A DNA stretch of 54,627 nt from a virus. Positions 1-54,627 of this stretch are shown piece after piece. A program made the position numbers and the translations under genes. How positions within the stretch are numbered: the stretch's first letter is position 1; every line of letters starts with the position of its first letter. The notes under the pieces are model-generated. The model saw only the letters and a program-made list of their open reading frames with translations. It was not told where the DNA came from and made no database searches. Where the stretch lies: IMG/VR virus record IMGVR_UViG_3300045988_061949; one strand, written 5' to 3'.

Positions 1-89
1 AAATAAAAATATAGAAGATATTATAGATAAGAAAAATTCTAAAAAGAAATCTAAAATTGATATTAAAATCGAATCTATAGAAAAAAAAT
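1..89. repeat. Terminal direct repeat, identical to 54539-54627. This is either circular closure or terminal redundancy.
   Basis: Base-by-base comparison of the first 89 nt with the last 89 nt shows no mismatch. Confidence 0.95.
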
Positions 90-421
90 GCTTAGAATAT
101 GATTTAACTGATGAAGTTATAGAACTTTTAAGTAGATTTTTTAGAAATCTTGTAGAGAACCATAAAATGGTTACAGATGATAAAGTAAATGCTATTTTAA
201 CAAGATTAGCAAAAGTAAGTACAAAAACTCAAATAAATGCTATTCAGTTATCTCTTGATAACGGGTATATGAATATAGACCCAGATTGGTTAAAGATGAA
301 GTCGAACCCATTAAACCGATTACCTCAGGAGCTAATATTAAATGGCACAACAACAGATGAGGGTAGAGAAAATTATCGTAACTTAATAAAAAATAATGAC
401 CCGAGTATAAAGCATTTTTAG
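2..421 (+). CDS. C-terminal part of the replication initiator / replisome-organizer protein. It continues the ORF that starts at 54141.
   Basis: Frame 2 is open from base 2. It is in phase with the 54141 ORF once the 89-bp overlap is removed (819 nt, 272 aa in total). The C-terminal region looks DnaD-like. Confidence 0.75.
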   Translation, partial: NKNIEDIIDKKNSKKKSKIDIKIESIEKKCLEYDLTDEVIELLSRFFRNLVENHKMVTDDKVNAILTRLAKVSTKTQINAIQLSLDNGYMNIDPDWLKMKSNPLNRLPQELILNGTTTDEGRENYRNLIKNNDPSIKHF

Positions 422-433
422 GAGGAAGCATAG

Positions 434-619
434 ATGTCAAGAATTGGACTAGGATATAATCTAACACAACCGGATAAAAGATGTCTTAATTGTAAATATT
501 GGGAATCTGCAAGAAATTATGGATTTTTAAAGGGTTTAGTAGAAAATGGACATTGTAAGCCTGGTTATTGTAAGAAAGATTTCAATCAAACACATAATAA
601 TAAAAACAAAAGGAGATGA
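434..619 (+). CDS. Small Cys-rich hypothetical protein
   Basis: GGAGG lies 7 nt upstream of the ATG. The 61-aa ORF contains CLNC...C...C. Confidence 0.6.
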   Translation: MSRIGLGYNLTQPDKRCLNCKYWESARNYGFLKGLVENGHCKPGYCKKDFNQTHNNKNKRR

Positions 620-623
620 TTAT

Positions 624-959
624 ATGTATGTAATATCAAAATCAGATACAAGTATAGCTTATATGAAAGATTGTGTACTTCATAGCTTGCCGCATGAACC
701 TATTGGCATACACCAGAAAGATATATCCAATAACACTGGGTTCAATACAAGAGATGTAAGACATATTATTCAGAAGCTCAGAGATGATGGATATGCAATA
801 TGTGGTACACCTAATGATGGATATTGGATAGCACAAACCAGTTTTGAGCTAAACGATACAATATCTAAAATGAGGTCTCATATAGAACAAAGTACGGATA
901 CATTGGATGCACTCATGGAGACACAAAAAAGATTACAGATAAAAGAGGGGTTGAGATGA
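624..959 (+). CDS. Putative winged-helix DNA-binding protein
   Basis: Internal ATG at 624 with AGGAGA 7 nt upstream. The segment DVRHIIQKLRDDGYAICGTPNDGYWIA is wHTH-like. Confidence 0.55.
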   Translation: MYVISKSDTSIAYMKDCVLHSLPHEPIGIHQKDISNNTGFNTRDVRHIIQKLRDDGYAICGTPNDGYWIAQTSFELNDTISKMRSHIEQSTDTLDALMETQKRLQIKEGLR

Positions 960-1621
960 ACATACAAGATTGTTGGTATCAACGAAAATGCACTAATAAA
1001 TGCAGTGAAAATTGCTTAAGGTATAAATTAATGTATGCACTATTTAGACAGTCCCAATTGCCAGAATCTTTATGGAAATACAAAGATTTAACTGCTTGTG
1101 ATAATGGTGATGTCCAGTCATTTATGCAACTTAAAGACATTAGTGATAATATATTAGATTTTATCAACAATGGAGATAATCTATATATTTATTCTTGTAA
1201 CTGTGGTAATGGAAAGACAAGCTGGGCAATTAGATTAATGTATTCTTATTTTGATAACATATGGCATAAATCTTGTTTAGATTGCAAAGCATTATTCATA
1301 AGTGTACCTAAGTTTTTATATAATTGTAAAAGGTCAATATCACAAGATGTAAAAGGCTTTGAGGACTTATGCAATCTTATTAGTGAAGTTGATTTGGTAA
1401 TTTGGGATGATATAGGAGAACTTGCAGTGTCAGGTTATGAGCATCAGATTCTATTTCAGTACATTGATGATAGAATTAATGCAGGAAAAAGCAACATATA
1501 CACAAGCAATAAAGATAAAGAACAGCTCGAAAACGTGTTAGGTGATAGATTAGCTAGTAGAATATATAATTGCTCCATCCCTATCAAATTTATTGAGGAA
1601 GATAAAAGAGGTGTACATTAA
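956..1621 (+). CDS. DnaC/IstB-like AAA+ helicase loader
   Basis: Walker A GNGKTSW and Walker B LVIWDDIGE. It lies immediately upstream of the DnaB-like gene with an overlapping stop/start. Confidence 0.75.
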   Translation: MNIQDCWYQRKCTNKCSENCLRYKLMYALFRQSQLPESLWKYKDLTACDNGDVQSFMQLKDISDNILDFINNGDNLYIYSCNCGNGKTSWAIRLMYSYFDNIWHKSCLDCKALFISVPKFLYNCKRSISQDVKGFEDLCNLISEVDLVIWDDIGELAVSGYEHQILFQYIDDRINAGKSNIYTSNKDKEQLENVLGDRLASRIYNCSIPIKFIEEDKRGVH

Positions 1622-2892
1622 TGGTAGAATTGCAAATAATAAATAAAGTGCTTAAAGACAAAGATACATCTCTTTTAGATTTGAACGATATAACAAGAGA
1701 TTATTTCAATCAGTATCAGGAAGAATATGACTACATAATGGAACACAAGCAAGAATATGGAAATGTTCCAGACCTAGAAACATTCATAGCAAAGTTTCAG
1801 GATTTTGATGTAGTCAATGTATCTGAATCAACTGAATATCTTGTTAATACATTTCGTGAAGAGTACTTGTATTCTCAGTCAGTTCCAGTGCTTACAAAGA
1901 TGGCAGAACTATTACAGACAAATGCTTATGAAGCTGTAGATTATCTGAAAGCAAAAATACCTGAATTGAAGATTGCTGGTGCAGTAAAAGGTACTGATAT
2001 TATATCACAAGCAAAAGAAAGACTTGAAGAATGGAAAGAAACAAAAGACAATCAAGATACTCACTTTATAGCGAGCGGATTTGAAGAGATAGACAATGAC
2101 TTAGGTGGATGGCATAAAGGTGAGGAACTTGTAGTTTTATTTGCAAGAACTGGTCAAGGAAAATCTTGGGTGCTTATAAAAATGTTAGAACACGCATGGA
2201 AAGTATACCATGCAAAAGTAGGACTCCTAGAACCCGAAATGTCAGCGAATAAAACAGGATATAGATTTGACACTGTGCATCAACATATATCCTCCAAGGC
2301 TTTATATAAAGGCGAAGATGTACAAGGCTATGAGAAATATATAAACAAGTTGGCTGATGATGGAACACCATTCTATGTTGCTCATCCACGAGATTTTCAA
2401 AAGAAAGTAACAGTATCAAAGTTAAAAAGTTGGTGTGAAAGTAACAAGTTAGATATACTTGCTATAGATGGTATATCTTATTTGCAAGATGAACGAGGAA
2501 AAAGAGGAGATAATAAGACCACACAATTAACGAACATATCTGAAGATTTAATGCAGTTAAGTATTGACTTAAAAATACCAGTTTTAGTTGTTGTGCAATC
2601 AAACAGAGAAGGAACAATAAATGAAGATTTACAACTTGAAAATATAAGAGATTCAGATGGAATAGCTTATAATGCTTCAATTGTTCTTTCAATTCAACAA
2701 AAAGAAGAGGGTTTGCAGATACAGAATGTAAAGGCAAGAAATTCAAAAGTAGGAATTAAATGGGTGTATGCTTGGGATACAGATAGAGGTACTTTTGATT
2801 ATATTCCTAATCCTGAAAAAGGAAAAGAAGATGAAGAAAAAAGTGAAGATTTAAGACGTAGATATCATGATAAAGAGGAAGATGAATATTGA
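1621..2892 (+). CDS. dnaB: Replicative DNA helicase, DnaB family
   Basis: Walker A ARTGQGKSW, Walker B LAIDGISYL, and VVVQSNREG. Confidence 0.85.
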   Translation: MVELQIINKVLKDKDTSLLDLNDITRDYFNQYQEEYDYIMEHKQEYGNVPDLETFIAKFQDFDVVNVSESTEYLVNTFREEYLYSQSVPVLTKMAELLQTNAYEAVDYLKAKIPELKIAGAVKGTDIISQAKERLEEWKETKDNQDTHFIASGFEEIDNDLGGWHKGEELVVLFARTGQGKSWVLIKMLEHAWKVYHAKVGLLEPEMSANKTGYRFDTVHQHISSKALYKGEDVQGYEKYINKLADDGTPFYVAHPRDFQKKVTVSKLKSWCESNKLDILAIDGISYLQDERGKRGDNKTTQLTNISEDLMQLSIDLKIPVLVVVQSNREGTINEDLQLENIRDSDGIAYNASIVLSIQQKEEGLQIQNVKARNSKVGIKWVYAWDTDRGTFDYIPNPEKGKEDEEKSEDLRRRYHDKEEDEY

Positions 2893-3080
2893 TGTTGTGC
2901 TATGATGAAGAATTATACAAAGAAGCAATAAATCAGCTAGACAATTTTTGTCTTGATATTTTAGATGATTTGAGTGATTTTGCAATCAAAAATGATTATG
3001 ATAGAGAATGGGTTTTTGATAAGTTTAAAGAGAGACTTTTTAAATTTAAGTCAGCTTATATAAGAGGTGATATGGATTGA
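2889..3080 (+). CDS. Hypothetical protein
   Basis: 63-aa ORF with start overlapping the dnaB stop. Confidence 0.5.
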   Translation: MMLCYDEELYKEAINQLDNFCLDILDDLSDFAIKNDYDREWVFDKFKERLFKFKSAYIRGDMD

Positions 3081-3132
3081 TAAAATTACAAGATTCCTTT
3101 GACAAAGAAAAAGAAAGTGAGGAAATATTAAA

Positions 3133-3429
3133 ATGGTATTTGTAATTGATAACTTAAAATATAATACAGATAAGATGGAATTGATTTCAGAAAAATGTGA
3201 ATATACTTACACATGGACATTTGTATTAACAGATACTCAAATGTCAGGTATGGCTCATAATGTTAAAATTTGGAGAAGTAAGAAAGGTAATTGGCTAGTA
3301 ACTTATACCAAACAAGGTTATTCTAATAATTTTGCAAATACTCTGACTGAGATTGAAGTTAAATCTCTCTTATTAAGATATGATTTGTCAAAGTATGAAG
3401 AATTATTTGGAGAGCTTGAGGAGGCATAA
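3133..3429 (+). CDS. Hypothetical protein
   Basis: 98-aa ORF with GAGGAAA upstream of the ATG. Confidence 0.6.
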   Translation: MVFVIDNLKYNTDKMELISEKCEYTYTWTFVLTDTQMSGMAHNVKIWRSKKGNWLVTYTKQGYSNNFANTLTEIEVKSLLLRYDLSKYEELFGELEEA

Positions 3430-3432
3430 ATC

Positions 3433-4419
3433 TTGATAAAACTACAAGATACAATTATCCAATCTGATACTCAATCAATATTAGATATGCTTAAATTTGA
3501 CCTAGCCCAACATGGAGTTGATAGATTTCATATTTTCAGAAACAATGGTGAAAATGTGCAAACGAATTGTCCTTTCCACAAGAATGGACAAGAGCGAAAA
3601 CCATCTTTTGGTGTAAATGGTGAGATTGATAAATGTCATTGTTTCTCATGTGGCTGGAGCGGTACAATAGAAGAAATGATATCTGAATTATATGGATATC
3701 AAGATGGAGGTAAATTTGGAAAAAGATGGCTAATAAAAAGATTTAATACAGTAGAAATTGAAACAAGACCAAATATAATGGAGGGATTTAATGACAGAAC
3801 GAGTGATATTTATAATCGTAATAGGTGCAATAATATATGCGATAGTGAATATAATAAGGATTGTGATAGATATATTGGAGAACTGGAACTAGATAAGTAT
3901 AGATATATTCATCCTTATATGTATGAAAGAGGATTGACAGATGAAATTATAGAAAGGTTTGATATAGGATATGACAGAGAGCGAAAAGAAATTACATTCC
4001 CAGTTAGAGACACTGAAGGAAGATGTGTTTTTGTTGCTGGAAGAAGTGTCGAGCGAAAGTTCTTCCGACTTCCCAAAGGTCTCGATAAGCCTATCTATTG
4101 CGCAGATAAATTTAGAGGTGGAGCGTATAGAACGGCTTATATCACTGAGTCATTCTTGAATTGTTTAACTTGCTGGAAATATGATAAACCCGCTATGGCT
4201 ATGGCAGGCACCGGAAATAAAAAGCAGTATGAAATATTGAATAAGTTACCAGTGCGGGAATATATTCTTGCATTTGACCCAGACGAAGCAGGAAGAAAAG
4301 CAACAGAAAGATTTAGAAAGAATGTACACGGAAAAATTATAAAAGAACTTGTATATCCAGATAATCGTGATATAAATGATTTGCAAGAAGAATTTTTAAA
4401 TTGCAAAATTATTTTTTAA
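3433..4419 (+). CDS. dnaG: DNA primase (CHC2 zinc finger plus Toprim)
   Basis: CPFHKNGQERKPSF...CHCFSCGWSG zinc finger. Toprim motifs ITESFLN and AFDPDEAGRKA. TTG start. Confidence 0.85.
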   Translation: MIKLQDTIIQSDTQSILDMLKFDLAQHGVDRFHIFRNNGENVQTNCPFHKNGQERKPSFGVNGEIDKCHCFSCGWSGTIEEMISELYGYQDGGKFGKRWLIKRFNTVEIETRPNIMEGFNDRTSDIYNRNRCNNICDSEYNKDCDRYIGELELDKYRYIHPYMYERGLTDEIIERFDIGYDRERKEITFPVRDTEGRCVFVAGRSVERKFFRLPKGLDKPIYCADKFRGGAYRTAYITESFLNCLTCWKYDKPAMAMAGTGNKKQYEILNKLPVREYILAFDPDEAGRKATERFRKNVHGKIIKELVYPDNRDINDLQEEFLNCKIIF

Positions 4420-4426
4420 AAAAGTG

Positions 4427-4482
4427 TTGACAAATCTACTTTTATGTATTACAATATACTTGTAAATAAGAAATACATAAAA
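4427..4482 (+). promoter_or_regulatory. Conserved promoter, copy 1: TTGACA (4427-4432), 17-nt spacer, TACAAT (4450-4455). An 11-bp inverted repeat (TTTTATGTATT / AAATACATAAAA) straddles the -10.
   Basis: Hexamers and spacer counted directly. The same element occurs at six other sites. Confidence 0.8.
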
Positions 4483-4510
4483 ACAAAATACATAGAAAGA
4501 GGTAATTAAT

Positions 4511-4765
4511 ATGAAATTTGAAGTTAAAACAACATTAATGGATGGAACAGTTAAATCATTTATTACAAAAGAGTATGACAGTTATAATCCAGATAAGAAG
4601 AAAGTTAATGGATTGTATCAAATAGGATTTGTCAAAGAAGGAAAGAGTAGAAATACATGGATACCTATTGGGGCAGGTGATGAATATGACCATAATGTTA
4701 AAGAAGTTGTTATAACAGAAGCTACAACAGGTAGAAGAATTGAAACAATTACTGCAACACATTAA
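4511..4765 (+). CDS. Hypothetical protein
   Basis: 84-aa ORF with AGAGG RBS. It is the first gene after promoter copy 1. Confidence 0.7.
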   Translation: MKFEVKTTLMDGTVKSFITKEYDSYNPDKKKVNGLYQIGFVKEGKSRNTWIPIGAGDEYDHNVKEVVITEATTGRRIETITATH

Positions 4766-4805
4766 ATAAAAAGTGAAGCGATAACACATAAAACACTAAT
4801 ATATG

Positions 4806-4910
4806 TGAGTGATATGCAAGAGGTTAAAGCAGGCAAAACAAAGAGAACTGGTGAATGAATAACAGCTGTGAACATTCAATACTTCGTGGGTTCGATTCCC
4901 ACTCACTCAC
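4806..4910 (+). tRNA. Atypical tRNA-like element of about 105 nt. Anticodon not assignable by eye.
   Basis: 7-bp acceptor pairing TGAGTGA/TCACTCA. D-arm-like TGC-AAGAGGTTAAA-GCA. Canonical T-arm GTGGG-TTCGATT-CCCAC. However, 53 nt sit where about 22 nt are expected. Confidence 0.35.
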
Positions 4911-4913
4911 CTA

Positions 4914-4980
4914 AAGGAATGTAGAGTATACCAAGAGTTGAAACTGTATGTAAGCTATATACTCATAGATTACATTCCTT
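4914..4980 (+). ncRNA. Long imperfect hairpin between the two tRNA-type elements
   Basis: AAGGAATGTA pairs with TACATTCCTT, and GAGTATA pairs with TATACTC. There is no T-loop and no U-tract. Confidence 0.3.
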
Positions 4981-4982
4981 AT

Positions 4983-5054
4983 AACTCTTTCGCCAAGCGG
5001 TAAGGCACGAGAGTTTGATTCTCGCATTCGTTGGTTCGAATCCAACAAGGGCTG
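4983..5054 (+). tRNA. tRNA-Gln (anticodon UUG)
   Basis: It aligns arm by arm with the bacterial tRNA-Gln layout: TCGCCAAGCGGTAAGGCA D-arm, CGAGA-GTTTGAT-TCTCG anticodon arm, CATTC variable loop, GTTGG-TTCGAAT-CCAAC T-arm. The acceptor stem has one A-C mismatch. No CCA is encoded. Confidence 0.75.
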
Positions 5055-5252
5055 TTATATCCTGGCAGACAAAAGTTGTAAAAAAGCACCGGATATATTA
5101 AATGCGTTGATTGGGATAAGACGGAAATAAAGCTGGGAATACTGTCAAAATGGAATATAAGTGGTTGTGTTTATGGGCTTATACTGAATGTTCTGGAGGT
5201 TGTTCATTCAAAAACTAAAACAACTAACACCAATAAGAAAGGAAGAAGAAGT

Positions 5253-5939
5253 ATGGGAAGAATTAATTATGATGAAGTAGACAAATATGGAAACAATTCA
5301 GACACTGAGTTTCTAAAGCTGGAAAATGATGGAGATTGTGCAACAGTGCAGTTACTTGTACATGATATGGATGATGTTGATATATTCAATTGCCATGAGG
5401 TTGAGGTTGGAAAGTATGATAATGGAAATCCAAAAACCAGACCAGTATCATGTTTAAGAAACTATGATGACCCATTAGATGTATGTCCATTCTGTCAAGC
5501 AGGACTTAAAACAAAAGTAATCATGATGTTATCAATGGTTGACCAGGAGGATGGCAAGATTAAGATTTGGAATCGTGGAAAGACATCTATTCCAAAGATT
5601 AAGAATTTTATAAACCGCTGGGGAGACATGACAGAACGACCAGTAGACATTATAAGAAATGGTAAAAAAGGAGACATGAAAACAACTTATGATATACAGT
5701 TATCACCAGAAGAGCCTATTGATGTATCACAGTATGAGAAGCCAGAATTTTTAGGTGGTTATATCATGGACAAGACACCTGATGAAATGCAGGAGTATCT
5801 TGATACAGGTTCATTTCCTGATACAGATAATGCAGACACTAATCAGGAAGATAATACACAAGTAAGACGTAGAAACACTGAACCACTTCCATCAAGAAGA
5901 GGAGCAAGTAGAGCAACAAGCAGAAGGGCAGGTATGTAA
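5253..5939 (+). CDS. Putative ssDNA-binding protein (gp32-like His/Cys3 zinc arrangement)
   Basis: The spacing of H...C...CPFC resembles the T4 gp32 zinc site. It sits between the primase and the polymerase and has an Arg-rich C-terminus. Confidence 0.4.
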   Translation: MGRINYDEVDKYGNNSDTEFLKLENDGDCATVQLLVHDMDDVDIFNCHEVEVGKYDNGNPKTRPVSCLRNYDDPLDVCPFCQAGLKTKVIMMLSMVDQEDGKIKIWNRGKTSIPKIKNFINRWGDMTERPVDIIRNGKKGDMKTTYDIQLSPEEPIDVSQYEKPEFLGGYIMDKTPDEMQEYLDTGSFPDTDNADTNQEDNTQVRRRNTEPLPSRRGASRATSRRAGM

Positions 5940-5940
5940 T

Positions 5941-6243
5941 ATGAAAAAATTATTTATTAGTCAGCCAATGTTCGGCAAGACAGATGAGGAAATTAAGTCA
6001 GAGAGAAATGAAATTCTACAAAGAGTAAAAGAGAGATATTCAAATGAAGAAATAGAAATCATTGATTCTTTTTTTGAAAATGCACCATATGCCGCAACAC
6101 CATTGTGGTTTTTAGGTAAATCATTAGAATTACTTTCAACCGCTGATATTGTATACTTTGCAAATGGTTGGGAAGAATATAGAGAATGTAGCATTGAGCA
6201 TAAATGTGCAAGGGAATATGGAATCAATATTATTCACGATTAG
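5941..6243 (+). CDS. Nucleoside 2-deoxyribosyltransferase-like (DUF4406-like) small protein
   Basis: LFISQPMFG near the N-terminus and ADIVYFANGWEEYRECSIEHKCAREYG near the C-terminus fit my recollection of that family. Confidence 0.4.
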   Translation: MKKLFISQPMFGKTDEEIKSERNEILQRVKERYSNEEIEIIDSFFENAPYAATPLWFLGKSLELLSTADIVYFANGWEEYRECSIEHKCAREYGINIIHD

Positions 6244-6252
6244 GAGGATTAT

Positions 6253-8511
6253 ATGGCATTATCATTTGCAAGACCAAAAAGCAATGATAAGAATATAATC
6301 AAGAAATCTAAAACAGTAACAAATAGAACAAGTATTAGGAGCGGCGGAAATAATCTTGCCGCTCAAGTACAATCTATAGTTGCCGTTGCTAATCAGAAAT
6401 TAGCAATTCATAAAGATGATTATATTCTTATCAGAGAACCTGACCAACTATATGAATACATGAAAGAAATGAAGCAAGTTGGAGAAGGCGCATTAGATAC
6501 AGAGACAACAGGATTAAATCCATTACTTGTAAATATAGTTGGTGGATGTATTTATACTCCCGGACAGAAAGCGGCATATATTCCTATTAATCATAAATCA
6601 TATATAACAGGTGTGAGAACTAAAGACCAGTTAGATGAACAGACAGTTTCAAAGATTATGAAAGAATTTCATAATGATATTAGATGGGTTTTTCATAATG
6701 CAAAATATGATATCCGAGTATGTAGAAAGACACTTGGAATAGATTTCAAACCTTATTGGGATACAATGTTAGCGGCATACTGTATAGATGAAGAGGAAAG
6801 TCACAGATTGAAAGACTTACATCTTAAATATTGTGATAGCAAAGATACAGAATCATTGACCTTTGATTCTTTGTTTAATGGTGTTATTTTCGACAATATT
6901 CCAATATCAACTGCATATTTATATGCCGCAGGTGACCCTATAAAGACATATGAATTGTATGAGTATCAAAAAACCTTATTAAACAGACGAGTATTAGCTG
7001 GCCCATATAATGTATTCAAGAATATAGAAATGCCTTTGATTTCTGTTGTAGCAGATATGGAAGATAGAGGGGTTTGTTTGGATTTTGATGTTTGTAAAAA
7101 TCTACATGAAAAATATCACGCTATTAGAGAAGAAAGACAAAAACAGGCGGATGAAGCAATAGCAATGTATAAGGATGAAATTGATAATTATAAGATGAAA
7201 AATCCGAATAATAAGTTATCTGACCCTATATCATTATCAAGTCCTACACAGTTGGCTATATTATTCTATGATATTTTAGGATTAGAAAGTCCTGACAAGA
7301 AAGCACCACGAGGAACAGGAGAGGAAATTTTAAAGCATTTTTCAAAAGGTAAAGAAAAGAATCTCTGTGAAGCAATACTTGGAATGAGAAATGTTGAAAA
7401 ATTGTTAGGAACATATATTGATAAAATGCCAGAAATAGCATTAAAAGATGGACGAGTACATGCAAGTTATAATCAGTATGGAGCAAAGACTGGTAGATTC
7501 AGTTCACAAGACCCTAATTTACAGAATATTCCTTCGCACAACAAAGACATTAGACAGATGTTCAAAGCACAAGACGGATATGTTTTAATTGGTGGAGATT
7601 ACAGTCAACAGGAGCCAATGGTTACAGCACATCTTTCTAAAGATAGAAAAATGAAGGAAGCCTTTATGAATGGTAAAGATATATATGCTACAATAGCTTC
7701 ATTAGCTTTCCATAAACCTTATGAAGAATGTAAAGAGTTTAGGAAAGATGGAACAGTCAATCCAGAAGGAAAAGAAAGAAGAACACAAGCTAAAAGTATT
7801 GTATTAGGTATTCTATATGGAAGACAGATTCCTTCTATAGGTGGACAGTTGGGAGTATCTACAAAAGAAGCACAAGGTATATATGATGCTGTTCTTAAAG
7901 CCTTTCCTGAATTGGCACAGTTTATTAAAGATTCACAGAATATGGCAAGAACTGAAGGTTATGTAACTACTGCATGGGGTAGAAGAAGACATTTACATGA
8001 TATGCAGTTAGAGCGATATGAATTTTCATATAATGGAAAAGTAACTAATTTTGACCCATTAGCATTTGGAAGTGAAGTTTCCACGGAAGTTCCTAAGAAA
8101 GTAAAAGACAGTTATATCAAACAACTTGATAAGGTGTTTGGGTGGAAAAAGAAAAATGATATAATTCAAAAAGCATTATCTGAAGGAATTAAAATTAAAG
8201 ATAATGGTGGATTCATATCACAGGCAGAAAGACAATGTGTAAATGCAAGAGTTCAAGGTTCTGCGGCAGATATGGCAAAATTAGCAATGATTTCAATTAA
8301 TAATGATAAAATAATGAAAGAATTAGATTTTCATTTACTTATCTGTGTGCATGATGAAGTAATAGGAGAATGTCCAAAAGAAAACGCTAAAGAAGTTAAA
8401 GAAAGATTATCCTACCTTATGAGAGCAGCTCCATCACACTTAATAGAATTACCTTTCAAATGTGATTGTGAAGTCTCTTATAATTGGTATGGAGAAAGTG
8501 TGGAGGTATAA
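6253..8511 (+). CDS. polA: Family A DNA polymerase with a 3'-5' exonuclease domain
   Basis: Exonuclease motifs LDTETTGL and HNAKYD. Polymerase motif A DYSQQEP, motif B RRTQAKSIVLGILYG, motif C VHDEV. Confidence 0.9.
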   Translation: MALSFARPKSNDKNIIKKSKTVTNRTSIRSGGNNLAAQVQSIVAVANQKLAIHKDDYILIREPDQLYEYMKEMKQVGEGALDTETTGLNPLLVNIVGGCIYTPGQKAAYIPINHKSYITGVRTKDQLDEQTVSKIMKEFHNDIRWVFHNAKYDIRVCRKTLGIDFKPYWDTMLAAYCIDEEESHRLKDLHLKYCDSKDTESLTFDSLFNGVIFDNIPISTAYLYAAGDPIKTYELYEYQKTLLNRRVLAGPYNVFKNIEMPLISVVADMEDRGVCLDFDVCKNLHEKYHAIREERQKQADEAIAMYKDEIDNYKMKNPNNKLSDPISLSSPTQLAILFYDILGLESPDKKAPRGTGEEILKHFSKGKEKNLCEAILGMRNVEKLLGTYIDKMPEIALKDGRVHASYNQYGAKTGRFSSQDPNLQNIPSHNKDIRQMFKAQDGYVLIGGDYSQQEPMVTAHLSKDRKMKEAFMNGKDIYATIASLAFHKPYEECKEFRKDGTVNPEGKERRTQAKSIVLGILYGRQIPSIGGQLGVSTKEAQGIYDAVLKAFPELAQFIKDSQNMARTEGYVTTAWGRRRHLHDMQLERYEFSYNGKVTNFDPLAFGSEVSTEVPKKVKDSYIKQLDKVFGWKKKNDIIQKALSEGIKIKDNGGFISQAERQCVNARVQGSAADMAKLAMISINNDKIMKELDFHLLICVHDEVIGECPKENAKEVKERLSYLMRAAPSHLIELPFKCDCEVSYNWYGESVEV

Positions 8512-8515
8512 AATA

Positions 8516-9373
8516 TTGGAATTGTATTTTGCCGGTGATTGTAATAAGAATGTTGAAGACTTCATGTTTAAGAAGAATTGTAAGAGATTATTTAGTTATT
8601 ACAGAGACCGTAGTTCGATAAAAAAATATATTGAAAAAGGAGGAAAACAAATATTTCTTGATTCCGGCGCTTTTAGTGCATATAACTCAGGAGCAACAAT
8701 TAATATAGATGAGTTGTGTAATTATGCAAATTCTATTTCTGAGTACTGTACATTTATTGCTTGTTTAGATGTTATTGGAGATGCAGAACAATCATATACA
8801 AATTATATCTATATGCGTAGAAAATTAAAAGAACCAAATAAATTAATTGCTTGTTTTCATGCAAATGAACCAATAGAATATTTATATAAATATTTAACTT
8901 ATGTAGATAACTATGGAAAATTATCAAATCTTGCTTTAGGTGGGGTTGCTCAGTTGCCAGGTTCCTCTATTCGTCCTTTTTTGGATATGTGTGAACCTAT
9001 ATGTAGTAAATATCCGGATGTATGGATTCATGCTTTTGGTTTAACCAATTTTCCTCTAGTTGAATGTTATTCTTTTATTGATTCTATTGATAGCACAAAA
9101 CATATTATGCAACCAATATATGGACATTTAATATTACCACCTAAATATAAGTGTATATCAATTGGTAAGAACTCAAGATACAAAGATTATATTTCCACAA
9201 CTGATAATAAGATAATAAAGACTATATGTTCTAAAATAAACTTGACTATCCAAGATTTGATTGATACTGATTGGTGTAGAAGTATTTTTTATGTTGAAGT
9301 TATGTTAGAGTGGTTAAAAAAATATAATGAAAAAAATACACATATTACAGTAAAAAGAAAAAAATTATTTTAA
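8516..9373 (+). CDS. dpdA: DpdA-like DNA-guanine transglycosylase (TGT superfamily)
   Basis: FLDSGAFS, LALGGVAQ and WIHAFGL motifs in TGT/DpdA order. TTG start 9 nt after GGAGG (alternative ATG at 8489). It sits next to queD, queE and folE. Confidence 0.65.
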   Translation: MELYFAGDCNKNVEDFMFKKNCKRLFSYYRDRSSIKKYIEKGGKQIFLDSGAFSAYNSGATINIDELCNYANSISEYCTFIACLDVIGDAEQSYTNYIYMRRKLKEPNKLIACFHANEPIEYLYKYLTYVDNYGKLSNLALGGVAQLPGSSIRPFLDMCEPICSKYPDVWIHAFGLTNFPLVECYSFIDSIDSTKHIMQPIYGHLILPPKYKCISIGKNSRYKDYISTTDNKIIKTICSKINLTIQDLIDTDWCRSIFYVEVMLEWLKKYNEKNTHITVKRKKLF

Positions 9374-9387
9374 GGAGGATATTAATA

Positions 9388-10236
9388 ATGGAAGAAAAAA
9401 AGATTGTGAAAAAAATTGAAGAAGGTATGGACCCACAAGATGTTCTTTGCACCACTTATCAGATGAGAAATTTTTATATGCAGTTTCGAGATGGATTTTT
9501 TTCTAATTTGGATGTGATGAATTATATCCAGCATCATGCAGTTGCTTTGATGGCAAAAAAAGGAATGAATGTTGTGGACGTTTGTTGTGGACGTTCCTTA
9601 GTATTACCTTTGTTAAGATATTATGCCAGGGATATTAATAGTTATACTGGAGTGGATATTTGTTTCACAAATATAAGAGAGGCAAAAAGAGATGCAAGTG
9701 CAAAAGTATTAAAGGAAGAAGACTTGGAAGAATATTATCCATTTAAAACAGATTGGATACTTTCAAATGTAGCAGAAATGTCTAATCATATAGAGAAAGG
9801 TTTTGCTGATTTGGTTATTTACACATCTGCATTGGAACATATGCATAAAGATGTTGGAACACAAAGTCTTATAGAGTGTCATAAGATTATGAATAAAGAT
9901 TCCATTATGTTTCTTAGTTGTCCAAATACTCCAGGAAATGGTTATGAAACACAATATGCCGCACACGTTTATGAATGGGGTTACGATGAATTAAAAGAAA
10001 AACTTAATGAACTTGGATTTGAAATAATCAATGAAGTTGGTTTGGTTATGAAAGTCAAGAAAATGAAAGAGTTTTTCTCCAGTGATAAAGTTTCAAAAGA
10101 TATGAAAGATTTCTATAATAAGATGTCTTTATATATGCCGAGTGCATGGTTGAGCTCCATTGTAAGCATTCCATATCCAAAGGAATCAGATGAAATATTA
10201 TTTATAGTTAAGAAAAAATCTAAGAAACTTTTCTAA
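9388..10236 (+). CDS. Class I SAM-dependent methyltransferase of small-molecule type (not a DPPY or PCQ DNA methyltransferase)
   Basis: Motif I VVDVCCGRS, YTGVDI, and DLVIYTSALEHM. GGAGG RBS. C-terminus KKKSKKLF. Confidence 0.7.
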   Translation: MEEKKIVKKIEEGMDPQDVLCTTYQMRNFYMQFRDGFFSNLDVMNYIQHHAVALMAKKGMNVVDVCCGRSLVLPLLRYYARDINSYTGVDICFTNIREAKRDASAKVLKEEDLEEYYPFKTDWILSNVAEMSNHIEKGFADLVIYTSALEHMHKDVGTQSLIECHKIMNKDSIMFLSCPNTPGNGYETQYAAHVYEWGYDELKEKLNELGFEIINEVGLVMKVKKMKEFFSSDKVSKDMKDFYNKMSLYMPSAWLSSIVSIPYPKESDEILFIVKKKSKKLF

Positions 10237-10243
10237 AAAAGCA

Positions 10244-10272
10244 TTGACAAATATCCTTTTATGTATTACAAT
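10244..10272 (+). promoter_or_regulatory. Conserved promoter, copy 2 (TTGACA-N17-TACAAT)
   Basis: Hexamers at 10244-10249 and 10267-10272. The spacer contains TTTTATGTAT. Confidence 0.8.
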
Positions 10273-10323
10273 ATAAATATATTAAAAAGATAATATGTAT
10301 GACATAAAAGGAGGATTGATATT

Positions 10324-10866
10324 ATGTATTATTTATCAAAGCGAGACAACGCAACAAAAATAAAAGTAGACGAGGGTTATTCTAATGAGAACACTGTAAT
10401 GATTGAATATCTTAATGGACCTAAACAAGGAAAAGCTGTTCCTATCACTCGTAGCACTTTAAAGAGATGGTGGAAAAAAGTTGAGCAAGAAAATACATCG
10501 GTGCAGATGCCTAGTACTGAAAAATTAGAAAATGTTAAAAATGTTTGCCCAATTAAAAAAACAACCAAAAAAATTGACAGAACAGAAGATGTAGAAAAAA
10601 TAGTTAAGATGCTTATTGATGATTATGTGTATAAATATTATGATTCAGTAAATTGTTATAAAGTGTATGATATTATGGCACAGAATCATGTTATTGCAGA
10701 AATATATCCACAAAGAAAGAAGATTGTTTGTTATTTACGTTCTTTAGAAGGTATGGACTTATCAAAAACTATTTTCCACAAGCAAGGTTATAAGTATTAT
10801 CTACCTTGTCGAGCAGATATCTCATATGATGATGATTTTATTTCTATATTGAAAAACTTTTTATAG
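10324..10866 (+). CDS. Hypothetical protein inserted within the deazaguanine cluster
   Basis: 180-aa ORF with GGAGG RBS. Its N-terminus MYYLSKR mirrors the QueD N-terminus MYYVSKR. Confidence 0.7.
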   Translation: MYYLSKRDNATKIKVDEGYSNENTVMIEYLNGPKQGKAVPITRSTLKRWWKKVEQENTSVQMPSTEKLENVKNVCPIKKTTKKIDRTEDVEKIVKMLIDDYVYKYYDSVNCYKVYDIMAQNHVIAEIYPQRKKIVCYLRSLEGMDLSKTIFHKQGYKYYLPCRADISYDDDFISILKNFL

Positions 10867-10879
10867 GAGGATTAAAAAT

Positions 10880-11233
10880 ATGTATTATGTATCAAAAAGA
10901 ATGGAAATAGCAGGAGCTCATCATTTAGAACTCCCGTATGATAGCAAGTGTGAGAATCTGCATGGACATAATTGGATAGTTACTGTTTATTGTAAATCGG
11001 ACAAGCTCACTGATTATGGAATGATTGTAGATTTTACAAAAATTAAAAAAGAGATACACGATAAGTTAGACCATGCTTGTATTAATGATGTTGTGTATCC
11101 TCTTAATCCAACTGCTGAGAATATGGCAAAATGGATATGCAAAAGAGTTTCAGATATCTGTGAAGTTGGTCAGTGTTACAAAGTAGAAGTTCAAGAAAGC
11201 GAAGGCAATATCGCCGTTTATATGGAGGATTAA
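10880..11233 (+). CDS. queD: 6-carboxy-5,6,7,8-tetrahydropterin synthase
   Basis: CENLHGHNW motif, 117 aa, adjacent to queE. Confidence 0.85.
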   Translation: MYYVSKRMEIAGAHHLELPYDSKCENLHGHNWIVTVYCKSDKLTDYGMIVDFTKIKKEIHDKLDHACINDVVYPLNPTAENMAKWICKRVSDICEVGQCYKVEVQESEGNIAVYMED

Positions 11234-11237
11234 AAAA

Positions 11238-11882
11238 ATGAAAGTAGTAGAAATATTTAAGAGCATTGATGGTGAGGGTAAGCGAGCTGGCTTACCTACC
11301 ACCTTTATAAGATTATTTGGATGCAATTTGAATTGCTCTTATTGTGATACACGATATGGGTGTGAAGGAGAAGGATATTCAATTATGAGTATTCCACAGA
11401 TTGTTAATGCAGTGGAAAGAGGTGGCATTCATTCAGTAACAATAACTGGAGGAGAACCTCTTGTGCATCCAGGTATTAATAAACTTGTTAATATATTATT
11501 GGAAAAAGGTTACTGGGTAAATATCGAGACTAATGGTTCACAGTACATTGGAAAATTTCCAGTAAATCCACTTTTATTCTTCACCATGGACTATAAATGC
11601 CCTTCAAGTGGTATGGAAAATCATATGGATTGTCATAACTTTAGATTACTGTCAAGGAATGATGTGCTTAAATTTGTTGTAGGTAGTCAGGAGGATTTGA
11701 ATAAAGCATTACAAGTTATTGAGAAATATAATCCACATGCACAGATATATTTTAGTCCAGTATTTGGTGAAATTGAACCTAAAGAAATAGTGGATTATTT
11801 ATTAAAGCATAAGATGTATGACTGTAAAGTTCAGATTCAGTTACATAAGATTATATGGAATCCAAATGAGAGAGGTGTCTAA
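11238..11882 (+). CDS. queE: 7-carboxy-7-deazaguanine synthase (radical SAM)
   Basis: [10 protein letters not shown] radical-SAM cluster motif, ITGGEPL, 214 aa. Confidence 0.85.
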
Positions 11883-11884
11883 CA

Positions 11885-12457
11885 ATGATTGATAAGAAAA
11901 GAATAGAGAAAGCAATCAAGGAAATATTAATTGCATTAGGAGATGACCCAGATAGACCGGGACTTGTAGATACACCAAAGAGAGTGGCAAAGATGTATGA
12001 AGAAGTATTTGAAGGTATGAATTATACTAATGCAGAAATTGCAGATAAATTCTGTAAATGCTTTGATACTGATAATAATGATTTAGTTGTTGTACAGGAT
12101 ATTCCAATATTTAGTTACTGTGAACATCATTTAGCTCTTATGTATAACATGACTGTTTCTATCGCTTATATACCTAATGGCAAAGTATTAGGATTAAGTA
12201 AGTTTGCTCGTATTGCTGATATGGTTGGAAAGCGACTACAGCTTCAGGAGAGAATAGGTTCAGATATTGCTGAGATTGTACAGATGGCAACCGGTTCAAA
12301 TGATGTATTAGTAGTTGTACAAGGAGAACATAGTTGTATGACTGCAAGAGGTATCAAGAGTCGAGGAGCTAAGACAAGAACAGCCACTATAAGAGGTGAG
12401 TTCAATGATAATGTTGAATTAAGAAAAGAAGCTTATTCATTAATGAACTTGAATTAA
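11885..12457 (+). CDS. folE: GTP cyclohydrolase I
   Basis: CEHHL, QLQERI and GEHSCM motifs. Confidence 0.9.
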
Positions 12458-12469
12458 AGGAGGAACAAA

Positions 12470-13564
12470 ATGAAAGTAGTAACAAGCAGAATGAAAGAAG
12501 CAGTAAACAAAGCAATTAAAGGAGCAGGATTTAATAATCTTATTCCTATTACCTCAATGATAGGTATTAAGTTATCAGATGGAAAGTTAAGATTGCTTAC
12601 AACAGATATGACTAATACATTATGTATTATCATCGACAAAGTAGCCGGAGACGATATGGACATCACAGTAGATGCAGATAAGTTTGGAAAATTGATTGCA
12701 AAGACAACATCTGAGGATATTGACTTATCTGTAAAAGATGATGTACTTTTTGTAAAAGCAAATGGAACTTATAAGATTCCATTGATTTCAGATGAGGAAG
12801 GACTTATCTCATTCCCAGATATTAAGTCAATGGACGATAAGAATGTGCAGTGTATGACTAAGCTGTCAAGCGTTATGCAGGCCTATAATATTAATAAATC
12901 AGCACTTGCAAAGACATTAGAAAATCCAGCTTTAACTGGTTACTATTGTGGGGATACTGTTATTAGTACGGATGCAAATGTAATCACATTCAATGGATTT
13001 AAGATGTTTGATTGTGAACAGCCAATTCTTATTTCCGCTCAGCAGATGCAGTTATTGACACTGAATACAAAGGAAGATATTGTGGTTTTTATAGGAAGAA
13101 CGAGTATTCAGTTTGTGACAGAAGATGTGGTTATTGATGGGGCATTAATGGAGGGAATTGAAGATTTCCCAGCTAACGAGGTAAACGCTTATCTTGATGA
13201 GGCATTTACATCTTCCTGCAAAGTACCAAAGGATTTACTTCTTTCCGTACTTGATAGACTTGCATTATTCATTGAGCCTTATGATAAGAATGGAGCATAT
13301 TTCACATTTGGAAGAAAAGGTATTAATATTCATAGTAAAAAGGATGCTTCAACAGAGACTATCAACTATGTAGAAAGTAAGGACTTTGAACCATTTGTAT
13401 GTTGTGTAGATATTCCAATGCTGAAAGAACAGTTGCAGGCTAATCCAGATGATATAGTGAAGATTTGCTATGGAAATGAAAATGCTTTGAAGATTGAGAG
13501 TGGAAAAGTAACACAGGTTATAGCTTTGCTTGAGGATGAAGAATTAGATAATAAATCTGAATAA
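12470..13564 (+). CDS. dnaN: Sliding clamp (DNA polymerase III beta-like)
   Basis: 364 aa. The N-terminal pattern (IPITSMIGIKLSDGKLRLLTTDMT ... VDADKFGKLI ... SFPDI) parallels DnaN domain I. Confidence 0.6.
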   Translation: MKVVTSRMKEAVNKAIKGAGFNNLIPITSMIGIKLSDGKLRLLTTDMTNTLCIIIDKVAGDDMDITVDADKFGKLIAKTTSEDIDLSVKDDVLFVKANGTYKIPLISDEEGLISFPDIKSMDDKNVQCMTKLSSVMQAYNINKSALAKTLENPALTGYYCGDTVISTDANVITFNGFKMFDCEQPILISAQQMQLLTLNTKEDIVVFIGRTSIQFVTEDVVIDGALMEGIEDFPANEVNAYLDEAFTSSCKVPKDLLLSVLDRLALFIEPYDKNGAYFTFGRKGINIHSKKDASTETINYVESKDFEPFVCCVDIPMLKEQLQANPDDIVKICYGNENALKIESGKVTQVIALLEDEELDNKSE

Positions 13565-13574
13565 GCATACATAC

Positions 13575-13603
13575 TTTACAAGATGATTAATTTGTATTAT
13601 AAT
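13575..13603 (+). promoter_or_regulatory. Promoter TTTACA-N17-TATAAT
   Basis: Hexamers at 13575-13580 and 13598-13603. The spacer was counted as 17. Confidence 0.6.
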
Positions 13604-13609
13604 AAAGTT

Positions 13610-13706
13610 GTGACAGATTAGGATAGGTTTCTTAGCCGTTCTTTTCGTTCATTACGTTTACCTCCTGTAAAAATCCTCTTAGTTTAAATACTAGGAGGAT
13701 TTTTTA
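13610..13706 (+). ncRNA. Candidate small RNA of about 95 nt, running from the promoter to an intrinsic terminator and carrying a CCTCCT anti-SD
   Basis: No ORF. Bounded by the 13575 promoter and the 13672 terminator. CCTCCT at 13661-13666. Confidence 0.4.
13672..13706 (+). terminator. Rho-independent terminator
   Basis: AATCCTCTTAG / CTAGGAGGATT stem (one G-U pair), 8-nt loop, followed by a T-run. Confidence 0.8.
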
Positions 13707-13726
13707 TGTATTTTTATAAAAAACTA

Positions 13727-13755
13727 TTGACAAATATAGTTTTATGTATTACAAT
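13727..13755 (+). promoter_or_regulatory. Conserved promoter, copy 3 (TTGACA-N17-TACAAT)
   Basis: Hexamers at 13727-13732 and 13750-13755. ATGTATT lies upstream and AATACAT downstream. Confidence 0.8.
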
Positions 13756-13808
13756 ATAAACATAATAAAACAAAGAACAAAATACATAAAAAACAGGAGG
13801 AACAAAAT

Positions 13809-13946
13809 ATGTTAATGGTAGTTAGAATGAATAAAGAAAATGATACAGCAGAGATATTATTTGAGAGTGAAAGTCATATGGAATGTGAATTTTTCGTAGA
13901 CACATTAAGTGATAAATCTAATATTGAGATTTGTGATAAGTATTAA
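13809..13946 (+). CDS. Small hypothetical protein (45 aa, below the ORF-track cutoff)
   Basis: AGGAGG 8 nt upstream of the ATG. Translated by hand to MLMVVRMNKEND...CDKY. Confidence 0.5.
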   Translation: MLMVVRMNKENDTAEILFESESHMECEFFVDTLSDKSNIEICDKY

Positions 13947-13959
13947 AGGAGGGCATGAA

Positions 13960-14757
13960 GTGAGCAGAAGATTATTAAACTTAATCAATAACAATCAGCC
14001 ACAACTTCCTGCAAATAAGAAGTTTCTGACAGATGTTATGAGTTGTATTGAAAGAACTGAACAAGAAGGAAGAAGAACAGGAAGTAATTATTATAAGTCA
14101 TCTTCCTTGCATTGTATGAGAAATATGTATTTCACTCGTACAAGAGCACCGCAAGACCCAGAGGTTGTAGAATATAATTCAACAGGAATGGCAGATACAG
14201 GAACAGCAAGACATGAAGCCTTACAAAATGCATTGTTGAATTTACAGAAAATGGGGTATGATTGGAAATATCTTGATGTTGCGGAATATGTGAAAGAAAA
14301 ACAGAAATTTGGAAAATGTAAATCCTTGATAGTGAAAGAAAAGCAAGGAGCAGAAACACATCTTATAGATATTGCGCTGAATCTATCTTTTAGATGTGAT
14401 GGAATTATAAGGAGGATATCTACAAACGAGGATTACTTATGGGAGTTCAAGAATGTAGTATCATTCAAATATAACCAGTTAGATAACCATTGTTTAGAGC
14501 AACATCATAATCAAGTTATATGTTATTGTACTGCATTAGACTTGGATAAGGCTTTTGTTATGTACGAAAATAGAGATATCTGTACACTTGAGGTTCCAGA
14601 AGTGTTTGAAGTCACTCAGGATATGAAAAACTGGTTGTGCAATTATATTTCAGAGTGTGAGGGATATGTAGAAAGAATGATTGCACCACCAAAGACAGAA
14701 TATACAAGGAACTGTAGATGGTGTCCATACAAGACGATATGCAGAAAGGTAGGATAA
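13960..14757 (+). CDS. Cas4/RecB-like PD-(D/E)XK exonuclease with a 4-Cys cluster
   Basis: One N-terminal Cys (SSLHCMRN), then CDGII ... LWEFKN (D...ExK), then C-terminal CRWCPYKTIC. GTG start after AAGGAGGG. Confidence 0.7.
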   Translation: MSRRLLNLINNNQPQLPANKKFLTDVMSCIERTEQEGRRTGSNYYKSSSLHCMRNMYFTRTRAPQDPEVVEYNSTGMADTGTARHEALQNALLNLQKMGYDWKYLDVAEYVKEKQKFGKCKSLIVKEKQGAETHLIDIALNLSFRCDGIIRRISTNEDYLWEFKNVVSFKYNQLDNHCLEQHHNQVICYCTALDLDKAFVMYENRDICTLEVPEVFEVTQDMKNWLCNYISECEGYVERMIAPPKTEYTRNCRWCPYKTICRKVG

Positions 14758-14759
14758 AA

Positions 14760-15035
14760 ATGAAGACAACATTTACTGGAACTCCTTTTATGGATTTATT
14801 TGACAAATTACCAGAAATAAATGAAGAAGCTAATAAAGAAAATGTAAGAGTATTTGAACAATATGGCATAAAGTGCAGTAACGAATTAAGACATACTTGT
14901 GTCTTATGTGGCAAAAAAGTTAATATAGAAGGTTCTGTATCAAGTCATGGGCATAGGATGATTTGCACTCAATGTGTTTATAAATATTTTGAAGGCGATT
15001 ATAGTGCTGTATTTGAATGGAATAAGGAGAGATAG
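14760..15035 (+). CDS. Zinc-ribbon hypothetical protein
   Basis: CVLCGKK ... CTQC. The ATG lies 3 nt after the upstream stop. Confidence 0.6.
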   Translation: MKTTFTGTPFMDLFDKLPEINEEANKENVRVFEQYGIKCSNELRHTCVLCGKKVNIEGSVSSHGHRMICTQCVYKYFEGDYSAVFEWNKER

Positions 15036-15036
15036 A

Positions 15037-15507
15037 ATGATATATATAGGAATTGACCCAGGAAAAAATGGCGGAATAGCTATATTAAGAGTACAAAATA
15101 ATCAATTTGTTAGTGCATCTACATATGTTTTTGATGAAACTACATTAATAAATATATTAGATGAAATACATTGTAATTATTGTTGCAAATGTACATTGGA
15201 GCATGTTCATGCAATGCCTAAGCAGGGAGTATCAAGCACTTTCAATTTTGGAATGAATTTTGGTTTTATTCAAGGAGTATTAAAAGCATATGGAATACCT
15301 TATGAACTTGTCACTCCTCAGAAATGGAAGAAAGAGTTTTCTTGTACTTCTGATAAAAATACATCTATCGAAGTATGCAAGAGATTATTCCCAAATGTAA
15401 ATCTGAAAGCAACAGACAGATGCAAGAAAGACCATGACGGGATGACAGAGGCATTGTTGATTGCAGAGTATGGAAGGAGACATTTTAATGATAAAGAAAG
15501 TAACTAA
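15037..15507 (+). CDS. RuvC-like Holliday junction resolvase
   Basis: MIYIGIDPGKNGG N-terminus and a later DHDGMTEAL acidic motif. AAGGAGA RBS. Confidence 0.7.
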   Translation: MIYIGIDPGKNGGIAILRVQNNQFVSASTYVFDETTLINILDEIHCNYCCKCTLEHVHAMPKQGVSSTFNFGMNFGFIQGVLKAYGIPYELVTPQKWKKEFSCTSDKNTSIEVCKRLFPNVNLKATDRCKKDHDGMTEALLIAEYGRRHFNDKESN

Positions 15508-15682
15508 TCGTTGTTCTAATTGTGATAAAAAATCTGTATGTAAGTACACAGCAGATATGAAAGATATTACTGATAGAGTAAATGGTCAATTAGCTTATAT
15601 TAATAAAGATTTACCATTCTCAATAGCAAGAATAGATTGTGATTATTTTTCAGTTGAAAAACCTATAACTAAAGGATGGTGA
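15488..15682 (+). CDS. Small Cys-containing hypothetical protein
   Basis: GGAGA RBS. ORF begins MIKKVTNRCSNCDKKSVC. Confidence 0.5.
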   Translation: MIKKVTNRCSNCDKKSVCKYTADMKDITDRVNGQLAYINKDLPFSIARIDCDYFSVEKPITKGW

Positions 15683-15688
15683 TAGTAA

Positions 15689-16243
15689 ATGGCAAGTCGT
15701 AGAGAAGGAATAAAAGTAAATAACGAACAACCAAAAACCGCTGAATCCATAATGAGAAGTGTGGATAACCTAAGTGATACAGTTAAGGAAATATCAAATA
15801 AGCTTGTAAATAATTATTGCAAGTCACTTGATGTAGAAATGGATATTATTAGATTAGAGTTGAAAGAAAATAATTCTTTAACTGATGATACATTAGAGAA
15901 GCATATATTAGAATTAGCAAATATATTATATTTCACTGGTTCCGCTCAAGAAGATTTAGGCATTAAAGAAGATACTTGCAAAGCTATAAGACAAGAAGTA
16001 TATTCAAAAGCAAGAGAACAGGCTACAGGAAAAACAGTTGCAGATAAAACCGCACAAGCAGAACTTATATCACAAGCAGAAACAATGACACTTGCTATAT
16101 ATTCAAGAGCGTATAAGAAAGTAAAATTGAGAATGGATGCTGGGTATGAAATGCTTAATAGTTTGAAAAAAGTAATGAATAAACGTATCACAGAAATGGA
16201 ACTATCAAATAGTAGATATATCAATAAAAGTGAGGTGAATTAG
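15689..16243 (+). CDS. Hypothetical protein, predicted to be largely helical
   Basis: 184-aa ORF in operon context. Confidence 0.65.
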   Translation: MASRREGIKVNNEQPKTAESIMRSVDNLSDTVKEISNKLVNNYCKSLDVEMDIIRLELKENNSLTDDTLEKHILELANILYFTGSAQEDLGIKEDTCKAIRQEVYSKAREQATGKTVADKTAQAELISQAETMTLAIYSRAYKKVKLRMDAGYEMLNSLKKVMNKRITEMELSNSRYINKSEVN

Positions 16244-16244
16244 C

Positions 16245-16409
16245 ATGACACTAGAAGATTATCAAAGAGCACGAGTAATCATACGGGATTTAGGGGCTTT
16301 AAATAACTGTTCGATTTCTTCTGCTGCTTCGGAAGAATTAAAAGAAGAATTTAGTGATTGGGTTAAGAAAAAGAAAGAATATTTACAAAACGAATTTGAT
16401 AAGATATAA
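16245..16409 (+). CDS. Small hypothetical protein (54 aa)
   Basis: Hand-translated ORF starting 1 nt after the upstream stop. Confidence 0.4.
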   Translation: MTLEDYQRARVIIRDLGALNNCSISSAASEELKEEFSDWVKKKKEYLQNEFDKI

Positions 16410-16575
16410 GAGGAATAACAAATGGTTTACGCTTGGGATAATGACAGTACACAAAATGCTCATATAAAGCATTCAAACGATAATAAGCAGAAAGCTTACA
16501 TGGAAAGACACTGAGACAATAAGACATATGAGAGATTTAAGCATATGCCGGATTATGGGAAAGGAGTATCAAACA

Positions 16576-16968
16576 ATGACAAATAGAGAGAAGTTTGCAG
16601 AACAGATTTTGAATATTGCTTGTGATGGTGACTCAATAGCAGTTAATAGAGTGACATCAGAACCAATAAGGTGTCATGGAACAGCGTGTAAAGAGTGTTT
16701 ATTTAACTTTAATAGCAATGAATGTTGCAGAGATGCTAGAAAAAGATGGGCGGATAGCGAATATGTTGAATCACCAATTGACTGGTCAAAAGTTGCAGTT
16801 GATACGCCAATACTGGTAACGCAGAGTGGTATTCTCAGGTGGGTTAAAAGGCATTTTGCGAAATATGAGAATGGAAGAGTTTATGCTTGGAATCATGGAA
16901 AAACATCATGGAGTAGCGATAGGTGTACACGATGGAAACTAGCTAAGCTTCCGGATAAGGAGCAGTAA
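16576..16968 (+). CDS. Hypothetical Cys-rich protein
   Basis: AAGGAG RBS 9 nt upstream of the internal ATG at 16576. Confidence 0.6.
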   Translation: MTNREKFAEQILNIACDGDSIAVNRVTSEPIRCHGTACKECLFNFNSNECCRDARKRWADSEYVESPIDWSKVAVDTPILVTQSGILRWVKRHFAKYENGRVYAWNHGKTSWSSDRCTRWKLAKLPDKEQ

Positions 16969-17354
16969 TGGAGAGATTAACAATACATTCAAAAAACAGT
17001 GATATGGTTTGGTTTAAGGATGCAGAGAATAGTAACGCACGCCTTGAACCATGTGAAATGACTGCACATCATAACAGAATGGCACTTGATAAGCTTGCCA
17101 CTTATGAGGACTTAGAGGAACAGGGCAGACTTATCAAGTTGCCTTGCAAGGTGGGAGATACAGTTTACGTTATTGTTGGAAAAAACATATCTGTACAGAA
17201 GATTCAAAGAGCAACGATTGATTCAGAAATGAAAATTGAATTTTGCACAAAAAGAAGAGGACTTGCATTGTTTGATATTGGTAAAACAGTATTCCTCACA
17301 AAATCCGAAGCCGAAGCAAAACTGAAAGAATTGAGAGGTGGAGAAAATGAGTAA
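16968..17354 (+). CDS. Hypothetical protein
   Basis: 128-aa ORF with start overlapping the upstream stop. Confidence 0.6.
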   Translation: MERLTIHSKNSDMVWFKDAENSNARLEPCEMTAHHNRMALDKLATYEDLEEQGRLIKLPCKVGDTVYVIVGKNISVQKIQRATIDSEMKIEFCTKRRGLALFDIGKTVFLTKSEAEAKLKELRGGENE

Positions 17355-17709
17355 GATTCTTGAAAGTGTAAACAAGCGTGACTTTGATAGGAGAATATCG
17401 GAAGTTGTTAAAATGCTTGAGGAAAAACAACTCTACGGAACTATCAGTTTAATAAAAGATTTGAAATATTATCTTGACTTAGCTACAAAAGAAAAGGCGC
17501 ACACTTGCAACTGCAAGCATAACAGCAATTCAAGAGATAGTGAGCTTTGTTGCAGATGCGATAGCAAACACACCAATTCCGACAGGATAAGGAATATGTC
17601 GGATGAAGAGTTAGCAGAATTTCTAACAACTGTAACAAGTGATACTATATGTGGAAGCTCATGGGATTATGATGGGTGGATTAAAGAGCTTCAATCAGAA
17701 GCGGAATAG
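17347..17709 (+). CDS. Hypothetical protein
   Basis: GGTGGAGAAA RBS before the ATG at 17347. Confidence 0.6.
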   Translation: MSKILESVNKRDFDRRISEVVKMLEEKQLYGTISLIKDLKYYLDLATKEKAHTCNCKHNSNSRDSELCCRCDSKHTNSDRIRNMSDEELAEFLTTVTSDTICGSSWDYDGWIKELQSEAE

Positions 17710-17717
17710 GAGAGAAT

Positions 17718-18203
17718 ATGAACAGATATTTGTATAAGGCAAAGAGGACTGATAACGGAGAATGGGTGCAAGGCTCTTTAGTGTACGATAACAAAGATAA
17801 GATGTATAGGATAATTACTGAAATTGACTATTCTACAGGAACTTGCTTAACAACAAATAATGCTCCAAGAGTTAATGCATCTACAATATGTCAATGCACA
17901 GGCTTAAAAGATAAGAACAGCAAATTGATTTGGGAGAATGACATTGTTAGAGATGCACAAGGTAATTTTTATGCAGTCTTTTATTACAATAACTATTATC
18001 GCTTCTCTTGGATTTGTGTTAAATCAGATGTATTTTTAGTTGGTACAATGTGGAATTTGTGGAGCTTTCACAGTTTTGAAGTAGAAGTTATTGGCAACAT
18101 CTTTGACAATCCGGAATTATTAGGAATAAACACTCCAAACGATTTGGACAGACATTGGTTAGAAAAATATACAGAAAAGAATGACAGAGAGAAAAGAGAT
18201 TAA
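17718..18203 (+). CDS. YopX-family protein
   Basis: The C-terminal VIGNIFDNPELL signature is typical of YopX. Confidence 0.7.
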   Translation: MNRYLYKAKRTDNGEWVQGSLVYDNKDKMYRIITEIDYSTGTCLTTNNAPRVNASTICQCTGLKDKNSKLIWENDIVRDAQGNFYAVFYYNNYYRFSWICVKSDVFLVGTMWNLWSFHSFEVEVIGNIFDNPELLGINTPNDLDRHWLEKYTEKNDREKRD

Positions 18204-18226
18204 AGTTAAAGGAGGAAAAAATAATT

Positions 18227-18331
18227 ATGTATGTGGACCCATTTGCTTTAGGCGTAATTGTAGGTGCATTTAGTATGTTAGTATTAATTGTTATACTAGC
18301 ATTAATTACAACCGGAAAGAAAGGAAAATAA
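18227..18331 (+). CDS. Small membrane peptide (34 aa)
   Basis: GGAGG RBS and one hydrophobic helix, GVIVGAFSMLVLIVILALI. Confidence 0.45.
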   Translation: MYVDPFALGVIVGAFSMLVLIVILALITTGKKGK

Positions 18332-18332
18332 T

Positions 18333-18464
18333 ATGAGTGAAGCGGAATATATGGAAGATGGAGAGGATTATTTAGAAGAAGGATGTCAAAGACAGACTTG
18401 TGATGGCTGTATGGCTTACAATTATTGTCTGATAAAAGAACAGGAGGACAAGCGATGGGACTGA
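18333..18464 (+). CDS. Small acidic/Cys hypothetical protein (43 aa)
   Basis: Hand-translated to MSEAEYMEDGEDYLEEGCQRQTCDGC... Confidence 0.4.
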   Translation: MSEAEYMEDGEDYLEEGCQRQTCDGCMAYNYCLIKEQEDKRWD

Positions 18465-18703
18465 TTGATGCGGATGTTCTGATGACTGATGTTAGAAACA
18501 CAATAACAGAGAAATCAAGAGCGTTTGATTGGATAAACCTGATTAATCGCCAACCGACAGCCTATGATGTAGATAAGGTTGTGGAGCGGTTAGAGGAAGA
18601 AAAGAATCCGAACTACAGAGAGGATGGAAGTTTGATGGGAGAAAGGTCAGTGATTGAAATTGACAAGGCAATAGAAATAGTAAAGACAGGAGGCAATATA
18701 TGA
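18455..18703 (+). CDS. Hypothetical protein
   Basis: AGGAGGA RBS 6 nt before the ATG at 18455. Confidence 0.6.
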   Translation: MGLIDADVLMTDVRNTITEKSRAFDWINLINRQPTAYDVDKVVERLEEEKNPNYREDGSLMGERSVIEIDKAIEIVKTGGNI

Positions 18704-19716
18704 GTAACCTTGATTTAATTATAAAAGATTTGAATAAGAAAATGAAAGTAGGAAATATTCAGTTAGGAGTAGATTTCCAGGAAGTTCAGAAGATTCCTTT
18801 TTCATCTTGTAGATTAAATTATATGACATATGGTGGTATTCCAGTTGGAAGAATAGCAGAGTTTTATGGCGCAGATGGAAGTGGAAAGACCACTACTGCT
18901 ATTGATGTAGCTGGAAATGCTCAAAGAATGTTTCCAGATAAGAAAGTGTTATTTGTAGACATTGAACATACCTTTGATTCTTGCTGGGCAGCAAAGCTAG
19001 GATTGAATTGTGACGATATTATATATCTTGACCCTGATAGTATGGGAGCAGAAGATGTTTTTAATATTGTTAAAGAACTTATAGAAAGTGGTGAAATAAG
19101 TATATGCATAATGGATAGTATAGGTGCTATGGTTTCTATGCAGGCTAATGAAAAACAGATAGGTGAAAGAACATATGGTGGCATAAGTATGCCTTTAACA
19201 GAGTTTGCAAATAAAATAGCTCCAGTTTTATCGAGAACTGATTGTGTGCTTATAGGAATTAATCAAGCTAGAGATGATATGAATAGTCCTTATGGAGGTT
19301 CAACAACACCCGGAGGAAGAGCTTGGAGGCATGCTTGTAGTACTCGTCTTGAATTTAGAAAAGGAAATTATATTGATGAAAAAGGTAATAATCTTTCAAG
19401 AGCTTGTGAGAATCCAGCAGGAAATATAGTGAATGTAGCATTAGTGAAATCTAAAGTATGCAGACCTGATAGAAAAGTAGGATTTTACACTTTGAAATAT
19501 CTTGAAGGAATTGACTATGTATCAGATGCAGTTGATGTAGCTATCAAGATGGGATTAGTTGTACAAGGTGGTGCATGGTTCTCTTTAGTTGATATTGAAA
19601 CAGGTGAAATATTAAGCAAGTATCAAGGTAAATCAAAGCTAGTTGAGTATCTAAAAGAAAATGATAATTACACAGATTTCTATTCAAAATTGGAGAAATT
19701 ATTAAATGAAGAGTAA
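18700..19716 (+). CDS. RecA-family recombinase
   Basis: Walker A GADGSGKTTTA, Walker B ICIMDSIGA, 338 aa. Confidence 0.75.
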   Translation: MSNLDLIIKDLNKKMKVGNIQLGVDFQEVQKIPFSSCRLNYMTYGGIPVGRIAEFYGADGSGKTTTAIDVAGNAQRMFPDKKVLFVDIEHTFDSCWAAKLGLNCDDIIYLDPDSMGAEDVFNIVKELIESGEISICIMDSIGAMVSMQANEKQIGERTYGGISMPLTEFANKIAPVLSRTDCVLIGINQARDDMNSPYGGSTTPGGRAWRHACSTRLEFRKGNYIDEKGNNLSRACENPAGNIVNVALVKSKVCRPDRKVGFYTLKYLEGIDYVSDAVDVAIKMGLVVQGGAWFSLVDIETGEILSKYQGKSKLVEYLKENDNYTDFYSKLEKLLNEE

Positions 19717-20212
19717 TGCATATTTAAACGGACAAGATATATTGAATTGGTATAAGACACCATTTGAAATGGAGTTTACGGATAAAGGGTTCCCCATATT
19801 GGAACCCTTAAAGTCGTTATCTATACCAAGGCGAGGATTGAGAACACTGCCTTTCAATTATGCTTTATCTAATACGGATAAGGATTATTTTATGCATTTC
19901 TATATACAAGATTATCTATTCAATAGAATATGGAATAATCCTCAACGGTATATTGATGTACTGAAAGATTATAAAGGAATTGTGATGCCAGATTTTAGTC
20001 TTTATACAGATATGCCTGAACCCTTGCAAAGATTTAATCATTATCGGAATTTGTGGTTTGCTAGAATGTGTCAAATTCAAGGAATTACAGTTATTCCTTC
20101 TCCTAATTGGTCAACAAAGGATAGTTTAGAATGGTGTCTTGATGGAATACCGAAAGATAGTGTTATTATGTTATCCGCAGTGGAAACACATATAAATCTG
20201 AGTTTGGTTTGA
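19706..20212 (+). CDS. DUF4417-like protein, possibly truncated
   Basis: HFYIQDYLFNRIW ... MPDFSLYTDMP ... YRNLWFARMCQ pattern, recalled from memory of that family. Confidence 0.5.
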   Translation: MKSNAYLNGQDILNWYKTPFEMEFTDKGFPILEPLKSLSIPRRGLRTLPFNYALSNTDKDYFMHFYIQDYLFNRIWNNPQRYIDVLKDYKGIVMPDFSLYTDMPEPLQRFNHYRNLWFARMCQIQGITVIPSPNWSTKDSLEWCLDGIPKDSVIMLSAVETHINLSLV

Positions 20213-20466
20213 AAAATGTTGGAAGATTGCGGGAGTTTAGAACATTCGCGGGCTCAACTATGGTGGGAACTGTTACACCATCTGTTAATGATGTTCAAGA
20301 TTATTTTAAAACAGGTAAATTTGATAATTATGGAACAAATGCAAGAGCCAAAAAATTAATAGTAGATAAGATAATAAAAGATATGCATAATAGAGGTTAT
20401 GATGTCACATTATCCGAAGATAAAACTAAGCTAAATCTAGTGGAAATGTTTCCAGAAGTGGTATGA
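20209..20466 (+). CDS. Hypothetical protein, in the -1 frame relative to the upstream ORF
   Basis: 85-aa ORF with a TTG start overlapping the upstream stop. No clear RBS. Confidence 0.4.
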   Translation: MKNVGRLREFRTFAGSTMVGTVTPSVNDVQDYFKTGKFDNYGTNARAKKLIVDKIIKDMHNRGYDVTLSEDKTKLNLVEMFPEVV

Positions 20467-20520
20467 AGGGTGCATTGGATAGGACACAAGGAAGAAGATA
20501 GTTATCAACATTTTATAAAA

Positions 20521-20552
20521 GTTATCCACATTAAATTGTGGGTAACTTTTTT
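20521..20552 (+). terminator. Rho-independent terminator whose arms are inverted DnaA-box-like 9-mers
   Basis: GTTATCCACA / TGTGGGTAAC stem, 6-nt loop, then TTTTTT. Confidence 0.7.
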
Positions 20553-20572
20553 ATGTATTTTTATAAAAACTG

Positions 20573-20601
20573 TTGACAAATATAGTTTTATGTATTACAA
20601 T
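20573..20601 (+). promoter_or_regulatory. Conserved promoter, copy 4 (TTGACA-N17-TACAAT)
   Basis: Hexamers at 20573-20578 and 20596-20601. The downstream 5' UTR is near-identical to copies 1 and 5. Confidence 0.8.
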
Positions 20602-20646
20602 ATACTTGTAAATAAGAAATACATAAAAATAACGGAGGTAATAATT

Positions 20647-20826
20647 ATGAGAACATTTGAAAACAAGGCTTTTATGGTAAATGTACAGGGAAATAAGGTT
20701 GTTATTACAAATAAGAAATTTGGAGATGTTTATTGTGCTGAAATAACTAATAGTGGTAAGCTTCTTGCAGGTTCATCATTGGCATTAAAATATGCAATGA
20801 ATTTAAGAACAGAATTTGGATTTTAA
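20647..20826 (+). CDS. Small hypothetical protein (59 aa)
   Basis: GGAGG RBS before the ATG at 20647. The longer track ORF would read through the promoter. Confidence 0.65.
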   Translation: MRTFENKAFMVNVQGNKVVITNKKFGDVYCAEITNSGKLLAGSSLALKYAMNLRTEFGF

Positions 20827-20876
20827 AACTTTACAAAAATGGGAGCTTGAAATTTTCTAAGATGGAGAGAACGCAC

Positions 20877-21158
20877 ATGACAAATACAGCAATTATATTA
20901 GGATATATGCAATTAAATAATTTAGACCCAACTAAAATAATCTTACATACATATGCACAATGGAAGAATTTAGGTTATCAAGTAAAGAAAGGCGAAAAGT
21001 CAAAACATAAGATTACAGTGTGGAAACGTTCAACAAAGAAGATTGAGAACGAGGATGGAGATAAAGAAGAAGTTGATACCGGAAGATATTTTTTAAAAGA
21101 GCCTGCATTCTTTACACAAGAACAAGTAGAGAGGATAACCAATGAAAGAGATATTTAA
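20877..21158 (+). CDS. ArdC N-terminal-like ssDNA-binding domain protein
   Basis: YAQWKNLGYQVKKGEKSKHKITVW resembles the ArdC_N signature. GGAGAG RBS. Confidence 0.45.
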   Translation: MTNTAIILGYMQLNNLDPTKIILHTYAQWKNLGYQVKKGEKSKHKITVWKRSTKKIENEDGDKEEVDTGRYFLKEPAFFTQEQVERITNERDI

Positions 21159-21687
21159 ACAAATACATAGATTTCAGAATATGGATTTTGAAGAGGGTAA
21201 ACCATTTGAGTTTACCCTTGAAGGAAAAAGAAAAGAAATAAATACAGAAGATTATATATGTCCTCCAGTTCAGAAAATGGAAGTAGGAAAGTCGTATAAA
21301 ATCACTGTTAAGAAATATATGACAGAACCTGCAACAGTCAATTTTGATTTTCAGGATAAATGGAATAATGGAAAGCCTATGCCACTTTGCATCATGCAAG
21401 GTGAAGTTATAAAAGAAACTAGAGGAATGTATTACATGAGTTTGCAAGGCAAAGCAGAACCTACATCAAAATGCCTTGTATGTGGAAAAACACTTACAAA
21501 TCCGATTTCTAAACTTTATGGAATAGGTCCAGAATGTTCTGAAAAGGTTGGTATTATAAGAGTAGAAAGTGAAGAAGAAACTAGAGAAAAGTGGAATCAG
21601 CTTGTCCAGCAGATTGGGGATATCAAATGGACGGGTTGGGTGATTAAATCTGCAATAAAAGAATGGGAGATGATAGATAATGAATGA
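21142..21687 (+). CDS. Hypothetical protein with a CxxC...GIGPEC motif
   Basis: CLVCGKTLTNPISKLYGIGPECSEK near the C-terminus. Confidence 0.65.
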   Translation: MKEIFKQIHRFQNMDFEEGKPFEFTLEGKRKEINTEDYICPPVQKMEVGKSYKITVKKYMTEPATVNFDFQDKWNNGKPMPLCIMQGEVIKETRGMYYMSLQGKAEPTSKCLVCGKTLTNPISKLYGIGPECSEKVGIIRVESEEETREKWNQLVQQIGDIKWTGWVIKSAIKEWEMIDNE

Positions 21688-21850
21688 TTTAGTTAGTAAA
21701 TATGATGTGTTGCACTTATTATATACTATTTTTGAAAAGTACAGTATGGCAACAGATAAAACGGATATTTTAGGAGGTTTTGGAAAGGAAGTGTTTGATA
21801 CTATAAAAGCTATGCCTACTATTAATAATATGAATAAGGAGAAACTATAA
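21680..21850 (+). CDS. Small hypothetical protein (56 aa)
   Basis: Hand-translated. The ATG overlaps the upstream stop region. Confidence 0.4.
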   Translation: MNDLVSKYDVLHLLYTIFEKYSMATDKTDILGGFGKEVFDTIKAMPTINNMNKEKL

Positions 21851-21942
21851 AATGATTCAATTATTTATTTGGTCTATATTAATGATTACTACAGGTGTAT
21901 TTATTGGCATTACTATAAATAAATGAAAGGAGAAAATATAAA

Positions 21943-22134
21943 ATGGAAAGTATTACAAGTAATAGTACAAGAAGAGTAACAAAAAAAGAATTGATTGAAG
22001 CTATTAACCAATCATTTCCCGATGATGATGTTATGAAGGACAATTATGTAATTGCAGTGGTTACCGAGGTAGCATGTCATTATAATGACCCTACACTGCA
22101 ATCAATACAATTTGGAAAGAAGCTTAACTTTTAG
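21943..22134 (+). CDS. Hypothetical protein
   Basis: AGGAGAAAA RBS, 63 aa. Confidence 0.55.
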   Translation: MESITSNSTRRVTKKELIEAINQSFPDDDVMKDNYVIAVVTEVACHYNDPTLQSIQFGKKLNF

Positions 22135-22147
22135 GAGGAAATATAAA

Positions 22148-22357
22148 ATGACAAGAGAAGAATGTGAAATGCTTATTTTACAGCATGTAAAAAAGATAAG
22201 AGATATTGCTAAGCAATATGATACAAGCAAAAAGTTTTATTTGACTATGTGTTGTATAAATAACTCAATTCATATTAATAATGAGTTCTGGGATTCCGAT
22301 ACTCCGATAACTATAGGACAACTTGAGAATGGAGGGATAATACGAGATGACAACTAG
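22148..22357 (+). CDS. Hypothetical protein
   Basis: TAGGAGG RBS before the internal ATG at 22148. Confidence 0.6.
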   Translation: MTREECEMLILQHVKKIRDIAKQYDTSKKFYLTMCCINNSIHINNEFWDSDTPITIGQLENGGIIRDDN

Positions 22358-22676
22358 AGATTATTCAAATAAACAAGAACAGCATATAGCAAAAGTAACT
22401 GGCGGAAAAGTACAGAGCAATTCCGGTGGAACAAAGTTCGGAGGAGGTGATGTTCACACAGCTAAGTTCTTCATAGAAGCAAAGACACCTACAAAAGAGC
22501 AAACTTCCTTTTCTATTAAAAAAGAGTGGATAACTAAACTACAGGAGCAAACATTTGAACAAGGAAAGGACGAAGGTGTATTAGCTTTTATATTTTCACC
22601 TAATGAGAGGGAAAACTTTTATGTGCTAAATGAAAGACAATTTTTAGACTATTTAAGATATAAGGAGGAATTATAA
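22347..22676 (+). CDS. PD-(D/E)XK-type nuclease (Hjc-like resolvase candidate)
   Basis: E...GGDVHTAKFFIEAKT gives a D...ExK arrangement. 109 aa. Confidence 0.45.
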   Translation: MTTRDYSNKQEQHIAKVTGGKVQSNSGGTKFGGGDVHTAKFFIEAKTPTKEQTSFSIKKEWITKLQEQTFEQGKDEGVLAFIFSPNERENFYVLNERQFLDYLRYKEEL

Positions 22677-22678
22677 TA

Positions 22679-23731
22679 ATGGCAAAGGAAGCATTAGCAG
22701 TAAAATATCGACCAAAAGTATTCGAGGACATGACTGAGCAGTCAGCTATTAAAGACATATTAATGAACCAGTTGGAGACAAAGACTTTTCAGCATGGTTA
22801 TCTTTTTACAGGGCCAGCCGGAACAGGTAAAACTACAAGTGCCAGAATATTCGCTAATATGATAAATGCAGGAAAAGGAAATCCTATTGAAGTGGATGCC
22901 GCAAGTAATAGTGGGGTGGATAATATACGACAGATTATAGAGGACGCAAAGAGAAAACCACTTGATGCAGAATACAAGATATTTATAGTGGATGAGTGTC
23001 ATTCATTATCAAATGGTGCTTGGCAGGCATTATTAAAGACACTTGAAGAACCCCCAAAATTTACTATTTTCATTTTCTGCACAACGGACCCACAGAAAGT
23101 GCCTGCAACAATTCTTTCAAGAGTACAACGATACAATTTTCAGAAGATAAGTAATGAAGGAATTGTAAAAAGATTGGAGCATATTTGTGTACTTGAAAAC
23201 TCCCAAGATTATAATGACCCTGACCTTAGGGATATTGGTGATATAATAAGATATCCCGAAGCATTAGAATATATTGCCAAGGTTTGTAACGGCGGAATGA
23301 GAGATGCTATTACCTTACTAGATAAATGTCTTTCATTATCCCATGATTTAACACTGGAAAATGTCTTAAAAACTATAGGTGCAGAAGATTATAATACATT
23401 TATATTATTCTTAACAGCCTTACAGAATAAAGAAAAAGGAACCGCTATTACTACAATAGAAAATGTATATAATGCTGGTAAAGATGTAAAGCAGTTTATG
23501 AAAGACTTTGCAAAGTTTGTTCTTGAAGTTGAAAAGTATGCACTATATAAGAATTTTGATTATATTAACTTACCTAATACACTTGAGAATGAGTTAGAAC
23601 AGTTTATTGATGATGCACTATTCAATGTCATGGACTTTGTAGTTTCTTTGAATAGTCAGATTAAATGGGATAGTGACCCTAAGACTTTAGTAGAATTATC
23701 TATTTTGATTTATTGTGGAAAGGAGAATTAG
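22679..23731 (+). CDS. dnaX: Clamp-loader ATPase (DNA polymerase III gamma/tau-like)
   Basis: KYRPKVFEDM, GPAGTGKTT, IVDECHSLS, LLKTLEEPP, ILSRVQRYNF. Confidence 0.85.
   Translation: MAKEALAVKYRPKVFEDMTEQSAIKDILMNQLETKTFQHGYLFTGPAGTGKTTSARIFANMINAGKGNPIEVDAASNSGVDNIRQIIEDAKRKPLDAEYKIFIVDECHSLSNGAWQALLKTLEEPPKFTIFIFCTTDPQKVPATILSRVQRYNFQKISNEGIVKRLEHICVLENSQDYNDPDLRDIGDIIRYPEALEYIAKVCNGGMRDAITLLDKCLSLSHDLTLENVLKTIGAEDYNTFILFLTALQNKEKGTAITTIENVYNAGKDVKQFMKDFAKFVLEVEKYALYKNFDYINLPNTLENELEQFIDDALFNVMDFVVSLNSQIKWDSDPKTLVELSILIYCGKEN
23711..23730. repeat. Junction repeat TATTGTGGAAAGGAGARTTA, repeated at 24011-24030
   Basis: The two copies differ at one position. Confidence 0.85.
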
Positions 23732-23733
23732 GT

Positions 23734-23949
23734 ATGTATGATAATAATCTTTACAAGAAATCTGATAACATTCGCAGAATGATAGATGGAGAACTTAATA
23801 GAATTGCTGTCACAGATGATGCGGAGGAAATAATAAGAATGATGGGTTATTTAATGCTCAACATAAATAGATATGCAGAAATTGCAAAATTAAGAATTGG
23901 AAAAGACAACATTAGAAAATTAAGTGCTGATGGAAAGTTAAATTTATGA
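23734..23949 (+). CDS. Hypothetical protein (cassette a)
   Basis: AGGAGA RBS. ORF begins MYDNNLYKK. Confidence 0.6.
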   Translation: MYDNNLYKKSDNIRRMIDGELNRIAVTDDAEEIIRMMGYLMLNINRYAEIAKLRIGKDNIRKLSADGKLNL

Positions 23950-24008
23950 TAGGACAGAAGAATAATCTAAATACGGTCACAAATTGGCGAAAGAATAATC
24001 AATATTAG
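23946..24008 (+). pseudogene. Diverged duplicate of the 5' end of the holB-like gene (MIGQKNNLNTVTNWRKNNQY-stop)
   Basis: The first 21 nt match 24232-24252 except at one base. The remainder is alignable but diverged and ends in TAG. Confidence 0.6.
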
Positions 24009-24032
24009 TGTATTGTGGAAAGGAGAGTTAAT

Positions 24033-24251
24033 ATGATAAAAGCAGGAACGAAGTGCAGAGTATTAGCTGATAGTGAAAATAATTTTAAACCCGGAGATAT
24101 TGTCGTAGCTTTAGAGGAGGATAATGTGTCATATTGTTGTTTACTTGAAGATTATGACCCTAACAAAAGTATAGGTAACTATAATTTCAATTTATATCAT
24201 GCTTTATCTGAGTTTGAATTGGAGGCGCTGGATGATAGGACAGAAAAATAA
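24033..24251 (+). CDS. Hypothetical protein (cassette b)
   Basis: AGGAGAG RBS inside the junction repeat. ORF begins MIKAGTKCRV. Confidence 0.6.
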   Translation: MIKAGTKCRVLADSENNFKPGDIVVALEEDNVSYCCLLEDYDPNKSIGNYNFNLYHALSEFELEALDDRTEK

Positions 24252-25023
24252 TATTAGTACTATTATTAAATGGCGATGTAATAAATCTATTCCCAGGTTC
24301 ATAATAATATCAGGAGCACAAGGAAGCGGAAGATTAATCTTTGCAAAAATCATTATAAAAATGATAAGTGCAAAAGGAATAATCATGAGAAACAGTATTG
24401 CAGAAGTACGAGAAACAATAGAAAATGCTTATACTATTACAGAGCCAACTTGTTATATTTTTAGAGATGCGGACGATATGAAAAATGAAGCAAAAAACGC
24501 ACTTCTTAAAGTTGTGGAGGAGCCACCTAATAATGCTTATTTTATAATGACAGTTCATAACATTGATAATATGTTAGGTACTATTAGAAGCAGGGGAACA
24601 GTTATTAAAATGGAACCATATACACCACAGGAATTAAAGTCAGTATGTGATGATGAATTAAAGCTTGAGTACTGCACTAATATAGGTGAATTACAAGTTG
24701 CACACGAAGAAGTGCAGAGAACGGAAGATTGTGTGGATGATGTATTAAAGGCTCTAAGAGAAAAGAGTGGTACTAAACTATTAAAAGCTTGTACACAGTT
24801 AAAAGCTAAACAGACAGAGATAGATAAGATTGATTGCTTATTATTTATGAGAGTATTTCAAAAAAGATTTTACAAAATTTACGATTTTTGTAATATTCCT
24901 ATTACAAGTTTGAATTACATAACAGAATGTAAGAATCAGTTAAATCGTAATGCCATTAATAAAAAATCCAGCATAGAAACTATGCTTATTAAGATATTGG
25001 AGGAAATTAAAAATGAGACTTAA
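24232..25023 (+). CDS. holB: Clamp-loader delta-prime-like AAA+ subunit
   Basis: ISGAQGSGR, LLKVVEEPPNNAYFIM, TIRSRG. The ATG overlaps the upstream stop (ATGA). Confidence 0.7.
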   Translation: MIGQKNNISTIIKWRCNKSIPRFIIISGAQGSGRLIFAKIIIKMISAKGIIMRNSIAEVRETIENAYTITEPTCYIFRDADDMKNEAKNALLKVVEEPPNNAYFIMTVHNIDNMLGTIRSRGTVIKMEPYTPQELKSVCDDELKLEYCTNIGELQVAHEEVQRTEDCVDDVLKALREKSGTKLLKACTQLKAKQTEIDKIDCLLFMRVFQKRFYKIYDFCNIPITSLNYITECKNQLNRNAINKKSSIETMLIKILEEIKNET

Positions 25024-25279
25024 AGATGTTACAAGAAGATTTGATAATAGCAAATTCTACAAAGGCAAGTACAAAAAGTTTGAATGTATGATAAATTACT
25101 CATCAAATTTAGATTGTTGGTACTACTGCATAGATTCTAATGATGAAAGGGATATACGCTACAACAGTTTATGGGATGAAGTAAACTTTAAAACTCAAGA
25201 AGATTGTATAAAAGGTTGTCAGGCTTATATTGATGAGGTGATTATTAAAAATGCAAAAATTTCCAAGAAGATGGGATAA
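25013..25279 (+). CDS. Hypothetical protein
   Basis: 88-aa ORF with overlapping start. Confidence 0.55.
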   Translation: MRLKDVTRRFDNSKFYKGKYKKFECMINYSSNLDCWYYCIDSNDERDIRYNSLWDEVNFKTQEDCIKGCQAYIDEVIIKNAKISKKMG

Positions 25280-25619
25280 ACTCACTTGTATCAATTTTTT
25301 ACAAAGAAAAATAATAATACTATCTATAGCTTATTACGAATTAAGCCAAAATCTAATAGATGACTCATTATTTGATAAGTACTGTAAACAGCTTGTGAGT
25401 ATGCATAAGGAGCATGGAGATATATCAGACACAGAATATGGATATGCTTTTGGGAATGATTTTGATGGAAGTACCGGATTTTATTTATATTATAATCTCA
25501 ATGAGCATGATAAAGAATATTTATATCATATTACTTATCATATTATTCATAATAATTCATTTCCTGAAGCTATTTCTGTAACCCAGCAAACATCTAAAAA
25601 GAAAGGAAAGCTATTCTAA
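25251..25619 (+). CDS. Hypothetical protein ending in KKKGKLF
   Basis: 122-aa ORF. The start is uncertain. Its C-terminal tail resembles those of DpdA and the methyltransferase. Confidence 0.55.
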   Translation: MQKFPRRWDKLTCINFLQRKIIILSIAYYELSQNLIDDSLFDKYCKQLVSMHKEHGDISDTEYGYAFGNDFDGSTGFYLYYNLNEHDKEYLYHITYHIIHNNSFPEAISVTQQTSKKKGKLF

Positions 25620-25831
25620 TGGAATTGTACACTATCAAAGACCTGACAGAAGAAAGAATGTATTTTAATGCCAGAGGCGGAGCTTATCAGAATAAATCAA
25701 TGGCAATAAAGAAAATGAACTGTCTAAGAGCTAAATATCCCACTCATATTATATATCTTGTAACCTTTGTACCTATCACTTTAGCACCACCATGCCCGAG
25801 CTATGGAGTAACAGGAGGAAATAAAACATGA
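25619..25831 (+). CDS. Hypothetical protein
   Basis: 70-aa ORF with coupled start. Confidence 0.5.
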   Translation: MELYTIKDLTEERMYFNARGGAYQNKSMAIKKMNCLRAKYPTHIIYLVTFVPITLAPPCPSYGVTGGNKT

Positions 25832-26772
25832 AGCTTGTAGATTTAATGAAACGTATATCTTCCAATGATATTCCACACTTTTTGATATTATTTGGGGAAG
25901 AGCAAACAATTCTAAATATATATCTAACACATATATTAGAAGTTACAAAGACTAAACGTATAAGCGCAGATTCAGTATCGTATGTAATGCAAAATATAAA
26001 CAAGAAAAGATTTGATAAATCTCTCAGACTATATGTAGTTCAAGATGATATGTCATTTTTAAAGGCTGAGGATAGCTGGGAAACTGTACGAAATACACCA
26101 ACTAAAGATTATATCATTCTTAGATATCATAGCTTAGATAAGCGCTCTGCGTTTGTAAAGAAGAATCAACAAAATTTAGTTGAATTTTCACGTTTAACTA
26201 AAGAGGTGTTACAAACATACATATCTAAAGATTTATCCGATTTAAGCGAGAAAAATTCAAGCAAGTTAGTTGAGTATTGCAATTATGATTATGGTAGAAT
26301 ATTGATGGAAATAGATAAAATTAAGCAATATTCGTCTATTAGAACTGATTTGACCCTTGATAGTTGTTTTGAGAGATTAGATAAGCAAGGATTATTTCAT
26401 AAAGAAATAGGAGATATAACCTTTGAATTAACTAATGCAGTATTAGGTGGATATACAGAAACAGCTATACAGAAACTTGATGAAGCTAAAAGAAAAGGTG
26501 AACCTGTTATGATGATTGTATCAATCTTATATACTGGTTTTAGAAACTTATTAGCATATCAAGGATTGGGAAGTAATAAGCAAGGAGCTATAGAACGAAC
26601 TGGAATGACAAAAGGAGAGTTGTATGGCTGTACTAAGAATGTAGGTGGATATAGTATAACAGAAGTTAAAAGAAATATGCTTAAATGTCAAGAGATAGAA
26701 TCAGGGATTAAGATGGGAACTATAGATGAAGATATAGCTCTTGAATATGCTGTTTTGTCCTGTCTTGCCTAA
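25828..26772 (+). CDS. holA: Clamp-loader delta-like subunit
   Basis: 314 aa. The N-terminal IPHFLILFGEEQTILNIYL is HolA-like. It sits beside the dnaX/holB-like genes. Confidence 0.5.
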   Translation: MKLVDLMKRISSNDIPHFLILFGEEQTILNIYLTHILEVTKTKRISADSVSYVMQNINKKRFDKSLRLYVVQDDMSFLKAEDSWETVRNTPTKDYIILRYHSLDKRSAFVKKNQQNLVEFSRLTKEVLQTYISKDLSDLSEKNSSKLVEYCNYDYGRILMEIDKIKQYSSIRTDLTLDSCFERLDKQGLFHKEIGDITFELTNAVLGGYTETAIQKLDEAKRKGEPVMMIVSILYTGFRNLLAYQGLGSNKQGAIERTGMTKGELYGCTKNVGGYSITEVKRNMLKCQEIESGIKMGTIDEDIALEYAVLSCLA

Positions 26773-26802
26773 TAAATTTTTATGTATTTTTATAAAAAAG
26801 TG

Positions 26803-26831
26803 TTGACAAATCTACTTTTATGTATTACAAT
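26803..26831 (+). promoter_or_regulatory. Conserved promoter, copy 5 (TTGACA-N17-TACAAT)
   Basis: Identical to copy 1 over roughly 60 nt, including the 5' UTR. Confidence 0.8.
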
Positions 26832-26876
26832 ATACTTGTAAATAAGAAATACATAAAAAACAGGAGGAACAAAGAT

Positions 26877-27053
26877 ATGACACATACAACATTGAAGCAG
26901 GTAAGACACGATAGATGGGAAGATAACAAAGGTAATTATATTTGGAAAGATGATTTTGGAGCATTTATAATTTATGTAAATGGAACAATGGAAAGAACAG
27001 ATTCTTTGAAGAAAGCTCTTGAAGTGATGGATTCAGACAGATATTGGAATTAA
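26877..27053 (+). CDS. Small hypothetical protein (58 aa)
   Basis: AGGAGG RBS before the ATG at 26877. Confidence 0.65.
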   Translation: MTHTTLKQVRHDRWEDNKGNYIWKDDFGAFIIYVNGTMERTDSLKKALEVMDSDRYWN

Positions 27054-27069
27054 GAAAGAAGGTGAAAAA

Positions 27070-27210
27070 ATGAATACTTGGCTTATACTATGTATAATAG
27101 CATTATTACTGATGATGTTAGTAATATCAGCATTGATGGTTATTTTATTAATTTTACTTTCTCCCGTAAATAAGCAGGAGAGAGAGAGAAAGAAGACAAG
27201 GAATAATTAG
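27070..27210 (+). CDS. Small membrane protein (46 aa)
   Basis: GAAGGTG RBS. It has a long hydrophobic stretch followed by a basic tail. Confidence 0.45.
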   Translation: MNTWLILCIIALLLMMLVISALMVILLILLSPVNKQERERKKTRNN

Positions 27211-27237
27211 AATATTTACGAAAGTTGAGGGATAAAT

Positions 27238-27375
27238 ATGAACACAAGAACGATATCTAACATTGACCATATTGAGCGTAAGTGCACTTATGATAAAGAA
27301 TATAATTGCACTTCAAAATGCATATATTATTTGACTTGTATATCAAGTCCATATAAGGAGAAATCTAATGAATGA
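27238..27375 (+). CDS. Small Cys-rich hypothetical protein (45 aa)
   Basis: GAGGGA RBS. Hand-translated. Confidence 0.4.
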   Translation: MNTRTISNIDHIERKCTYDKEYNCTSKCIYYLTCISSPYKEKSNE

Positions 27376-27526
27376 AGCTAAACAGACAACTTGTAAAAGA
27401 TGTGGAAGAAAGCTAAGAACAGAAGAAGCTATTAATAGAGGCATGGGGATAACATGCTGGAGAAAATGGCAAAAAGAAAATAATCATAAAAGATTATGGG
27501 AGGAGAACAATGACAAAGAAACGTGA
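27368..27526 (+). CDS. Small CxxC...GITC motif protein (52 aa)
   Basis: CKRCGRKLRTEEAINRGMGITCWRK. The motif type matches the C-terminus of the 21142 ORF. Confidence 0.5.
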   Translation: MNEAKQTTCKRCGRKLRTEEAINRGMGITCWRKWQKENNHKRLWEENNDKET

Positions 27527-28055
27527 TATAATAAGTGTGAGTATTCTTATAATTGTATGGATACTTTTTATCACAACAGTAAAATCAGCACAAGATGATT
27601 TATATGCAGAAAACACTGAAACTAATAAACAAGTTGCTACAGCTACACCATACATAGAAGAGAATGATACAGACATAGTTCAATCTTGTGAAGTTCATCC
27701 TGATTATTGGATGGATAATGATGAGTATGAGTTATTTGCAAAATGTGTTGAGGCGGAAGCTGGGACAGAAGGATTTACTGAAAAACAATATGTTGTAGAT
27801 GTAATATTAAATAGAGTAGATTCAGATAAGTATCCAAACACTGTAAAAGATGTTATAATGCAGAAACATCAATTCGAGGTGGTAAGTAATGGAAGAATAT
27901 ATGATGTTACACCTACAAAAGAAACATATAGGGCTATTAATACAGAACTTGAAAGTCAGCTTGACAATGAGATAACAGCATTTAGAATGTCTCATTATCA
28001 TTCATTTGGAACACCTAAGTTCCATTATAAAAATCATTATTTCAGTATAGATTAG
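27510..28055 (+). CDS. SleB/CwlJ-type cell-wall hydrolase with an N-terminal membrane anchor
   Basis: An N-terminal hydrophobic helix, then AEAGTEG ... VVDVILNRVDSDKYPNTVKDVIMQKHQFEVV. Confidence 0.7.
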   Translation: MTKKRDIISVSILIIVWILFITTVKSAQDDLYAENTETNKQVATATPYIEENDTDIVQSCEVHPDYWMDNDEYELFAKCVEAEAGTEGFTEKQYVVDVILNRVDSDKYPNTVKDVIMQKHQFEVVSNGRIYDVTPTKETYRAINTELESQLDNEITAFRMSHYHSFGTPKFHYKNHYFSID

Positions 28056-28111
28056 CATATAAAATATTTGGTTATCGTGTTATAATAGATAAAAAGGAGG
28101 CGGTAACATAT

Positions 28112-28273
28112 ATGCAAATTATATTGGATAATATCGCATTAACAGTATATGCATATACAGAGACAGACAATAAATGTACTTTTAGGTATAAGATAAGAGA
28201 TGGATTTGTTGAGCTGACTGTAGATAAGAAAAGAGTGCATATATTAGATAAAGGGGATGGTCAACATGATTAG
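28112..28273 (+). CDS. Small hypothetical protein (53 aa)
   Basis: AAGGAGGCGG RBS. Hand-translated. Confidence 0.5.
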   Translation: MQIILDNIALTVYAYTETDNKCTFRYKIRDGFVELTVDKKRVHILDKGDGQHD

Positions 28274-28332
28274 ATAATACTTCTCCATTAATTTAACATA
28301 TAAAATCCATAATACAAATCAAAGTGCATCAA

Positions 28333-28368
28333 GTAGACGGTATAGAAATATACCGTCTACTTTTTTTA
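28333..28368 (+). terminator. Rho-independent terminator
   Basis: GTAGACGGTATA / TATACCGTCTAC perfect 12-bp stem, GAAA loop, then T7. Confidence 0.9.
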
Positions 28369-28397
28369 TTTACAACATTAACAAAACATATTATAAT
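28369..28397 (+). promoter_or_regulatory. Promoter TTTACA-N17-TATAAT upstream of the packaging and structural genes
   Basis: Hexamers at 28369-28374 and 28392-28397. Confidence 0.6.
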
Positions 28398-28452
28398 AAT
28401 TAACAAATATAATACATTATATGTTAAAAATCATAAAAAAGGAGGCGGGATA

Positions 28453-28674
28453 ATGAATACCAGGGAGTTAATGTATAAATTACAAACAGCTCTAAAATCA
28501 AAGAATATAATAGTATGTATAAATACATATCAATTTTATTCTCAAGGGCAAAATAGATATATAAAAATGTATACAGTAAAAAAGGGAAAAGAAGAATTAA
28601 TCAAAACAACATCACAAATAAAAGTGATAAAAACATTGAAAACTATATGGGATGAGGTGAAAGATAATGACTAA
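28453..28674 (+). CDS. Hypothetical protein
   Basis: AAGGAGGCGGG RBS before the ATG at 28453. The track ORF extension would cross the terminator. Confidence 0.6.
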   Translation: MNTRELMYKLQTALKSKNIIVCINTYQFYSQGQNRYIKMYTVKKGKEELIKTTSQIKVIKTLKTIWDEVKDND

Positions 28675-29116
28675 AGAAACAGATAAAGAAATAGAAGCAA
28701 AGAAGTTATTAAATAATAGACAAATAGTATTTGTACAAGAATATATGAAAACTAATAATATAACACAATCAGCAATAAGTGCAGGATATAGTGCAAAGAC
28801 AGCAGGACCACAAGGTTGTAGGTTGTTAAAACAAAATAATGTCAGGAGATACATCAATGCCATTAATGAAAGGTTGCAGTCCGGTAGAATTGCAGACATT
28901 CAAGAGGTTATGGAATATCTTACTTCTGTTATGAGAGGTGAGCAGAAAGACCAGTTCGATATGGATGTATCTGTACAGGATAGAACACGAGCCGCATCTG
29001 AGCTGGCACGTAGATTAGATGTACAATCTAAGAATATCAATGTAGATGCAAGAGTTCTTATAGTTGATGATATTCCGGATGATGTTGAGTTGGAAGAGGA
29101 AGATAATGAAGAGTAA
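28667..29116 (+). CDS. terS: Terminase small subunit
   Basis: FVQEYMKTNNITQSAISAGYSAKTAGPQGCRLLKQNNVRRYI is the Terminase_2-type HTH. It precedes terL. Confidence 0.8.
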   Translation: MTKETDKEIEAKKLLNNRQIVFVQEYMKTNNITQSAISAGYSAKTAGPQGCRLLKQNNVRRYINAINERLQSGRIADIQEVMEYLTSVMRGEQKDQFDMDVSVQDRTRAASELARRLDVQSKNINVDARVLIVDDIPDDVELEEEDNEE

Positions 29117-30365
29117 GAAAACATCACTTATTAATTGTATAGGTCCAGCTTTCTATAATATCCACAATGATATAAAAAATCATAAACATACATATTATGA
29201 CTTGACCGGTGGACGAGGCTCTTTAAAGTCCTCAGATGTATCAATAGAAATAGTTTTTGGTATGATGAAAAAGGAAAATGCTGACAAGCATGCAGTCATC
29301 TATAGAAAAGTAGGAGATACATTAGAGACTTCTGTATTTGCACAAATTGAATGGGCTATTGATAAATTAGGTGTAGCAAGTGATTGGAAGCTCACTAAAT
29401 CACCAATGAGAGCAGAATATCTACGAACAGGACAGAGGATTATATTTAAAGGACTGGATAAAGCGGCAAAGTCTAAATCTATCAAAGTACCTTTTGGATA
29501 TATAGGCTATCTGTGGTTCGAGGAGTTTGATGAGTTTGCAGGCGAAGAAGAAATAAGAAAAGTTCAGCAGTCTGTTATCAGAGGTGGTAATGACTTTATA
29601 GTATTCAAATCTATGAACCCACCTAAGTCAAGACAGAACTGGGCTAATGATTATATAGAGAAAGAAAAACTAAGACCTGATACATTAGTATCTCATACTA
29701 CTTATTTACAAGCACCACCTGAATGGTTAGGACAGCAGTTCATAGATGATGCTGAATGGCTCAAGCAAGTAAATCCTAAAGCATATGAGCATGAGTATTT
29801 AGGTATACCAGTTGGAAACGGAACTGAAGTATTTGATAATCTTGAAATCAGAAAGATTACAGATAAAGAGATTGCTAAATGGGATAAGCTATATAGAGGT
29901 GTTGACTGGGGTTGGTATCCTGACCCATTCCATTATGGATGCATGTATTATGATAGTGCAAGAATGACCTTATACATCTTTGAGGAATTTAGAACTAACA
30001 AGATGAAGAATAAGGATACTGCACAAGTATTATTAGATGATTTCCATTTAGGAAGATTTGATGTTGTAACTTGTGATAGTGCTGAGCAGAAATCAGTGGC
30101 AGATTATAGAAGCTATGGAATTAATGCACGAGCGGCGGAAAAAGGACCGGATAGCGTAAGATATGGAATGAAGTGGTTGCAATCTCTTATTAAGATAGTT
30201 ATAGACCCTATACGATGTCCAAACACTTCTGAAGAATTTAAAAAGTATGAATATGAGTTGGATAAAGATGGAAATCCAACATCAAATTATCCAGATAAAG
30301 ATAACCATTCGATAGATATGACAAGATATGCTATGGAGCAAGTATGGAAGAGACGAGGTAGGTAA
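29106..30365 (+). CDS. terL: Terminase large subunit
   Basis: Walker A-like LTGGRGSLKSS, Walker B LWFEEFDEF, and a C-terminal nuclease region GVDWGW ... DNHSIDM. Confidence 0.85.
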   Translation: MKSKKTSLINCIGPAFYNIHNDIKNHKHTYYDLTGGRGSLKSSDVSIEIVFGMMKKENADKHAVIYRKVGDTLETSVFAQIEWAIDKLGVASDWKLTKSPMRAEYLRTGQRIIFKGLDKAAKSKSIKVPFGYIGYLWFEEFDEFAGEEEIRKVQQSVIRGGNDFIVFKSMNPPKSRQNWANDYIEKEKLRPDTLVSHTTYLQAPPEWLGQQFIDDAEWLKQVNPKAYEHEYLGIPVGNGTEVFDNLEIRKITDKEIAKWDKLYRGVDWGWYPDPFHYGCMYYDSARMTLYIFEEFRTNKMKNKDTAQVLLDDFHLGRFDVVTCDSAEQKSVADYRSYGINARAAEKGPDSVRYGMKWLQSLIKIVIDPIRCPNTSEEFKKYEYELDKDGNPTSNYPDKDNHSIDMTRYAMEQVWKRRGR

Positions 30366-30443
30366 TACAACTTTTTATTGTGTTATAAGTTATCAACATT
30401 TATAATTATAATAGGGTCATTTAAAAATGAAAGGAGCACAAAG

Positions 30444-32024
30444 ATGATAAAAAAATTACTGAGATTAATACAACAGGCAATTGACAAGATGCTGGGATAC
30501 ACTTCAATCACAAAAGCAATAGACATAGAAGAAACAACTGTATCTACTTCTATGTCAGATGCTTTCACATTATGGAAGCAAATGTACAAAGACCAAAGTC
30601 CTTGGCTTGATGAGGATAAAGGTATATATTCATTAGGGTTAGCTAAGCAGATATGTAATTCTTTCCAACAACAGATGTTATCAGAATTGGAAACAAGAAT
30701 AACTGACCCTGGAATGGATGAAGATGTGGATGAAGATAAAGCTAATCAACCTGATGAAATAACAACACGAGCACAATATCTAAATGATGCTTATAAAAAG
30801 AAACTTATTAAGAAATTACCTCAAGCTGTAGAAAAAGCTCTTGCATTAGGTGGTATGATTATAAAGCCTTATATATCAAATAATCAAATCTACTTTGATT
30901 TTAGTTTTCAAGGTGATTTTTTACCTATAGCTTTTGATGATGATGGAAATATCACAGATATAGCATTTTATGACCAATTTGTTTCCGGTGAATATGTGTA
31001 TACAAAGGTAGAGAGACAGACATTTTCTCAAGCAGAAAATAAGATTGTGATTGAGAATAAAGCATTTAAAGCTAAACTGGTACAGTCGGATGATAATGAA
31101 GAGCAGGAGTTAGGTAAGGAAATTCCATTAACTGATGTAGATAGATGGGCTACAATATCACAAGAACCAGTTACTATTGAAAATGTAGATAAGCCATTAT
31201 ATGGATTCTTCAAAGTGCCTATTGCAAATAATATAGATTTTGACAGCCCATTAGGTATATCACTATTTAGTCCTGCAGTAGGAATTATAGAAAGAGCAGA
31301 TAATCAGTTTTCAAGACTTGACTGGGAATATGAAGGTGGACAGCTTGCAGTTGATGTAGACCCTACTGCTGTCACATATTCAACTAATTATTATGGCACA
31401 CAGATGGAGTTAGACCAGTGTAAGAATAGATTATACAGAAAATTGGATTTAGGTTCAGATGAGACATATAATCAGTGGGCTCCATCTTTGAGAGATAATA
31501 ATTATATTCAAGGTTTGAATAATTATAAATGCATAATTGAGGATGTTATAGGACTTGCAAGAGGTACTATATCAGACCCAAACAGTGATGCTAAGACAGC
31601 TACAGAAATTAAATTGATGAAGCAAAGAACTTACATCACGGTTACAGCTATGCAGAAAGCATTGGAAAATGCTATATTAGACACAGTAAGTGCTATGAAT
31701 GTATTTGTTGACTTATATGGGCTTTTCGCAGATGGCGATTATGAGACTAAAATTGATTGGAAGGATAGTATACTTACTGATACAGATACAGAGCTTGAAC
31801 AGAAACTTACAATGGAGAAAGCAGGTATTCTAAGTAAGGCAGAAGTAAGAGCATGGTATACAGGTGAATCTATAACAACTGCTCAATTAGCTATAGATAA
31901 GATGCAGCAAGCCCAACAGCAACAGCAACTAAATGATTTATTCACCCAAGTGCCTGAAGCTACATTAGAGAATAATCAAAATGATAATAACGAACCTACA
32001 CAGAATGAAGGAGATAACAGCTAA
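30444..32024 (+). CDS. Portal protein
   Basis: About 526 aa, immediately after terL, with AAGGAG RBS. It has a Q-rich acidic C-terminus. Confidence 0.75.
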   Translation: MIKKLLRLIQQAIDKMLGYTSITKAIDIEETTVSTSMSDAFTLWKQMYKDQSPWLDEDKGIYSLGLAKQICNSFQQQMLSELETRITDPGMDEDVDEDKANQPDEITTRAQYLNDAYKKKLIKKLPQAVEKALALGGMIIKPYISNNQIYFDFSFQGDFLPIAFDDDGNITDIAFYDQFVSGEYVYTKVERQTFSQAENKIVIENKAFKAKLVQSDDNEEQELGKEIPLTDVDRWATISQEPVTIENVDKPLYGFFKVPIANNIDFDSPLGISLFSPAVGIIERADNQFSRLDWEYEGGQLAVDVDPTAVTYSTNYYGTQMELDQCKNRLYRKLDLGSDETYNQWAPSLRDNNYIQGLNNYKCIIEDVIGLARGTISDPNSDAKTATEIKLMKQRTYITVTAMQKALENAILDTVSAMNVFVDLYGLFADGDYETKIDWKDSILTDTDTELEQKLTMEKAGILSKAEVRAWYTGESITTAQLAIDKMQQAQQQQQLNDLFTQVPEATLENNQNDNNEPTQNEGDNS

Positions 32025-33190
32025 TGATTAGTGAAGCAGATTTAACAGATTATGCTTATATTGTATCAGCTCGATTTGACGCTATAAATACTCATTACAT
32101 CAAGCTAATGGCAAAACAGATAAAGGAGATAGGAAAACTATCTCCTTCTAACCTTTTTAGATTACAACAGCTGTCTAAAATGCAACAAAATATTGACTCC
32201 ATTGAATATATGTTAGCACAGGAGACCGGAAAAACATTAGATGAGCTTGATAAAGTATTAGAATTAAGCGGATTATCAGTATATAAAGATGCATATGAAC
32301 TATATGTTGCTCATAATAGAATACAAATACCTTTTAAACAAAATCAAAATATGATGAATTATATTAGAAGTGTGCAAGGTCTAACACATAATACATTTTT
32401 CAATCTGTCTAATACAACTGTTATATTTGAGCCTTATAGAAACCTTGTTGATGTGGCTATTGATGCTATAACAAATGGTATAGATTCATATAATAATATC
32501 ATACATAAGCAATTAACCGATTCCACACTTCCCCCTAATCTAAGATATGCAGATGAAGGATTAAAAGTAACATATGCAAGTGGGCTTACACGAAGATTAG
32601 ACAGTGCAGTTAGAATGAATGTATTAGAAGGAGTTAGGCAAGTTAATAATGGTATTCGAGAAAAAGCTGGTGAAGAATTTGGAGCGGATGGTGTAGAAGT
32701 ATCTGCTCATGCTTTGTGCGCAAGAGACCATATAGATATACAAGGCAAGCAGTTCAGTAAAAAAGAATTTGAGTTACGAAATGAAGAATTAAGGCGTCAT
32801 ATATCCACTTGTAATTGCAAGCATTACACATTTCCAATAATACTAGGAATATCTAAACCAACCTATACTGATAAAGAGCTTAGACAGTATAGAGAGAATA
32901 GTGAAAAGCCGGTAAATATTAATGGAAAAGAAATGACAAAGTATCAGGCTACACAAGTTCAACGAAATATGGAGACAGCGATTAGAAAGCAAAAAGATAA
33001 ATATATCTTTGCGGATACAATGGGTGATACAGAAATGGCTGAGAAGATAAAAAATAATATAAATCAATTACAATCACAGTATAATTCTATATCACAACAA
33101 GCTGGGTTATCTCCTAAGATGGATAGAACTTATGTACCTGGGTATACAGGAAAGCAAGTAAAACCTAAGTCAATTAAATTAAGCATATAA
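32024..33190 (+). CDS. Minor head protein (MuF / SPP1 gp7-like)
   Basis: Assigned from position after the portal gene and from size (388 aa). Confidence 0.55.
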   Translation: MISEADLTDYAYIVSARFDAINTHYIKLMAKQIKEIGKLSPSNLFRLQQLSKMQQNIDSIEYMLAQETGKTLDELDKVLELSGLSVYKDAYELYVAHNRIQIPFKQNQNMMNYIRSVQGLTHNTFFNLSNTTVIFEPYRNLVDVAIDAITNGIDSYNNIIHKQLTDSTLPPNLRYADEGLKVTYASGLTRRLDSAVRMNVLEGVRQVNNGIREKAGEEFGADGVEVSAHALCARDHIDIQGKQFSKKEFELRNEELRRHISTCNCKHYTFPIILGISKPTYTDKELRQYRENSEKPVNINGKEMTKYQATQVQRNMETAIRKQKDKYIFADTMGDTEMAEKIKNNINQLQSQYNSISQQAGLSPKMDRTYVPGYTGKQVKPKSIKLSI

Positions 33191-33195
33191 TCAAC

Positions 33196-33227
33196 AAGTT
33201 ATCAGCAATCTGTTGATAACTTTTTTA
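33196..33227 (+). terminator. Rho-independent terminator
   Basis: AAGTTATCA / TGATAACTT stem, 9-nt loop, then TTTTTT. Confidence 0.75.
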
Positions 33228-33303
33228 GTTTAATTAATTGTTTATAACTATGTGTATAACTTGTGAATAACTACTTTACAAATGTTGATAACTTGTGTAT
33301 AAT
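33211..33303. repeat. Array of six same-orientation DnaA-box-like 9-mers (TGTKNATAA), overlapping a TTTACA-N17-TATAAT promoter at 33275-33303
   Basis: Boxes start at 33211, 33239, 33251, 33262, 33283 and 33294. Three of them match TTWTNCACA on the reverse complement. Confidence 0.6.
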
Positions 33304-33374
33304 ACAATATGAAGTAAACCACAGACCAGAAAGTGGTCTATAACAATTATTTTAGTTGAAAAGGAGCAATAAAC

Positions 33375-34016
33375 ATGAAAAACATTTACGAAATTCTTAA
33401 ATCTTATGGTATTGAAATCCCAGAGGATAAGAAAGAAGCTTTTGACAAGGAAGTTCTTGAGAACTACAAGACAGTGAGTGAGGTTGATACTTTACGAACT
33501 AAGCTAAGCAAAGCAGAGACAGAGAGAGATACTATTCAGACAAAATATGATACTGATATAGCTCAGAGAGATGCTGACCTAGTTAGCTTACAAACACAGT
33601 TAAAAGATGCCGGTGGAGATGCAGAGAAGTTAGCCACCTTACAAACTAATTTTAATACTCTACAGACAACTTATAATACTGCAAAAGCAGATTATGAGAA
33701 TCAGTTAGCTGAACAGGCTTATGACTTTGCTATTAAGGAAAATTCATCTAAACTTAAATTTTCTTCTAACTCAGCAAAGAAAGCATTCATGTCAGACTTG
33801 AAAGCTAAAAAGTTATCAATGGACAATGGAAAAATCTTAGGATTTGATGATTTTGTAAATGCATACAAGGAGCAGGATGCTGGAGCATTTATCACAGATA
33901 CCCCAAGCCCTAAAAATGATGAACCAAAACCATCTTTTAGTGGTAAAACAAATCCAAGTGATAAAACAGACCCACAGCCTGAACCAACACAAAAAGAAAG
34001 ACCAATTATATGGTAG
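33375..34016 (+). CDS. Scaffolding protein (GP20-like)
   Basis: Helical, repeat-rich 213-aa protein directly upstream of the capsid gene. Confidence 0.65.
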   Translation: MKNIYEILKSYGIEIPEDKKEAFDKEVLENYKTVSEVDTLRTKLSKAETERDTIQTKYDTDIAQRDADLVSLQTQLKDAGGDAEKLATLQTNFNTLQTTYNTAKADYENQLAEQAYDFAIKENSSKLKFSSNSAKKAFMSDLKAKKLSMDNGKILGFDDFVNAYKEQDAGAFITDTPSPKNDEPKPSFSGKTNPSDKTDPQPEPTQKERPIIW

Positions 34017-34037
34017 TTATAAGGAAGGAGAAAACTT

Positions 34038-35162
34038 ATGCCAAGAATTGAATCATTATCGGTATTACTTGACCCACAGGGTAAGATGCTTTTATCTGAA
34101 GCATACGACGGAGTACTTGAGAACGTACAGAAATCTACTATTTCAGGACAGATTAAGAATCAGGACTTATCTGGAGACCCAACTGCAGGAACAGTAGAAG
34201 CAAAGAGATTTGCAAATGCAAAATCTAAGGACTATGGCACAGCACGTAGAGGTGGAGAAGGTGAGAAAGTAAAAGGAGCTACAGTAACAATTCCTATTGA
34301 TAGAGATAAGGAGTTCGTAGAAGAGATTGAGCAGAAAGATATCTCACTTTTAGGTGTAGATGGACTCATCACTCGTAGAAGTGCCAATCATGCAATGCAG
34401 ATGGCAAATGAGTTAGATGAGGAGTTCTTTAGAGAGTGTGTAAACTCTGGTACACAGTTTACACCATCAGCAGGAACAACAGCTATTCAGGATATTATTG
34501 AGGAGGGTATCGTAACCCTTGAGACACTCAAGAATGATTACATCCAGGGTATTCCGAGAAATATGTTATCAGTTCAGGTTACACCTGCCGTATATAGTCA
34601 GATGAGAAAGTACCTGGATGAGAATGTTAATAACGCCAATGTTAATACAGCGGCAGAAGAGTTTACCACCTTTCATGGTGTTAGATTCATGTCTACAATC
34701 AATATGCCAGAGAATGTAGAATTTATCGTGCAGGTTGATGGCTCAGTAGCTCAGCCAATTATGTCTAACCCATATTCAGCAGAGAAGATTCCAATGTCTA
34801 ATGCATATGCTGTTGAGCTTTTCTTCTATTATGGGACTAAGTGTGTCACACCGGAGACTATTCTCTATTATGCCCCAAAGGGTGTTATCGTAGTAACATC
34901 CTCTAAAGGTTCCACAAGTGGAAAAACCAAAATCAGTGTAAGTCCTGCTAAAACAGGTTCTAATACATATAAGTATAAGACAGCTAAGACAGTAGATTTA
35001 CCAAAGATTGGTGCCTCAGTAACTGATTACACTGATTGGGATGGTACAGCAGAAATCGCTGCAACAGACAATGATGAAATTGCTATTGTGGAGATTGAAG
35101 CAACTGGAAGCACTGTTGTACGTGCAGGAAAGACACAGGTACAGTCTAACACCGAGGAATAA
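34038..35162 (+). CDS. Major capsid protein with a C-terminal Ig-like extension
   Basis: 374 aa, following the scaffold gene, with GGAGAA RBS. The C-terminal beta-rich segment (VVTSSKGSTSGKTKISVSP...) looks Ig-like. Confidence 0.7.
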   Translation: MPRIESLSVLLDPQGKMLLSEAYDGVLENVQKSTISGQIKNQDLSGDPTAGTVEAKRFANAKSKDYGTARRGGEGEKVKGATVTIPIDRDKEFVEEIEQKDISLLGVDGLITRRSANHAMQMANELDEEFFRECVNSGTQFTPSAGTTAIQDIIEEGIVTLETLKNDYIQGIPRNMLSVQVTPAVYSQMRKYLDENVNNANVNTAAEEFTTFHGVRFMSTINMPENVEFIVQVDGSVAQPIMSNPYSAEKIPMSNAYAVELFFYYGTKCVTPETILYYAPKGVIVVTSSKGSTSGKTKISVSPAKTGSNTYKYKTAKTVDLPKIGASVTDYTDWDGTAEIAATDNDEIAIVEIEATGSTVVRAGKTQVQSNTEE

Positions 35163-35175
35163 AGGAGTGTAAATT

Positions 35176-35376
35176 ATGCAATTACTCTTACCTACAGGAG
35201 TAATTCTTAATAGTGATAATGATATGGTTATTCAACAGCATCTTAATCATGGTGCTGTTGAATATGTTGAAGAACATAAAACTATAGACAATGAAACAAT
35301 TAAGAATGAAACTGAAACTTTGCAGAAAGAAATAAAGCCAAAACGAGGACGAAAGTCTACTAAAATTGAAGCATAG
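35176..35376 (+). CDS. Hypothetical protein
   Basis: 66-aa ORF with AAGGAG RBS. Confidence 0.5.
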   Translation: MQLLLPTGVILNSDNDMVIQQHLNHGAVEYVEEHKTIDNETIKNETETLQKEIKPKRGRKSTKIEA

Positions 35377-35393
35377 AAAGGCGGTGGAATTGA

Positions 35394-35765
35394 ATGTATC
35401 TTGATTATAACAAATATAAAGAGTTAGGTGGTACACTCAATGAAACCGCCTTTAATCAACATGAAATTGAAGTCGAAGCAAAGTTAGATTATCTGACAAA
35501 TGGCAGAATCAGAAAACTAGACATCATCCCAGATGCAGTAGTTAATCTTTGTTTTAGATTGAATATAAATTTTTGGGAGCAGATGAATATAGACCAAGCA
35601 CAGAATCTAACCAGCTATTCCAATGGCATTGAAAGTTTTGGTTATAGTGCAACGAACAACGAAGGAAAAAGTGTTATAGATACACAGATTATTCAGCTAG
35701 TTAATGAATACTTATGGGAGTATCCCGAATTACTTTACAGAGGTAGAAAACAATGGATGCACTGA
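35394..35765 (+). CDS. Head-tail connector protein (gp6-like)
   Basis: Assigned from position and size in the head-completion block. Confidence 0.5.
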   Translation: MYLDYNKYKELGGTLNETAFNQHEIEVEAKLDYLTNGRIRKLDIIPDAVVNLCFRLNINFWEQMNIDQAQNLTSYSNGIESFGYSATNNEGKSVIDTQIIQLVNEYLWEYPELLYRGRKQWMH

Positions 35766-36163
35766 CAATAACAATAGCTAATAGATTAGCTAAAAGTGAC
35801 AGTATAACGGGGCTTGATGTCTGGTATAAATGCTTCTTGCATAACATCCAATATGCTATTGAGCGTGTTATGGATGTCAATGGAACACAAGTTAGTATGG
35901 GTCAAGCATTCACCATTTTAATTCCTTTTGATGATAAGTATAAACCTTATGATGAATGGAAAAATCTTGAAAATAAAGATTCCTATTATACTTTGTCACA
36001 AGGAGATTATATATTTTTAAAGGAAGTAAATGAAGATTTTCTACCAAATACCATCATACAGCTTAAAAACAAGCATAAAGGTATGGTGTGCGAAGTAAGA
36101 AGTATCATAGAAGTTTCAAAGAGATATGGAGCAACTATCAGATTGAAAGTGAGTGGTGTGTAA
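35753..36163 (+). CDS. Head-closure / head-tail adaptor protein
   Basis: Assigned from position, with overlapping starts and stops. Confidence 0.45.
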   Translation: MDALTITIANRLAKSDSITGLDVWYKCFLHNIQYAIERVMDVNGTQVSMGQAFTILIPFDDKYKPYDEWKNLENKDSYYTLSQGDYIFLKEVNEDFLPNTIIQLKNKHKGMVCEVRSIIEVSKRYGATIRLKVSGV

Positions 36164-36603
36164 TGAGTAATGCTAAAGTTACTATCAAACTTTATAACCC
36201 ACCTGCTACAGTTCATAGATTAGCTGAATCTGATAAAATAGGAAAATTCTTGGCTAGTGAATGGTCAAGATATTTTGCAAAATATACACCAATGCAAGAA
36301 GGTATATTAGCCAGTAATATTACAATAGACCCATTCAAAGTCACATATAATTCACCTTATGCTCATTACCAATGGGAAGGAAAATTATATGTCGACCCTA
36401 TAACAGGCAAAGGTGCTTTCTATGACAAAGATTATGGATTCTGGAGTAGACCTGGTGTACCTAAAGTTCCAACGAATATACCTCTTAATTACAGTAAAGA
36501 ACAAAATCCACTTGCAACAAGTCATTGGGAAGTTCCTGCTTTTGAGATGTATAAAAATATCGTTGCTAAAAGCGTATCTGAATATATAAGGAGAAATGTT
36601 TAA
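36163..36603 (+). CDS. Tail-completion (gp10-like) protein
   Basis: The ATG overlaps the upstream TAA (TAATG). Assigned from position. Confidence 0.45.
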   Translation: MSNAKVTIKLYNPPATVHRLAESDKIGKFLASEWSRYFAKYTPMQEGILASNITIDPFKVTYNSPYAHYQWEGKLYVDPITGKGAFYDKDYGFWSRPGVPKVPTNIPLNYSKEQNPLATSHWEVPAFEMYKNIVAKSVSEYIRRNV

Positions 36604-36606
36604 ATT

Positions 36607-37038
36607 ATGAATCTTTACAGGCAAGTAAATGAATGGTTGACTGAAAATTATGAGCCTTTAGGACATTGGATGTATTTCAATGCTACACCCATGTTTGTAG
36701 GCGCGGTAACAATGAATAGTGTACCTGGAGTTCGTATAGTACAGAAATTTATTGATGGTTCAATGAAGAAAGAACTTGCATTTGCTATAGACATGATTAC
36801 AAGCTATGATAATTCAGGTACTAGCGATGTAAATATGGAAGCACTGGATGAGGTTCAGAATTTTTCTGAATGGATTGATAAACAATCAATTGACTCTGGA
36901 CCAGATTTCGGAGAAAAGTGTAGTATAGAAAAAATAGAAGTACTTACAAATGCTCCAACATTATTAGTTGATACAACCAATCAGCTATCTAAATATCAAT
37001 TTCAAGTAAAAATAACATATACAGAAAGGAAGGAATAA
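36607..37038 (+). CDS. Tail terminator / completion protein
   Basis: Lies directly before the major tail protein gene. Confidence 0.45.
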   Translation: MNLYRQVNEWLTENYEPLGHWMYFNATPMFVGAVTMNSVPGVRIVQKFIDGSMKKELAFAIDMITSYDNSGTSDVNMEALDEVQNFSEWIDKQSIDSGPDFGEKCSIEKIEVLTNAPTLLVDTTNQLSKYQFQVKITYTERKE

Positions 37039-37040
37039 AA

Positions 37041-37526
37041 ATGAAATTAGCACGAGAAGCATTAATGCATTACATTGATAGTTCTTTTGGAACAGGGACT
37101 GCAACATGGTTTCTTATTGGTAAAGACATTGACGATATGTCAGTAGAACTAAATCCTGATACAGAGACCACTAAGAATATTTTAGGAGAGACAACTGTAA
37201 AAGATAATGGTTATGAGCCTAGCATGTCAGCTGACCCATACTATGCTAATCCAGAAGATAGCATATATGAGAAACTTGTGGATATTGCTATGAATAGACT
37301 TAAAGGTGATAAGTGTAAAACTCAGATTCTTGAAGTTATTATCAAGGATACAGCAGAAACCACTCACCAGGCATGGGTAGAAGATGTTATCGTTAAGCCA
37401 CAATCTTATGGTGGTGATACATCAGGAGTATCAATTCCATTTGATGTACTCTTTGATGGAAATAGAAAAGAAGGTACAGTAACTATTGCGAGTGGTGTGC
37501 CTACATTTACACCCAAAAAAGGCTAG
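37041..37526 (+). CDS. Major tail protein
   Basis: 161 aa, followed by a terminator and then the chaperone and tape-measure genes. Confidence 0.6.
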   Translation: MKLAREALMHYIDSSFGTGTATWFLIGKDIDDMSVELNPDTETTKNILGETTVKDNGYEPSMSADPYYANPEDSIYEKLVDIAMNRLKGDKCKTQILEVIIKDTAETTHQAWVEDVIVKPQSYGGDTSGVSIPFDVLFDGNRKEGTVTIASGVPTFTPKKG

Positions 37527-37595
37527 TCAGGGGACTAGCGATATAAATTCACAATCATTAGATGATGAACATAAAACCATTATTGATTAGATGCA

Positions 37596-37632
37596 AGGAT
37601 AAGGGTATTAATTTATCCTTATCCTATTTTTT
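37596..37632 (+). terminator. Rho-independent terminator after the major tail gene
   Basis: AGGATAAGG / CCTTATCCT stem followed by a T-run. Confidence 0.75.
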
Positions 37633-37647
37633 ATAAGGAGAAAAATT

Positions 37648-38073
37648 ATGGCAGGAATTAAAATTGAAACAGGATTAAAGACATATGATATAGAAGATGA
37701 GAATGGAAATGTAAGAGGACAAATCTCATTCAACCCTTCAGATATTAATTTATATCCCCGTGCTCAAGCAATGCAGGAACATATTAAAGAGTATATCAAA
37801 GAACTTACAAGTATCAACGAAAATGAAGTTAATATGGTAAATGAGTTCGATAGGATGGATAAACTTATCAAGAATGAAATTAACACGCTTTTTGATGATG
37901 AAAATGCAAGTAAGGTTGTATTTGGAAATCAGAGTGCATTATCATCATACAAAGGGATAACATTTGTTGAAAGATTCTTGTTAGCTTTCATGCCAATAAT
38001 TCAGAAGGAGACAGAAGCTGAGTTTAAGAAGAGTATGAAACACATTGAGAAATATACAAAGCAGGTAGAGTAA
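37648..38073 (+). CDS. Tail assembly chaperone
   Basis: Lies upstream of the tape-measure gene. Acidic, 141-aa protein. Confidence 0.5.
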   Translation: MAGIKIETGLKTYDIEDENGNVRGQISFNPSDINLYPRAQAMQEHIKEYIKELTSINENEVNMVNEFDRMDKLIKNEINTLFDDENASKVVFGNQSALSSYKGITFVERFLLAFMPIIQKETEAEFKKSMKHIEKYTKQVE

Positions 38074-38074
38074 T

Positions 38075-38641
38075 ATGATTGGTAAGTTACCAACAACCTT
38101 AAAAGTTGATAATATTGATTATGAAATCCGCACAGATTATAGAGATATCCTAGTTATTATGCAGGCATGTGTGGATGACGAACTTACAGACATGGAAAAA
38201 ATAATGGTGGTTCTTTCAATTCTTTTCAAGGATAAGATACCTAAATCAACCGGTACAGCATATGAAAAAGCTTTATGGTTCTTAGATGGAGGTCAGATTC
38301 AATCAGAACAATCATCACAGAATCAACATATGCGGCCACAACTATATGACTGGGAACAGGATGAGCAGATTATTTTTTCCGCTATTAATAAAATTGCTGG
38401 ATATGAGGTAAGAGATGTTAAGTACATGCACTGGTGGACATTTATTGGATTATTCAATGAAATTGGGGAAGGTATGTTCTCCACAGTAGTTCGTATCAGA
38501 GAAAAGAAAGCAAAACATAAAAAATTAGAAAAGTGGGAGCGTACTTTCTATAATGATAACAAAGATATTATAGATTTGAAGAAACATAAAAATAAGCGTA
38601 GTCAAGCAGAAAAAGATGCTTTGGATGCATTAATTGGATAG
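38075..38641 (+). CDS. Gp15-like tail-associated protein
   Basis: Assigned from position. It has its own ATG 2 nt after the upstream stop. Confidence 0.45.
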   Translation: MIGKLPTTLKVDNIDYEIRTDYRDILVIMQACVDDELTDMEKIMVVLSILFKDKIPKSTGTAYEKALWFLDGGQIQSEQSSQNQHMRPQLYDWEQDEQIIFSAINKIAGYEVRDVKYMHWWTFIGLFNEIGEGMFSTVVRIREKKAKHKKLEKWERTFYNDNKDIIDLKKHKNKRSQAEKDALDALIG

Positions 38642-38659
38642 AAAGGAGGTGCATAGATA

Positions 38660-41600
38660 ATGGCAGATGGTAAAGTTGTAATTGAGACCGGATTGGATTC
38701 TACTGGGTTAAAAAAAGGATTGAACAATCTCAAACCTCAATTCACAGAAATAGGAAATACAAGCACCAAAGCTATGAATCAGATAAGTAATAGCGTGGGC
38801 GGTGCAACTAAGTCTATGAGTTCTTTGAAAAGTTCCTTAAAAGGAATTATTGGCACACTAGGTCTTGTATTTAGTTTGAAAGCACTTATTAATTTTGGTC
38901 AACAGGCTGTTAATGTGGCATCAGATTTAACTGAAGTTGATGATGTGGTTCAAAAAGCATTTGGAAACATGCGTGGGGAAATGGATGCTCTTGCAGATAG
39001 TTCCATTAAGAATTTAGGTATATCAAGACTAGAAGCTTATCAAACTGGCTCTACTTTCATGGCAATGGGAAAGTCAATGCTAACCTCCTCTCAAGATGCT
39101 AAAGATATGGCATTAAATTTGACAAAATTAAGCGCTAATATGGCATCTTTCTTTAATACTTCCAATAAATATGCCGCAATTGCATTAAAATCTATATATA
39201 CTGGTGAAACAGAGACTTTAAAGCAATATGGTGTTGTTATGACCGAAGTAAATCTAAAGCAATTTGCTTTAGCTCAAGGTATTTCAAAATCATATGAGGA
39301 AATGTCTCAGTCTGAGAGAGTAATGCTTAGATATCAGTATGTAATACAACAGCTTGGATATATAGGAGATGACTTCATTGATACCCAAGATTCATGGGCT
39401 AACCAGACAAGAGTATTAAGTGAGCAATGGAAAGAATTTCTAGGAGTATTAGGTACTGGAATAATCACTATATTAACTCCTTTAGTTAAAGCACTTAATA
39501 TGGTTCTGGGTCGTATGATTGCTATAGCTAAATCTATAGGTTCTGTACTATCCAACGTATTTGGTATACAGGTTCAAAGTGCTAATCAAGTTAGTGGGAC
39601 TGTATCAGATACAGCAGATGCTTTTGATGATGCTTCCACAGCAGTTGGTGATTATGATAAAGCCACTAAGAAAGCATCTAAGACAGCTTCAAAATCATTG
39701 GCTTCCTTTGATAAATTAAATAACACAATGACTTCACAATCTGATAGTGGCACAGGCACAGGAGGCGCTGGTGGAGGTGGTGGTATTACAACACCTAACA
39801 TTAACTCAGGCGCAGATTCTGCTCTAACTCAAGCAAATTCTAAAATTAATACAGTTTTGGATAATGTTAAAAAACGATTATTGGAGCTTGTAGATTTGGT
39901 CAAGAAAGGCTTCAAAAATGGATTAGGAACTGATTTTGATGCTAGTATTAAAAGAACTGAGAAACATCTTGCAAGTATTGGTAAGCAATTACAAGATATT
40001 TTCACCAATCCGAATGTTATAAATGCGGCAAATAATTGGGCTAATAATGTTGCATATGCTTTAGGACAGCTTGCAGGAAGCATGATTAGTATAGGTCAGA
40101 CAATAATTGAAAATCTGGTTGGTGGAGTTGATAGCTTTTTATCCAAAGACAGTGGATATATTACTGACAGAATAGTTGGATTATTTGATATATCAAGTAG
40201 AGTAGCTCAAATTACCGGAAACTTATCAACAGCTATAGCAGAGATATTTACTGTATTTAGAAGCGATACTGCTAAAAATATAACTGGAGATTTCATGGGA
40301 ATTAATGCAGATTTAGCATTAGGTTTTATGGAATTAACCGGAAGATTATCCTCAGATTTATATAATTTAATTGCTCAACCAATTATTGATAATAAAGATA
40401 AAATTCAACAAGCTGTAATGGGATTGCTTGAACCTATATCCATTGCGATGGATACAATTCATGGAGCAATAAAAAATACATTTGAACAGATTTTTAATGT
40501 CTATGATGAATATTTAGCTCCAGCTTTTCAAAATATAACAGACGGATTTAGCAGTTTAGTGAGTAGTCTTTTAGATGTATGGAACAGTCAAGTAGCTCCA
40601 TTTTTAACAACAGTAGCAACAGCAATTCAAACATTGTGGGAAACTCATCTTCAACCTTTTGTTAATAATCTAATTACACTTGTTGGAAAGATAGTGCTTG
40701 CAATAAGTGAATTATGGAAAAATGTACTTGAACCATTAATTGCATGGATTGTTGCTAATGTAGTTCCAGTTATAACTCCTATTTTGGAAACAATGGTGAA
40801 GACTGTATCATCAATTATAGGCACTATAGCTGATATTTTATCAGGCATAATGGAAACTCTTGGTGGAATTATAGATTTTATTACAGGTGTATTCACTGGT
40901 GATTGGTCATTAGCTTGGCAAGGAGTTCAGGAAATATTCACAGGAATTTGGAATGCATTAACTGGATTTATCTCAGGTATATGGTCAACTATTGAGTCAA
41001 TTTTCACTGGAGCAATTTCAATAATTGTACAGTTCATACAAACTGGATTCAATGCGGCAAAGACTGTTATTACAACCATTTTTGGAGGTATTAAAACTTT
41101 CATCTCAAATACGTGGAGTGGCATTAAATCTATAGTGATAGGGGCTGTCAATGTACTTAAATCATATGTAATAAATGGATTTAATTATATAAAAAGTGGT
41201 ATTACTGGTGTGATGAATACTATTCTATCTATTATTTCTGGAATATGGAGAGGAATATATAATGTGGCTAGAACATATATCAATTATGTTCTAAGTGGCA
41301 TACAAAGCATGGTTAATGGAATAATTGGAGGTCTTAATTCTATGATTAGGGCACTTAACCATTTACATTTCAGCATTCCGGATTGGGTTCCTGGATTAGG
41401 TGGTAAGTCATTAGGATTTAATCTTGGCACTATATCAAGAGTTAGCTTGCCTAGACTTGCAACTGGAGCAGTGCTTCCAGCAAATCAACCATTCTTGTCT
41501 GTTGTAGGTGACCAGAAACATGGAACTAATATTGAGGCACCATTGGATACAATTAAGCAAGCATTAAAAGAGACTTTGCAGGGTATGAATATGTCAGATA

Positions 41601-41707
41601 ACTCACCAATAGTGATTGAAATTGATGGAAAAGAAGTATTTAGAGCTATTAGAAATCAAGATAGACAATTCATAAAGCAAACCGGTAAAAGTGCATTTTC
41701 TTATTAA
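38660..41707 (+). CDS. Tape measure protein
   Basis: 1015 aa with a Gly-run (GTGTGGAGGGGG) and long repetitive hydrophobic helices. Confidence 0.85.
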   Translation: MADGKVVIETGLDSTGLKKGLNNLKPQFTEIGNTSTKAMNQISNSVGGATKSMSSLKSSLKGIIGTLGLVFSLKALINFGQQAVNVASDLTEVDDVVQKAFGNMRGEMDALADSSIKNLGISRLEAYQTGSTFMAMGKSMLTSSQDAKDMALNLTKLSANMASFFNTSNKYAAIALKSIYTGETETLKQYGVVMTEVNLKQFALAQGISKSYEEMSQSERVMLRYQYVIQQLGYIGDDFIDTQDSWANQTRVLSEQWKEFLGVLGTGIITILTPLVKALNMVLGRMIAIAKSIGSVLSNVFGIQVQSANQVSGTVSDTADAFDDASTAVGDYDKATKKASKTASKSLASFDKLNNTMTSQSDSGTGTGGAGGGGGITTPNINSGADSALTQANSKINTVLDNVKKRLLELVDLVKKGFKNGLGTDFDASIKRTEKHLASIGKQLQDIFTNPNVINAANNWANNVAYALGQLAGSMISIGQTIIENLVGGVDSFLSKDSGYITDRIVGLFDISSRVAQITGNLSTAIAEIFTVFRSDTAKNITGDFMGINADLALGFMELTGRLSSDLYNLIAQPIIDNKDKIQQAVMGLLEPISIAMDTIHGAIKNTFEQIFNVYDEYLAPAFQNITDGFSSLVSSLLDVWNSQVAPFLTTVATAIQTLWETHLQPFVNNLITLVGKIVLAISELWKNVLEPLIAWIVANVVPVITPILETMVKTVSSIIGTIADILSGIMETLGGIIDFITGVFTGDWSLAWQGVQEIFTGIWNALTGFISGIWSTIESIFTGAISIIVQFIQTGFNAAKTVITTIFGGIKTFISNTWSGIKSIVIGAVNVLKSYVINGFNYIKSGITGVMNTILSIISGIWRGIYNVARTYINYVLSGIQSMVNGIIGGLNSMIRALNHLHFSIPDWVPGLGGKSLGFNLGTISRVSLPRLATGAVLPANQPFLSVVGDQKHGTNIEAPLDTIKQALKETLQGMNMSDNSPIVIEIDGKEVFRAIRNQDRQFIKQTGKSAFSY

Positions 41708-41718
41708 GGAGGAAAAGT

Positions 41719-42126
41719 ATGAGCTATAATGGATACTTAATTAAAATAGGTACTTTTACTTTTCCTCTCAAACATATTGAGTATGGAACATATAAAGTAA
41801 AAGTAAACGGACAAGATATAGATAGTTTCAGAAATGCAAACGGAATATTAACAAGAAACGCTTTAGAGCACATGCCCTTATCCATATCATTTGATATATT
41901 GGATGGTCTTGACAATGAAACTTTTGAAAAAGATATCATGAAGCCCATGCGAGACAGATACGAAAATAGCAATGAAAAAGATGTTACTATGGAAGTATTT
42001 GTACCAGAAATAAATGGTTATATCACTCAAAAAGTATATAAAGTTGATACTGAATTTACCATAGACGATATTGAAGAAAATTTAGTTTATTACGATACAG
42101 TATCATTTGAATTTGTAGGTTACTAA
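41719..42126 (+). CDS. Distal tail protein candidate
   Basis: Lies directly after the tape-measure gene. Confidence 0.45.
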   Translation: MSYNGYLIKIGTFTFPLKHIEYGTYKVKVNGQDIDSFRNANGILTRNALEHMPLSISFDILDGLDNETFEKDIMKPMRDRYENSNEKDVTMEVFVPEINGYITQKVYKVDTEFTIDDIEENLVYYDTVSFEFVGY

Positions 42127-42135
42127 GGAGGATGT

Positions 42136-44289
42136 ATGATAGATTATAAGTATTATGATTTATTTGATAAGTCATCTGTGGACAAGCAACTAAAAATTGT
42201 ATGTCAAGATGGAACTATTTTGACAAATAAAAATTTCTCATCTACATCCAGTGATTTCTCACTGTCGGAGTCATTATGCTCTGACAGTAAGTTATCGTTT
42301 GGTAAATGTGAGTCAGCTTGTCTGAAAATCAAAATAGCTAATACAATAAATTCATTAAAAGGTCAAACGTTACAAGTTACTGAAACTTTAAACAATAAAA
42401 ATGATGTGCCTTTCAAAATTGGTACATACATAGTTGATGAAGATACATTGACAAGCGATAAAAAATATAGAAACATTACAGCTTATGATAGATTGTACTC
42501 AGTATCATCCATGAATGTAAGTGATTGGTATAGTAAGTTATTTCCTAGCAAGCAAGTGCCATTAATTAGATATGAAAATGTTACTAAAGAATGGACATAT
42601 ACTGGTATAGATGGAAAAGAAGTAACTGAGTATTACGAGGAGCTTGAACCTATAACTTATTATCAAACCGAGTATGAGTCTATAACACTGAAAGCTTTTA
42701 GAGATTCATTTTTTAAATATATTGGTTTAACTCAACAATCAACTACATTGGTTAATGACAACATGAAAGTATCAAAATCAGTAGATGATATTGACTTGAC
42801 TGCTAAAGATGTACTTGAAGCAATTTGTGAAATTAATGGTGTCTTTGGAAAAATGTCCAGAGAAGATGTATTTATATATGTAGAACTAAAATCATTTTCA
42901 AGAGGATTATTCCCAAGCAAGACTTTATACCCAAATAGTTCATTATTTCCGCAAAAACCTGGAAATGTTGATACTCGTAGATTACCAATGGGTGAATATA
43001 AGACACTTCAAGTGGGAGATACTAATTTTGAACAAATTACAAAATTACAAATACGACAAAGTGAAGATGATATTGGTTATATTGCTGGAGATGATACCGG
43101 AGTAAGCTACATTATTCAAGGTAATTTTCTAACATATTCATCAGGAACTGATGAATTAAAAACTATTGCTAATAATGTTCTTTCCAAAATATCCAAAGTA
43201 ATTTTTAATCCGATAAATATTACATTGCAAGGTAATCCTTGTGTAGAGACTGGTGATACTATTAGAATAGTAGATACGAATAATAAGGTATATATGTCTT
43301 ATGTGCTACAGAGAACATTAACAGGTATTCAGATGCTTATGGATAGCATTATATCAGAAGGTGACCAATCTCTTGCAGAAGTTAATGGTATACATCATGA
43401 CATTATCAAGTTGCAAGGAAAGACGAATGAGTTATCCCGTCTTGTTGAAGGAACATCATCTACTTTAAATGATTATGCTAAAGGATTAAAATCTGAAATA
43501 GCACAAAAGACAGACTCATTAAAACTTAGTGTGGCAAAATCATTCGCTGTCACTGATGAGACAATTAAGAAAGTGCAAGCAGACCTTGAACTTAAAATTG
43601 ATAAAGACGATAACGGTCAGATTATATCAATGATAAACGCAAGTGCAGATGTTATTAATCTAACTGGCAATCGCTTGACACTTGGTTCTGATAATTGTAC
43701 AATTACTAAAGATGGAACTATAACCGCTAAAAATGCTTTACTGAGCGGTTCATTCCAGTGTGGAGATTATACAAGCAAACAAGGACAGTTCTTTTACGCA
43801 TCTAATACAGGAGATTGTAGTGCTCAAACATTAAAACTATACACAAGCTTGGGTATAGGTACAGAGGTAGGTACTGACCAATATTTTGCAGAAATGACCT
43901 CATCCTCAGATGAATTTTTAGCATATTTTGGATTAGTCTCAAGCAACTATATGCGTATGAGAATAGATGCATCTACATCCACTATTGAGGGTTATGATGG
44001 AGAAAGAAACACAGCATGGCTAACAATGTATGGTGATGTATGGAATGAGCAAAGCAAAGGAAAAGACACCGCCTATATGGGCAATAATCTATATATAGAT
44101 GGAAAATTCCAAGTTAAAGGTAATTCATATTTTAATGTGCCACAGGTTATATTGAAGTCCACCTGGTGGGGTGAAGGACATCCTGCAATGATTATGGACC
44201 ATGAACTTACATTCCATTGGTATGATAGTAACATATATGTTTATATAGATAAAACACAAATAGGATATCTTAATATCACAAGAACTTAA
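42136..44289 (+). CDS. Tail-associated / baseplate structural protein
   Basis: 717 aa. Assigned from position, with a coiled-coil middle region. Confidence 0.6.
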   Translation: MIDYKYYDLFDKSSVDKQLKIVCQDGTILTNKNFSSTSSDFSLSESLCSDSKLSFGKCESACLKIKIANTINSLKGQTLQVTETLNNKNDVPFKIGTYIVDEDTLTSDKKYRNITAYDRLYSVSSMNVSDWYSKLFPSKQVPLIRYENVTKEWTYTGIDGKEVTEYYEELEPITYYQTEYESITLKAFRDSFFKYIGLTQQSTTLVNDNMKVSKSVDDIDLTAKDVLEAICEINGVFGKMSREDVFIYVELKSFSRGLFPSKTLYPNSSLFPQKPGNVDTRRLPMGEYKTLQVGDTNFEQITKLQIRQSEDDIGYIAGDDTGVSYIIQGNFLTYSSGTDELKTIANNVLSKISKVIFNPINITLQGNPCVETGDTIRIVDTNNKVYMSYVLQRTLTGIQMLMDSIISEGDQSLAEVNGIHHDIIKLQGKTNELSRLVEGTSSTLNDYAKGLKSEIAQKTDSLKLSVAKSFAVTDETIKKVQADLELKIDKDDNGQIISMINASADVINLTGNRLTLGSDNCTITKDGTITAKNALLSGSFQCGDYTSKQGQFFYASNTGDCSAQTLKLYTSLGIGTEVGTDQYFAEMTSSSDEFLAYFGLVSSNYMRMRIDASTSTIEGYDGERNTAWLTMYGDVWNEQSKGKDTAYMGNNLYIDGKFQVKGNSYFNVPQVILKSTWWGEGHPAMIMDHELTFHWYDSNIYVYIDKTQIGYLNITRT

Positions 44290-44307
44290 TATAAGGAGAA
44301 ATTAAAC

Positions 44308-44556
44308 ATGGAAAAACCAGCAAGCTTATTAATTGAAGAAACAAGACACGACATAATCAACATCTTGAATGAATCTAAACTTCATTCAAGCATACTTGAG
44401 TTAATTATGAGGGATATAATGAATGATGTTACCAATGCTTCAGCAAGAGTTAAAAATAAAGAACTTGAAGAGTACAATAACAAAGTACTTGAAGAAGCAA
44501 AAAATAATTCAGAAAACGAGCAAACACAAAATAATTCAGAAAATAAGGAGGAATAA
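44308..44556 (+). CDS. Hypothetical acidic protein
   Basis: 82-aa ORF with AAGGAGA RBS. Confidence 0.55.
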   Translation: MEKPASLLIEETRHDIINILNESKLHSSILELIMRDIMNDVTNASARVKNKELEEYNNKVLEEAKNNSENEQTQNNSENKEE

Positions 44557-44558
44557 AT

Positions 44559-44753
44559 ATGGCATTTGTTGATGATTATAACCCAATTAACTTTGTAGAT
44601 TTACCAAGTGAAACCACTCCCATTGATGCTACTAATCTTAATAAAATGGATAAGCAGATTAAGAAATTGAGCACATTTGCTTCAACTACAGATAATCTAG
44701 GATTATCTGTAGTAAATGGCAAAGTAAATATAACATATGAAAGGAATGAGTAA
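44559..44753 (+). CDS. Hypothetical protein
   Basis: 64-aa ORF with AGGAGGA RBS. Confidence 0.55.
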   Translation: MAFVDDYNPINFVDLPSETTPIDATNLNKMDKQIKKLSTFASTTDNLGLSVVNGKVNITYERNE

Positions 44754-44755
44754 TT

Positions 44756-46036
44756 ATGAGTGCAATAACAAGTCCAATCATCTTAGACGAAACCGGAAAA
44801 GCTATAGTTGAAGCTATTAAAGCGTTAAAGACAAGTACAGGAAATATATGCTATGGAATGCATATAGATGGAAATGAAAGTGACCCTTCGGCTAAAGTAA
44901 CCTATTTAAGAGATGCAGTAGGAATGACACCTGCTAAAATGAATTTTTCCACAGGAGTATTTTCGTATGGTTCATGGGGGAATGCATTCTTTATTCCTCG
45001 TCCATGTATGCTTAAAACAGATTGCACTGTAGATTATTATTTGAATCCTAACGACTATTCAAAAAAGATAAATGGAAGTTTATCTGATATAACTAATACA
45101 TCTTATGATGGAAATGCTATGATAGAGTGGGGAAAAGATGGAAGAAGAATATATACGAAAATAGTTCCAGACGAAAATGATTCTACATCTGCAAGCATCT
45201 ATATAGCAAATTATAAAGAAGACGATAATTTCCAGGATTGGTGCTTTAAGGATAAAAATGGAAGAGACATACCTCATTTTTATACACCTTGTTTTGAAGG
45301 TTCATTAGATACAGGCAATAAATTAAGGTCTTTAAGTGGACAGACATTGATGAAATCAAAAACAGTATCACAAGAGATGTCCTATGCAAAAGGTAATGGT
45401 AGTGATTATAATATTGAAGTATTCAGTGATTTTCAGCTTATAAGTTTTTTGCTTATTTTGATGGGAAAATCAACAGATGTTCAATCAGTATATGGATTAG
45501 GAATGAGCAAAAATAGTTATGATGAATCCTTATTGTTAAAATCAGGTACAATGAATACAAAAGGACTTTTCTGGGGAGAAAATACTGGAAAAGCAGGTGT
45601 CAAAGTCTTTGGTATGGAAAATTTCTATGGAAATCAATGGAGACGAACACTTGGGTTAATACTAGACCACTCAACACTAAAGTATAAATTAACCGAATCT
45701 ACAATAGATGGTTCAACAGCTAATGGTTATAATACAGATGGTTCTGGATATCTTTCAGTATTAGATTCAGCTCCAGTTGGAACAACTGGCGGATATATTA
45801 AGTTTATGAAATTTACAGGGGATGGAATGTTTCCAAAAGAAGCAAGTGGTTCTTCCAACACTTATTTTCCTGATGGATATTGGTTTAATATAAAACAAAT
45901 AAACCTCGCTTATTATGGGGGCAATTTGGGTTTGAGCAATAGTCATCTTGTGGGCTTGTGCGTTGATTTGGGCAGTGATGCTTCTATTGCTGGCTGGCGC
46001 ATTGGCGCGGGTCTTTCTTGTAAGCCTAGTAAATAA
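44756..46036 (+). CDS. Tail fibre / receptor-binding protein with a C-type-lectin-like C-terminus
   Basis: 426 aa at the end of the tail module. The C-terminus reads GGNLGLSNSHLVGLCVDLGSDASIAGWRIGAGLSC. Confidence 0.6.
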   Translation: MSAITSPIILDETGKAIVEAIKALKTSTGNICYGMHIDGNESDPSAKVTYLRDAVGMTPAKMNFSTGVFSYGSWGNAFFIPRPCMLKTDCTVDYYLNPNDYSKKINGSLSDITNTSYDGNAMIEWGKDGRRIYTKIVPDENDSTSASIYIANYKEDDNFQDWCFKDKNGRDIPHFYTPCFEGSLDTGNKLRSLSGQTLMKSKTVSQEMSYAKGNGSDYNIEVFSDFQLISFLLILMGKSTDVQSVYGLGMSKNSYDESLLLKSGTMNTKGLFWGENTGKAGVKVFGMENFYGNQWRRTLGLILDHSTLKYKLTESTIDGSTANGYNTDGSGYLSVLDSAPVGTTGGYIKFMKFTGDGMFPKEASGSSNTYFPDGYWFNIKQINLAYYGGNLGLSNSHLVGLCVDLGSDASIAGWRIGAGLSCKPSK

Positions 46037-46065
46037 AAAATATGATAAGGAAAGGAATGAACAAT

Positions 46066-46362
46066 ATGACGGACTATGTATATGTAGATAATTTTTCCAC
46101 AATAAAACCCAGTGAGATAGACACTACATCAAGTAATGTATATGTATATCAAAGAAAAAATATTGAACTTGTGCCTGAAATGAAAGGAGATGATGGGCAG
46201 ACGATTGCTAAACATTGGAGACACCAGGAAAGAAAATTAAATCATGATGAATATTCTAGATATCTTATAGCAATGGAACAGGTACAAGCAATCAATGAAC
46301 ATTCAGACAATGAAGCCATTGACAATTACACTATGGAATTAATGCAGGAAGGAATAATTTAA
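46066..46362 (+). CDS. Hypothetical protein
   Basis: AAGGAAAGGA RBS. The start is ambiguous (46042, 46057 or 46066). Confidence 0.5.
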   Translation: MTDYVYVDNFSTIKPSEIDTTSSNVYVYQRKNIELVPEMKGDDGQTIAKHWRHQERKLNHDEYSRYLIAMEQVQAINEHSDNEAIDNYTMELMQEGII

Positions 46363-46363
46363 T

Positions 46364-46507
46364 ATGGAAAAAACATTTAGAATCTTAGTTCAAAGTTTGA
46401 AACGTTTATATCAAGCTAACCCTCAGAGGGTCACAAAGAAGGATATTGATAAGCGATTAAAAAATGGAACTATAAATCAAGAAGAATATGATTATATTCT
46501 CAATTAA
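46364..46507 (+). CDS. XkdX-like small protein (47 aa)
   Basis: Hand-translated. The C-terminus KNGTINQEEYDYILN resembles XkdX-family ends. It lies just before the lysis genes. Confidence 0.45.
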   Translation: MEKTFRILVQSLKRLYQANPQRVTKKDIDKRLKNGTINQEEYDYILN

Positions 46508-46533
46508 TGTATGTACAAAATGATATATAAAAA

Positions 46534-46542
46534 TGTTATAAT
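46534..46542 (+). promoter_or_regulatory. Extended -10 element TGTTATAAT upstream of the lysis genes
   Basis: The exact TGnTATAAT is followed by an AATACATAAAA box. Confidence 0.5.
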
Positions 46543-46569
46543 ACATAAAAAGAAAGGAGAATTGTAATT

Positions 46570-47358
46570 ATGATTTTAGTTGGTTCAGCTAGGCATGATG
46601 AAAGAGGAAAGTACTCAGGCGGAACAGCTGGTGACCAGACAGGTCAAGAAGTAACAACTCAAAAATTCTATATTCATAGAAAAGGTTGGATTGTGTTGAG
46701 ACCTAAATCTGTAAGTCATGCAAATGCAATTGGAACAAAAATGTATAATGCTTGTGGTAATCCTAATATAGGATATGACCAGTACAATCGGTTAGGTGTG
46801 GTAACACATGGCATTGGTACTACTACACCAACAGAATGTGATTGCTCGTCACTTGCTAGAGAGTGTGTTAAAGAAGCCACTAATGTAGACCCAGGAAATT
46901 TCACTACAGCTAATGAGAAATCAAAGTTACTGGCTACAGGATTATTTGACAATCTTGGACAGTATAGAAGTGGAATGAAGCTTTATAAAGGTGATATACT
47001 TGTTACTTGCACCAAAGGACATACTGTAATAGTAACAAGCTCTGATTATTCCAGAGATACACCTGCACCTAAACCATATATTCCCACAGTTAGTAATGAG
47101 TACTATAATGTAGGTACTAATTATACATTACAAGTTGAGCTTAAAGTTCGTACAGGAGCAGGCACTAATTATAGAGCTAAGAGACATTCAGAATTAACTT
47201 CTGGAGGTAGAGCACATGATAACGACAATGATGGTGCACTAAACAAAGGAACAGTCGTGACTTGTCAACAGGTAACAAAAATCGGAAATGATGTTTGGAT
47301 TAAATGTCCATCCGGATGGCTTGCCGCATACTATCAAGGACATAGATATGTCAGTTAG
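46570..47358 (+). CDS. Putative endolysin (N-terminal hydrolase domain plus C-terminal SH3-like binding domain)
   Basis: The C-terminal pattern YTLQVELKVRTGAGTNY ... GTVVTCQQV ... WIKCPSGWLAAYY is SH3-like. It sits next to the holins. Confidence 0.6.
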   Translation: MILVGSARHDERGKYSGGTAGDQTGQEVTTQKFYIHRKGWIVLRPKSVSHANAIGTKMYNACGNPNIGYDQYNRLGVVTHGIGTTTPTECDCSSLARECVKEATNVDPGNFTTANEKSKLLATGLFDNLGQYRSGMKLYKGDILVTCTKGHTVIVTSSDYSRDTPAPKPYIPTVSNEYYNVGTNYTLQVELKVRTGAGTNYRAKRHSELTSGGRAHDNDNDGALNKGTVVTCQQVTKIGNDVWIKCPSGWLAAYYQGHRYVS

Positions 47359-47368
47359 TAGGTGATAT

Positions 47369-47644
47369 ATGATTTCAATAGTTGTAGCGTTAATAACTGG
47401 TGGATTATCCTTCATTGGGATTATATACACATCCAAGCAACAGCATAGTATCACGATTGAGGAAGTCAAAAATGAGGTAGCTCTTATAAAGAAGGATATT
47501 AAGAGTTTAGAAGAAAAACAAGATAAGCATAATTCATTAATTGAACGAGTGTATAACATTGAAGCCACATTGAAAGTTATGGACAATCGTGAGAAATTAA
47601 CTGAACGCCGAATTGAAGATTTAAAGAAAAAAGAAGGTGAATAA
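47369..47644 (+). CDS. Membrane-anchored coiled-coil protein (lysis-associated)
   Basis: An N-terminal transmembrane helix followed by a charged helical region. Confidence 0.5.
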   Translation: MISIVVALITGGLSFIGIIYTSKQQHSITIEEVKNEVALIKKDIKSLEEKQDKHNSLIERVYNIEATLKVMDNREKLTERRIEDLKKKEGE

Positions 47645-47647
47645 AGA

Positions 47648-47869
47648 ATGAGAAATCTTATGCTAAATGACAAAACATATAGCTTGTTAAAATGGGTAGC
47701 ATTAATTCTGCTTCCTGCTTTGGGTACTTTGTACTTTGCGCTTGCAAGCATATGGGGACTACCTTTTGGTGAACAGATTGTTGGTACTATTACAGCGATT
47801 GATACTTTTTTAGGTGCAATTCTTGGTATTAGTACTAATAATTATAAGAAGAATGGAGGAACTAATTAA
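47648..47869 (+). CDS. Holin
   Basis: 73 aa with two hydrophobic helices (LKWVALILLPALGTLYFAL and ITAIDTFLGAILGI). Confidence 0.65.
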   Translation: MRNLMLNDKTYSLLKWVALILLPALGTLYFALASIWGLPFGEQIVGTITAIDTFLGAILGISTNNYKKNGGTN

Positions 47870-48123
47870 TGGAAGAAAAGGACAGCTTAGCTAGTGAGCT
47901 TTTACATTTGGTAAAGACTCAAGCACGTAGGTGGTTTATTGCATTTATCATTGTACTTATAATGCTATTTGCCACAAATCTTGCATGGCTATATGCATGG
48001 AATCTACCTAGTGAAGAATCAACTTCCGAGTCTTATGACATACAATCGGAAGATAATGGAAATGCAGTATATAATGAAAGTGGAGGTGTGAATATTGGCA
48101 CGAGTGAGAGTGACGAAGACTAG
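47869..48123 (+). CDS. Small membrane protein (BhlA/holin-like)
   Basis: A single transmembrane helix (WFIAFIIVLIMLFATNLAWLYAW) and an acidic tail. Confidence 0.5.
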   Translation: MEEKDSLASELLHLVKTQARRWFIAFIIVLIMLFATNLAWLYAWNLPSEESTSESYDIQSEDNGNAVYNESGGVNIGTSESDED

Positions 48124-48175
48124 AACAGTAAAACGTACCAACAGACCTCGTTCAAGAAGAAGGTCGAAGAGGTAA
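48095..48175 (+). CDS. Arg/Lys-rich mini-ORF (26 aa) ending in TAA-TAA
   Basis: TTG start 8 nt after GGAGG. Hand-translated to MARVRVTKTRTVKRTNRPRSRRRSKR. Confidence 0.3.
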   Translation: MARVRVTKTRTVKRTNRPRSRRRSKR

Positions 48176-48178
48176 TAA

Positions 48179-48379
48179 ATAACAATTTCAGAATTTACCA
48201 AACCAGAGCTTGACTATTTTAGACAGAATTGTAATTTTGTAAATCTTGAAATTAAGTTGTTTGAAGAAAGAGCTAAAGGGATTTCATTAGAGCAAATTGC
48301 TGAAGATTTACATATCTCTTATGATTATGCTAGACAGTTAAGTAGAAAAGTTAATAAGAAGATTCTCAAAGTCTTATAA
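48179..48379 (+). CDS. Sigma-70 region-4-like HTH protein with no canonical start codon
   Basis: The open frame reads ITISEFTKPELDYFRQNCNFVNLEIKLFEERAKGISLEQIAEDLHISYDYARQLSRKVNKKI. There is no ATG, GTG or TTG before codon 26 of that frame. Confidence 0.45.
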   Translation: MTISEFTKPELDYFRQNCNFVNLEIKLFEERAKGISLEQIAEDLHISYDYARQLSRKVNKKILKVL

Positions 48380-48389
48380 TAACACATTG

Positions 48390-48429
48390 AGTACACATTT
48401 AACACATTGTTAGATGTGTACTTTTTTAT
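48390..48429 (+). terminator. Rho-independent terminator
   Basis: AGTACACAT / ATGTGTACT stem followed by T7. Confidence 0.75.
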
Positions 48430-48459
48430 TATATTAAAGTTAAGAAGGAGGAAATATTT

Positions 48460-48612
48460 ATGACAGTAGAAGATATTTTTAATAATTTGGTTTCTAACGA
48501 AAAATTAAATACAATTCCTTCAGCTTACATTGTTAAGATTGCTTTAGAAACCATTAAAATATTAGAGCAAAATAATTTAATAGATTTGGAGGATAAACAT
48601 GAATCCATATAA
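48460..48612 (+). CDS. Small hypothetical protein (50 aa)
   Basis: AAGGAGG RBS. Hand-translated. Confidence 0.5.
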   Translation: MTVEDIFNNLVSNEKLNTIPSAYIVKIALETIKILEQNNLIDLEDKHESI

Positions 48613-48994
48613 TAATTATAATATGGGAATGAATAATTTCTATCCCAATCAATTTTCCACATTAACTCAACCTCAAATGCCTACACAAAACCTTATTAGG
48701 GTTAATGGCATTGATGGGGCTAAAGCTTATCAGATGTCAGCTAATAACACAGTGGCATTATTCGATACTAATGAGGATATCATGTATGTAAAGTCAACAG
48801 ATGGTGCTGGCTTTCCATCTATACGGACATTTTCATTTACGGAAATAAAAGAAAACACAAAAGTATCACAAAATAGTGATTATATAAGCAGACAAGAATT
48901 TGAAGATTTTAAAAAGGAGCTGATGAACAATGGCAAGCAGTCTATTTCAAGGTCAAAATCAAATCTCACAACAGATAAATCCGCAGATAATTAA
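48599..48994 (+). CDS. Hypothetical protein with a Q/N-rich N-terminus
   Basis: 131-aa ORF with GGAGGA RBS. Confidence 0.6.
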   Translation: MNPYNNYNMGMNNFYPNQFSTLTQPQMPTQNLIRVNGIDGAKAYQMSANNTVALFDTNEDIMYVKSTDGAGFPSIRTFSFTEIKENTKVSQNSDYISRQEFEDFKKELMNNGKQSISRSKSNLTTDKSADN

Positions 48995-49145
48995 TCAGGC
49001 AAAAGCTATGATGAATAATCTAAATCAAGTTAAAGGAATAATGAACATGCTTAGTGGAAAAGGATTAAATCCAGAGCAAGCAGTTAGAAATATTTGTCAG
49101 CAAAGAGGTATAAATGTAGATGAATTTATGTCTCAGCTAAAATAA
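48930..49145 (+). CDS. Hypothetical Q/N-rich protein
   Basis: 71-aa ORF overlapping the previous gene by 65 nt in another frame. An alternative start is at 49005. Confidence 0.4.
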   Translation: MASSLFQGQNQISQQINPQIINQAKAMMNNLNQVKGIMNMLSGKGLNPEQAVRNICQQRGINVDEFMSQLK

Positions 49146-49196
49146 GGATTTTGCAAAATCAATATAAATATTAAAAAATGGAAGGAGAATACTACT

Positions 49197-49586
49197 ATGA
49201 CAGATGGAGTATCTTTAGCAGACATTGCCGCAGTCACAGACAATAAAGACGGTATGTTCGGTGGTGCCGGTGGTGGCGGAATGTGGATTTTTGCACTTTT
49301 AATCCTCTTACTTATTGGTGGAGCTGGTTATTATGATATAGATGCAAGTGTATCGGTAGCCGCAAGTGCCGCAGGAAATATAACTGCTACACTTTTCAAA
49401 GATGGAGCACCAGTACAAGGAGCTACAGCCATTGCAACAGCAACAGCGGCAGGTGACATTGTAACTCTTCCTATATCAGCTCTTGTAAGGTTAAATTGTG
49501 ATTGTGACACTGCAAATCTCACCATCGTTATTGGTGGACAAGTAGTAACCGCTCAGAACCTTGCATTTGTGGTAGAGAAGGAGTGA
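49197..49586 (+). CDS. Membrane protein with a Gly-run plus transmembrane N-terminus and an Ala/Thr-rich beta-type C-terminal domain
   Basis: GGAGAA RBS. The ORF contains MFGGAGGGGMWIFALLILLLIGGAG. It is visibly more GC-rich than its neighbours. Confidence 0.6.
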   Translation: MTDGVSLADIAAVTDNKDGMFGGAGGGGMWIFALLILLLIGGAGYYDIDASVSVAASAAGNITATLFKDGAPVQGATAIATATAAGDIVTLPISALVRLNCDCDTANLTIVIGGQVVTAQNLAFVVEKE

Positions 49587-49593
49587 TTAAGTT

Positions 49594-49887
49594 ATGAGAA
49601 AAATTAATAAATATATAGACCATATTAAAGATGAAGTTGATGGAGCAGAGGAATATGCAGAAAAATATATTGAATTGAAAGTTAATAACCCACAATGGGC
49701 TAAACTTTACCATGATATGAGTAATCAAGAATTACTGCATGCTCAGAATTTCAAAGAGATGGGTGAATCTATATATGCAGAAATGAAGAATACTTATATG
49801 CCGGAAGAGACAGAAGAAAAGTGGGAGCATTGTATGCGAAAATATGCAGACAGAGTAGCTAAGATTAAAGTGATGTTATCAATGTAG
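49594..49887 (+). CDS. Hypothetical helical protein (possibly half-ferritin-like)
   Basis: 97 aa. The spacing of DGAEEY ... QELLHAQ resembles an E...ExxH motif. Confidence 0.5.
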   Translation: MRKINKYIDHIKDEVDGAEEYAEKYIELKVNNPQWAKLYHDMSNQELLHAQNFKEMGESIYAEMKNTYMPEETEEKWEHCMRKYADRVAKIKVMLSM

Positions 49888-49895
49888 GTGAGCAT

Positions 49896-50231
49896 ATGAC
49901 ATTTAATGAGAGTATTCCTATTGCAAAAGAACTTGCAGAAAACGAGCTTGCTAAACATTTTGATGTTGATGCTTTTATAATTCTTGCGCTTGTAGATAAG
50001 ATGAATATTGATTTGGTACCAGATAACAGTGTGGATGAAGCCATTACAGATATTCAAGACTTGTTCGTTACTTACATGCATAATAGAAGTATCAGTAATC
50101 TTGAAGCATTAATGTCTACTATTAGGAAGATGTTAAGTGAGTTATATCACTCTTGCACAGCAGAAGAAAAAGAAGTATTCACTAAGTATCTATCTAATTT
50201 AGAAGATATAGTGCATACTGCGAATGTATAA
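49896..50231 (+). CDS. Hypothetical protein
   Basis: 111-aa ORF. Confidence 0.55.
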   Translation: MTFNESIPIAKELAENELAKHFDVDAFIILALVDKMNIDLVPDNSVDEAITDIQDLFVTYMHNRSISNLEALMSTIRKMLSELYHSCTAEEKEVFTKYLSNLEDIVHTANV

Positions 50232-50232
50232 G

Positions 50233-50266
50233 AATAGAGAGGACAAAAATCCTCTCTATTTTTTTA
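50233..50266 (+). terminator. Rho-independent terminator
   Basis: AATAGAGAGG / CCTCTCTATT 10-bp stem followed by a T-run. Confidence 0.85.
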
Positions 50267-50286
50267 TTTTAATGTACATAAAACTA

Positions 50287-50315
50287 TTGACAATAATAGT
50301 TTTATGTATTACAAT
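50287..50315 (+). promoter_or_regulatory. Conserved promoter, copy 6 (TTGACA-N17-TACAAT)
   Basis: Hexamers at 50287-50292 and 50310-50315. An ATGTACATAAAA box lies upstream. Confidence 0.8.
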
Positions 50316-50347
50316 ATAAATAAATTAAAGAAAGGAGAAATTATATA

Positions 50348-52063
50348 ATGATTAAAATACATATTGGAGAGCCCAAAAAGCTATCCAACAACATTTTAGT
50401 AAAAAAGAGTGCTTTTGTAAGTTTTGATTATAATCCTGATATTGTGAATTTCATTAAGCAAATGGGGACAAGAGTTTATAATCCGGATAATCATACTTGG
50501 GAAATGCCTATAAACAATATAATAGGTTTATGTAATAAATTTGAGAATGAAGAAATCAAAATTGAAGGTATTTATGAAGATTTGCATAAGCAAGAATTTG
50601 AGATTGATATTCCAAAAGATTTTGAATTTAAAACAAAACCATTCAATCATCAGGTTGATGGTGTAAGATTTGGTTTAAATAAGAAAAAATTTCTCTTATG
50701 TGATGACCAAGGGTTAGGAAAAACAAAGCAAATTATAGACTTTGTTGGATGTCTTGAAAAAACAGACACAATCAATAAGGTACTTATCGTCTGTGGTGTA
50801 AACTCATTAAAATATAACTGGCAATATGAAATTGGTGTACATTCAGACGAAAAAGGATGGGTACTAGGTACACGTTTTAGAAAGACCACAGGAAAGGCAT
50901 ATGAAGGCTCAACAAAAGATAAGCTTGACGATTTAGACAATCTTCCAGATTGCAGATATATTATAACAAATATTGAGTCACTTAGAGCAGGAGCTAAAAA
51001 GATATCCAAAACAAAATATCATTTTCCGATTGCTGAAAAATTACAAGAATTATGTAAAAATGGAACAATCTCAGTAATTGCTTTTGATGAATGCCATAAG
51101 TCAAAAGACCCCACATCTTTACAGAGTAGAGCAATGTTATTATTATCTGCTTCATATATGTCAGCTATGAGTGGTACACCCTTAATGAACAACCCACTTG
51201 ATTTATATTTTCCAATACATTGGTTAGGATATGAACAGCATAGTTTATATCAATTTAAACAACACTATTGCAAATTTGGTGGATGGGGTGGTTCACAAGT
51301 TGTTGGATATAAGAATCTTGAAGAAATAAGGGCATTAATGGAAAAAATAATGATTAGAAGATTGAAATCAGAAGTTCTTGATTTGCCTGAAAAGATTAGA
51401 AAGATTGAATATGTTGATATGACACCTAAACAGAATCAGATATATAAAGAAGTATATAATGGTGTTATGTCAGATTTACAGAAAATCAAATTTTCAAATA
51501 ATCCGCTTTCCATGATGATTAGATTAAGACAAGCAACTGGATGGACAGGTATCTTATCAGACAAAGTACAGGAATCAGCAAAAATGGAAAGAATGATTGA
51601 ACTTGTAGAAGAAATCACTGCAAGTGAACAAAAAGCTATTATATTCTCAAACTGGGAAAGTATAACAAGTGTTGCAAAAGAGAAATTGAAAGCTTATAAT
51701 CCAGCTTATATCACAGGAGCAACTAAAGCGGATGAACGTATGAAAGAAGTTGACAGGTTCCAAACTGATGATAAATGCAGAGTTATAATTGGTACTATTG
51801 GAGCAATGGGAACAGGTCTTACATTAACAGCGGCACAAAATGTTATCTTTTTAGATTCACCTTGGAATATGGCATTAAAAGCACAAGCAGAAGATAGAGC
51901 TCATAGAATTGGTACAAAAGGAACAGTTAATATCATTACTCTTGTATGCAAGAGCACCATAGATGAGAGAATTGAGGAACTTGTTGAAAAGAAAGGACAA
52001 ATTGCAGATGCATTAGTAGATGGAAAAGCAAGCGTTGATGATATAAATTTCTTACTATCATAA
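50348..52063 (+). CDS. SNF2-family helicase
   Basis: DDQGLGKTKQ (motif I), FDECHKSK (motif II), and LDSPWNMALKAQAEDRAHRIGT (motifs V/VI). Confidence 0.85.
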   Translation: MIKIHIGEPKKLSNNILVKKSAFVSFDYNPDIVNFIKQMGTRVYNPDNHTWEMPINNIIGLCNKFENEEIKIEGIYEDLHKQEFEIDIPKDFEFKTKPFNHQVDGVRFGLNKKKFLLCDDQGLGKTKQIIDFVGCLEKTDTINKVLIVCGVNSLKYNWQYEIGVHSDEKGWVLGTRFRKTTGKAYEGSTKDKLDDLDNLPDCRYIITNIESLRAGAKKISKTKYHFPIAEKLQELCKNGTISVIAFDECHKSKDPTSLQSRAMLLLSASYMSAMSGTPLMNNPLDLYFPIHWLGYEQHSLYQFKQHYCKFGGWGGSQVVGYKNLEEIRALMEKIMIRRLKSEVLDLPEKIRKIEYVDMTPKQNQIYKEVYNGVMSDLQKIKFSNNPLSMMIRLRQATGWTGILSDKVQESAKMERMIELVEEITASEQKAIIFSNWESITSVAKEKLKAYNPAYITGATKADERMKEVDRFQTDDKCRVIIGTIGAMGTGLTLTAAQNVIFLDSPWNMALKAQAEDRAHRIGTKGTVNIITLVCKSTIDERIEELVEKKGQIADALVDGKASVDDINFLLS

Positions 52064-52083
52064 ATAAAAAATACATAAAACTA

Positions 52084-52112
52084 TTGACAATTATATTTTT
52101 ATGTATTACAAT
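52084..52112 (+). promoter_or_regulatory. Conserved promoter, copy 7 (TTGACA-N17-TACAAT)
   Basis: Hexamers at 52084-52089 and 52107-52112. An AATACATAAAA box lies upstream. Confidence 0.8.
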
Positions 52113-52153
52113 ATTAACAAAGAAACATATATATCATTTTTGGAGGATTAAAA

Positions 52154-52378
52154 ATGAAAATTTACAAAGTATTTAAAAATTCACATAAAATATTAGCATA
52201 TGTGAAAGTAAGTGAAAATGCTTGCAAAGCAATATTTGATACATCATATGCCGCTCTACAATTAGTGAGATATAATTATAATGATGATAGTATTAATGGG
52301 ACACAGTTAGTTGATGTTAACGAACCACTTGAACCTGATGTACCTATACTTACGATATGTGCAGGAAAAAGGAGGTGA
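52154..52378 (+). CDS. Hypothetical protein
   Basis: 74-aa ORF with GGAGGA RBS. Confidence 0.6.
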   Translation: MKIYKVFKNSHKILAYVKVSENACKAIFDTSYAALQLVRYNYNDDSINGTQLVDVNEPLEPDVPILTICAGKRR

Positions 52379-52382
52379 TAAT

Positions 52383-52718
52383 ATGTCGGAGAAATTTTCA
52401 ACAGCAAGAGCCGCACAGATACTTGATGTATCTACAAAGACCATTATTAGATGGTATAAATGGTATAATTCAAAATACTATGAGAAACCCGTAGGTTTGG
52501 TTTTACCTGAACCTGAAATTGATAATCGAGGTACAATGCTATTCACATTAGCTCAAGTACAGGAGTTAAAACGATTTTCTCAGTTGTTAAAAACTGAGTA
52601 TCGTGGATGCATGGCAGAATTTAATGCTGTATATCAGTGGGGAAAACGTGGTACCCAGATTTTACAGTTAGGTAAACAATATAATAACAAGAAAAAAGGA
52701 GAGACATTAAATGAGTAG
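52383..52718 (+). CDS. MerR/excisionase-type HTH DNA-binding protein
   Basis: FSTARAAQILDVSTKTIIRWYKW, with AAGGAGGTG RBS. Confidence 0.6.
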   Translation: MSEKFSTARAAQILDVSTKTIIRWYKWYNSKYYEKPVGLVLPEPEIDNRGTMLFTLAQVQELKRFSQLLKTEYRGCMAEFNAVYQWGKRGTQILQLGKQYNNKKKGETLNE

Positions 52719-53109
52719 AAGAGATGGATTTGATTTATCAAAAATCATTGATGAATATAAGGAATCAAAAGATAAAGAAAATGCACTAAAAAAAGTAAAT
52801 AATGAACTTAACGAGAATATCAAGAGTTATATGTATGAGCATGATATGAGTTCAGCAGATTCAGAGAAATATACTGCTATATTGACTAAAACCGATAAAG
52901 AATCACTAAATGAGGATTTAGCAATCGAGATTATCAAAGAAAATCTCAGTGGAGCTTTATTAGCATCAGTAATTAAACAGAAAGAGTATATTGATGAAGA
53001 TGCTTTGGAAAAGCTGGTTTATAATGGAGATTTTGATATCTCTAAATTGGAAAAAGCTAAGATAACAAAAACATCTTATACACTAAGAGTCACAAGAAGA
53101 AAGGAGTGA
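52711..53109 (+). CDS. Hypothetical coiled-coil protein
   Basis: 132-aa ORF with GGAGAG RBS. Confidence 0.6.
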   Translation: MSRRDGFDLSKIIDEYKESKDKENALKKVNNELNENIKSYMYEHDMSSADSEKYTAILTKTDKESLNEDLAIEIIKENLSGALLASVIKQKEYIDEDALEKLVYNGDFDISKLEKAKITKTSYTLRVTRRKE

Positions 53110-53393
53110 TGATATATATGGATGGCTATAGAGAAAATTGCATAGAGTGGATAACAGGCGAGGATACTATTACACTATCAATTAGTCAAAAGAAATTCAT
53201 AACTAAGATTGAGTCATTATGTAAGAAACATCCTGACAAAGCTAAAATTATAACTTATAACAATGATGGTAGTATTTTAGCTAAACTACCGCTTAAAGCA
53301 TTAAAACTTTCTATCATCGAAAAAGAACTTACAGACGAACAAAGAGAAGAAATGGCAGAAAAAGCCAAAAAAAGATTTCATGGAGGTAATTAA
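53109..53393 (+). CDS. Hypothetical protein
   Basis: The ATG overlaps the upstream TGA (TGATG). An alternative ATG is at 53118. Confidence 0.55.
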   Translation: MIYMDGYRENCIEWITGEDTITLSISQKKFITKIESLCKKHPDKAKIITYNNDGSILAKLPLKALKLSIIEKELTDEQREEMAEKAKKRFHGGN

Positions 53394-53395
53394 GA

Positions 53396-53956
53396 ATGAG
53401 TAAAATTTGTAAATATGCAGGAGACCCAGCAGACGAGTACTGCAAGAATTGTGATGGAATAACAATGGAAGTTGATAATAAGAAAATAGCTTGTACAGAG
53501 TGTGCAGGCTACGAAGCAGGAGAAGATGAATTTATGGATATACCTGATATACCTGAGGAAGATGCATCTGTTGATGCTACATCAACAAACAATGAAGAAA
53601 AATCAGTCGAAAAAACAAATAAAACTAAAAAGAGTAACAACAATACAGCTACTAACAAAAATGTAAAATCTGCATTAAAAAACAAAGAAACAATCAACAA
53701 AAAAGAGGATAAAGCTGTTAAAGTTAAAGAAGAGAAGAAAGCTGTTGAAACAAGTAATGACATCAAAGTGGTATCTATGAGATATACATCCGGTGCTACA
53801 GTCAGGAAAGGAGATAATTATTTCAAATTTATCGCAGAGGAAGAGTGGGATGTATCACAGACAGAACAGAACATTGATGATGTAAGAGAACAGTTATGGG
53901 CTAAACTTAATTGTGAAGTAGATAAGCAGATTGAGGAATTAAATTCAATCAATTAA
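53396..53956 (+). CDS. Hypothetical protein with an N-terminal zinc ribbon and a Lys-rich linker
   Basis: CKNCDG ... CTEC, 186 aa. Confidence 0.6.
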   Translation: MSKICKYAGDPADEYCKNCDGITMEVDNKKIACTECAGYEAGEDEFMDIPDIPEEDASVDATSTNNEEKSVEKTNKTKKSNNNTATNKNVKSALKNKETINKKEDKAVKVKEEKKAVETSNDIKVVSMRYTSGATVRKGDNYFKFIAEEEWDVSQTEQNIDDVREQLWAKLNCEVDKQIEELNSIN

Positions 53957-53959
53957 ACT

Positions 53960-53988
53960 ATTGTAATTTATTTATTTGTATGTTATAA
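53960..53988 (+). promoter_or_regulatory. Promoter TTGTAA-N17-TATAAT with an extended -10 (TGTTATAAT)
   Basis: Hexamers at 53960-53965 and 53983-53988, with TG at 53980-53981. Confidence 0.6.
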
Positions 53989-54072
53989 TAAATGTACAGC
54001 GTGAGAGACACGCAACAGCTGATATTAGGTTGGCGGACTTAATATCTGTAACAACTTAATATCAGTAATTAG

Positions 54073-54124
54073 ATAAGTTATACACTTTGAACCGCCATTC
54101 AATTTGTATAACTTATTTTATTTT
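54073..54124 (+). terminator. Terminator-like hairpin inside the leader of the replication initiator gene
   Basis: ATAAGTTATACA / TGTATAACTTAT perfect 12-bp stem, 20-nt loop, then TTTATTTT. It lies between the promoter and the RBS at 54128. Confidence 0.55.
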
Positions 54125-54140
54125 AGAAAGGAGAACTTCA

Positions 54141-54627
54141 ATGCAAATGGTACACAATGAAAATTATATAACAATCCAAGGTTGGATGATTAATGAATTA
54201 GGATTAAAAGGAAACTCATTGATTATATATGCTACTATTTATGGATTTTCTCAAACTAATAATTGTGAATTTACAGGCAGTGCTAATTATTTAGCTCAAT
54301 GGTGTGGGTGTTCCAGACAGACAGTTATGACAGTACTTAATAAGCTGATTGCAGACAATTTGATTATAAAACATGAAGAATTTAGAAACAATGTCAAGTT
54401 TTGCTCATATGGTGTAAATTTGACAGGATGTCAAAATTCTTTACAAGGGGATGTCAAAAAATTTGACAAGGGAATGTCAAAAAATTTGACAGGGGGATGT
54501 CAAAATTCTTTACATAATAATATAGATAAAAACAATAGAAATAAAAATATAGAAGATATTATAGATAAGAAAAATTCTAAAAAGAAATCTAAAATTGATA
54601 TTAAAATCGAATCTATAGAAAAAAAAT
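54141..54627 (+). CDS. N-terminal part of the replication initiator / replisome organizer. It continues at base 2 across the junction.
   Basis: AAGGAGAA RBS. wHTH-like N-terminus (SANYLAQWCGCSRQTVMTVLNKLIADNLI). The frame is still open at the window end. Confidence 0.75.
   Translation, partial: MQMVHNENYITIQGWMINELGLKGNSLIIYATIYGFSQTNNCEFTGSANYLAQWCGCSRQTVMTVLNKLIADNLIIKHEEFRNNVKFCSYGVNLTGCQNSLQGDVKKFDKGMSKNLTGGCQNSLHNNIDKNNRNKNIEDIIDKKNSKKKSKIDIKIESIEKK
54428..54516. repeat. Four iterons with an exact 23-bp period (ATGTCAAAA cores at 54428, 54451, 54474 and 54497). They are built from TTGACA/TGTCAA inverted pairs.
   Basis: Positions counted directly. A fifth, partial copy (ATGTCAAG) starts at about 54390. 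Confidence 0.85.
54539..54627. repeat. Second copy of the 89-bp terminal repeat
   Basis: Identical to 1-89. Confidence 0.95.

Follow-up and report, generated by a model that had tools for sequence, protein, structure and literature searches.

The region at positions 8516–12457 of the window, a complete 54.6-kb phage genome (54,627 nucleotides), is best read as an anti-restriction DNA-modification module of the DpdA-type 7-deazaguanine kind, with the gene pair of DpdA and a class I SAM-dependent methyltransferase (hereafter MT) as its conserved functional core. We put at about 0.8 the probability that MT is dedicated to deazaguanine DNA modification as the partner of DpdA. DpdA adjoins MT, or lies within 2 kb of it, in every one of the ∼160 related loci with enough flanking sequence, and because MT adjoins DpdA across related genomes, it probably methylates the swapped-in base.

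Gene content of the module

All six ORFs of the cluster lie on the + strand (Table 1), and the identities assigned by an earlier sequence-only reading (DpdA, MT, an inserted unknown ORF, QueD, QueE, and FolE) were all confirmed. The motifs quoted there are legible in the translations (IFLDSGAFS, LALGGVAQ, and VWIHAFGL in DpdA; VVDVCCG and SALEHM in MT), and the completeness claimed for the genome is borne out by an exact direct terminal repeat of 89 bp (positions 1–89 = 54539–54627). The same genome type is represented by independent assemblies of 54.5–54.8 kb from at least four samples. The phage is a gut phage.

Table 1 Features of the DpdA-MT module and its surroundings
Feature	Position	Strand	Details
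Promoter-like site	4427..4455	+	TTGACA-17-TACAAT; one copy of a seven-copy conserved repeat
Family A DNA polymerase (PolA)	6253..8511	+	Context gene
DpdA-like DNA guanine transglycosylase	8516..9373	+	285 aa; phrog_887, E = 2e-34; C-terminus ...VKRKKLF
Class I SAM-dependent methyltransferase (MT)	9388..10236	+	282 aa; C-terminus ...KKSKKLF
Promoter-like repeat copy	10232..10296	+	TTGACA 10244-10249, TACAAT 10267-10272
Unknown ORF	10324..10866	+	180 aa; lineage-restricted
QueD, 6-carboxytetrahydropterin synthase	10880..11233	+	TIGR03367, 90.2 bits (cut-off 89.25)
QueE, 7-carboxy-7-deazaguanine (CDG) synthase	11238..11882	+	Clostridial type, radical SAM; TIGR03963, 275 bits (cut-off 260)
FolE, GTP cyclohydrolase I	11885..12457	+	243 bits (cut-off 162)
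DnaN-like sliding clamp	12470..13564	+	Weak DNA_pol3_beta match; synteny with DnaN of MS1 and Dp-1
Terminator-like hairpin	13669..13704	+	Closes the QueD-QueE-FolE-DnaN unit

The transcription unit through PolA, DpdA, and MT probably starts at the first promoter-like site of Table 1. The second repeat copy heads a unit made up of the inserted ORF and then QueD-QueE-FolE-DnaN, and the repeat occurs again (13727–13755) downstream of the hairpin. Family and profile searches assigned no family to the inserted ORF, which has no enzyme-like fold and consists of two small beta-rich domains joined by a disordered linker. Its position is occupied by QueC in locus L079 and by nothing in L009 and L010, which bears out its description as an insertion, and the start of QueD is duplicated in its first codons.

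The identification of DpdA agrees with both the profile match and the conserved catalytic-type columns, D49/S50, D85, H115, H172, and S190/D192 being invariant in an alignment of eight DpdAs. Among phage proteins it is most similar to the DpdAs of Streptococcus phages MS1 and Dp-1 (27–30% identity, tblastn). DpdL was considered as the identity of the ORF at 10880 and rejected, the motif being a genuine QueD-type CxxxHGH (CENLHGH); as this is the only T-fold ORF in the window, DpdL is absent. A six-frame phmmer search (--max) with MS1 QueC and 9g Gat-QueC as queries recovered the positive controls QueD, QueE, FolE, and DpdA, and its best QueC match had E > 2. The best match of a QueC profile HMM, based on four phage sequences, had E = 1.7, the SGGxDS motif occurs in no frame of the window, and a Pfam scan of all nonstructural + strand ORFs returned no QueC. 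The complete genome has no QueC, QueF, Gat-QueC, ArcS (all four as the sequence-only reading had it), DpdL, or DpdM, and no QueF-like gene, QueT, YhhQ-type transporter, or ParB was found in it. QueC is also absent from about 20 related loci. Since QueC is truly absent, the phage-encoded pathway does end at CDG, as had been proposed; this is not new in itself, because dCDG in viral DNA and QueC-less DpdA phages have already been published (PMC10516641).

Association of the methyltransferase with DpdA

MT matches Methyltransf_23 and Methyltransf_11, both above the Pfam cut-off, and the Pfam search gave no DUF3109 match. It contains neither a (D/N/S)PP(Y/F/W) nor a PCQ motif, consistent with the earlier view that it is not a classical DNA methyltransferase, and its predicted fold is class I (pLDDT 86). 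It belongs to a distinct, DpdA-linked family of few members (E ≤ 1e-3 is reached by 245 of 1.84 billion cluster representatives), which appears not to have been described before.

MT had been tied to deazaguanine genes in general, and its link to DpdA proved much stronger, holding at every locus with enough flank: DpdA adjoins MT in 82/82 MT loci from viral and genome collections, and is adjacent or within 2 kb in all metagenome loci with enough flank. The linkage persists as MT identity drops from 98% to 32%, and over locus GC contents of 28–72%. It is kept across phyla and at least 10 architectures despite heavy mosaicism, and at loci whose MTs are 97% identical DpdA has been replaced by a version with just 32% identity. 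The gene order PolA-DpdA-MT is kept in the group A relatives, and the DpdA and MT ORFs overlap in L014. This adjacency over so many architectures, phyla, and GC contents, together with the overlap in L014 and a natural ParB-MT fusion (P0160), makes it very improbable that MT merely travels with DpdA as an RNA/tRNA or metabolite methyltransferase or an anti-defence enzyme unrelated to DNA modification, even though its PHROG matches are generic ("methyltransferase"), with a borderline "tRNA methyltransferase" in relatives.

Substrate of the methyltransferase

The supply genes around the DpdA-MT pair vary between loci. QueT, a preQ1-specific ECF transporter according to a review (PMC11625349), is the only supply gene in 67 of the 82 loci and in about 50 metagenome loci; these QueT-alone loci (>100) are Faecalibacterium-type prophages and phages, one of them in a Faecalibacterium prausnitzii chromosome. 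The sequence upstream of phage QueT yielded no preQ1 riboswitch. YhhQ-type transporters, a preQ0/preQ1 type, occur in nine MT loci, two of which (L087 and L167) also have a QueF-like T-fold gene, a weak call (25–27 bits) given that true FolE cross-matches the same model at 25.8. L079 encodes a genuine QueC (TIGR00364, 163 bits, cut-off 150), and with the QueC homologues in L101, L102, and L171 the full preQ0 pathway including QueC is found in four loci. FolE, QueD, and QueE alone, as in the window, form another setting. The substrate common to all of these settings is preQ1 or preQ0, not CDG.

This bears on the sequence-only reading, which had left a choice between insertion of CDG itself and use of host QueC: the second branch is the better supported, and the QueT-only and QueC-containing loci speak against the first. 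They also tell against the proposal that MT makes a methyl ester of CDG, as MTs with the same motifs occur without CDG-making genes. The reading in which DpdA inserts CDG and MT esterifies its 7-carboxyl, so that the QueC-less members, at least, would carry dCDG as its methyl ester, has some points in its favour. QueC is truly lacking from the complete genome and the ∼20 loci, and the class I Methyltransf_11-type tRNA enzymes CmoM and Trm9 methyl-esterify carboxylated nucleobases, a precedent for such a reaction. VH7D DpdA2 inserts CDG, at low efficiency, in a queC deletion strain, and the published QueC-less DpdA phages all process CDG directly, their clusters always carrying DpdL (PMC10516641); by analogy, a CDG-derived product would be favoured here over dPreQ1. 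We nevertheless consider the ester quite improbable. MTs 61–71% identical to that of the window, with the same conserved motifs, occur in the >100 QueT-only loci; they also accompany QueC (four loci) or a QueF-like gene with a YhhQ-type transporter (L087, L167). The QueC-less locus L099 has an MT 71% identical to that of the window and a DpdA sharing 50% identity with that of Dp-1, a phage that has dPreQ1 in its DNA and QueT directly beside DpdA. Furthermore, no family-wide Arg or Lys outside SAM motif I is available to hold a carboxylate: R69, inside motif I, is the sole conserved basic residue, and beyond the SAM motifs conservation falls mostly on His, Glu, Tyr, Asn, and Gln, which may suit an amine acceptor better than a carboxylate.

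Our best explanation is as follows. FolE, QueD, and QueE would raise the supply of CDG, a chemistry established for these families. Host QueC and QueF, needed because the phage has neither gene, would convert CDG to preQ0 and then preQ1. DpdA, as established for its family, would exchange guanine in phage DNA for the preQ0 or preQ1 base, and MT would methylate the DNA-borne base, most likely on the nitrogen of the 7-aminomethyl group of dPreQ1, so that mdPreQ1 or a product with further methyl groups would result. The class I fold of MT and its recurrent full-length structural and profile neighbours, mRNA cap guanine-N7 methyltransferases, are compatible with a pocket in which a flipped purine would offer its position 7 to SAM. 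This full chain, with dPreQ1 as the specific substrate, we hold tentatively, at a little under even odds; the lack of QueC and QueF in the phage and the ∼20 related QueC-less loci means that it needs two host enzymes. A phage DNA base already known is mdPreQ1, the product of the unrelated DUF3109 protein DpdM (PMC10516641), and if the chain is true, MT is a nonhomologous functional analogue of DpdM. DpdM of Cellulophaga phage phiSM and Vibrio phage VH7D (Cui et al. 2023, PMC10516641) shares with MT the proposed methylation of dPreQ1 and a place inside its deazaguanine cluster; it is a YkgJ-like protein with Cys metal-binding motifs and a "unique fold", whereas MT is a class I Rossmann enzyme. 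Cellulophaga phage phiST (dDG; PMC10516641) resembles the window in having FolE, QueD, QueE, and DpdA, no QueC, and a cluster adjoining the polymerase. It differs in carrying DpdL, a second T-fold protein with LxxxHRHxF, where the window has a single T-fold protein (CxxxHGH), and its DpdA is DpdA3, that of the window being of the 9g/Dp-1 type.

MT might instead partner DpdA and methylate another atom, i.e., a ring or exocyclic position of the deazaguanine such as O6 (the position HuiC methylates on free preQ0) or N2, N7 of the target guanine (whose methylation could ease its departure in the base exchange), or a neighbouring base. The pairing of MT with DpdA does not depend on which 7-substituent the supply genes point to, as would be expected if the acceptor were shared by all deazaguanines or lay on the target guanine. 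Among the sequence and fold neighbours of MT, the most specific are mRNA cap guanine-N7 methyltransferases (Ecm1, Abd1, vaccinia D1; PF03291), which give the best PDB profile matches (E = 7.7e-5, in the SAM-motif region) and turn up repeatedly, over their full length, in Foldseek comparisons with PDB and BFVD. O-methylation of preQ0 by a PF08241 methyltransferase offers a precedent (bioRxiv 10.64898/2026.04.15.718813). However, MT is not a PF03291 member (18 bits against a Pfam cut-off of 26.6, TM only about 0.53, identity 10–15%, unrelated biological context), and structural matches this generic (TM about 0.5) do not reveal the acceptor atom. O6-methylation in a genome would disturb base pairing, m7dG is chemically labile, and most DpdAs have no MT at all (among 187 phage records with a DpdA match, only one has even a remote MT match). 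We therefore regard methylation of another atom as rather unlikely, and dPreQ1 remains our preferred substrate.

Proposed action on DNA and comparison with known systems

In clamp-encoding phages, DpdA and MT both end in a K-x-L-F tail resembling clamp-binding motifs. Only 3 of the 86 ORFs in the window end in LF (0.24 expected by chance), namely DpdA, MT, and a ligase-like protein. All MTs and all intact DpdA ORFs of the group A relatives checked keep the tail (L003 has a split DpdA frame); it is missing from the ParB-linked loci checked (n = 5). Temperate relatives have the order ParB-DpdA-MT. The tails and the ParB-MT fusion suggest that MT acts on DNA, which we consider moderately probable. 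We propose the DnaN-like clamp as the docking partner through which the tails would recruit DpdA and MT to DNA, a role seemingly taken in temperate relatives by a ParB/DpdB-like partner.

The same evidence makes it unlikely that MT methylates the free base (e.g., preQ1 to N-methyl-preQ1) before DpdA inserts it, the tails being common to MT and DpdA and restricted to DNA-associated proteins; DpdM, moreover, is proposed to act on DNA-borne dPreQ1 (PMC10516641). Still, the fold and Pfam families of MT are those usual among small-molecule methyltransferases, and it has no distinct DNA-binding domain; DpdL is proposed to work on the free base (PMC10516641), and HuiC of the huimycin pathway works on free preQ0 (bioRxiv 10.64898/2026.04.15.718813). 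HuiC, a class I PF08241 enzyme acting on a 7-deazaguanine base, is likened to MT by description; it belongs to an actinomycete secondary-metabolite cluster without DpdA, whereas MT adjoins DpdA.

Dp-1 and MS1 (Hutinet et al. 2019, PMC6884629), which have the closest phage DpdA, share FolE, QueD, and QueE with the window, as well as a DpdA that neighbours replication genes, precedes DnaN and a RecB-like nuclease gene, and ends in an LF tail (...RLF in these phages). Genes for a Dp-1-type holin, RecA, and a clamp loader are likewise common to these phages and the window. Unlike the window, they carry QueC and a transporter (QueT or Vut_1), Dp-1 also having a QueF-like gene, and they have no methyltransferase; the window has MT and the inserted ORF and is without QueC, QueF, or a transporter.

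The bacterial Dpd system comprises DpdA, DpdB, and DpdC, the last being a preQ0-to-ADG hydratase. Its DpdB-DpdA-DpdC set is mirrored by ParB-DpdA-MT of the temperate relatives, with a methyltransferase in place of the hydratase as the downstream, presumably DNA-level tailoring enzyme (DpdC is mentioned in PMC10516641). The relatives differ in their phage or prophage context, with no DpdD-K restriction genes seen, and the window phage has no ParB. The fusion P0160 supports a physical or functional complex.

Gene content of the cluster and the absence of QueC

Translation recovered, on the + strand and at the positions assigned to them, all ORFs of the 7-deazaguanine DNA-modification cluster proposed in the sequence-only reading (see table). 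The ATG at 8516 of the DpdA-like gene lines up with the MxLYFAG N-termini of homologues, and its product matched phrog_887 ("queuine tRNA-ribosyltransferase", E = 2e-34) in a PHROG profile search and no family in the Pfam scan. It is 27-31% identical to the DpdAs of phages MS1, Dp-1 and 9g (tblastn, E down to 1e-31; BLASTP against Dp-1 DpdA, E = 5e-26). When it was aligned with the DpdAs of 9g, MS1 and five related contigs, D49, S50, D85, G88, H115, H172, S190 and D192 were invariant, and the TGT-type catalytic motifs (the Asp of DSG and a second Asp/Ser-Asp) were kept. By homology and catalytic motifs the product is a member of the phage DpdA family, and its exchange of guanine in DNA for a 7-deazaguanine base is predicted. 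QueD, QueE and FolE all exceeded equivalog or subfamily cut-offs: QueD (TIGR03367, 90.2 bits vs. 89.25) carries CENLHGH, a genuine CxxxHGH motif; QueE is a radical SAM protein of clostridial type (TIGR03963, 275 bits vs. 260.1) with the cluster motif CNLNCSYC; and FolE matched NF006826 (243 bits vs. 162) and TIGR00063 (188.7 vs. 181.6).

Features of the modification cluster and associated elements in the window
Feature	Position	Strand	Family or remark
PolA	6253-8511	+	context gene upstream of DpdA
DpdA-like protein	8516-9373	+	phrog_887
DpdA tail	9350-9370		..VKRKKLF
Methyltransferase (MT)	9388-10236	+	Methyltransf_23, Methyltransf_11
MT tail	10213-10233		..KKSKKLF
Unknown ORF	10324-10866	+	no family
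QueD	10880-11233	+	TIGR03367
QueE	11238-11882	+	TIGR03963
FolE	11885-12457	+	NF006826, TIGR00063
DnaN-like clamp, phage-encoded	12470-13564
Ligase-like (Nlig-Ia) protein	25251-25619		LF tail at 25596-25616
Promoter-like element, copies	4415-4479, 10232-10296, 13715-13779, 20561-20625, 26791-26855, 50275-50339, 52072-52136
TTGACA-17-TACAAT cores around the cluster	4427-4455, 10244-10272, 13727-13755
Terminator-like hairpin	13669-13704

Four independent searches for QueC were negative. Six-frame phmmer (--max) with MS1 QueC and 9g Gat-QueC as queries returned neither (best E > 2) and recovered the positive controls QueD, QueE, FolE and DpdA; a profile HMM of four phage QueC sequences found none in six frames (best E = 1.7); SGGxDS is missing from every frame of the window; and PF06508 (QueC) was not matched in a Pfam scan of all nonstructural + strand ORFs. 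The same scan found no QueF, ArcS, GATase or ParB, and returned DnaB, primase, DnaN, RecA, three clamp-loader subunits, a YopX protein, DUF4417, an ArdC-N-like domain, TerS, a Dp-1-type holin and an SNF2 helicase. Queries of QueF-like, QueT and YhhQ type had no match in the window, and the single T-fold ORF in six frames has the QueD motif CxxxHGH, not the LxxxHRHxF of DpdL.

An exact 89-bp terminal direct repeat (1-89 = 54539-54627) points to a genome that is complete and either circularly assembled or terminally redundant, and near-identical contigs of this genome type (54.5-54.8 kb) come from four or more independent samples. Together with the negative searches, these observations uphold the earlier claim of a complete genome without QueC; of the genes for which a check was suggested with it, QueC, QueF, Gat, ArcS and DpdL were not found. 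That the cluster stops at 7-carboxy-7-deazaguanine (CDG) stands insofar as QueC is absent, but is not new in itself: dCDG in viral DNA has already been reported (Cui et al. 2023, PMC10516641), and phages with DpdA, FolE, QueD and QueE but no QueC use DpdL, a CDG decarboxylase and QueD paralogue recognized by LxxxHRHxF, and contain dDG (PMC10516641). The window differs from these published phages in having no DpdL and a class I methyltransferase instead.

The possibility that the ORF between MT and QueD encodes a hidden QueC or some other enzyme was rejected. The ORF matches no family in Pfam or PHROG, lacks a P-loop and invariant residues of catalytic appearance, and has 36 homologues, all within the phage lineage of the window; its AF2 model shows a disordered linker between two small beta-rich domains and has no significant Foldseek match (best E 0.065, with weak resemblance to YjbR and the MotA DNA-binding domain). 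It is absent from three relatives that retain MT and QueD/QueE/FolE (L009, L010, L066), and in L079 its position is occupied by QueC. Between the stop of MT and the start of QueD, the window has ~620 nt more than L009 and L010, an insertion made up of a promoter repeat and this ORF. The seven codons that open the ORF (MYYLSKR, 10324-10344) are nearly those of QueD (MYYVSKR, 10880-10900), so the insertion apparently duplicated the QueD start, which looks like an insertion footprint. The promoter-like element (TTGACA-17-TACAAT with conserved flanks; 65-87 nt) is present in seven copies, probably phage promoters of a single temporal class; in three of them about 25 nt downstream are conserved as well. 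Given their positions and that of the hairpin, PolA-DpdA-MT and unknown ORF-QueD-QueE-FolE-DnaN look like two consecutive transcription units.

The methyltransferase family and its linkage to DpdA

MT (282 aa) matched Methyltransf_23 (35 bits vs. 27) and Methyltransf_11 (28.5 vs. 21.2) in Pfam. Its AF2 model (pLDDT 86) has alternating beta and alpha elements and 1007 PDB matches at E <= 1e-3 (Foldseek), the top matches listed being nearly all class I methyltransferases, and motif I (DVCCGRS) and D90 are conserved in the family. From profiles and model, MT is a class I Rossmann SAM-dependent methyltransferase. Neither (D/N/S)PP(Y/F/W) nor PCQ occurs in the 282-aa translation read directly, as had been noted before, and by this motif criterion MT is not a classical N6A/N4C or C5 DNA methyltransferase. 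It also differs from DpdM, a DUF3109 protein with a YkgJ-like fold and Cys metal-binding motifs that converts dPreQ1 to mdPreQ1 (PMC10516641): MT had no match to DUF3109, only to class I methyltransferase families, and is unrelated.

The family is small (245 of 1.84 billion cluster representatives at E <= 1e-3; 41 at 1e-30) and has motifs beyond those for SAM (CTTYQMRN, MNYIQH, YTSxxEHMH and SCPNTPGNGYxTQYxAHxYEWGY). Against 50,697 deposited phage records the window region had no megablast match, and the MT family is absent from these genomes bar a single match at 23% identity in MW202621 (L090); it has been overlooked so far because no deposited phage genome carries it. The MW202621 protein ("capping protein") is not beside DpdA, and its similarity is too remote to say anything about function. 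The exact sequence of the window MT had no record when looked up. Its gene (4854-5603) has as neighbors a pyrimidine hydroxymethylase, a dCMP deaminase and an NTP-PPase-like gene, a different putative DNA-hypermodification setting.

We compared 71 loci from viral contigs, 11 from bacterial or archaeal genome assemblies and 80 from metagenomes, in partly overlapping sets with locally annotated neighborhoods; the metagenome loci are the 80 whose MTs are nearest to that of the window (61-98% identity), and very distant architectures were sampled through the genome collection only. DpdA adjoins MT in all 82 loci from viral contigs and assemblies, and is adjacent or within 2 kb in every metagenome locus with enough flank. 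Two apparent exceptions follow the same pattern: in L168 a pair of divergent DpdA-like genes stands immediately before MT (phrog_887, E = 1e-14 and 1.4e-13), and L098, only 3.5 kb long, is part of a locus of the L097 type, where DpdA sits 1.9 kb upstream. In divergent groups, too, the upstream ORFs are DpdA by PHROG (8e-57, 1e-45). The linkage holds over MT identities from 98% to 32% and locus GC from 28% to 72%, in metagenome bins of Bacillota, Chloroflexota, Pseudomonadota and Patescibacteria and in one archaeal bin. The loci are mosaic: in L004, MT is 97% identical to that of the window and DpdA only 32%.

MT is thus an obligate neighbor of DpdA in the loci compared, and the attention drawn to it in the sequence-only reading was justified. 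We put the probability that it serves deazaguanine DNA modification as a dedicated partner of DpdA at about 0.8; set against this linkage, a function unrelated to DNA modification seems very improbable.

Some relatives vary the arrangement. In L075, a close relative, PolA is followed by a 41-aa N-terminal DpdA remnant (8001-8123), FolE and DnaN; this deletion variant has lost DpdA, MT, QueD and QueE, and the module is therefore dispensable and turning over. Tandem DpdA paralogues stand beside MT in L171 (three, 8446-11029), L097 (two, 724-2262) and L168 (two, 4535-6621), and may have differing sequence or substrate specificities. One sub-lineage has a conserved ORF of about 166 aa, ending in ...KLF, between DpdA and MT (L079, 9466-9966; L157, 2526-3026; L154, 844-1341), which in L079 weakly matches DUF6884 (E = 2e-4).

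Supply genes and the substrate of the methyltransferase

The majority arrangement is ParB-DpdA-MT-QueT (67/82 loci and about 50 metagenome loci); it is present in a complete chromosome of Faecalibacterium prausnitzii, and many of the contigs are labeled human gut metagenome. A prophage of F. prausnitzii with this arrangement lies in NZ_CP186691. Elsewhere, ParB- or PolA-DpdA-MT is followed by a YhhQ/Vut_1-type transporter (L154, L157, L162, L165, L166); other orders are ParB-DpdA-MT-QueF-like-YhhQ (L087), MT-QueF-like-YhhQ (L167) and DpdA-MT-QueC-YhhQ (L101 and L102). Fuller pathways are found in L079 (PolA-DpdA-x-MT-QueC-QueD-QueE-FolE; QueC 163 bits vs. a cut-off of 150) and L171 (PolA-QueD-QueE-FolE-QueC-MT, then three DpdA genes). 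The QueC-less order DpdA-MT-QueD-QueE-FolE, with PolA or ParB in front where flank exists, is shared by the window and about 20 loci, and L086 and L088 have DpdA and MT with FolE only.

QueC yields preQ0 and QueF yields preQ1. QueT is described as an ECF transporter exclusively for preQ1, the F. prausnitzii queT gene being placed under a preQ1-III riboswitch (PMC11625349), and YhhQ transports preQ0 and preQ1 (PMC6884629, PMC11625349). Phage Dp-1, in which the QueT gene directly precedes that of DpdA, has dPreQ1 and undetectable dPreQ0 in its DNA (PMC6884629); L099, a QueC-less locus laid out like the window, has a DpdA 50% identical to that of Dp-1 and an MT 71% identical to that of the window. 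Judged from gene content, preQ0 and preQ1 are the only intermediates that would fit every supply setting of MT.

The sequence-only reading suggested that MT could methylate the DNA-borne base, for example to a methyl ester, which for CDG would be dCDG methyl ester, and every published QueC-less DpdA phage does handle CDG directly. However, the supply settings of the MT loci, taken together, do not point to CDG, and a CDG-specific enzyme would need MTs 61-71% identical, with the same motifs, to have another substrate in more than 100 loci; the ester is accordingly improbable. We tentatively favor dPreQ1 as the substrate, at somewhat short of even odds.

The acceptor atom could not be read from structural neighbors: MT has no close Foldseek neighbor, and all matches are generic class I folds (TM about 0.5). 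Cap guanine-N7 methyltransferases recur among its full-length structural matches in the PDB and BFVD, and are its five best PDB sequence-profile matches, covering residues 43-104 only; MT scores 18 bits against PF03291 (mRNA cap guanine-N7 methyltransferase), under the gathering threshold of 26.6, with TM about 0.53, so that the likeness is a lead and not membership. Outside the SAM motifs, 28 divergent MTs conserve Q25, M26, N45, H49, E150, H151, Y190, H193 and E196; the sole conserved basic residue is R69, within motif I. These residues would suit an amine acceptor more than a carboxylate, a soft inference. Methylation of another atom, or of the target guanine, is unlikely in our estimate.

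No preQ1 riboswitch was found upstream of phage QueT at Rfam gathering thresholds (window, L014, L080, L084, L085 and L087), the hits being tRNAs only. These are ruled out as queuosine-family tRNAs, being Gln, Gly and Thr: the window has one tRNA-Gln (4982-5055, anticodon TTG), and group B phages have tRNA-Gly, tRNA-Gln and tRNA-Thr. Directly downstream of the cluster, L066 (10365-11153) and L165 (7439-8242) carry a gene like the N-terminal part of MetK, the SAM synthetase (phrog_1569; TIGR01034, E = 1e-13), which may supply SAM to QueE and MT. In L168, a high-GC relative, a small phosphoribosyltransferase-like gene (7901-8260; phrog_8995, E = 1e-18) lies between MT and QueE.

Action on DNA and relation to known systems

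In the window, C-terminal L-F is found on 3 of 86 ORFs, against 0.24 expected by chance: DpdA, MT and the ligase-like protein. K/R-x-L-F ends MT in every PolA/DnaN-encoding relative checked (L003-L010, L079, L154, L157, L171) and, in the same relatives, each DpdA readable as an intact ORF (the DpdA frame of L003 is split); the DpdAs of MS1 and Dp-1 have it as well, and it is missing from the five ParB-linked loci checked. The tails look like the C-terminal Qxx(L/M)F-like peptide that binds sliding clamps, and may tether both enzymes to the phage DnaN-like clamp.

In temperate-type loci a ParB_N gene precedes DpdA, and in one family protein (P0160, 690 aa) MT (about 413-649) is naturally fused to a ParB-like domain at the N-terminus (about 18-104). 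Another, P0121, in which MT is joined to a tail sheath, was judged an assembly or gene-calling chimera. The order ParB-DpdA-MT mirrors DpdB-DpdA of bacterial Dpd systems, with MT in place of the DNA-level tailoring enzyme DpdC. Tails, fusion and gene order suggest that MT probably acts on DNA, and with them action on the free base appears rather improbable.

We propose that FolE, QueD and QueE, assigned here to families of established chemistry, would boost CDG, and that host QueC and QueF would complete preQ1, the weakest link of the proposal. From what is known of its family, DpdA, docked on the clamp, would swap guanine for preQ1 behind the fork, and MT, docked likewise, would methylate the 7-aminomethyl group. 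The tails and the fusion to ParB hint at a way in which base exchange after replication could be coupled with the replisome or with the loading of ParB.

Clusters of this type are already known, as are QueC-less variants and the bases dCDG and mdPreQ1. We found no paper in the searchable literature describing a class I methyltransferase beside DpdA; also apparently undescribed there are this family as an obligate DpdA partner, its wide spread among prophages of the gut, its fusion to ParB and the clamp-binding-like tails. To our knowledge, only DpdL, DpdM and DpdN have been proposed as tailoring enzymes beyond the Que pathway, DpdM alone being validated, with very low yields; MT would be a fourth, spread over several apparent bacterial phyla (metagenome bins) and very common human-gut Faecalibacterium prophages. 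If its product is mdPreQ1, MT would be a non-homologous replacement for DpdM and may be an efficient route to the base that DpdM makes in traces; if the product differs, it would be a new natural DNA base. A 7-deazaguanine base outside the eight known is possible, though less likely than not, the candidates being di- or tri-methylated (permanently charged) dPreQ1, dCDG methyl ester in QueC-less phages, and a ring- or O-methylated deazaguanine. Abundant Faecalibacterium prophages of the human gut and their relatives would then carry a new hypermodified guanine, installed by a clamp- or ParB-tethered enzyme pair.

7-Deazaguanine DNA modification is a major phage counter-defense against restriction enzymes and also blunts Cas9 cleavage in vitro. 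In the early region of the window, one ORF (20847-21158) carries the N-terminal domain of ArdC, an anti-restriction domain, and another (19706-20212) is a DUF4417 ORF; both may be extra counter-defense genes.

Follow-up and report, generated by a model that had tools for sequence, protein, structure and literature searches.

In bacteria, the beta sliding clamp is bound through a short motif, either the pentapeptide QL[S/D]LF or the hexapeptide QLxLxL, which is found at the C-termini of the E. coli polymerases Pol II and Pol IV and at the N-terminus of Hda. In eukaryotes, maintenance methylation is coupled to replication by the interaction of DNMT1 with PCNA, which relies on a PIP-box. Among phages, binding of the T4 alpha-glucosyltransferase to gp45 has been proposed based on in vitro results, but a 2025 preprint saw no interaction (10.64898/2025.12.06.692756). 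This disputed pair is the only earlier claim of a clamp-borne phage modification enzyme. In a literature search, no paper was found in which DpdA or a phage methylase is tied to a clamp, and the Dp-1 host interactome paper makes no mention of gp7, gp10, DnaN, queuine or clamp. MuC from phage Mu is reported to act in late transcription by recruiting the beta clamp of its host through a clamp-binding motif (PMC12867686).

In the bacterial DpdA-DpdB system, DpdA needs a DNA-engaging partner, DpdB being a ParB-like ATPase which has been modelled to encircle DNA (PMC10164549). Insertion is described in the literature simply as "post-replicative" (PMC10516641). How phage DpdA enzymes and other post-synthetic modifiers reach new DNA in time to protect it is the question addressed here, from a phage sequence of 54,627 nucleotides (hereafter the window, i.e., the whole stretch analysed) whose relevant features are collected in Table 1.

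Table 1. Replication and DNA-modification genes of the window, with the terminal or internal motifs discussed in the text.
Feature	Coordinates	Strand	Supporting match or role	Motif and position
Replicative family-A DNA polymerase (PolA)	6253-8511	+		N-terminal MALSFARPK, 6253-6279 (candidate clamp motif)
DpdA-like DNA transglycosylase, TGT superfamily	8489-9373	+	phrog_887 (E 1e-33)	KRKKLF, 9353-9370
SAM-dependent methyltransferase	9388-10236	+	PF13489, PF08241	KKKSKKLF, 10210-10233
QueD	10880-11233	+	Free-base synthesis	No tail (ORF translation)
QueE	11238-11882	+	Free-base synthesis	No tail (ORF translation)
FolE	11885-12457	+	Free-base synthesis	No tail (ORF translation)
Beta-type (DnaN-like) phage sliding clamp	12470-13564	+	PF00712; phrog_947 (E 5e-33)	Acidic C-terminal extension EDEELDNKSE, 13532-13561
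Clamp-loader gamma/tau-like ATPase	22679-23731	+	PF13177, PF22608, PF12169; phrog_5846 (E 2e-89)	
Clamp-loader delta-prime-like subunit	24232-25023	+	PF13177 (E 1e-19)	
Solo NAD+-binding ligase domain Ia (Nlig-Ia) protein	25251-25619	+	PF22745 (E 3.7e-15)	KKKGKLF, 25596-25616
Clamp-loader delta subunit	25828-26772	+	PF21694 (E 6e-12)	NKKRF, 25999-26013

Three Unrelated Proteins With Similar C-Terminal Tails

The original prediction held that the DpdA-like protein, the methyltransferase and a third ORF (25251-25619, the Nlig-Ia protein of Table 1) share an identical or almost identical C-terminal tail on otherwise unrelated proteins. All three ORFs exist and their termini are as described (...VKRKKLF, KKKSKKLF and ...SKKKGKLF, respectively), but the tails are similar rather than identical (KRKKLF, KSKKLF and KKGKLF). 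The remainder of the three proteins is indeed unrelated, their families being TGT-like phrog_887, SAM-MTase PF13489 and Nlig-Ia PF22745. In the same order, the terminal Leu-Phe is encoded by TTA TTT, CTT TTC and CTA TTC, and the DNA immediately downstream is a ribosome-binding site, a promoter and a TAATG overlapping the next start. Since both the codons and the downstream DNA differ, the similarity lies at the protein level. An origin in the DNA itself, such as a palindrome, a terminator or a promoter UP element, was considered and rejected, the promoter repeat abutting the methyltransferase tail only.

The tripeptide KLF occurs five times among the 16,773 residues of the window proteome, three of these occurrences being C-terminal. 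When random internal positions were taken as pseudo-C-termini (20,000 trials), a tripeptide shared by three proteins was obtained in ~1% of the trials, while a shared tripeptide preceded in all three by at least three Lys/Arg residues was never obtained (0/20,000). The tail pattern is non-random and belongs to the proteins.

A further candidate, the N-terminal MKKLF of the nucleoside deoxyribosyltransferase-like product of ORF 5941-6243, was discarded: it runs into a conserved hydrophobic stretch (MKKLFISQP) and is inferred to be probably part of the protein fold.

The Tails Are Kept in Homologues

A megablast search of positions 8400-13600 against GenBank phages returned no match, and relatives for comparison were taken from IMG/VR. 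Absence of the tail from close homologues would have refuted the original prediction, and the three families all speak against such an absence. At 57-98% identity, the DpdA homologues invariably terminate in [KR]3-4LF; at only 31% identity, the DpdA of a related phage terminates in HKKSLF. In one relative (L001), the DpdA gene, 98% identical, is split by frameshifts which are probably assembly errors, so that its tail cannot be read; the equivalent cluster P0001 ends in VKRRKLF. Methyltransferases keep an LF-type tail at 39-83% identity, and most of the distant ones stop at the domain boundary without any extension. Likewise, 99 of the 120 Nlig-Ia homologues end in LF, with a conserved KKKG[GK]LF end following a hypervariable linker of 8-22 residues.

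The identification of the window DpdA is based on a TGT fold and on clustering with preQ0 genes, two criteria which are both met, while its enzymatic activity is inferred. Foldseek searches with its AF2 model (pLDDT 93, pTM 0.90) retrieved TGT structures (probability 1.0, TM 0.6-0.67), and QueD, QueE and FolE, from the preQ0 (7-deazaguanine) pathway, are encoded in the same operon. In the model, the final helix stops at residue 281 and is followed by a coil (residues 282-294, pLDDT about 62-65), the tail being thus carried by a flexible, low-confidence end of 13 residues beyond the confident fold. No ATPase partner is encoded next to this DpdA.

The Nlig-Ia protein satisfies the definition of a solo domain, i.e., a score above the gathering threshold (56.8 bits for a cut-off of 27, over residues 11-85 of 122) and no ligase catalytic module in the protein. 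Solo Nlig-Ia proteins have been described as a class, so far proposed only to be NAD+ sensors (PMC9503650). In the window, the gene sits inside the clamp-loader operon. In phages with tail-less Nlig-Ia proteins, neither a clamp nor a clamp loader is encoded within 10 kb. As a point against the clamp link, the Nlig-Ia-like proteins of Dp-1 and MS1 have no tail either.

In a set of 1,879 unique ORFs drawn from 77 related sequences, proteins end in LF more often than in any other dipeptide (86 occurrences), and 11 of 471 families end mostly in LF, for 1.3 expected (P about 1e-7). The motif [KR][KR]xLF was found on at least nine unrelated families, which include DpdA, N6/N4 and C5 DNA methylases, DpdM-like, ArcS2-like, DUF6884, PAPS-reductase-like and Nlig-Ia proteins. 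Across these, Leu-Phe is near-invariant, the rare exceptions ending in LI (RRRRLI, KKSLI, KGKLI). The clients are enzymes known or inferred to act on DNA after its synthesis, along with solo Nlig-Ia. In the relatives, none of the free-base enzymes FolE, QueD, QueE, QueC and QueF carries the tail, and within the island running from PolA to the clamp it is found on 0/8 small-molecule families (Fisher p = 0.013, using our own classification). Against the docking reading, some DNA-acting proteins of the island are tail-less as well, namely the TAGT glycosyltransferase, a second N6/N4 methylase family, a SAM-MTase and an SNF2-like helicase. Another lineage, L095, has its own shared flavour of ends on three module proteins (..KGFGL, ..KGLSV and ..KGLNI).

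A Beta-Type Clamp and Its Linkage to Tailed DpdA Enzymes

The prediction that this phage encodes a beta-like clamp together with a three-gene loader is borne out by Pfam, PHROG and PDB profile matches. The PF00712 match of the clamp is above cut-off, its profile aligns with Firmicute beta clamps in the PDB (E 1.5e-18, positions 2-351), and the protein fulfills what is expected of a DnaN, i.e., whole three-domain homology and a cognate loader. Across 119 homologues, its acidic C-terminal extension keeps the pattern LLEDE[DE]L[DE]N. The delta-prime-like subunit probably starts with MIGQKNN at 24232, as judged from homologues which begin with these residues; a partial duplicate of the 5' end of this gene is present at 23946. 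In the delta subunit, NKKRF falls on the element through which cellular delta subunits contact the clamp, the profile placing KKSL/KKRF on ETFPF of chain 3zh9_B (deposited as "DELTA"). The alignment is of low confidence and this element is therefore only suggestive.

At the position of this tail, the DpdA proteins of other phages have canonical beta-clamp motifs (QLDLF, QLKLF, QRRLF, QELF, QIALF), with ends such as ..KKMQLDLF, ..TTQLKLF, ..KTQIALF or ..QQQTSLF, and 30 of 89 DpdA homologues end in LF. Cultured phages provide further examples: Dp-1 (..RQRRLF), MS1 (..KQNRLF), Flasso (..QGKLF), 9g (..LQDLFDE), PAJD-1 (..IQELF), AQKL99 (..TQGLF), RHEph04 (..EQRLF), Seurat (..VMELF) and a Stenotrophomonas phage (..QMELF). 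In each of them, the clamp gene adjoins DpdA or lies at most five genes away (~2.7 kb maximum). Overall, a tailed DpdA had a phage clamp gene no more than a few genes away in 12/12 sampled lineages, versus a tail in 0/3 DpdAs adjoining a ParB-like gene (Godines, phi3ST:2 and L093; Fisher p = 0.002). These lineages were sampled by hand, without phylogenetic correction.

The charge of the clamp C-terminus is inversely related to that of the DpdA tail (Spearman -0.72, p = 0.008, n = 12, lineages not independent). The acidic extension is absent from the clamps of Queuovirinae, RHEph04 and the metagenomic relative L094, which end like cellular beta. The N-terminus of PolA is MAQKGLFGAKPRS in Dp-1 gp71 and MAQQSLFDD in L094, the motif type (MAQKGLF and MAQQSLF) matching in each case that of the phage's own DpdA tail. 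No DpdA motif was found at the C-terminal end of the Queuovirinae and RHEph04 polymerases which were checked. In the window, the N-terminus of PolA is conserved in relatives, its ALSF being only loosely motif-like.

Do the Tails Dock on the Phage Clamp?

The docking on the phage clamp advanced in the original prediction is supported by comparison, i.e., by the motifs at the DpdA position of other phages, gene adjacency, the PolA N-termini and the co-occurrence of tails and clamps; physical binding is inferred. The tails are probably copies of a lineage-specific short linear motif, [KR]-[KR]-x-L-F, with a free C-terminus on a flexible extension, which binds the clamp, although no binding data are available. 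Two features of beta-clamp-binding motifs are met, a short peptide with a terminal or disordered location (the DpdA coil and the variable Nlig-Ia linker) and a Leu-Phe anchor. The Gln and Leu which open the canonical QLxLF (positions 1 and 2) are not in the window tails; they are present at the orthologous DpdA position elsewhere. The features of PIP-box and T4 gp45-type partners (a trimeric clamp of the PCNA/gp45 type, bound through Qxx[LIM]xx[FY][FY] or a T4-type tail) are not met, the clamp being of the DnaN type and the tails having no PIP pattern. The analogy drawn earlier with the T4/RB69 tails consequently holds for function and not for the type of clamp.

Following this clamp-docking interpretation, the terminal Leu-Phe would enter the hydrophobic cleft of the phage clamp, between domains II and III, and the Lys/Arg run would pair with the conserved acidic extension LLEDEELDN. 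Clamps remaining on newly made duplex DNA could then tether the modifying enzymes, which would exchange or methylate bases directly behind the fork, so that fresh DNA would gain its chemical protection there. While the motif, its conservation, its spectrum of clients, its flexible context and its association with clamps, both in occurrence and in gene linkage, are observed, the physical contact, the choice of the phage over the host clamp and the co-replicative timing are inferences. Clamp tethering thus appears well supported on comparative grounds and remains physically unproven.

The tails might instead dock on another hub, either the host beta clamp or a different component of the replisome (for example PolA, SSB or the helicase), a reading which we regard as unlikely. 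The canonical QLxLF-type tails of relatives would fit cellular beta clamps too, L095 is tailed with no clamp in the stretch examined, and conspicuous ends are found on the helicase (..EEDEY) and the primase (..CKIIF). However, the close linkage of DpdA and phage clamp genes in 12 lineages, the covariation of tail charge with the phage clamp's own C-terminus, the co-occurrence of the derived basic motif with the conserved acidic extension, and the embedding of Nlig-Ia in the clamp-loader operon all favor the phage clamp. An even less likely possibility is that the tails are degrons or remodelling tags limiting the lifetime of the modifying enzymes. The ClpX signal of MuA, RRKKAI, also combines a basic run with a hydrophobic end, and the position of the tails at a free C-terminus is strict; KRKKLF presumably resembles ClpX C-motif 2, a likeness which is only superficial. 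Such a role is difficult to reconcile with the non-basic Qx(x)LF motifs, of clamp-binding type, at orthologous positions in phages whose hosts range from E. coli to Streptococcus, with a motif of the same type at the PolA N-terminus of Dp-1 and L094, with the co-occurrence of tails and clamp genes, and with a Leu-Phe which is near-invariant and not merely hydrophobic.

It is still harder to see the tails as non-specific, i.e., as basic ends with a general affinity for DNA, in a genome rich in AT, or as by-products of DNA signals at gene ends, and we give this view very little credit. The window genome is lysine-rich with 32.5% GC, and a repeated promoter module overlaps, with its AT-rich upstream portion, the codons of the methyltransferase tail and likewise the ..KIIF end of the primase. 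However, the codons differ with a promoter abutting only one tail out of three, LF is in excess at the level of whole families, the tail is kept while the neighbouring linker varies freely, it is also present in GC-richer phages of other hosts, and it is confined to DNA-acting enzymes and Nlig-Ia.

Comparison With Known Systems and Implications

As in the bacterial beta-clamp motif, docking on the phage clamp would involve a flexible Leu-Phe peptide at a free terminus, unrelated clients and one DnaN-type clamp, and relatives of this phage have the canonical form at the same positions. In contrast to the bacterial system, Lys/Arg replace Gln and Leu at positions 1-2 in the window lineage, the phage clamp has an acidic C-terminal extension, and the clients modify bases instead of being polymerases or repair proteins. 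The arrangement is reminiscent of DNMT1-PCNA, with a DNA methyltransferase on a sliding clamp and modification after the fork, the tethering being here inferred; the clamp family, the motif and the domain of life differ, and one tag would serve several modification chemistries. The idea of a phage DNA-modifying enzyme riding the phage clamp is shared with T4 alpha-glucosyltransferase. However, T4 offers a single disputed interaction without a recognised shared motif, in contrast to the conserved motif reported here, on at least nine families and in many phage lineages, with a beta-type instead of a gp45-type clamp. Like Mu MuC, the tailed enzymes are phage proteins outside the replisome which would carry a clamp-binding motif, while in Mu the clamp is that of the host and the single client is a transcription factor.

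Unlike in the bacterial DpdA-DpdB pair, phage DpdAs are tailed beside a clamp gene and tail-less beside a ParB-like gene, a distribution which, from gene context, suggests that the clamp may be an alternative partner to DpdB. More tentatively, a private pair made of an acidic beta clamp and a basic [KR][KR]xLF peptide could be a general modification "tool-belt", the two partners of phage DpdAs, ParB-like DpdB or clamp, being mutually exclusive. A DNA-modifying enzyme entering the hypervariable PolA-clamp island would then join the replisome by gaining a tail.

A docking tag common to at least nine enzyme families represents a concrete and testable mechanism, for which the cultured phages Dp-1, MS1, 9g and Seurat are suitable. 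If true, it would provide a sequence rule separating DNA-acting from base-acting enzymes in hypermodification pathways, and would predict that the orphan ArcS2 and DUF6884 proteins, as well as the window methyltransferase, act on DNA and not on the free base. It would also offer a possible function for solo Nlig-Ia proteins and a viral case of joint divergence between a clamp and its motif. If DpdA enzymes do have two alternative partners, this would explain the co-replicative replacement of a large share of G by transglycosylases.

Three window proteins with a common C-terminal tail

It had been predicted that three otherwise unrelated proteins of the window terminate with almost the same basic Leu-Phe peptide. 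The three ORFs and their C-terminal ends are indeed present as described, and the proteins belong to different families: a TGT-like DNA transglycosylase (DpdA), a SAM methyltransferase and a solo NAD+-binding ligase domain Ia protein (Nlig-Ia), whose gene sits between those of the clamp-loader subunits delta-prime and delta. The window proteome (16,773 residues) contains the tripeptide KLF five times, in three cases at a C-terminus, and when random internal positions were used as mock C-termini, none of 20,000 trials returned three proteins sharing a tripeptide after at least three K/R residues. In the AF2 model of the window DpdA (pLDDT 93, pTM 0.90), the tail lies on a terminal 13-residue coil with a pLDDT of about 62-65.

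Features of the window, with their positions and terminal sequences
Feature	Position	C-terminus or sequence	Assignment or remark
DpdA-like protein	8489-9373	...VKRKKLF	phrog_887, TGT-like; AF2 model matches TGT fold
SAM methyltransferase	9388-10236	...KKKSKKLF	PF13489
Solo NAD+-binding ligase domain Ia ORF	25251-25619	...SKKKGKLF	PF22745
7-Deazaguanine module	10880-12457		FolE, QueD (CxxxHGH signature) and QueE; no QueC or QueF
Promoter module, seven copies	4415-4479, 10232-10296, 13715-13779, 20561-20625, 26791-26855, 50275-50339, 52072-52136	TTGACAAAT...TTTTATGTATTACAAT	Strongly conserved
DnaB-like helicase	1621-2892	..EEDEY	C-terminal acidic run and aromatic residue; ..TEVF in relatives
Primase	3487-4419	..CKIIF, ..KITF, ..KEFF, ..PEYF	Conserved hydrophobic-Phe end
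63-aa ORF	21943-22134	QFGKKL[NET]F	Conserved end; upstream of clamp loader; QFGKNLIF or QFGKNLKF in relatives
Partial duplicate of delta-prime 5' end, 53 nt	23946-23998 vs 24232-24284	MIGQKNN...	Upstream of real start
Direct repeat, exact, 89 nt	1-89 and 54539-54627		

The window appears to represent a complete genome (about 54.5 kb), its end repeat looking like an assembly overlap or a terminal redundancy. Near-identical leaders and ORF starts follow several promoter-module copies (e.g., MYYNILVNKKYI at 20590 and 26820), and one copy begins directly after the methyltransferase stop codon. By analogy, the helicase and primase ends recall T7 gp4 and gp2.5 and may be further replisome docking tails, while the end of the 63-aa ORF, a small protein of unassigned function, may be the same kind of tail in a spaced form. 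The delta-prime duplicate, along with two small ORFs in the tau-to-delta-prime interval, suggests a past insertion or rearrangement.

Distribution of the tail in homologues and related phages

Absence of the tail from close homologues, which would have refuted the predicted clamp tethering, was not encountered, as close homologues of DpdA, the methyltransferase and Nlig-Ia retain it. Every DpdA homologue at 57-98% identity terminates in [KR]3-4LF, and two at 41-43% identity in KKSLI. Methyltransferase homologues at 39-83% identity carry tails including KQKTLF, KNKNKLF, NQKKLF, KRRTLLF, QGSIF and SLFED; most of those at 25-40% identity are tail-less and stop at the domain boundary, which indicates that the tail is an add-on. 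An LF end is found in 99 of 120 Nlig-Ia homologues (KGGLF in 73 of those 99), where it comes after a linker variable in length and sequence. A role as NAD+ sensor has been proposed for solo Nlig-Ia proteins (PMC9503650).

In 76 related stretches from IMG/VR (46-99% clamp identity to the window), LF is the most frequent C-terminal dipeptide of 1,879 unique ORFs (86, followed by EE with 65) and nearly always comes after K/R. Eleven of 471 families end mostly in LF, where 1.3 would be expected (P about 1e-7). Basic tails are carried by several DpdA subtypes with a mutual identity of only about 30%, SAM methyltransferases of the window type, N6/N4 (PF01555) and C5 (PF00145) DNA methylases, a CxxCxxCC protein (Pfam match below cut-off, 21.7 vs 23 bits), an ArcS2-like DUF5591 protein, DUF6884, a PAPS-reductase-like protein and Nlig-Ia. 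The cysteine motif of the CxxCxxCC protein is similar to the CxxxCxxCC of DpdM, a dPreQ1-in-DNA methylase homologous to the zinc- or iron-binding protein YkgJ (PMC10516641).

Between PolA and the clamp gene, these relatives have a hypervariable modification island. No tail was found there on free-base enzymes (FolE, QueD, QueE, QueC, QueF, dCMP deaminase, Vut_1 transporter, DUF4406), and several DNA-acting proteins also lack it (TAGT glycosyltransferase, a second N6/N4 family, another SAM-MTase and a SNF2-like helicase). Its cargo differs among relatives (4715-5587 in the compared sequence L057, 7227-7691 in L061, and others) and includes a TET-associated glycosyltransferase, a dCMP deaminase, and C5 and N6/N4 methylases with a SNF2-like helicase; DNA-modification systems are exchanged at this site. 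Some relatives have their PolA divided between two ORFs (L059, 4042-7044; L060, 1290-4452), and in L060 an HNH endonuclease gene, whose product ends in ..RSGKLF, lies between the halves. In the window, the tailed methyltransferase accompanies the 7-deazaguanine module. 7-Carboxy-7-deazaguanine (CDG) may be the source of the inserted base, or host QueC may be needed for it; the base, whose identity is not assigned, may also be methylated on DNA.

Genomic association of tailed DpdA with sliding clamps

Distant DpdA homologues often bear, at the tail position, beta-clamp motifs of textbook type (..KKMQLDLF, ..TTQLKLF, ..KTQIALF, ..QQQTSLF, ..EKQQDLFGNRL). The LF end is exact in 30 of 89 DpdA homologues. 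Tails of this type are also present in cultured phages: Dp-1 ..RQRRLF, MS1 ..KQNRLF, Flasso ..QGKLF, 9g ..LQDLFDE, PAJD-1 ..IQELF, AQKL99 ..TQGLF, RHEph04 ..EQRLF, Seurat ..VMELF and ..QMELF in a Stenotrophomonas phage. In each of these, a phage clamp gene adjoins DpdA or is at most 5 genes, about 2.7 kb, away, with DpdA, clamp, polymerase as a frequent order. The PolA of Dp-1 begins with MAQKGLFGAKPRS, and that of L094, a compared sequence with the gene order of the window and a DpdA ending in TTQLKLF, with MAQQSLFDD; the window PolA N-terminus, MALSFARPKSNDK, is alignable with both. In phages with Nlig-Ia of a tail-less subclade, no clamp or clamp loader was found within 10 kb of its gene. 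In the compared sequence L095, three module proteins share a tail flavour of their own (..KGFGL, ..KGLSV, ..KGLNI). This unrelated phage also encodes, at 2805-4409, a QueE-like radical-SAM protein with intein-type matches (PT-HINT / Intein_splicing).

Tail-less DpdA has a ParB-like gene instead of a clamp as its neighbour in Mycobacterium phage Godines, Cellulophaga phi3ST:2 and the metagenomic sequence L093. In a hand sample, the tail was present in 12/12 clamp-linked versus 0/3 ParB-adjacent DpdAs (Fisher p = 0.002). Bacterial DpdA requires DpdB, a ParB-like ATPase modelled as encircling DNA (PMC10164549); the tail-less phage arrangement mirrors this pair, in contrast to the clamp-adjacent tailed DpdAs.

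In clamps of the window type, the C-terminus is extended by a conserved acidic stretch, LLEDE[DE]L[DE]N, of a type invariant in 119 homologues, and non-basic tails accompany clamps with cellular-beta-like ends (..VGFRL, ..QVIAYVI). Across 12 lineages, which are not independent, the charges of clamp end and DpdA tail are anticorrelated (rho -0.72, p = 0.008).

Proposed function of the tails

From sequence evidence and without binding data, we conclude that the beta-clamp-binding motif is present in these tails in a derived, basic form. An artefact of DNA-level signals or of composition could be invoked, as the methyltransferase tail overlaps the upstream portion of a promoter repeat. This explanation is contradicted by the codon diversity of the tails, by their conservation beside a linker that varies freely and by the LF statistics at family level. 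Leu-Phe is encoded by TTA TTT in DpdA, CTT TTC in the methyltransferase and CTA TTC in the Nlig-Ia ORF, and the DNA 3' of the tails is likewise distinct (RBS, promoter or overlapping start codon); hence, the likeness resides in the protein. A ClpX-type degron, which the basic tails resemble, would not account for Qx(x)LF forms in other hosts, for the copies at the PolA N-terminus or for the clamp linkage. Docking on another hub, the host clamp or PolA for example, is not ruled out. Motif, clients, flexibility and genomic linkage are established here, whereas binding, preference for the phage over the host clamp and timing are not.

Clamp-binding peptides are already known as a kind of element, and the T4 alpha-GT-gp45 precedent is disputed (10.64898/2025.12.06.692756). 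Full-text searches retrieved no paper tying a sliding clamp to DpdA, 7-deazaguanine enzymes or phage DNA methylases, and the word "clamp" is absent from both of the principal papers on phage 7-deazaguanines. What appears to be new is the class of clients, the pairing of a basic variant with an acidic-tailed clamp and the dichotomy between clamp and ParB. If the tails bind as proposed, the phage clamp would take up Leu-Phe in its hydrophobic cleft, with the K/R run laid against its acidic tail, and the modifying enzymes would thereby be kept on clamps on newly replicated DNA. For DpdA, the clamp may represent an alternative partner to the ParB-like DpdB.
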